In this document: positions 1 through 38,747 of the stretch, piece after piece
How positions within the stretch are numbered: position 1 is the stretch's first letter
How the letters are laid out: the number at the start of each line of letters is the position of its first letter
From: a virus
Reading direction: 5' to 3' (one strand)
Virus record (IMG/VR): IMGVR_UViG_3300000929_000001
DNA: 38,747 nt
The notes under the pieces: model-generated
Databases searched by the model: none
Told to the model about the DNA's origin: nothing
Seen by the model: the letters and a program-made list of their open reading frames with translations, nothing else
Made by a program: the position numbers and the translations under genes

Positions 1-695
1 CCGATCAAGCGATGGCCAAGCGTTGGATTCGCCCGCAGCAATACGACTGCGCGAAACTCGTTGACGAGTTTGATGAGCAACTCCTCGGTGAGGTTGTCCT
101 TCCGACATCCCCGATCATCCAATCGCATGCTCAAGCTTACGCTCGCACCTGCGACACGATCATCATCGGCGCTCTCGGCGGCACTGCCTACACAGGCACG
201 ACCGGCACAACGGCCACCGTATTGCCAGCAGGCCAGAAGGTCGCTGTCAACTATGTGGAATCCGGCACTGCTGCCAACAGCGGTCTCACCATTGCCAAGC
301 TCCGCGCTGCGAAGTTCCTCTTCGACAGCAACGAAATTGACGAGGAAGAGGAGCGCATCATGGTTGTGTCCGCCAAGCAACTCCAAGACCTGCTCCGCAC
401 GGTCGAGGCGACATCGGCAGACTACAACAGCGTTCGCGCCTTGGTGGACGGGGCTTTGAATACCTTCATGGGATTCAAATTCCGCCGCAGCCAACTCCTC
501 ACAAAAGTCTCCACCGTTCGTTCCTGCTACGCCTACGTCAAGTCGGGCGTGATCTTGGCCGAGCGTGGACTGAAGACTCACATGGACGTCCGCACGGACC
601 TCTCGCACTCCCTTCAAATCCGCTCCGTGGCCAGCCTCGCCGCTGTCCGCATGGAAGAGAAGAAGGTCGTCGAGATCGCTTGCGACGAAGCTTAA
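1..695 (+). CDS. Major capsid protein, 3' part (gene wraps the contig junction; 5' part is 38514..38747)
   Basis: The frame of ORF 12..695 is open back to nt 1. nt 1..23 are identical to 38725..38747, which joins it in frame to the ATG at 38514 (about 301 aa in total). It lies after the scaffold gene and before the adaptor genes, as in T7-like modules. A strong terminator follows. Confidence 0.8.
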   Translation, partial: DQAMAKRWIRPQQYDCAKLVDEFDEQLLGEVVLPTSPIIQSHAQAYARTCDTIIIGALGGTAYTGTTGTTATVLPAGQKVAVNYVESGTAANSGLTIAKLRAAKFLFDSNEIDEEEERIMVVSAKQLQDLLRTVEATSADYNSVRALVDGALNTFMGFKFRRSQLLTKVSTVRSCYAYVKSGVILAERGLKTHMDVRTDLSHSLQIRSVASLAAVRMEEKKVVEIACDEA

Positions 696-710
696 TTCAA
701 GCACCCCGCT

Positions 711-746
711 GGCAGACCGGGACAATGTCTGCCACCCACTTTTTTA
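711..746 (+). terminator. Rho-independent terminator after the capsid gene
   Basis: GGCAGAC (711-717) pairs with GTCTGCC (727-733) around a 9-nt loop, followed by a TTTTTT run (740-745). Confidence 0.7.
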
Positions 747-765
747 ACTCTCTCAAACTGCTTCA

Positions 766-1776
766 ATGACGGACGTTCAAATCTGCAACTTGGCCCTCGC
801 TCGACTAGGTGATTCCCGTATCACCACGCTCGCCGATGCGACCGCACAGGCGCAGTATTGCACGCTCTTCTACGTTCAGACCGTAGCCGAACTCCAAGCC
901 GAGTTCGATTGGCAGTTCTGCCGCAAGCAGTACAACCTCATTACCGCCACGACCCCGCTCGGTGGTTACACCTACCAGTACGCTCTACCCAGCGACTACA
1001 TCCGCTCACTTCGTGTCGCCAACATCGACGAGAGCGAGAACTTCGGCCAATGGGAAATCCTTGGCACTAATCTCCAAACCAATTTCGCCTCTCCCGTCAC
1101 GTTGGATTACATCGCCAACATCACGGACGCCAGCAAGTACCCGGCGATCTTCACTGAGCTACTTGCCGTCAAGCTCGCAGGCGTCCTTGCCATGCCACTC
1201 ACTGGCAGTAAAGACCTCTTCAAGCAGACCGTGGAACTCTACATGGCCATGCTCGGCAAGCCTGCTTTCGCCAATGCCACGGAGAAGACGCAAGCGGCAC
1301 GCATCACCGCAGGCACACTGACCGCGACTGAGATTTGCAGACAAGCGATCCTGCGTGTCGGCAGCGCCAATCTCTTTGAACCCTTCGGCGAACCGATGGC
1401 ACTTGCTCAGTCGTTCTACGAGGTCACCCGCGACGAACTCCTCGCCGATTTCCAGTGGTCGTTCACCCGCTCCCAAATCTCCATTACCAAGGATGCCGCT
1501 AATCCCACGACCGGCTACGCCTACCGCTACGCCATCCCCGCAGGGACGGGGCAGATCATCCGGGTCAATAACATCGACGATGCCGACAACACCGCAAAGT
1601 GGGAAGTCGTCGGTGGCTACATCCACACCGATCTAGTGACCCCAATCGTCGTGGACATCACAACCAAGGTCACCGACCCCTCCAAGTTCCCACCCATCTT
1701 CACGCACATCCTCACCGTCACTCTCGCTATCAAGCTCAATAGCATAGTTCAACCGCATAGCGCACCTACCCAATGA
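766..1776 (+). CDS. Head-tail adaptor / tail tubular protein A (T7 gp11-like), two tandem domains
   Basis: 336 aa containing two ~168-aa units. Each starts with I-C-x-x-A-(L/I)-x-R-(L/V)-G (ICNLALARLGDS, ICRQAILRVGSA), followed by (F/W)xW(Q/S)F, then LRV-N-ID..ENFG.WE. This recalls the gp11 N-terminus (INDILASIGEPP). It sits directly after the capsid gene. Confidence 0.65.
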   Translation: MTDVQICNLALARLGDSRITTLADATAQAQYCTLFYVQTVAELQAEFDWQFCRKQYNLITATTPLGGYTYQYALPSDYIRSLRVANIDESENFGQWEILGTNLQTNFASPVTLDYIANITDASKYPAIFTELLAVKLAGVLAMPLTGSKDLFKQTVELYMAMLGKPAFANATEKTQAARITAGTLTATEICRQAILRVGSANLFEPFGEPMALAQSFYEVTRDELLADFQWSFTRSQISITKDAANPTTGYAYRYAIPAGTGQIIRVNNIDDADNTAKWEVVGGYIHTDLVTPIVVDITTKVTDPSKFPPIFTHILTVTLAIKLNSIVQPHSAPTQ

Positions 1777-3419
1777 AATCCGAAGAACTCTTCAAAGAAC
1801 TGCAATTCCTCATGTCCAAGCCTGCCCTCCTTGAGGCAGTCGAGGCAGTCGCCAACTACTCTGGCACTCTCACCACGACCGCAGCGGAAATCATCCGGCA
1901 AGCGGTCATGCGGGTCGGCAGCGCCGACACGTTCAAGCAGCAAGGCCAACCCTTTGTATTTGCGGCCAAATTCTATGGGCAGACGGTCAACGAAATCCTT
2001 TCCGACTACGATTGGCGTTTCGCCCGCATGCAGGCATCGGGCATCACTTCAACCCCTCTTTCATTCGGGTACGATTTCAAATACGCAAGCCCAACTGGGG
2101 CCATCAAGGTTCTGCGCGTCAATGGCATTGATTCCACGGAGAACTTCGGCACATGGGAAGAGGTCGGGGGATTTATCCATACGAATATTGTTTCCCCGAT
2201 TTCGGTGGATTACATCGCCCTTCCTGCCGACACCACCTTCCCGGCGATCTTCATCGAAATGGTCGTTGTGCGTCTCGCCTACAAGCTCTCCATGGCACTT
2301 GGTGCAGGCGAGCAAGCGATGGCGGCAATGAAGGAGATGGAAAGTCTAGTTGCTCGTCCAGCACTGCAACGGGAAATCACTTCTGTCGCAGACGCCTCCT
2401 CATCGAACACCATTGTGAACCGCTCGCAGATTTGCAAGCAGGCCATCATGCGCCTTGGGTCCATCGATACTTTGAAGGGCCAACCGATGGTCTTTGCGAA
2501 TTCTTTCTACGATCACACTCTGGAAGAACTCCTCTCCGATGCGCCTTGGGCCTTCGCGAAAAAACAAGTCACTCTCCTCGTTGGGACCGCACCAACACAA
2601 GGGTACACGAAGAAATACACGCTACCGACCGATGTGATTCAAGTCCTGCGAGTCAACAACATCGACACCACGGAAAACTTTGGACAATGGGAAATCATGG
2701 GGGGATTCCTCCACACGGATATCGGCGCTCCGATCATCATCGACTACACCGCTCATATCACTGACGTGGCTGAATTTCCCGCGCCATTTATCGAGGCGCT
2801 CATCGCTCGCATCGCATCAAAGATTGCTCTGCCGCTGACTGGCAGTGGCGATCTCGTCGCCGCCATGACAACCGTGGCAATGGAGACCATGCAACGCCCC
2901 AGCGTGAAAATTCTGATCGAGAAATCCGCGAAACCCCGCTTGACCACCTCGGCTAACTCGGTCTCGGAAATCTGCCGCCAAGCCATCCTCCGGGTGGGAA
3001 GTGCCGATGTCTTCAAGCCGTATGGCGAGCCGATGTCCATCGCGACATCGCTCTTCGACCAGACTCGCAACGAACTCCTCGCCGACTTCGATTGGCAGTT
3101 TGCACGCTCGCAAACAACCTTGGCAGCAGACGCTGCGCCTCCGGCCTTCGGTTACGCCAAACGATATGCCCTTCCTGTCTCAACTCTCAAGGTGCTTCGC
3201 GTCAATGGCGTCGATGAGGACGAGAACTTTGGCCAATGGGAAATCGTTTCCGGTTTCATCCACACCAACTTCACTCCGACCATCCAACTGGAATCCACCG
3301 CCATCGTTTCCGATGCGACCAAGTTCCCGCCGGTATTCACGAACATGCTCACGGTCACCCTCGCGATGAAGCTTTCCCAACTCATGGAATCTCAACCCAC
3401 CGCAGCGCCTCGCCAATAA
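1773..3419 (+). CDS. Head-tail adaptor (gp11-like), three tandem domains
   Basis: 548 aa. ATGA overlap with the upstream ORF. Three units start at IIRQAVMRVGSAD, ICKQAIMRLGSID and ICRQAILRVGSAD, each with the W.FA and LRVN.ID..ENFG.WE motifs. Confidence 0.65.
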   Translation: MKSEELFKELQFLMSKPALLEAVEAVANYSGTLTTTAAEIIRQAVMRVGSADTFKQQGQPFVFAAKFYGQTVNEILSDYDWRFARMQASGITSTPLSFGYDFKYASPTGAIKVLRVNGIDSTENFGTWEEVGGFIHTNIVSPISVDYIALPADTTFPAIFIEMVVVRLAYKLSMALGAGEQAMAAMKEMESLVARPALQREITSVADASSSNTIVNRSQICKQAIMRLGSIDTLKGQPMVFANSFYDHTLEELLSDAPWAFAKKQVTLLVGTAPTQGYTKKYTLPTDVIQVLRVNNIDTTENFGQWEIMGGFLHTDIGAPIIIDYTAHITDVAEFPAPFIEALIARIASKIALPLTGSGDLVAAMTTVAMETMQRPSVKILIEKSAKPRLTTSANSVSEICRQAILRVGSADVFKPYGEPMSIATSLFDQTRNELLADFDWQFARSQTTLAADAAPPAFGYAKRYALPVSTLKVLRVNGVDEDENFGQWEIVSGFIHTNFTPTIQLESTAIVSDATKFPPVFTNMLTVTLAMKLSQLMESQPTAAPRQ

Positions 3420-4895
3420 ATGAAGTCCGAGGAGTTATTCAAGGAACTCCAGTTCCTCGCGGGCAAGACCTCGCTCAAGAGCGCAGTCGAGACCCGTGCC
3501 TCCTCGCGTCCATCGTCTATCCTCACCGAAGACGAACTCTGTCGGCAAGCCATCCTACGGGTCGGAACTGCCGAGCAGTTCGGCCCCTCCTCGCAGGCGA
3601 TGCTCCTCGCGAAATCGCTCTACCCACAGGTGCGCGATGCCATGCTCCTCGCCGGATCGTGGACGTGGGCCATGAAGAGCGGGACCGTCATCGAGACCCT
3701 GCCTCGCCCAGAGTACAAGTGGAGTTATCGCTACCCGATCCCGTCCGACTGCCTGCGCGTCTTCCGGGTCAATGACTACGATTATTCCACCGGCGATTCC
3801 TCATGGGAGGTCGCAGGCAACTTTGTTCTGAGCAACGCCGATTCCGGCACGCCCGCTTGGGTCGTAGACCGATCCTACGAGGTCGGCAATGCCGTTTCCA
3901 ATAACGGAGTCGTCTACCGATGCCTCGTTGCAGGCACGACCAAACAACCCGGCGTCACCACGGGATGGACAACCGACTGGGATGTCTGGTTAGGCAAGGC
4001 GATCACGCTGGAATACGTCAAGAAGGTCACCGATGTCACCCTCTTCGATTCCCTCTTCATTGACCTGCTCACGGCCAATCTCGCCTCAAAGCTTGCCATT
4101 CCGCTCACTGGCGATGCCAACAAGGCGCTCCTCCTTGCCAAGGACAGCGATTCCCTTGCCAAAAGCCCAGCCATCCGCCGGGACTCGACCGAACGCAAGG
4201 GCCGAATCAAGCCCGCTTGGATGAGCAGCAAGCTCGTCTCCTCCCGCAATGGCGGCGATGGCATCGATGCCTCGCAGTCTTCGGGTGGTGGTCCTGCTGG
4301 TGGCGTCAGCTACCCCGCTCTTCATGTGACTCTCGGCAGTGTCCGCACCGTGACCGGCGCAGAACTTCCCTTTGTGACAAACACGGGTGCAAACGACACC
4401 GCTGTCTTCAACTTCGGTCTCCCGCAGGCAGGCGTCATCGACTCGGCCAAAAACACCTTGTACGGCAACGGGGTCGCCAAGACATTCGCAATCACCGGCC
4501 TCAAGTCCAGCGACCCGAACCACGTCATCGTCTCCATCAACGGGGTCGTACAAGAACCGACCATCGACTACCTCGTCAATCACGGCGCCGGCACGATCAC
4601 GTTTTCCACGGCTATACCTAACCTAGCCAAGGTCGTCGTCGTCGTTCTCGGTCTCTATTCCGCCTCGCAGCGTGTTCCCGACCTGTACGTCCACGCCTTC
4701 GCTACCAATACCGCAGGCACATTCAATTTCTACGGCATGCTGCTCAACTCCGATGTCCCTGCCACCGGATCGCCCGCCGCAGTCGCCAAGTGGACGATCA
4801 CCCGCACGGCAGTGTCGTCCGCAGGATCGATCACCTCCAGCGCCACCGCAACCAACGTGGCTTGGAATAACCGGGAGACATCGACCTACGCATGA
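3420..4895 (+). CDS. Adaptor-domain / fibre-like fusion protein (one gp11-like domain with a CBM5/12-like insert, plus a C-terminal fibre-like region)
   Basis: The ATG immediately follows, in frame, the TAA of the previous ORF. The N-terminal leader MKSEELFKELQFL is identical to that of ORF 1773. Adaptor unit LCRQAILRVGTAE..LRVFRVNDYD. Insert AWVVDRSYEVGNAVSNNGVVYRCL...W. C-terminal pattern YGNGVAKTFAITG...VSINGVVQEPTIDYLVNHGAGTITFS is typical of podovirus fibre N-domains. Confidence 0.6.
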   Translation: MKSEELFKELQFLAGKTSLKSAVETRASSRPSSILTEDELCRQAILRVGTAEQFGPSSQAMLLAKSLYPQVRDAMLLAGSWTWAMKSGTVIETLPRPEYKWSYRYPIPSDCLRVFRVNDYDYSTGDSSWEVAGNFVLSNADSGTPAWVVDRSYEVGNAVSNNGVVYRCLVAGTTKQPGVTTGWTTDWDVWLGKAITLEYVKKVTDVTLFDSLFIDLLTANLASKLAIPLTGDANKALLLAKDSDSLAKSPAIRRDSTERKGRIKPAWMSSKLVSSRNGGDGIDASQSSGGGPAGGVSYPALHVTLGSVRTVTGAELPFVTNTGANDTAVFNFGLPQAGVIDSAKNTLYGNGVAKTFAITGLKSSDPNHVIVSINGVVQEPTIDYLVNHGAGTITFSTAIPNLAKVVVVVLGLYSASQRVPDLYVHAFATNTAGTFNFYGMLLNSDVPATGSPAAVAKWTITRTAVSSAGSITSSATATNVAWNNRETSTYA

Positions 4896-5122
4896 CAACC
4901 ATCACCGATGCCAACCTAGCGCAGACACTCGATCTCAGCAATATTGACCTCATCCTGCCCGAAATCGCGCAGTCCATCGTCGAATATCCGACCCGTGCCG
5001 ACTTCCCAGAGATCGGTCGCTCGGCCCGACTCTACATCGACCTCGCCGAAGGGCAGACCTACCGCTGGCAGGAAACCACCTACGTCCTCCTCAATGCCCT
5101 CATCGACTGCGGTGACTTCTAA
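4892..5122 (+). CDS. Small tail-associated hypothetical protein
   Basis: 76 aa, ATGA overlap, high GC3. The motif YPTRADFPEIGRSARLYIDLAEGQTYRW is of a type often seen in fibre-associated proteins. Confidence 0.5.
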   Translation: MTTITDANLAQTLDLSNIDLILPEIAQSIVEYPTRADFPEIGRSARLYIDLAEGQTYRWQETTYVLLNALIDCGDF

Positions 5123-5173
5123 TCTTCCCCAAAACAACAACACAAACCCAACAAAACCAACACAATAAATCAA

Positions 5174-6112
5174 ATGGCGAACCCAATCATCAAAATCAAA
5201 CGGGGCAGTGGTCAGCCCTCATCGTTGCAACTCTCTGAGTTGGCTTATGATACACTAAACAAGTCACTTTTCATCGGAACGGCAGAAGGCGTTCTCGCGA
5301 TTGGTGGCGAAAACGTCTTTGCGAAAAAGACTTACGCAGATTCCGCGGTCAGCGCCGAAGCCTCGCTTCGCTCCGCAGCGGACTCGACACTCACCTCCAA
5401 TTTAAATGCAGAAATTTCGCGTGCAACTGCCGCTGAAGGAGTAGTTTCTGCAAATTTGGCAACTGAAATTACCGATAGAACCTCGGCAGTGTCCTCCGTG
5501 ACATCCTCGCTGAATTCGGAAATCACCCGCGCCCAAGCTGCTGAATCCACTCTCACCTCGGCAGTGAGCGCAGAGGTATCGCGTGCGTCCGCCGCTGAGG
5601 TGGCACTCGGAACCCGCATCGATAACGTGTTGAGCAATGTTGACGGCGCAGCCCTCGACAGCTTGACGGAAGTCGTTAGCGCCTTCCAAGCCGCCGATGG
5701 CACTATCAACGGAGCCATCACTAGCCTCGCCGCCAGCGCAGCCAGCAACCTCACAACAGAGGTCAACCGCGCCACTGCCGCCGAAGCGAGCATCATTGCT
5801 TCCGCGACGACCCTCGCCGGTAGAGTGACGACCGCAGAGAGCGACATCAATACCCTCGAAACCGACCTCGCCGCAGAGGTAAGCGCCCGCACAAGTGCTG
5901 TATCTTCAGAGGCTTCCGCAAGGACTTCTGCCGATTCCGCGCTCGGAGTTCGCATCGACAACGTAGTGACCGCTGCAACGGCCCTTACCTCAAGGGTTAC
6001 CGCCGCAGAGGCAGACATCCTCTCAGAGGCTTCCACCCGTGCATCGGCAGTTTCTGCCGTATCGGCTCGCGTGAGCGCCCTTGAATCGACCATCGACGGA
6101 GGCACTTACTAG
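5174..6112 (+). CDS. Tail fibre protein (coiled-coil shaft)
   Basis: 312 aa. The N-terminus IKIKRGSGQPSSLQLSELAYDTLNKSLFIG is a common fibre N-terminal motif. It is followed by long A/S/T-rich heptad-like repeats (ISRATAAE, ITRAQAAE, VSRASAAE, VNRATAAE). Confidence 0.7.
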   Translation: MANPIIKIKRGSGQPSSLQLSELAYDTLNKSLFIGTAEGVLAIGGENVFAKKTYADSAVSAEASLRSAADSTLTSNLNAEISRATAAEGVVSANLATEITDRTSAVSSVTSSLNSEITRAQAAESTLTSAVSAEVSRASAAEVALGTRIDNVLSNVDGAALDSLTEVVSAFQAADGTINGAITSLAASAASNLTTEVNRATAAEASIIASATTLAGRVTTAESDINTLETDLAAEVSARTSAVSSEASARTSADSALGVRIDNVVTAATALTSRVTAAEADILSEASTRASAVSAVSARVSALESTIDGGTY

Positions 6113-6122
6113 TCCTTCCACC

Positions 6123-6149
6123 GCCTCCGGGGTTCGATCCCCCGGAGGC
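6123..6149 (+). other. Intergenic 10-bp GC-rich hairpin with a T-loop-like loop
   Basis: GCCTCCGGGG (6123-6132), loop TTCGATC, CCCCGGAGGC (6140-6149). No U-tract follows. Confidence 0.6.
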
Positions 6150-6163
6150 AACCCCATTCAATA

Positions 6164-6532
6164 ATGGCAACAATCATACCCAAAAAATCCACGGTAGCAG
6201 GCAAAGTCCCGACGACTAGCGATTTAGGTCTCGGAGAGATTTGCCTTAATCACGCTGACCACATCCTCTATTCCCGCCATCCGGGGACGGGAGCGGTCTA
6301 CGCCATCGGAGGAGGCAGCGCAGCGGTCGAACGCTTCTGGGCCTTCGCTCTTAGCGGCAATACCGTCTACCTCGCCAGCATTTCCACATCCGACTTTCCT
6401 TCCAGCGGCAGCGTCTATGACGTGGCCCTCTGGGACATAACCAAAACAACAACCAATGACAATGGAGACGTAGTCTCCGAAAGCTCCGCAATCGGAGCTT
6501 GGAATAACAAACAAAACCTCACTTACGCATAA
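6164..6532 (+). CDS. Short fibre-like protein
   Basis: 122 aa. The N-terminus KKSTVAGKVPTTSDLGLGEICLNHADHILYSR parallels the N-terminus of ORF 5174. The C-terminus ...AIGAWNNKQNLTYA parallels the C-terminus of ORF 3420 (...NVAWNNRETSTYA). Confidence 0.6.
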   Translation: MATIIPKKSTVAGKVPTTSDLGLGEICLNHADHILYSRHPGTGAVYAIGGGSAAVERFWAFALSGNTVYLASISTSDFPSSGSVYDVALWDITKTTTNDNGDVVSESSAIGAWNNKQNLTYA

Positions 6533-6536
6533 ACCT

Positions 6537-6818
6537 ATGAACGCTACAAACCCACTCCAAATCGACGGCAAATCCTACCCGAAATTTTCGCTCAACTTGG
6601 CCATCACCGGCAAGTATAACGGCGATGGTACTTCGGACGCCAATGTCGCCATGCGCCTTGTCCCGACTGCCATCGAAAACGGCGAGGTCATCACCGCCGA
6701 CTCTGCCGCCATCGGCATCGCTCTCGGATCACTTTCGGGATCGGACGAAGCCACCCAGCAAGCCGTGGGCGCGATCCAAGCCGCCCTCCAAACCTACATC
6801 AACGCGAAAGGACTTTAA
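6537..6818 (+). CDS. Hypothetical protein (tail module)
   Basis: 93-aa ORF, tightly packed between fibre genes, with coding-like composition. Confidence 0.5.
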   Translation: MNATNPLQIDGKSYPKFSLNLAITGKYNGDGTSDANVAMRLVPTAIENGEVITADSAAIGIALGSLSGSDEATQQAVGAIQAALQTYINAKGL

Positions 6819-6821
6819 GTT

Positions 6822-8336
6822 ATGGCGCTTATTATTTCATCGCAAAGCGGAAATTTTAGCACGGGATCAACTTGGGTCGGAGGCATTGTGCCGGGCGCAG
6901 CGGACGAGGCGAGAGCTTCGACGGGTCACACCGTCACTATTAACCAAAGCGTAACAGTCACAACAATTAGCATTTCTGGAACTGGTATATTCCAACTTTC
7001 TGATGGAGTAACTCTGACAGGGAATATCAGTGCTTCTGGCACGGCAACCGCATCAGTTGCCTTTGGATTAGTATCTCCAGCGACAGCATCAATTATTGGT
7101 AATTTAAACGGGGGAGTGGGGTCAAACTCGCTTGCTATCGAAACAACAATAGGTTCTAGCGGAACGCTAAATGTCATAGGAAATTGCAACAATAAAGCAA
7201 TAATACACAAAGGTTCTGGAATTTTAAATGTATACGGAAATCTATTATCTTCAGCAATGTCTGGATCAACAGACACAATTGTAGTAACAACTACTGGAAT
7301 TTTAAATTTATACGGAAATGCAACCGCTGGCATCGCGTCGAATCGATCTATCGTTGTGACTTCAAATGGAATCGTAAATGTTATTGGAAATGTAACTGGA
7401 GGATCGGGAGATGTTGGCGTTGGAAATTCATCCACCGGAACAGTAAATATTACTGGAAATGTCATTGCTGGAAATGTCGCTGCCGTTCAATCCATACTTG
7501 GCGGAACATTGCGAGTTTCTGGCTCAATTATTTCGGCTGTCGATGGGAGGCTAGCAGTATATGCTACAAAGATGCTTTGCTCGCCACAACCAGCATTAGC
7601 AAAAGTCAGATTCGCACTAAACGGCAGCGGGGGCTATGTCGATATGTTCACCGCCGACAACTCGTTCGGCCAAGCCAGCCCCACCGATGTCCGCTCTGGC
7701 GTGAGCTACGCCAGCGGCAACCTCACCGGACGCCTCACCGTCCCCGCTCGCGGATCGGTGGCGCTCTCGGTAAACTACGGGCCGTCGATGCCATTCACGG
7801 CTACCCGCAGCGGCACGACCGCCACGGCTACGCTGGCCTACAGCCACCCTTACCAAGTCGGCGACACCTTCACGGTCTCAGGAGCTTTTTACTCCGATTG
7901 GAATGGCGACTACACGGTGGCCTCGGTCGTTTCCGGCACATCAATCACCTTCAGTGTGCCTGACACCCTTCCAGCCTCGACCGGCGCGGGAGCCGTCCTT
8001 CAGACTAAAGGCACCGCCGTCCTAGACGGAGCCAGCGTTGCCTCTGCCGTGTGGAGCGCAGCCGCCCGCACGATCACCGGCGGATTGGTCGATACCGCGA
8101 CAACGCTCACGAATGCGCCAACGGTTCCAAGTGTAGTCCAAATCCGCCAAGAGATGGACACCAACTCCACCAAGCTGGCGAATCTGGATGCCACGGTATC
8201 AAGCCGCCTCGCCTCCTCGGTCAGCACCAACATCACGGCCATAAAAGCGAAAACAGACCTGCTCAATACCGACAGATTGGCCCAGTGCGCCACGACGAGC
8301 ATCGTAGGGTCGCTCATCGCGCAATCCAACTCATGA
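6822..8336 (+). CDS. Tail spike / fibre with beta-helix-type repeats
   Basis: 504 aa. The N-terminus GSTWVGGIVPGAADEARASTGHTVTINQSVTV is followed by 5-6 repeats of about 23 aa, x-G-x-(L/V)-N-(V/L/I)-x-G-N (LNVIGN, LNVYGN, LNLYGN, VNVIGN, VNITGN). Confidence 0.6.
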   Translation: MALIISSQSGNFSTGSTWVGGIVPGAADEARASTGHTVTINQSVTVTTISISGTGIFQLSDGVTLTGNISASGTATASVAFGLVSPATASIIGNLNGGVGSNSLAIETTIGSSGTLNVIGNCNNKAIIHKGSGILNVYGNLLSSAMSGSTDTIVVTTTGILNLYGNATAGIASNRSIVVTSNGIVNVIGNVTGGSGDVGVGNSSTGTVNITGNVIAGNVAAVQSILGGTLRVSGSIISAVDGRLAVYATKMLCSPQPALAKVRFALNGSGGYVDMFTADNSFGQASPTDVRSGVSYASGNLTGRLTVPARGSVALSVNYGPSMPFTATRSGTTATATLAYSHPYQVGDTFTVSGAFYSDWNGDYTVASVVSGTSITFSVPDTLPASTGAGAVLQTKGTAVLDGASVASAVWSAAARTITGGLVDTATTLTNAPTVPSVVQIRQEMDTNSTKLANLDATVSSRLASSVSTNITAIKAKTDLLNTDRLAQCATTSIVGSLIAQSNS

Positions 8337-8515
8337 GCTTAGAGAACCTCAAAACCGCAGCCACCGGCCTCATCGGCAGCGCGACCTCCATCGGCGCTGC
8401 GGCGTACTCCCTCCTTCCGCACTTGGAAGCGGGGATGCGCCTCGCCTCGGTCACGGTCGGCCTCGCAGTCGGCCTCGCCACTTTGGTCAAAGTCCTCCGC
8501 GACCTCCGAAAGTAA
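8333..8515 (+). CDS. Small Gly/Ala-rich membrane protein
   Basis: 60 aa, ATGA overlap with the upstream stop, two hydrophobic segments (GLIGSATSIGAAAY, VTVGLAVGLATLV). It is an internal start within track ORF 8051..8515. Confidence 0.45.
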   Translation: MSLENLKTAATGLIGSATSIGAAAYSLLPHLEAGMRLASVTVGLAVGLATLVKVLRDLRK

Positions 8516-8518
8516 CAC

Positions 8519-11500
8519 ATGCCGAAATTCGACTTTTATCCAAGTTTTAACGCCGGTGAAGTCTCACCGATGGTGGACGCCCGCACGTCCTTGGATAAAT
8601 ATCGCTCGGCCTGCCGGACTCTGGAAAACTTCGTGATCATGCCCTACGGTGGGGCCATCCGCCGACCCGGCACGCAGTACATTGGCACGACGAAAACCTC
8701 GGACACGCAGAGTCGTTTGATCGGGTTCAACTTCTCGACCACGACACGCTTCGTGATCGAGCTTGGCGTAGGCTACCTGCGCGTCTGGAATCCCTCTGGT
8801 ACATTGCAGACTATTTCCGGGACAGCAACAGAACTCGCCACTCCGTATGCCGCCGTTGATCTGCGCGAAATCCAATACTGCCAGATCAACGACATCATGT
8901 ACTTCGCCCACGCGAACTACCCGCCTCGCAAACTCACTCGCGTGTCGGATACCAACTGGACGTTCGCGGAGGTCAAATTTGAGTACCCTCCGCTACTCGA
9001 TAGCTCGGAGAATCAGACGAAGTTGTATGCAAGTATGGGCATTTGGGGTTATAATTCTGCAAATAAATATTTAAAAGACGCATCGATTATACCCCCGCAA
9101 TGGCCACATATTGAAACTACTAAGACCGCCCTTCCAAATGCTTTAGCGGTATTGGTGGATGGGGTCTACTCTTTAGTATATGGTGGTAGCTACACGCATA
9201 CAAACAACACTTTAATAATAGATGGGCAGACTGCTTATGTAGGTATGTTGGTTCATGTTACAAAGGAATCCGCATCAGAAAATGGAGTATACATTGTTAC
9301 TCAACTTGGGACGAATTTGCAACCGTGGATTCTAAAGGAAACCTCCGCTTACAATGTTAATTATACTGCGGGCGACTTCATTTATATTAATCACGCCCTC
9401 ACTGGAGTGACTCAATCTAGAGTGTATAAGTGTACGGCATCTACAACTGGTCCGGTATTTGATGCGACAAAATGGACTGAGATTTCATCCACCTATACTT
9501 TTCGCGCACTAAAAGATTTTACTGCTACCACATTTAAAGCCGATATTGCCGCTGGCAATATTTCATCGCTCCCATTGGCATCCAACGAAATGGGAGAATT
9601 CATAACACAAGGTACGTTTCCATTCTCTGGGTATGTCGGATCGCAGATCGAACTCAAGTGGCAGAATTCCAACCTCTACAAGCAGATCGAAATCGTCGGC
9701 AACTTTGAATCCGACATCTTGCTTGTCGATGGGGCATGGGACTTTGAGACCTCTGGCACATGGGGAGCAATGGTCCAAATCCTGCGTGTGCCTGCCGAGG
9801 TCTTGCAGGCGGGAGTCAGTGTTGGCCTTGCGTACCCAGTTAACACCACGACCATAGAGGTCTATCAACCCAATCACGGCTACGATCTCGGCGACCGAGT
9901 GTCATTCAAAGGCGATTATAAACAGACAAACACCGCGATTTCTTCGGTTACCACGAACACCTATCGGTACTTCATTTCGCCAGCGACTACGCTCACTGGC
10001 TACCGTGATGTTTTTCCGGAGAATCTGAGTCAAATGGAAATCGTCCGCGAATACATCGTGGACAATGACAAAAATATCATCACAAGTGGAACGGAAGATA
10101 GTCTCTGTGGTCTCAAAATCGTTATCACCAACGCGCAAAAAATCGCCACCACATGGTCAATGTCAACTCCCTACAAAGTCGGCGACTTCGTCTACGATTC
10201 TGGCAAGACCTATTATTGCATGCTGGAGCATAAAGCCGCCAACGATCTGTATGACAATACGAAGTGGAAGGAGATCACAAGCGATGGTGAAGTTCCCTCA
10301 TTTTCCGCTACCCCAGCGTACGCTAACAAATTAGAGAACTGGAATTCTACTGACACTTACGCTTATGGAGACTATGTCCTCGATTCCGGCCAAACCAACA
10401 CAACCGGGGGATTGTGGCAGGCGAAAAAAGCGGTTCCAAAAAATACACCACTGTATCCAAATGACTATTGGGAAATGATGGATACAAGTCACTGGTTACC
10501 AAGTCAAGCTTATTTAGGAGGTAGCTACGTCAAGGTGCAAAACACGGATAAATATTTTATGGCACGGTATGACCTACCCGCAGCCAACAAAATTGATACC
10601 AACAAATTCACCACGCAACAGGTTCCAAATGCTCGCATCGATAGCTCAACCAATATCATCGGCGGGGTCGCGACCATCACCGCAGACAGCACTATCAACG
10701 TAGACAAGTGGCTCGGACCTCTCGCTGCCACTGGTGCAAAAACGAAATTCTGGCAGTACGGAGCCTTCAACGCGACGAGCGGTTACCCACGCTCGGTGTG
10801 CCTGCATGAGCAACGTCTCTGCTTCGGCGGAACCAAAGCGCAACCGAACACGATTTGGTGCAGTGCCATTGGCGACTTTGAAAACTTTGAACTCGGAGTC
10901 AATGCCAGCGATGCCGTGCAATTCACGCTCTCGGCCTCGGAAGGGAACCGCATCAACTGGATGTTCTCGCAATCCGAAATGCTCGTCGGAACATCCGGCG
11001 ACGAGTGGACCATTGGCGCAGCGGATTCCGCCTCGGCGCTCTCGGCCACGAACGTCAAGACCCGCAGGCAGGCTTCGTATGGATCGAAATACATGCGAGC
11101 CGCGATGGTCAACGATGTCCTGCTTTTCGTCCAACGCAACGGACGCAAGGTGCGCGAACTCGTCTACGAACTCAATAAGGACGGTTGGGTCGCTCCCGAT
11201 CTGACACTCCTAGCGGAACACATAACGGTCGGCGAGATCGTCGAGGTCGCGTACCAACAACAACCGGACGCCATCCTCTGGTGCGTGCGCGGAGACGGCA
11301 CGCTCATCGGCATGACCTACGAGCGAGACCAGAAGGTCGTGGGATGGCATCGGCACACCATCGGCGACAATGCTGATGTCGAGTCGGTCGCCACAATCTA
11401 CGGAAATGGCACGGAGGACGAGGTCTGGATGGTCGTGAAGCGCACCGTGACTGGCTCAACCTACCGCACCATCGAGCGGTTCCCTCTGCTGTGGCGAACC

Positions 11501-12013
11501 GCTTTCGACGACCAAACAACCACCTCATACCGCTACCTCGACGGGCATGTGGCATTTGCCTCTGGCGCTGCCAATCGCAGCGTAGCAGGTCTATATTACC
11601 TCAATGGCAAGACGGTCACCATCGTGCAAAATGGAGTACTCACCGGCACTGCTATCGTGTCTGGAGGAGCGGTCACCGTTCCCCAAGCCGCCGCAGGCTA
11701 TGTCGGACTGCCCTACATCTCGACCCTCACGCCCATGAAACTCGACATGGACCTAGAAGACGGGTCATCCCAAGGCCGCAAGAAGCGCATCCACAAGGTC
11801 GTCGTCCGCACGCTCAAAAGCCAAGGCGGCGAAGTGCGGGTCAATGCCGGGCAGTGGTACGACCTCGCCAGCACCCTCACCACGGGAGATCAAAAAATCT
11901 TGACGGCAGGCACGTTTGGATTCGACGCCGATGTTTCTGTCCAGCAAAGTGACCCCTATCCAATGTGTATTCTCGCCATCGAACCTGTCTGGGACACCTA
12001 CGGAAATGAATAG
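8519..12013 (+). CDS. Large tail protein, probable nozzle / tail tubular protein B analogue, with inserted CBM5/12-like repeats
   Basis: 1164 aa. It occupies the position expected for a gp12 analogue, before the internal virion proteins. N-terminus FNAGEVSPMVDARTSLDKYRSACRTLENF...GGAIRRPGTQY. The central AT-rich segment carries four W/Y..Y..GD(F/Y)V...W motifs. Confidence 0.5.
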   Translation: MPKFDFYPSFNAGEVSPMVDARTSLDKYRSACRTLENFVIMPYGGAIRRPGTQYIGTTKTSDTQSRLIGFNFSTTTRFVIELGVGYLRVWNPSGTLQTISGTATELATPYAAVDLREIQYCQINDIMYFAHANYPPRKLTRVSDTNWTFAEVKFEYPPLLDSSENQTKLYASMGIWGYNSANKYLKDASIIPPQWPHIETTKTALPNALAVLVDGVYSLVYGGSYTHTNNTLIIDGQTAYVGMLVHVTKESASENGVYIVTQLGTNLQPWILKETSAYNVNYTAGDFIYINHALTGVTQSRVYKCTASTTGPVFDATKWTEISSTYTFRALKDFTATTFKADIAAGNISSLPLASNEMGEFITQGTFPFSGYVGSQIELKWQNSNLYKQIEIVGNFESDILLVDGAWDFETSGTWGAMVQILRVPAEVLQAGVSVGLAYPVNTTTIEVYQPNHGYDLGDRVSFKGDYKQTNTAISSVTTNTYRYFISPATTLTGYRDVFPENLSQMEIVREYIVDNDKNIITSGTEDSLCGLKIVITNAQKIATTWSMSTPYKVGDFVYDSGKTYYCMLEHKAANDLYDNTKWKEITSDGEVPSFSATPAYANKLENWNSTDTYAYGDYVLDSGQTNTTGGLWQAKKAVPKNTPLYPNDYWEMMDTSHWLPSQAYLGGSYVKVQNTDKYFMARYDLPAANKIDTNKFTTQQVPNARIDSSTNIIGGVATITADSTINVDKWLGPLAATGAKTKFWQYGAFNATSGYPRSVCLHEQRLCFGGTKAQPNTIWCSAIGDFENFELGVNASDAVQFTLSASEGNRINWMFSQSEMLVGTSGDEWTIGAADSASALSATNVKTRRQASYGSKYMRAAMVNDVLLFVQRNGRKVRELVYELNKDGWVAPDLTLLAEHITVGEIVEVAYQQQPDAILWCVRGDGTLIGMTYERDQKVVGWHRHTIGDNADVESVATIYGNGTEDEVWMVVKRTVTGSTYRTIERFPLLWRTAFDDQTTTSYRYLDGHVAFASGAANRSVAGLYYLNGKTVTIVQNGVLTGTAIVSGGAVTVPQAAAGYVGLPYISTLTPMKLDMDLEDGSSQGRKKRIHKVVVRTLKSQGGEVRVNAGQWYDLASTLTTGDQKILTAGTFGFDADVSVQQSDPYPMCILAIEPVWDTYGNE

Positions 12014-12428
12014 CATTCACATGAGACCCTACCTCGATTCCGACTATGAGATGCTCTCGCAGTGGTGGCACGCACATGGGAAGCAACGCCGACCACAGCA
12101 AATGCTTCCCAAATGTGGAGTCGTGTGCGAACTCGATGGGAAGCCTGTCAGCGCCCTCTTCCTTCACATGGACAACTCCTGCGGAATGTGCATGGCAGAC
12201 CACGCTGTTTCTGCTCCAAGATTAAATTTAAAGACAGCAAGGATTGCATTTCAGAACTGCGTAGATTGCATAAAGAAAATCGCTCACGATCTTGGTTACC
12301 ACACTATAGCAATCACGACTTACGCTGGCATTGCTCGCATTTTGAAAAAGAGGGGATTTGTTGAGATCAGTGCAGACCAAGTTGCTCTAATAAACTCCAC
12401 CAAAGAGTTTGAGGAGGATTACCAATGA
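12006..12428 (+). CDS. GNAT-fold acetyltransferase-like protein
   Basis: About 140 aa. The pattern V-x-P...(helix)...A..LGY..I.I......A..ILKKRGF resembles the GNAT core. The start could be 12006 or 12021. It overlaps the stop of the upstream gene. Confidence 0.4.
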   Translation: MNSIHMRPYLDSDYEMLSQWWHAHGKQRRPQQMLPKCGVVCELDGKPVSALFLHMDNSCGMCMADHAVSAPRLNLKTARIAFQNCVDCIKKIAHDLGYHTIAITTYAGIARILKKRGFVEISADQVALINSTKEFEEDYQ

Positions 12429-13273
12429 CAGGAACTGAAGGTCTTTGGGTTTATGCTGCTGTATCCGCTGCCGCCGCAGTCGCTGGGGCTGGCGTCTCGA
12501 TCTATTCTGCCAACGAGCAGTCTCGCGCCCAAGCCGCAATGGCCGAGTACAACCGCATGGCTGCGGAGCAGAATGCCTCATGGCAGCGCCTCGCCGGGGA
12601 ACGTGCCGCGCAGGCCGAACAATTTAACGCACAGATAGCCGGATTCAACGCAGACGCGCAGGGTCAGCAGGCGCAGATGAACCGGCAGATGCTCGGTCAG
12701 CAAAGCGATCAACTGCGAGCGCAGGCGACCGCGCAAGACGCGCAAGCCCGCGACCAAGCAGGCCGCATCCGCGCCGAGAAGGATCGCATCCTCGGTCTCC
12801 AACGCAGCCAGTTCGCCGCAGGCGGCGTCACCCCGGAAGGCTCGCCTCTTGCTGTTTTGGCTGATACCGCCAACCTCTACGAAATGCAGGTCAACGACAC
12901 GAAGCTCCTCGCCAATCTGGAGACCAACAAGAAACGCCGCGAGGCCGGACTCAACGACATCATCGGCGACTTCAATTTCAACGCAGATACCTTCGCCTCG
13001 GTGATGAGTTCCAAGGCCGCAAAGTTGAGCTTGGACGATGCGAAGTTCGCCGAGGAGGCCGCAGGCGCAGGCTACAGAATCAATCTTCGCCAAGCCGACA
13101 TCGAACAACGCGCAGGTATGTCCCAATCGCGTGGCACTCTGATGGCAGGCTACGGGTCGGCACTCAGCAACATATCCCAAGCCGGGTACTACGGATCGCA
13201 GGCCGCAGGCGGGTATTCGTCCGGTGGTGGAAACGGCAAAGGTAAAGACACATCAAAAGGGACAGCCAAATAA
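12425..13273 (+). CDS. Internal virion / ejection protein (gp14-like position)
   Basis: 282 aa with an N-terminal hydrophobic helix (WVYAAVSAAAAVAGAGVSIY), then a Q/A-rich coiled coil. ATGA overlap. Confidence 0.5.
   Translation: MTGTEGLWVYAAVSAAAAVAGAGVSIYSANEQSRAQAAMAEYNRMAAEQNASWQRLAGERAAQAEQFNAQIAGFNADAQGQQAQMNRQMLGQQSDQLRAQATAQDAQARDQAGRIRAEKDRILGLQRSQFAAGGVTPEGSPLAVLADTANLYEMQVNDTKLLANLETNKKRREAGLNDIIGDFNFNADTFASVMSSKAAKLSLDDAKFAEEAAGAGYRINLRQADIEQRAGMSQSRGTLMAGYGSALSNISQAGYYGSQAAGGYSSGGGNGKGKDTSKGTAK
12854..12867 (+). repeat. Motif copy (variant GTTTTGGCTGATAC)
   Basis: Inside ORF 12425, read as V-L-A-D-T. Confidence 0.6.
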
Positions 13274-13275
13274 CC

Positions 13276-15312
13276 ATGCCATCCATCCGACTCGCCGATA
13301 TTCCAAATGCAGGCCCGCAAGGTGTCGCTCCCGACAGCGGCATCATCGCGCCTCGCGTAGCCCAACTCGGCGGGTCCGCAGCCCTTGACCCCAACGCCAT
13401 GCGCGGGGTCGCCAAGGACATGCAGCTGGAGAAGTACAACCTCAACGCATTTGCGGGCGAGGCCATCGGTCTTGGCAAGATCGGAGACGCCATGAGCGAT
13501 GTGGCTACCCTCGGCATCCGCTTCGCGACGAAGATGGCCGATGCGAAGGACGATGCCGACTTTGAGAAGGGACGCAACATCCTCGCCGCTGCCGCGCAGC
13601 AGCAGGAGAACGACCACCAGAATCTCTCGCCCGAAGAGTGGGGAAGCAACTTTGACAAACTCAACAAGGGGGTCCAAACAGATATGGAAAAGCTGGGCTT
13701 CTCCAAGTCTGGCCGAGCCAAGTTTGAGGCGTACCGTTCAAACTGGGCGAATCAAACAGCACTCAAAATCACTGGCATGGCCAACAAGGAAAAGATCGAG
13801 GGATACAAGCAGGATGCCAAGATCGGAGTCGAACGCGAACTTGCGCTAGGCAACGAGCAGGGAGCCTTTGAGATCGTCAACAAGTTCAGAACGAACGGGA
13901 CGCTCGGCGAGCGAGATGCCAAAGATTTAGAGGGTCATATAATAGTTCGCTCAATCAACATCGCCGAGCAACGCCAGACCGATGTGGTAACTGCGGATAC
14001 TTTAGCAGATTGGACCAAGGCCAAGGCCAACCTCGATCAATACAAGGTCGAGAAGGTGGATGAGAAAACCCCGGACGCTAGAATCGATGGACCCTACGGA
14101 GAGATGCGTGCGACCAAGGTGAAGCGACTCATTGCCGAGGTGGACCGCCAAGGTAAATATGCCGAGGCGACCAACTACAACACGCTCGCCCAAGCCATCG
14201 ACAGCAACACGCCGGTGCGACTCAAGAACGGCAGCGAGATTCTCATTACGGATGAAAGCATGCTCGGCCAAGCTACTGCCGACATCAAGGTCACCGATCC
14301 TTCCGCACTCAAGCGCCTTCGCCTGCTTGTCTCCGACAATGTCCCATACCGCCCGGACGCTGTCTCTGCCGTGAATGCGCGTCTCGCAAACTACGATCCC
14401 TCGACCGATCCGAAGATGACCGAGTTCAACGCGATCTCAAATGATATCGTCTCCAATGTTCCAAAAAACCTACGTAGCGTCATGAACAACGATCTCACCT
14501 CGGCATGGACGAAATTCAGCAAGGATGGGACACTCAACCCAAAGACCAAGTGGCAGGGGGAAATGATCTCGCAGATCAATGAACTCGGCAAAAATGGCGT
14601 CCTCGGTGACATGGGAACTGAGAAAGATAGCAATGATCTCTTCACGGGCAAAATCAAAGACCAGACAAAATACGACACTTACTGGAACAAGGTTTACAAT
14701 CTTCAAGGCGAGATGCGTGACTGGTTTTCTGATCCTGCTAACAAAGGCAAATCTCCCGAAGATGCCCGCGCTTATCTGAATGGTCGGATCAGAGGCCCAG
14801 TCCAAGATGCGGCCATGAAAGATGGGGCGCGGCTCAAGCCAGAATCAATGAGGTTTTCAGTGCCGGTCGGCACAGGCGGACTCTATAATGCTCCAGTTCC
14901 AAGCCCAACTCCAACAAATCCAACTGACCTCATTAAAAAGAGTCGTGAGATTAAAGCCGAAGGCAAAGTTACGAGCTACAATTTCAAAGGCGATGCCTAC
15001 TCGGATTCTAATTCGCGTGCCGGTATCGGGGCATGGAACAACAAGCTCACCGAAACATCGCTCGCCATCTCACCCGATATCGAAAGCAAATTCAAAGCCG
15101 CAGGAATTGGAAAGGGCGACCCCGTGGAACTCACTCTTGCGGATGGGTCCACCGTCATTCGCAACTGGGATGACCGCACCATGCAGGACAAGCAAGCCAT
15201 CAGCAAATATGGCAAACCTCTCACTGGTCGCTTCGACTTCCATTCTCCGGGAGGAAAACAAAAGAATGATGGCATGGCCGTCCTGTCCTTCCGTAAAGCA
15301 CCCAACGCTTAA
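13276..15312 (+). CDS. Internal virion protein with C-terminal 3D/RlpA-like (double-psi beta-barrel) putative peptidoglycan-lytic domain
   Basis: 678 aa. The C-terminus reads VTSYNFKGDAYSDSNSRAGIGAWNNKLTETSLAISPDIESKF...GDPVELTLADGSTVIRNWDDRT...GRFDFHSPGG. It sits in the gp15-like position. Confidence 0.45.
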   Translation: MPSIRLADIPNAGPQGVAPDSGIIAPRVAQLGGSAALDPNAMRGVAKDMQLEKYNLNAFAGEAIGLGKIGDAMSDVATLGIRFATKMADAKDDADFEKGRNILAAAAQQQENDHQNLSPEEWGSNFDKLNKGVQTDMEKLGFSKSGRAKFEAYRSNWANQTALKITGMANKEKIEGYKQDAKIGVERELALGNEQGAFEIVNKFRTNGTLGERDAKDLEGHIIVRSINIAEQRQTDVVTADTLADWTKAKANLDQYKVEKVDEKTPDARIDGPYGEMRATKVKRLIAEVDRQGKYAEATNYNTLAQAIDSNTPVRLKNGSEILITDESMLGQATADIKVTDPSALKRLRLLVSDNVPYRPDAVSAVNARLANYDPSTDPKMTEFNAISNDIVSNVPKNLRSVMNNDLTSAWTKFSKDGTLNPKTKWQGEMISQINELGKNGVLGDMGTEKDSNDLFTGKIKDQTKYDTYWNKVYNLQGEMRDWFSDPANKGKSPEDARAYLNGRIRGPVQDAAMKDGARLKPESMRFSVPVGTGGLYNAPVPSPTPTNPTDLIKKSREIKAEGKVTSYNFKGDAYSDSNSRAGIGAWNNKLTETSLAISPDIESKFKAAGIGKGDPVELTLADGSTVIRNWDDRTMQDKQAISKYGKPLTGRFDFHSPGGKQKNDGMAVLSFRKAPNA

Positions 15313-15318
15313 TTTTAC

Positions 15319-18300
15319 ATGATCGAAATCAACGACGACGAGACAGCTTCACGCATCTACACCGAAATCGACAATGCTACAGGAGATGAGCGGATGCAGA
15401 TGGCAGATGCTCTTGGAAAATACGGAGAGAAAAAACTACAAGAGGAATACAACACCAATGATGAGCATTACTCAAAAATGTTCATGGATGATGCCTACAA
15501 CCAAGAATACAAAGGCCGATCCACGGCCATCAAAGAGGCAGTCAATCCAGATGAGACGTGGCAGCGCGGGACGATTCAAGGCTACCTTTCCCACCGACTA
15601 GGACGAGATGTCACCGCTGACAATTACGAGATCGAGAGAGATGCATTTTCGATGTCCGCTTTCGGTCAGAAGAATATCAACGATGGTCAACTTTTTGATA
15701 ATATCAAAGGCGACTACGAGTGGCAGCAAAAGAAGACTGAGGCACTCAACGACCTCCACATGCAGTCGGTCGGCAAGGCGATCAATGATTCCCAGCTAGG
15801 TCAGAATCGCCCCTTCGTGGACGGCATGACCGATGTCTTCAATACATGGCAGCAAAAGTATCCAGAGCTTGTGGACGGAACGAATGATGCCGCCTTCCTC
15901 TCGCAGGGATACAAGCTCTACTACGACACGATCAATGACCTGGACTCCGTGCGCCCGCAGGCCGCGCAGACGCTCACCACGCTGGAGAAGTTCACCAAAG
16001 GCGAGTCCGATCCAGAGGCGCTGCAAACCCTCTCCAATACGCTCATCGGAGCATCTCCCGAAGAACGTCAGAAAATCTACAAGTATGTGACCCTTGCCGC
16101 AGAGGCAGGCCAAATCGACCTCGCCGGGCTAGATCAATTTGCCCTCAACATGGGGCAAGCCTTCACCCGTGGGTTTGATTTCGTCCCGCAGGGTTCGCTC
16201 CAGATGCAGGAGGCTGGCGTCAACAACTGGTTGGAGTCCATTCGCAACGGAACGCAAATCTGGGTTCCAGTCGATGGCGACCTTTCCAAAGCAGAAGTCG
16301 GCAATGCTCCCGCAGGGGTCGAATCCGATGCATGGCGGCAGGCTACCGTCCCGGAGGCCGAGACCCTCATCCAGAGCGGTCAGAATGTGCGTGAGGGATT
16401 CAAGGTCGTGCGTGAACTCCGCAATGTGGCCAAGACCGGCGTCGATCCGATACGCCCCGTGCTGGAGGAGAATTCCTTCTGGGGAACCGCCGAGCGTGGC
16501 GCATACGGATTGGCAGGCAGCATCGCTCCCATGGCGGCGACTGCCGTGAATCCGTTCCTCGGCGCTCTCGCCTACCAAGCAACCGAGTACGACCGCATCA
16601 TGCTGGAGAACTCGGACATCAACCCGCAGTTCGCCCAAGGTCTCGCGCTAGTCGAGGGTGTCGCAAATGCCGCCATCGACCGGGTGCAGTTGAAAAGCCT
16701 TTCTGGCAAGCTTCCCATGTTTGGCCGATACCTCGACCGGATCAAAAGCGATGGCATCCGCCGCACCGTCAAGATCGGAGCTAATGTCGTGGAGCAGAAC
16801 TTGCAGGAGGGCGCTCAAGACCTCATCGCCCCCGTGCTGGAGACCGCCGTTGCCGCCCTCCGCGAGGACATGCCCGACAAGGATTTCTCCTCCCTCATGG
16901 AAGGTTGGGCAGGCCAGCGGGCCGAGACCTTCTTCGCCACCCTCCCGCTCGCACTCATCGGTGGCGGTGTCGCCTCCTTCCGCGATATCAAGCACCCGTC
17001 TGCCGAACTCAACGCGACCAAGCTTCGCATGGCGGGATTCAGCCCAGAGCAAACCACCTTCATCCAGCGAGCCGAGAACCCGGAAGAGTACGATGCTCGC
17101 ATCCAGATGGAGTTTCCGAACCGCACTCCAGAGAACATTCAAGCTGGCGAGGAACTCATCCAGCAATCGATTTCGGAGGCACAAACCCCGCCAGAGAATA
17201 GCGCCAAGCTGGAAGAGACCGTGGCCAAGGACGGCACTCGCATGTGGACCGTCACCACGCCGGACGGCAAGGAACTCCTCCAGACCAAAGACCAGCAGGC
17301 CGCACTCGTAGCTATCCGCGAGCATAACGGGGCGCAGATTCTCAATAAGCAGTTCGAGACGCAATACGAACCAGAAGAACTCCGGCAGATGATCACTGAC
17401 CTGTCCACCCAATGGACATCGGAGAAACCCGGCAATACGCTCGCCATGGAATCCGAAGGCATGAACGCCCAGCAAGAGCTTGAGCAACTCCAAGCCGCAG
17501 GCAACGCATCGCAGATTCAAGAACTCCACAACCGGATCGCGAATTCCCCGATGAAGGACACGCCTTACGAGCAGATCAACATCCTCGGCAAAGCCAGCGT
17601 GGACGATGTCGCGGAGATGGTTTTCGGGTCACTCATCACGATTAACCCCAACACCCGCCCGGAGAACCTCCGCGAGGAAATCCACCACATCGGCGTCAAG
17701 GTTGCGATCAAGAATGGCAGCGTCACACTCGACACCTTGCGCGGGTGGCTCGACGCGACCGAAAAAGCCCTGCCGGGAACCTTTCAGAACCTTGTCCGAG
17801 ATTCGGAAGGTGACATCGTCGAATCGCTTTCCCAAGTCCAAGCTGCTTACGAGAACGGCAAAATCAACGCCGACGAGGAAACCAAGCTCCCGCCTTCGTT
17901 CATTGGTTACATCAAAAACATGATGCGAACTTTCGCCGAGGTCATGCGCCGAGCAGTCGCCCTGCGCGGAGCATTTAAGGACGGCGCTCTGCCTGCGGAA
18001 TACGAATCCTTCCTCGCCGACTCGGTCGGCCTCAACCAGCAGGCACGGGTCGATACCGCAAGCCAGCGTGTCGCCGGGGATGTTTTGGCTGATACCGATG
18101 GCAAGGTGGTTTTCTCCCGCGCCCAAGCTCAGACCAACGCAGGCGAAATCCGCGCCAGCAACGCCACGATCACCGGCCCCGCGAACTACAGCATTGCCGC
18201 ACACCACGGCACGCCGCACAAGGTGGACAAGTTCAGCACCGCAAAGATCGGCACAGGCGAAGGAGCGCAGGCTTATGGCTGGGGGCTTTATTTTGCTGAA

Positions 18301-26328: not shown

Positions 26329-26340
26329 AGGTGATCACCT
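26329..26340. promoter_or_regulatory. 12-bp perfect palindrome AGGTGATCACCT
   Basis: Read directly from the sequence. It lies in the intergenic region upstream of the first RHH gene. Confidence 0.5.
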
Positions 26341-26360
26341 TATTGAAAATAATTGTTGCG

Positions 26361-26375
26361 TGGTGTCTGACACCA
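26361..26375. promoter_or_regulatory. 15-bp palindrome TGGTGTC-T-GACACCA (putative operator)
   Basis: Perfect inverted repeat 16 nt upstream of the RHH start codon. It lies between a TTGCGT (-35-like, 26356-26361) and a TAACTT (-10-like, 26379-26384). Confidence 0.5.
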
Positions 26376-26390
26376 TCCTAACTTATCTCC

Positions 26391-26570
26391 ATGCCTGATA
26401 AACGAGCAGCAAATAAGATCCGTGTGACGGTTCCTATGGAGGATACTCTTCTTGCTCGGATACAAAAATTCGCACAAGAAAATGGAATCGACCGGGTCGC
26501 TGCCATGAAGCTCATGTGCGATTCCTATCTCCAAGAAAAAACAAAAAAATCTAAGCCAAAAAAACAATGA
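26391..26570 (+). CDS. Ribbon-helix-helix (CopG/Arc-like) DNA-binding protein
   Basis: 59 aa. KIRVTVPMEDTLLARIQKFAQENGIDRVAAMKLMCDSYL fits a beta-strand, helix, helix pattern. Below the track cutoff. It replaces the implausible minus ORF 26340..26588. Confidence 0.55.
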   Translation: MPDKRAANKIRVTVPMEDTLLARIQKFAQENGIDRVAAMKLMCDSYLQEKTKKSKPKKQ

Positions 26571-26749
26571 CCAAGATAACGATCCCAATCGACAAAGACA
26601 TGAAGGCGCAGCTTCAAGCTATTGCCAAAGCAGAACGACGAAGTCTTGCTTTTGTAATGAGGGAGGCTGCAACTATTTTTTTAGACAGGGTGTCTGACAC
26701 CCCTTATCAAAATAAGGTGAAACCCGCAACCAAAAGAAAGGCGGCATGA
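26567..26749 (+). CDS. Ribbon-helix-helix (CopG-like) DNA-binding protein
   Basis: 60 aa. KITIPIDKDMKAQLQAIAKAERRSLAFVMREAATIFL is the canonical RHH pattern. ATGA overlap with the upstream RHH gene. Confidence 0.6.
   Translation: MTKITIPIDKDMKAQLQAIAKAERRSLAFVMREAATIFLDRVSDTPYQNKVKPATKRKAA
26688..26702. promoter_or_regulatory. Second copy of the palindrome, GGGTGTC-T-GACACCC
   Basis: It has the same 13-nt core GGTGTCTGACACC as 26361-26375. It lies inside the 3' end of the second RHH gene, about 45 nt before the xis start. Confidence 0.45.
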
Positions 26750-26946
26750 GCGACGAAATTACAACCGATCAGGCGGCGACCCTTTTGGGCGTCAGCAAAA
26801 AGACGATTTACAGGCTTCTCGATGCCGGAACTATTGAGGCCAGCAAACCTTTTGGCAACCGAGTCGGTCACCGCATCTCGCGGGCCGTCCTTGAGAACTG
26901 GTATCGCCGCCGCAAAATCTCGACCACGAACAGGAGGGCGAAATGA
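26746..26946 (+). CDS. xis: Excisionase-family helix-turn-helix protein
   Basis: 66 aa. TTDQAATLLGVSKKTIYRLLDAGTIEASKPFGNRVGHRISRAVLENW matches the excisionase/AlpA-type HTH pattern. It sits in the integrase module. Confidence 0.65.
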   Translation: MSDEITTDQAATLLGVSKKTIYRLLDAGTIEASKPFGNRVGHRISRAVLENWYRRRKISTTNRRAK

Positions 26947-27053
26947 GCGACCCCGCCTACGTCTGCCGATCCATCGGCTACTTCCTCGATTTCCTTTTTT
27001 CCGTGGGACCGGCGCTCGCATTGGTCGCGGTCGCGTGGAGGGTCTCGAAATGA
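26943..27053 (+). CDS. Very small hydrophobic protein (36 aa), tentative
   Basis: MSDPAYVCRSIGYFLDFLFSVGPALALVAVAWRVSK. ATGA overlap with the xis stop and GC3-rich. Confidence 0.3.
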   Translation: MSDPAYVCRSIGYFLDFLFSVGPALALVAVAWRVSK

Positions 27054-27056
27054 CAA

Positions 27057-27314
27057 TTATTGGGACGGTTCCAAGGTCACTTGATACACCCATGGATGTT
27101 CAGCGCTTAATGGTGGCTGTAGCCACTTGGGGTCCAGAGGAAGGCGATGTGAGGGGATTTCTCCATCGTGCGTGTCTTGCCACTCCAGCACAAGCCAGAA
27201 GCAGTCTTCGTCGTATTGCAGCGGGGATCGACACATTTGAGTCTGCCCTTTGTGGGCCAGCGTGTGGAAGCACTCGTAAAGGGCATCTGGGTCGAACCAA
27301 TCGGGCAGGATCAT
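27057..27314 (-). CDS. Hypothetical protein, the only convincing minus-strand gene
   Basis: 85 aa. Its codons are strongly G/C-ending (ATC CTG CCC GAT TGG TTC GAC ...), like the other genes. The overlapping + strand ORF (26822..27358) is A/T-ending and R/A/G/S-rich. Confidence 0.5.
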   Translation of the reverse strand: MILPDWFDPDALYECFHTLAHKGQTQMCRSPLQYDEDCFWLVLEWQDTHDGEIPSHRLPLDPKWLQPPLSAEHPWVYQVTLEPSQ

Positions 27315-27354
27315 TGGGCAATGCTAACGAAGGAAGCACAGGAGGGAAGTCGAA

Positions 27355-27507
27355 ATGAGCGCCACGTTTGGCCTCGCTCTCGCGGTCCTCACGCTCGGTT
27401 CGTGCTACGCCAGCTACCGCTTAGGACAGGCAGACATTCTCGCGAGGTATCGCCGCCATGCAGAGCGCAAGCGCCGGTGGCGTGAATTTGAAGATTTCGA
27501 GGATTAA
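27355..27507 (+). CDS. Small membrane-anchored or lipoprotein-like protein (50 aa)
   Basis: GGAGGG lies 9 nt upstream. MSATFGLALAVLTLGSC... (lipobox-like LGSC) followed by a charged tail. GC3-rich. Confidence 0.45.
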   Translation: MSATFGLALAVLTLGSCYASYRLGQADILARYRRHAERKRRWREFEDFED

Positions 27508-27562
27508 CACCCTCACCACAAGAAAACGACCCCGAAAGGGGCAAACCACAAGAAAACAAAAC

Positions 27563-27799
27563 ATGAAACTAGCAACATGCAACTGCGCCGAAGTGAAAGA
27601 TGAAAACGGCAACAAATTGCCAGAAGTAGTCGGTCACAATTGTGACTACATCCGCGAAAGAAACAAACACCTCACTGAGGCTTCCAGCTTCGCTCAAATC
27701 GAACTCGATAAGACGGCACTGGAGACGCCAACCGAGAGGTCAGCATTCTTCAATAAAACATTCTCGGCAAAAATGACCGAGCTTTGTGCAGGCATCTAA
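27563..27799 (+). CDS. Hypothetical early protein (78 aa)
   Basis: Internal ATG of track ORF 27458..27799, preceded by an A/C-rich leader that is repeated before the next gene. Confidence 0.45.
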   Translation: MKLATCNCAEVKDENGNKLPEVVGHNCDYIRERNKHLTEASSFAQIELDKTALETPTERSAFFNKTFSAKMTELCAGI

Positions 27800-27870
27800 T
27801 GAAAACGACCCCGAAGGACGGCAATCCAACGGGGTCAAGTCAAAACCACAAGAAAAGCAGTAATAACAAA

Positions 27871-28692
27871 ATGAGTAATACACAACTGACACAACAAGTC
27901 AACACACAAGTCGCACTTGGCGACATGCAGGTGATGGCCAACGCCATCGTGAAATCGGGTCTCTTCGGAATGAAGACAGCGGACCAAGCATTGGCGCTGA
28001 TGATCGTGGCGACTGCCGAGGGGCGTCATCCGGGATCGGTGGCCTCTGATTATCATATCATTCAAGGCAGAGCGAGCCTCAAGTCCGACTCGATGCTGGC
28101 GCGTTTCCAGCAATCGGGCGGGCGTGTCGAGTGGCACGACCACACAAACGAGAAAGTCTCCGCGACCTTCAGCCACCCTGCGGGCGGATCGCTCCGCATC
28201 GACTGGGACATGGCACGGGCCAAGGCGGCTGGGCTGGGCGGTAAGGACAACTGGCGCTCGTATCCACGGCAGATGCTGCGGGCGCGGGTGATCTCGGAGG
28301 GGGTCCGTGCGACATTCCCTGCGGTACTCAACGGGATGTATACGCCGGAGGAGGTTGGCGAGTTTGATGCGCCTAGAACAGCGCCACGCTCGGTGAAGGC
28401 CGAGCCGGTGGTGGTAGAGCAGGTCATCGAAGCGCCGGTGGTAGTCGAGCCTGTTGCAGTTCCTGCGACACCTGTCATTGAGGCCGATGTGGTATCAATT
28501 GATACCTCATGGGCAGACGAGTTGGAGAAGCGCATTTTTGAGCATGAGCCGAAGGTGAATGCGTTTCTGCTGGCCAAGGGTCAGATCGCCGAGGGGCAGA
28601 CCTTCCGCGACATCGCGGATGAGGGCTACCGCAACCGGGTGCTGTCGAACACGCCACGTTTCCTCGATGCCGTTTTGAAGGAGGTCGCATAA
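27871..28692 (+). CDS. recT: RecT/Red-beta-family single-strand annealing protein
   Basis: ADQALALMIVATAEGRHPGSVASDYHIIQGR and NWRSYPRQMLRARVISEGVRATFP parallel Red-beta DAQFIALLIVANQYGLNP...IY and WQSHPKRMLRHKAMIQCARLAFG. The start is set at 27871 because 27800-27870 repeats the leader of the preceding gene. Confidence 0.6.
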   Translation: MSNTQLTQQVNTQVALGDMQVMANAIVKSGLFGMKTADQALALMIVATAEGRHPGSVASDYHIIQGRASLKSDSMLARFQQSGGRVEWHDHTNEKVSATFSHPAGGSLRIDWDMARAKAAGLGGKDNWRSYPRQMLRARVISEGVRATFPAVLNGMYTPEEVGEFDAPRTAPRSVKAEPVVVEQVIEAPVVVEPVAVPATPVIEADVVSIDTSWADELEKRIFEHEPKVNAFLLAKGQIAEGQTFRDIADEGYRNRVLSNTPRFLDAVLKEVA

Positions 28693-29714
28693 TGAGCGCG
28701 ACGATTCGACACTCCGCTCTGGACAAGCTCGATCTCTGTCCTTGCTTTGAAAGTAACCCCGTCTCTGGCCCTGCGGCAGAGCGTGGGACTCGTATGGACT
28801 TGGCCTTCCGTGGTCTTCTCATGGGCGAGCGCCAGCCATTCTTGGCGCTATCGGATGAGGAGCAGGACTCGGTGATGTGGGCGGTACAGACGGCCAAGGA
28901 CGTTGCATGTTACCATGAGATCATCTCAGATGAGGCGCTTCTCAAGGTGGTCACACCGCACCTCTCCCATGTTGGGACTGAGGATGCGCGGGTGGAGGCG
29001 CTTTGCTTGAGCCTGGACCTAAAGTCGGGCCAGCCACGCTCGTATCATAAGCAGCAGGCGGCATACGCCCTTGGCAACATGGCTCGCACGTTCACCGACA
29101 CTTGGGAGTGCGTGTTGCTGTTTTGTGACCAGCAGGAGGTTGTCCACTACCGCTACACCTACGAGGAGGCCGAGCAATGGGTGAAGGGGATCGTGGATTC
29201 TGCGAACGATCCAAACAAGCAACCCTGCGCGAATGAGTACTGCGCGTGGTGTGTGAAGAAAGACCGATGCCAACAGGTCGTCGAGCCGGTCGTGCAGACT
29301 CTGGCGGCAGTGGAGTCGGAGGTCTCATTGGCCGAGGTACGGCAGAACGTCCTCGCCGATCCAACTCGATTGGCGAAGGTGATGAAGGCGGCATCAATCT
29401 TTGAGAAGGAGTTTCTCAAGCCACTCAAGGATGCGGCAAAGCAACTCCTGCTCGATGGCGGGTCGCTACCCGGATGGAAGCTACAGCACCAGACCGGCAG
29501 CGAGTACTTCGACCGCATCGCAATCGTGTCTGCTGCGGTTGCCGGGAAGAGCGGACTCGATGACCTTGTGACCGCGATGGGCGGTGACATGGGCGGCAAG
29601 GCGTACCGCGAGTGGCATGAGAAGATGCGCTTGCCAGTGCAGGAACAACATGCCCAACGCAAGGGCGACATCGTAAAGCTCGTTGAGGACAAGAAAGCGA
29701 GGGCGCTGAAATGA
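28692..29714 (+). CDS. PD-(D/E)xK exonuclease with Cas4-like Cys cluster
   Basis: 340 aa. N-terminal CPC, LSLDLKSGQPRSYHKQQAAYALG (D-x-K...Q..Y), and a C-terminal CANEYCAWCVKKDRC. It is adjacent to the annealase. Confidence 0.55.
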   Translation: MSATIRHSALDKLDLCPCFESNPVSGPAAERGTRMDLAFRGLLMGERQPFLALSDEEQDSVMWAVQTAKDVACYHEIISDEALLKVVTPHLSHVGTEDARVEALCLSLDLKSGQPRSYHKQQAAYALGNMARTFTDTWECVLLFCDQQEVVHYRYTYEEAEQWVKGIVDSANDPNKQPCANEYCAWCVKKDRCQQVVEPVVQTLAAVESEVSLAEVRQNVLADPTRLAKVMKAASIFEKEFLKPLKDAAKQLLLDGGSLPGWKLQHQTGSEYFDRIAIVSAAVAGKSGLDDLVTAMGGDMGGKAYREWHEKMRLPVQEQHAQRKGDIVKLVEDKKARALK

Positions 29715-30007
29715 GATCACTCTGGCCAGAAGAGAAGGAGTTGCGGGGTCGCGATGGGCAGGCGTGGGTTGAGGCATTCTCATTCGTCCCAGATCACGTT
29801 CAGTCTGCTGCTAGGCGGATCGTGTGGTGGGATTTCGTGTCGCTCCACACAATGGAATTTGCGATGAAGCGAGGATTCGGGGTCTTCAATCGCGCCGTCA
29901 AAGAGTACGGCGGCAGCGCCCCGACCAACGAGGAAATCGTGGATGCTCTGGTGGCGGTAGGCTACTCGCCAGAACGTGCGCTTAAAAGAGTGGGAGGCGT
30001 AATATGA
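29711..30007 (+). CDS. Hypothetical protein
   Basis: 98-aa ORF with ATGA overlap and coding-like composition. Confidence 0.45.
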   Translation: MRSLWPEEKELRGRDGQAWVEAFSFVPDHVQSAARRIVWWDFVSLHTMEFAMKRGFGVFNRAVKEYGGSAPTNEEIVDALVAVGYSPERALKRVGGVI

Positions 30008-30231
30008 CCCAGCCAGAACTAGAATTCGGTCACTCCAGACCTACGCAGGCGAACCAGATACTGGGCTACCTGCGCGGCGGTCACCGGGTGACGGCGATTG
30101 ATGCGCTGAATCTCTTCGGTTGCTTCCGACTGGCGGCTCGCGTCTGCGAGTTGCGTAAGGCGGGATGGCCGATAACCGAGAAGAAAGTTGTGACACCTAC
30201 GGGCAAGCGGGTCGCGGAGTATTCATTATGA
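30004..30231 (+). CDS. Small winged-helix / HTH DNA-binding protein
   Basis: 75 aa. VTAIDALNLFGCFRLAARVCELRKAGWPI is typical of short phage HTH proteins. Confidence 0.5.
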   Translation: MTQPELEFGHSRPTQANQILGYLRGGHRVTAIDALNLFGCFRLAARVCELRKAGWPITEKKVVTPTGKRVAEYSL

Positions 30232-30875
30232 AACGACCTGCATTTCAATTCTACCCTGCTGACTTTTTAGTCGGTACGGCGATGATGAGCGCAGAGGAGG
30301 TCGGATGTTACATTCGCCTGCTTTGCTATCAATGGGACAGCAATGGATTGCCAAATGACGATGCTCAACTGGCTCGCCTTGGAGGATGCCATGGCAATGC
30401 CGTGGCATTGATCCGGCATAAGTTTGGTATGTGCCAAGACGGTTTATTGCGAAACGCGAGACTTGAGGAGGTTAGGCAGGAGCAGGAGCAGTATCGTGAA
30501 AAACAACGCGAAAACGCTAAAAAGCGATGGGTTGGCAATGCCACGGCAATGCCACCGCATGATTCTGGCATCAAGGCGGCATCGAATTGGCATATGCCAA
30601 ACGCATGCTCTTCTTCTTCACCTTCACCTTCTAATACTTCTACTAAAGTAGAAGTAGGCGCTCCGAAAAAATCCTATCTTCTCGATGAGGAGTTCTGGTC
30701 TGAAATGAAGCGGCACTACCCGAACATCGATGTCGAGGCCGAGTCTCGCAAGATGGATGCGTGGCTTCTCGCCCGCCCCGGACGCAAGAAGACCCGGCAG
30801 TTTGTCATCAACTGGCTCAACAAGGTGGAACCGGCATTGGCCCCAGCCAAGGTCGAGGAGGTAGAGCAATGGTAA
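30228..30875 (+). CDS. DUF1376 (YdaU-like) replication organiser protein
   Basis: KRPAFQFYPADFLVGTAMMSAEEVGCYIRLLCYQWDSNGLP is the characteristic DUF1376 N-terminus. Start at the internal ATG (ATGA overlap) of track ORF 30165..30875. Confidence 0.6.
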   Translation: MKRPAFQFYPADFLVGTAMMSAEEVGCYIRLLCYQWDSNGLPNDDAQLARLGGCHGNAVALIRHKFGMCQDGLLRNARLEEVRQEQEQYREKQRENAKKRWVGNATAMPPHDSGIKAASNWHMPNACSSSSPSPSNTSTKVEVGAPKKSYLLDEEFWSEMKRHYPNIDVEAESRKMDAWLLARPGRKKTRQFVINWLNKVEPALAPAKVEEVEQW

Positions 30876-31570
30876 TGACCTACCAACCCTGTGCGAGCGA
30901 GGAATGTTTCGAGTCGGTCCCGCTACCCGACGAGAACGTATCGAGATACTTCCCCAACCTCCGGGTGCTTTGCGAGGATTGCCTCGCTCGGCATTCCGAG
31001 AAGCTCCGCGAGGAGCAGGCCGCAGCGGAGCAGGAGAGGCGGCAGGAGGCGTTCAACTCCCTCTGTCCACCACTCTACCGCCAAAGCGACCTCGGACGAA
31101 TCCCAAGCACCTTCCTGCGCGAATGCGAGGCATGGCAGTATAATCCAGTTGGAATGGGACTCATCGGCCCTGCGGGCTGCGGTAAGACACGGGCGGCATG
31201 GATACTGCTCAAGCGACTGCATTTCAGCGGGCTTCGCGTCTTCGGGATAACCTCAACGGCATTCGCTAAAGCCTGCGCCGACCAGTGGCATGACGACAAC
31301 CAATCCAAGGCGCTGGCCGAGGACACGCTCGCCCGCTGCCGCCGCACCAAAGTGCTGCTCCTCGATGACCTCGGTAAGCAGAAGATGACCGAGCGGTCGG
31401 AGCTAGAACTCTTCGACCTCCTTGAACACCGATCCTCCCACGAACTGCCCATCATTTGGACGGCGAACGCTGCCAAGGGTGACCTCAGAAAAATGCTCTC
31501 GTCCGACAGGGGCGAGCCGATCCTCCGGCGGTTATCGGAGTTTACAAACATCATCAACGCAGAAAAATGA
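30869..31570 (+). CDS. DnaC/IstB-like AAA+ ATPase (helicase loader)
   Basis: Walker A GPAGCGKT and Walker B VLLLDDLG. It follows the replication organiser. The start is 30869 or 30875. Confidence 0.65.
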   Translation: MVMTYQPCASEECFESVPLPDENVSRYFPNLRVLCEDCLARHSEKLREEQAAAEQERRQEAFNSLCPPLYRQSDLGRIPSTFLRECEAWQYNPVGMGLIGPAGCGKTRAAWILLKRLHFSGLRVFGITSTAFAKACADQWHDDNQSKALAEDTLARCRRTKVLLLDDLGKQKMTERSELELFDLLEHRSSHELPIIWTANAAKGDLRKMLSSDRGEPILRRLSEFTNIINAEK

Positions 31571-32040
31571 CAACACACGAACTCGCAGACAAACAACAGA
31601 ACCGCTATGTGACCGCCGAAGGCAAGTACATCGCGAAAGTAAAAGCCCCCGGCAACGGATGGCTTGGCAAGACGAAGACCGGCACGGATTTCATCCGTCT
31701 CCCGCTCCTCATTGACGATCCGGCCAGCGACCAGCACGGACGCGAAATCGTCTGGCAAGGATGGCTATCGGAGAAGGCGGCAGCACGGACGGCGAAGGCG
31801 CTCGACGAGGCTTTTGGTCGCGAGTGGGATATCAACTCGCTCTCCTCTGGCAAGTCTCCGTTCCTCAACCAGAGGTGCAAAATCACGGTGGAGGCCGAGG
31901 AATACAACGGCGAGGCCAGGTTCAAGATCAAGTGGATCAACCCGCTGGAAGGTGCTGCGGAAACCCTTGCTCCAGACCGCATCGCCGACCTCAACGAACG
32001 CCTCAAAATCGCCCGCAATGAAGAAGAAATCTCGTTCTAA
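31567..32040 (+). CDS. Hypothetical protein, possibly a DUF669-type ssDNA-binding protein
   Basis: 157 aa in the replication module. The similarity is only a general pattern (YVTAEGKYIAKVKAP...GTDFIRLPLLI). Confidence 0.3.
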   Translation: MTTHELADKQQNRYVTAEGKYIAKVKAPGNGWLGKTKTGTDFIRLPLLIDDPASDQHGREIVWQGWLSEKAAARTAKALDEAFGREWDINSLSSGKSPFLNQRCKITVEAEEYNGEARFKIKWINPLEGAAETLAPDRIADLNERLKIARNEEEISF

Positions 32041-32218
32041 TCGGGAGATCGTCTGCCAAGGGGCCGCAGGGACAGAATCCTGCGGCTCCGACCGCGCTGA
32101 CAGGTGGTGGGCCAAGCTGGAGGGCGACATTGACGCCGCCTGCAAACGCTTTTGGCAAGCCACGCCCGAACGCCGCAAAATCGAGGCCGCTCGTCGCCGC
32201 CAAGAATTTTTATTTTAA
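32018..32218 (+). CDS. Hypothetical small protein (66 aa)
   Basis: Internal ATG of track ORF 31664..32218, GC3-rich from codon 9 onward. Confidence 0.35.
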   Translation: MKKKSRSNREIVCQGAAGTESCGSDRADRWWAKLEGDIDAACKRFWQATPERRKIEAARRRQEFLF

Positions 32219-32221
32219 AAT

Positions 32222-32395
32222 ATGAATACACCAGAAACAGATCATCTTGAAAATGAACTTGGAAGTGCGGCAAAGTTCTCTCATCCGGTTATATGGCGGC
32301 ACGCAAGACAGCTTGAGCGTGAGCGCAACGAAGCTAGGGAGGAAGTGAGGTTACTCAAGGGCATCCTCGATGTGATTAAAAAGGAGGCGCAGTGA
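32222..32395 (+). CDS. Hypothetical small coiled-coil protein (57 aa)
   Basis: MNTPETDHLENELGSAAKFSHPVIWRHARQLERERNEAREEVRLLKGILDVIKKEAQ. Below the track cutoff. It fills the gap exactly, and its stop overlaps the next GTG start. Confidence 0.4.
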   Translation: MNTPETDHLENELGSAAKFSHPVIWRHARQLERERNEAREEVRLLKGILDVIKKEAQ

Positions 32396-32826
32396 ACTGG
32401 ACCCATGATCAACTCGAAAAGCTCGGCTACAGACCCAACCCAGATGGAAGCTACTCTCACTCTACAACTGCCGGGATACACAACCCCAAGCCTCAACCGG
32501 CTACTCGGCCAGCATTGGACCCTCCTCCAAAAGGAGAAAAAACGCGCACGCCTCGCACTGCTGTCATCATTACGAGGCATGCCGTGCGGCTCCTCGATGC
32601 CGATAATTATGCAGGCGGCTGCAAGCCACTTATTGACCAGTTGCGCTACGCCAAACTCATCGAAGACGACGACCCGGAAACCATCGAAATCACGTTCCGC
32701 CAAGCCAAGTGCAAAACGAAAGCGCAAGAAATGACGACCATTGAAATACGCGAAGCTGTGGGGATTATAAAAGGGGGAAGACAAATCTTGTCAAGACAAG
32801 TTTCGACTGATACCGAACGAACATGA
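32392..32826 (+). CDS. RusA-like Holliday-junction resolvase
   Basis: GTG start preceded by AAGGAGG. The motif LLDADNYAGGCKPLIDQLRYAKLIEDDD resembles the RusA D-x-D-N...K...D...DD core. Confidence 0.5.
   Translation: MNWTHDQLEKLGYRPNPDGSYSHSTTAGIHNPKPQPATRPALDPPPKGEKTRTPRTAVIITRHAVRLLDADNYAGGCKPLIDQLRYAKLIEDDDPETIEITFRQAKCKTKAQEMTTIEIREAVGIIKGGRQILSRQVSTDTERT
32800..32813 (+). repeat. Motif copy GTTTCGACTGATAC
   Basis: 9 nt before the terS ATG and within the last codons of the RusA-like ORF. Confidence 0.8.
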
Positions 32827-33191
32827 AGATCAACCCCAAACAAGAAGCGTTCTGCCAAGCCTATGCGAGCGGTCTCTCAATAACTCAAGCCTATATCCGT
32901 GCCGGTTACTCCGAAAATGGAGCAGGACAGGGAGGTGAGCGATTGTTGAAAAATGTTGATATCACTAAGAGAGTGGAAGAACTCCGCGCCAAGGTGGAAT
33001 CGAAGATGACCTACAAGCGAGAGACTTACCTCGAAACACTCCGCGAGCGGTTCATGGAAATGCCACCGGAATCGGCAACCTGCGCGAAATACGGTGAGAT
33101 GCTGGCGAAGGCGATGGGATGGAATGAGCCGGAAAAGCTAGACATCGTCGGTGCGTTGGAAATCAACCTCACCATCGGTGGCCAAAATTAA
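32823..33191 (+). CDS. terS: Terminase small subunit
   Basis: NPKQEAFCQAYASGLSITQAYIRAGYSENGAGQGGERLLKNVDI is the classic Terminase_2-type N-terminus. Confidence 0.8.
   Translation: MKINPKQEAFCQAYASGLSITQAYIRAGYSENGAGQGGERLLKNVDITKRVEELRAKVESKMTYKRETYLETLRERFMEMPPESATCAKYGEMLAKAMGWNEPEKLDIVGALEINLTIGGQN

Positions 33192-38747: not shown

Follow-up and report, generated by a model that had tools for sequence, protein, structure and literature searches.

Six T7 gp11-type adaptor domains encoded by three adjacent genes in a temperate short-tailed phage

Three consecutive genes of a temperate, short-tailed phage (ORF1, ORF2 and ORF3; Table 1) encode 2+3+1 complete T7 gp11-type adaptor domains of about 180 aa per unit, which we denote A to F. 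The window, i.e., the whole stretch of 38,747 nucleotides that was analysed (IMG/VR record IMGVR_UViG_3300000929_000001), is a complete, circular genome whose contig has a 23-nt terminal overlap. We tentatively propose that the three genes may specify one composite, polar head-to-tail adaptor that replaces the single adaptor protein. The six-domain, three-gene layout is undescribed: we found no account of a multi-domain split adaptor in the literature, and no cultured phage in the INPHARED collection showed more than one adaptor domain, in line with the first-pass annotation, which knew of no podovirus with such an arrangement.

Table 1. Coordinates of the adaptor genes, their domains and junctions, and the structural genes of the window.
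Feature	Position	Strand	Description
Major capsid protein, C-terminal part	12..695	+	PF19821 E = 6e-60; gene spans the ends of the circular contig
ORF1	766..1776	+	336 aa; adaptor domains A and B; phrog_394 E = 8e-69, 2 stretches; own HMM, two domains
Unit A	766..1320	+	aa 1-185; complete adaptor domain; alpha4 and proximal tail in cis
Unit A canonical alpha1-alpha2 loop (LARLGDSRITTLADATAQAQYCTLFY)	796..873	+	counterpart of the T7 gp11 nozzle-binding loop
Unit B	1321..1773	+	aa 186-336; stops after helix alpha3, without alpha4
ORF1/ORF2 ATGA start/stop overlap	1773..1776	+	ORF2 in -1 frame
ORF2	1773..3419	+	548 aa; leader, then adaptor domains C, D and E; phrog_394 E = 2e-68, 3 stretches
ORF2 leader	1773..1880	+	aa 1-36; homologue of helix alpha4, hook and linker; proposed in-trans completion of B
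Unit C	1881..2417	+	aa 37-215 of ORF2; complete adaptor domain
Unit D	2418..2957	+	aa 216-395 of ORF2; complete adaptor domain
Unit E	2958..3416	+	aa 396-548 of ORF2; stops after alpha3, without alpha4
ORF2/ORF3 junction TAA ATG	3417..3422	+	same frame; TAA 3417-3419, start 3420
ORF3	3420..4895	+	491 aa; leader, domain F with canonical tail, Gly-rich linker, fibre-like C-terminal module; phrog_394 E = 9e-28, 1 stretch
ORF3 leader	3420..3527	+	aa 1-36; homologue of alpha4, hook and linker; proposed in-trans completion of E
Unit F	3528..4247	+	aa 37-276 of ORF3; complete domain with full canonical C-terminal tail
F insertion, beta-sandwich ('fiber dock') loop	3837..3989	+	51 aa, CBM5/12-like; gap in the other units
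Canonical adaptor C-terminal end motif KPAWMSSKLVSSR	4209..4247	+	
Fibre-like C-terminal module, beta-rich	4446..4892	+	phrog_18673 E = 1e-4, phrog_2710 5e-5, 'tail fiber protein'
ATGA overlap, ORF3/next ORF (4892-5122)	4892..4895	+	
Nozzle / tail tubular B homologue	8519..12013	+	1164 aa; phrog_376 E = 5.5e-178
Portal protein	35238..36899	+	phrog_332 E = 1.5e-117; PF12236 in relatives' orthologues

Six matches, and no more, to the motif [ILV][CI][RKN][QL]A[ILV][LMA]R[VL]G are present: two in ORF1 (aa 6 and 190), three in ORF2 (aa 40, 220 and 400) and one in ORF3 (aa 40). The aligned units have 14 invariant columns and a core pairwise identity of 28-53%, with B and E being the closest paralogues (53%). 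When the six-frame ORFs of the window were searched with an HMM of the six-unit core, the six domains were found (each E ≤ 7e-61) and no adaptor domain beyond them, a result far beyond chance. The same six, the only adaptor homologues of the complete circular genome, are recovered by a second HMM, made from 36 single-domain adaptors independent of them, and all three proteins match phrog_394, a PHROG 'tail protein' of 190 positions. The six homologous units of the first-pass annotation are thus confirmed, and their description is refined in that B and E are shorter and F carries an insertion resembling CBM5/12, whose match to PF02839 (E = 2.9e-4) is under the Pfam cut-off. The proposed gp11-type identity also holds. 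The six-unit profile matches the Carin-1 'connector protein' (8ck1_E, E = 3e-16) and the LME-1 adaptor (9efk, E = 9e-11), and the best Foldseek matches of the AlphaFold2 (AF2) model of ORF2 are the adaptors of Carin-1 (TM 0.64), LME-1 (TM 0.72) and T7 (gp11, 6r21/7box, TM about 0.55), KP32 tail tubular protein A also being matched. Each unit is built of alpha1-alpha2, a beta-sandwich 'fiber dock', alpha3-alpha4 and a tail-like linker. In the AF2 model (pLDDT 77, pTM 0.44) the domains are confident but their packing against each other is not.

Re-reading of the sequence confirmed the three ORFs, the ATGA overlap and the in-frame TAA followed by a start. Both gene breaks sit in the alpha3-alpha4 loop, so that domains B and E lack alpha4; in the AF2 model, E has a final helix at 520-540 and then the chain ends, whereas C and D have both alpha3 and alpha4. 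As first noted, the ORF boundaries coincide with equivalent positions in the repeat, and the leaders of ORF2 and ORF3 align with the linkers. An HMM of the cis inter-domain segments gives 14-29 bits for the real leaders versus at most 6.7 bits in 720 shuffled leaders, and by this score the leaders are true homologues of the internal inter-domain segments. The two leaders share 13 identical amino acids (MKSEELFKELQFL) with synonymous differences in 7 of the 13 codons, a pattern that indicates purifying selection on both and agrees with the earlier view that the duplication is maintained. Every break inspected in the relatives is preceded by an alpha4-less B- or E-type domain, and the next protein, where its start was classified, begins with an MK.E.LF-type or MKEQFF-type leader. 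From these sequences we infer that the alpha4 homologue at the start of ORF2 and ORF3 completes the upstream domain in trans. In the AF2 monomer, the ORF2 leader forms a helix (aa 2-14, pLDDT < 50) that is undocked.

The junctions take various forms among relatives (ATGA, TAAATG or TAANNNATG). Those between ORF1-type and ORF2-type genes (B/C and E/C) comprise 43 ATGA, 4 other tight and 6 unclassified cases, and the E/F junction is in frame (TAA ATG or TAA NNN ATG) in 27 relatives and an out-of-frame ATGA in 8. What is conserved, as judged from these junctions, is tight translational coupling and not a fusion product. Read-through of the TAA and a frameshift at 1773, both suggested earlier, are not supported: the junction frame is not conserved, there is no slippery heptamer at 1773, and B/C is nearly always ATGA. 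Since the junctions are tight in relatives, and a search for a Shine-Dalgarno motif, a promoter or a terminator between the three adaptor genes found none, it is plausible that the three products are made in equal amounts.

In T7, the alpha1-alpha2 loop of gp11 binds the nozzle platform (PMC6702177), and the C-terminal helix or tail of the adaptor embraces the portal (PMC6702177; Xacm4-11 preprint). For the present domains, these loop and tail roles are extrapolated from T7-like phages, which have the fold in common with them but not the sequence. An HMM of the canonical loop of single-domain adaptors scores 36-48 bits in 84 of 84 A domains and at most 4.5 bits in 307 other domains, and all the non-A domains have a common derived loop, G[ST]A[DE]xFxPxGxP. 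The canonical tail-end HMM gives 9-15 bits for F and at most 3 for every other type; all 47 occurrences of the motif W..S.LV..R in the loci scanned follow an F domain and none follows another type, and F likewise has the most canonical alpha4 and proximal tail. Domain A opens the chain in all 84 loci, and F, represented by 56 domains across the loci scanned, is in every case the final adaptor domain. With the HMM of 36 single-domain adaptors, unit A aligns to positions 3-179 of 191 and unit F reaches position 190. Because the canonical nozzle loop is found only in A and the canonical tail end only in F, the domains are, on sequence evidence, not equivalent ring positions. This polarity is not universal, as an independent array of the P0121 type has canonical loops in all five units.

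Homologous arrays are present in related phages, but the 2+3+1 layout is not fixed. Among close relatives that share the portal, capsid, nozzle and fibre genes, the number of domains is 2 (an A-F fusion), 3, 4, 5, 6 or 7, including a total of five (AGDE/F) in at least four intact loci and of seven (AGB/CDE/F) in locus L079; L059 shares this layout up to the F gene, which was not reached. Other lineages have 5-16 domains in one chain, and single chains of 7, 8, 9 and 16 exist. L086 and L150 are independent arrays in which the sole adaptor, of 5 or 6 domains, is encoded between the capsid and nozzle genes, ends in a canonical tail and lacks any fibre or adhesin module. Relatives with 2, 4, 5 and 6 domains share an identical downstream gene set, so the earlier idea that each fibre type has its own dock is not supported. 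Orthologues of each domain type are conserved in relatives, and the middle domains are conserved to the same degree as A. Across 199 cis junctions, representing ten types, adjacent cores are separated by 33-40 aa.

These features could be accommodated if twelve composite chains bridge the portal (F) to the nozzle (A) as stacked rings, with domain number setting neck length, a reading that we put forward with less than even confidence. By donor-helix complementation, the N-terminal helix of the downstream protein would be supplied in trans to complete the four-helix bundle of the protein before it, giving a 1:1:1 chain of the products, A-B~C-D-E~F-fibre. If T7, Xacm4-11 and LME-1 are taken as a guide, F would dock on the portal via its tail and A on the hexameric nozzle via its alpha1-alpha2 loop. 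Because the DNA conduit from portal to nozzle must be closed, the twelve chains would be arranged as a stack of six 12-membered rings, running portal-F-E-D-C-B-A-nozzle, the post-alpha4 linker of each domain climbing the ring above like the canonical tail on the portal. The length of the neck tube would be set by the number of domains, adhesin-like insertions would be carried on exposed fiber-dock loops, and twelve fibre modules would exit the top ring. The polarity of the chain, the fixed spacing, the common non-A loop and the conserved middle domains count for stacked rings. Against them stand the lack of confident inter-domain packing in AF2 (pTM 0.44), the undocked leader, the transfer of the loop and tail roles from phages with only the fold in common, the lack of precedent for adaptor domains stacked ring-on-ring, and the canonical loops in all five P0121-type units. 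The upper face of A would also have to take B, E, D, G or F, each of which is its next neighbour in one relative or another. In the 16-unit P0145, internal units match the domain centre only (roughly positions 40-140 of 191) and are hard to fit as channel lining; canonical first and last ends are also partly expected from internal tandem duplication by descent alone.

The main alternative, possible if rather doubtful, is that only one or two rings line the channel and the other domains are looped out as a peripheral collar, so that domain number gives collar size and not tail length. Either F would lie under the portal with A below it, or A would form the ring alone with the tail end of F returning to the portal; twelve petal- or whisker-like strings would then decorate the neck and bear the adhesin insertions and the fibre module. 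This is the simplest evolutionary path, as extra domains placed within a surface tail would not require rings to make new contacts with one another, and it is compatible with any domain number and any neighbour order. Domain copy number differs between phages that share 80-95% identity in F, and such rapid change is typical of appendages; loop insertions occur in the beta-sandwich of D (about 90 aa in some relatives) and at the insertion site of F (51 aa here, about 290 aa in L026). The absence of fixed packing in AF2, the reduced internal units of P0145, which suit decoration, and the monomeric state of T7 gp11 without portal (PMC6702177) point the same way. However, a collar leaves the 33-40 aa spacing, the common derived loop of non-A domains and the A-level conservation of the middle domains unexplained, and the L086 and L150 arrays have no fibre or adhesin module to bear.

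That A is the sole adaptor ring, binding both portal and nozzle, and B-F a flexible beaded stalk for the fibre module seems improbable. Unit A is the most like single-domain adaptors (174.6 bits versus 90-134 for the other units) and retains the nozzle-type loop, and the fibre-like module is at the chain terminus farthest from A. The region preceding this module is of variable length among relatives, the AF2 model of the module was too poor for use, and a near-identical ORF3 protein in the same 90% cluster (CAB4136035.1) is named 'ChiA1_BD domain containing protein' at NCBI. Repeat number is often variable in phage fibres. Yet A lacks the canonical tail end, which is found, strongly conserved, only after F; alpha4 and the proximal tail of F are more canonical than those of A; and the L086 and L150 arrays end in a canonical tail with no fibre module.

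The first-pass annotation had instead proposed one pseudo-symmetric 12-position ring, with two copies per protein and an occasional read-through fusion, which we consider very unlikely. Twelve is divisible by six, the per-protein counts of 1, 2, 3 and 4 in the clade all divide twelve, and an alternating A/F ring of the 2-domain fusion would suit the 12-to-6 symmetry step of T7, in which adaptors alternate between two conformations (PMC6702177). Closed tiling is nevertheless ruled out because domain number varies: intact relatives total 5 or 7, the sole adaptor of L086 is one 5-domain protein, chains of 7, 8, 9 and 16 domains exist, and none of the counts 5, 7, 8, 9 and 16 can tile a 12-mer. 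The non-equivalence of the domains argues likewise, as the nozzle loop and the tail end would each be present at just 2 of 12 positions, and the in-frame TAA is not conserved. That only one of the three proteins is assembled, the others being decaying or non-structural duplicates, is highly improbable, with nothing specific in its favour. Dozens of independent contigs, drawn from many samples, have all the ORFs intact, the leaders are under purifying selection, the tight coupling is conserved and so are orthologues of each domain type. The layout is more likely to lengthen or decorate the neck of these phages than to tile one 12-position ring.

An array of adaptor domains spans positions 766-4895 of the window on three adjoining polypeptides, with domains A and B on ORF1, C, D and E on ORF2, and F, followed by a fibre-like module, on ORF3. 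All three ORFs are present as described in the first-pass annotation. The end of ORF1 and the start of ORF2 share the tetranucleotide ATGA, and the TAA stop codon of ORF2 (3417-3419) is followed directly, in the same frame, by the first codon of ORF3. The six-fold 2+3+1 amplification that had been noticed by eye was recovered by motif, profile and HMM searches. The motif [ILV][CI][RKN][QL]A[ILV][LMA]R[VL]G occurs six times, distributed 2+3+1 across the ORFs. PHROG 394 (phrog_394, 'tail protein', 190 positions) matches two stretches in ORF1 (E = 8e-69), three in ORF2 (E = 2e-68) and one in ORF3 (E = 9e-28). In a six-frame scan of the window, a core HMM detects exactly six adaptor domains, the same six are recovered by an HMM of 36 unrelated single-domain adaptors, and neither HMM finds an adaptor-like ORF besides the array. 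The alignment of the six units has 14 invariant columns, and the closest pairs are B and E (53% identity) and C and D (51%). Since pairwise identity among the units is only 28-53%, and the same proteins recur across many independent contigs and samples, an assembly artefact is excluded. The leaders of ORF2 and ORF3 (MKSEELFKELQFL), which form the first ~36 residues of each protein, have 13 identical residues, with synonymous differences in 7 of the 13 codons.

Coordinates of the array genes, other phage genes and the recurrent 15-mer in the window
Feature	Position (nt)	Strand	Remark
ORF1	766-1776	+	336 aa
ORF2	1773-3419	+	548 aa
ORF3	3420-4895	+	491 aa
Major capsid protein (PF19821)	~38505-38747 plus 12-695	+	gene crosses circular junction
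Nozzle homologue (phrog_376)	8519-12013	+	
T7-type portal	35238-36899	+	
Integrase	25063-26094		
RecT/exonuclease pair	27784-29714		
15-mer GTTTYGRCTGATACC, ten copies	12854, 18082, 18997, 20878, 23816, 32800, 35221, 37361, 38333, 38474	+	
15-mer GTTTYGRCTGATACC, one copy	34734	-	

By fold and by family, each unit is an adaptor. A profile made from all six matches the 'connector protein' of Carin-1 (8ck1_E, E = 3e-16) and the adaptor of LME-1 (9efk, 12 chains, E = 9e-11), and each unit scores 90-175 bits against the HMM of the 36 single-domain adaptors. In the AF2 model of ORF2 (pLDDT 77, pTM 0.44), a set of two N-terminal helices, six strands and two C-terminal helices is found three times over, with the beta-sandwich fiber-dock inserted between alpha2 and alpha3 of an up-down four-helix bundle, as in the adaptor fold. 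The top 30 Foldseek matches of this model are all podophage adaptors, including those of Carin-1 (TM 0.64), LME-1 (TM 0.72) and T7 (gp11, 6r21_M and 7box_N, TM ~0.55), and further matches are Kp9, KP32 tail tubular protein A, PhiM1, P-SCSP1u, A4 and SU10. The best of these matches are dodecameric adaptors throughout. Both the profile matches and the structural matches thus bear out the gp11-like identity proposed in the first-pass annotation. The score against the Pfam family SU10_adaptor (PF24175) is 13.7 bits, below its cut-off of 27. The AF2 model of ORF3 has a mean pLDDT of 42.8, too low for the model to be used.

The array also occupies the gene slot of an adaptor. It follows the capsid gene, it is the sole adaptor of a module that has a T7-type portal and a nozzle homologue, and it is separated from the nozzle gene by fibre genes. 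In place of one adaptor gene encoding one domain per polypeptide (~190-230 aa), there are two, three and one domains on three chains, and none of the six units has both a canonical nozzle-type loop and a canonical portal-type tail. Other genes of the window include those for an integrase, RecT, an exonuclease, TerL and internal virion proteins. The contig is a complete genome and a circular assembly, because its first and last 23 bases (1-23 and 38725-38747) are identical, and the phage, a podophage of T7 architecture, is temperate, because an integrase and a RecT/exonuclease pair are present.

Several further features of the window were observed. Domain F has a 51-aa CBM5/12-like insertion in a beta-sandwich loop, and the same loop has an insertion of ~90 aa in D of some relatives (loci L002, L059 and L079) and of ~290 aa in F of another (L026, 4508-6589). 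This loop is an insertion hot spot and presumably solvent-exposed. ORF3 and a 122-aa ORF at 6164-6532 share the C-terminal motif ..AWNN[RK]..[ST]..TYA (4850-4892 and 6490-6529), and the latter ORF and the ORF at 5174-6112 have a common fibre-type N-terminus (6164-6290 and 5174-5300), similar to that of several 'tail fiber' PHROGs. The nozzle homologue has 1164 aa as against the phrog_376 profile length of 712, and its extra residues lie between an N-terminal phrog_20269 part and the C-terminal 500 aa. The 2828-aa ORF at 15319-23805, located after the internal-virion-protein genes, matches phrog_30335 (function unknown) alone, and weakly; it is presumably an ejection or internal protein. The 15-mer GTTTYGRCTGATACC is found in 11 copies at 0-1 mismatch, compared with an expectation of 0.8 for the 3-mismatch scan as a whole. 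Of these copies, several are 17-20 nt upstream of start codons (the portal gene and ORF 37380), four are within large internal-protein ORFs, and none is within 766-4895; the 15-mer may serve as a promoter or regulatory site of the phage. Shine-Dalgarno-like sequences are nearly absent before the phage genes (e.g., 766, 5174, 8519, 15319 and 35238), which suggests a host making little use of them.

Metagenomes frequently contain the family (175 cluster representatives were counted for ORF2 and 177 for ORF3), and a near-identical ORF3 homologue is on deposit under the name 'ChiA1_BD domain containing protein', its source being an uncultured Caudovirales phage. No relatives turned up in GTDB genomes when these were scanned with ORF2 and with the ORF2 alignment; one two-domain relative, which may be a prophage, sits on a contig of 435 kb. 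Across 84 loci, in which we typed 391 domains, the commonest layout is AB/CDE/F (a slash denotes a gene break, and G is a further domain type of the relatives). Other layouts are AE/CDE/F, AE/F, ADE/F, AGE/F, AGDE/F and AGB/CDE/F, and the two-domain layout is a single-ORF A-F fusion of ~735 aa (locus L083, the metagenomic protein P0390 and many ORF3-cluster entries). Close relatives have domain totals of 2, 3, 4, 5, 6 and 7. In the typed loci A is first and F is last without exception, and the middle domains are no less conserved than A among relatives. The flanking genes are identical in kind across phages with 2, 4, 5 and 6 domains, and this constancy of the downstream gene set rules out one extra fiber dock per extra fibre gene. 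Similarly, domain number shows no relation to nozzle length in the relatives, in which the nozzle homologue has 847-1164 aa.

An exhaustive profile search returned 14,905 homologues. At least two matched stretches are found in about two-thirds of the best-scoring 150 cluster representatives, a ranking that favours arrays, and the largest arrays have 16 domains (P0145, 2416 aa), followed by 9, 8 and 7. Tandem adaptor-like units numbering 8-16 were seen in some metagenomic proteins (P0145, P0128, P0131, P0156, P0193, P0194 and P0200). Of the units of P0145, the first alone aligns to the adaptor profile from its N-terminal end, and the internal ones match approximately positions 40-140 of 191 only. 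The genome context of P0145 (16 domains) and P0128 (8 domains) was not found in IMG/VR or JGI metagenomes. Two independent arrays, one of 5 domains in 929 aa (L086) and one of 6 domains in 938 aa (L150), sit between the capsid (phrog_3437) and nozzle (phrog_376) genes, with the nozzle gene directly next, and in both loci the array is the sole adaptor homologue. Adaptor matches in cultured phages (INPHARED) are all single-domain. Arrays are present in independent lineages and reach 16 domains per chain. The first-pass annotation had envisaged a single pseudo-symmetric ring of 12 positions, which is at odds with the totals of 2-7 in close relatives and with the five-domain sole adaptor of L086. 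No domain total dividing 12 is conserved, and single chains with 7, 8, 9 and 16 domains exist. With domain counts varying in this way, a general model of one closed, tiled 12-position ring is therefore excluded.

We then considered where the array is divided into genes. The canonical adaptor is an up-down bundle of helices alpha1-alpha2 and alpha3-alpha4 with a beta 'fiber dock' between alpha2 and alpha3; it binds the nozzle platform through the acidic loop between alpha1 and alpha2, its channel is lined by alpha4, whose C-terminal end contacts the portal clip, and a C-terminal tail or helix ascends the portal (T7, PMC6702177; Xacm4-11 preprint). In the AF2 model of ORF2, domains C and D have both alpha3 and alpha4; E stops right after alpha3, and B likewise stops there in the alignment. 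The alpha4, hook and linker absent from B and E correspond to the starts of ORF2 and ORF3. The segments that come after the cores of A, C, D and G in cis (within one chain) were made into an HMM, to which the real leaders align in register with 14-29 bits; the best of 720 shuffled leaders scores 6.7 bits. Since B and E lack alpha4 and the leaders are homologous to it, both gene breaks fall in the alpha3-alpha4 loop. In relatives, too, all breaks examined come after an alpha4-less B/E-type domain, and all classifiable downstream protein starts are such a leader. The arrangement is that of a donor element, in which an acceptor is without one element and the N-terminus of the next protein is homologous to it. 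From this homology we infer that the leader is a donor helix, which would complete the four-helix bundle of the preceding domain in trans and would join the three products head to tail at 1:1:1. In the ORF2 monomer model the leader is helical yet undocked (pLDDT < 50).

Chaperone-usher pili are assembled by donor-strand complementation, in which the N-terminal extension of one subunit supplies the strand that the Ig fold of the preceding subunit lacks. As in pili, one protein ends in an incomplete domain and the next begins with the missing element, which would provide ordered, non-covalent head-to-tail joining. Unlike in pili, where a beta-strand is donated, the element here would be a helix of a four-helix bundle, there are only two such joints in an otherwise covalent chain, and complementation is predicted from homology.

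Two kinds of gene junction were found in relatives. Among the classifiable junctions (25 more are left out, 19 of them with an MKEQFF-type leader missed by the pattern), those of the ORF1-type/ORF2-type (B/C and E/C) have the ATGA overlap (-1) in 43 cases, in-frame TAA ATG or TAA NNN ATG in 2 and another tight arrangement in 2, and E/F junctions have ATGA (-1) in 8 and the in-frame forms in 27. The in-frame TAA is therefore not conserved. In the window, no slippery heptamer is found at 1760-1790, around the start of ORF2, the base after the ORF2 TAA is A, and there is no Shine-Dalgarno motif, promoter-like site or terminator-like site between the three genes. TAA read-through, which had been suggested from the sequence of the window, and a frameshift fusion are not supported, given the unconserved junction frame and the missing heptamer. 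The conserved junction feature is termination-reinitiation-type coupling, not recoding, and such coupling fits equimolar synthesis of the three proteins.

The two canonical ends of the adaptor are found at opposite ends of the array. When each domain type was compared with the HMM of the 36 single-domain adaptors, A scored 174.6 bits and aligned to position 179 of 191, F scored 132 bits and aligned to position 190 of 191, and the others scored 90-134 bits. With an HMM of the alpha1-alpha2 loop, A scores 36-48 bits in 84 of 84 cases, and all 307 non-A domains, F included, score at most 4.5 bits. Conversely, an HMM of the tail end (last 30 residues) gives 9-15 bits for F and at most 3 bits for A and for the others, and the median scores for alpha4 plus the proximal tail are 6.9 bits for F, 3.3 bits for A and ~0 bits for the rest. 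The alignment of F to the single-domain HMM covers the terminal motif ERKGRIKPAWMSSKLVSSR, and the motif W..S.LV..R occurs 47 times, every time after an F domain and never after other types. All non-A domains have in common a derived alpha1-alpha2 loop, G[ST]A[DE]xFxPxGxP. The core-to-core spacing is 33-40 aa over 199 cis junctions of ten types, unlike the insertion loops and the fibre part, which vary widely in length. The net charge of the alpha4 helices, inspected as a test of lumen lining, gave no discrimination. The polarity is lineage-specific, because an array of the type of metagenomic protein P0121 keeps canonical loops in all five units, and canonical first and last ends are partly expected from internal duplication by descent alone.

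Provided that the roles known from T7 transfer, A would hold the nozzle and F the portal, and the chain would run from distal to proximal in the N-to-C direction, a course in keeping with the way in which the canonical tail climbs after alpha4. For the DNA conduit to be closed from an F ring to an A ring, the domains in between would have to form rings as well. Our best model, which we put forward tentatively, is that twelve composite chains form stacked 12-membered rings in the order portal-F-E-D-C-B-A-nozzle, with domain number setting neck length; the exposed parts would be twelve fibre modules and the fiber-dock loops, which carry CBM5/12-like and other insertions. It is also conceivable, and we say so with some reserve, that the stack amounts to an extended neck or tail tube that each chain spans, joined partly covalently and partly through donor-helix joints, its length given by the number of domains.

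The main rival, which we regard as somewhat less likely, is a core of one or two rings from which the remaining domains are looped out as a collar. A collar makes new ring-ring interfaces unnecessary and is compatible with the free neighbour order of the domains, the low pTM of the ORF2 model, the finding that T7 gp11 is a monomer away from the portal, and the reduction of the internal units in P0145. A stalk suspended from the A ring is improbable, for it leaves unexplained why the tail end is retained only after F. The arrangement first proposed, two copies of the six domains in one 12-position ring, is contradicted by domain counts and by polarity and has very little chance of being correct.

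The proteins share fold, topology and the C-terminal tail with T7 gp11, Carin-1 8ck1_E, LME-1 9efk and KP32 tail tubular protein A, are significantly similar in sequence profile to those of Carin-1 and LME-1, and, like T7-type adaptors, are encoded behind the capsid gene in a genome whose portal and nozzle homologues fall into the same PHROG families. They depart from known adaptors in two defining features, one domain per chain and both partner-binding elements on each subunit. Known T7-like adaptors are single domains of ~190-230 aa, encoded by one gene per genome and forming one homododecameric ring, whereas six domains are here distributed over three polypeptides, two of these are split, one domain has the nozzle-type loop and another the portal-type tail, and a fibre module is fused to the last domain.

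Tandem-domain pseudo-symmetric rings are known from the bacterial beta-clamp (2x3) and PCNA (3x2), T4 gp27 and the T5 tube protein pb6, and such rings are the implicit analogy of the first proposal. In those proteins, as here, a ring-forming domain is tandemly duplicated within one chain. However, they have a fixed domain total per ring, whereas the totals here are 2-7, and elsewhere up to 16, including numbers unable to close a 12-mer. If the stacked-ring model holds, successive rings would extend the conduit below the portal, as in the siphophage adaptor-stopper-terminator-tube series and the C12 'tail barrel' of crAss001 (7qoj_D), to which the ORF2 model has a weak Foldseek match (probability 0.94, TM 0.36). 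Those conduit rings are formed by distinct proteins from different families or by multiple copies of a single tube protein, and we know of no conduit made of tandem adaptor domains in a single chain spanning several rings. Variable-number repeats are also known from phage appendages, as Ig-like arrays in fibres and decoration proteins. These resemble the present arrays in rapid copy-number change among close relatives and in carbohydrate-binding-like insertions in exposed loops; unlike them, the repeated unit here is a whole adaptor domain, the linker length is fixed, and the array is the phage's only adaptor. In the paper library searched, we found no description of tandem, duplicated, split or stacked adaptor domains, and the stacked-ring reading, if true, would almost amount to a novel type of tail construction.

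In the received view, the adaptor is an invariant podophage part, one small protein that forms a single dodecameric ring joining portal to nozzle. In a widespread group of uncultured phages it has become a modular array whose length varies. The proteins are now called 'hypothetical' or 'tail protein', which is a caution for annotation pipelines. If the domains stack, this would be a new way to build a DNA conduit and to set its length, and a tail would be made and measured without a tube protein or a tape measure. If the domains loop out, a ring protein would have been reused in the array to make neck appendages of a new class. In both cases, the array offers an instance from nature in which a domain is divided at a helix-helix loop and presumably reassembled in trans, and it raises the question of whether tail length or collar size follows domain number.
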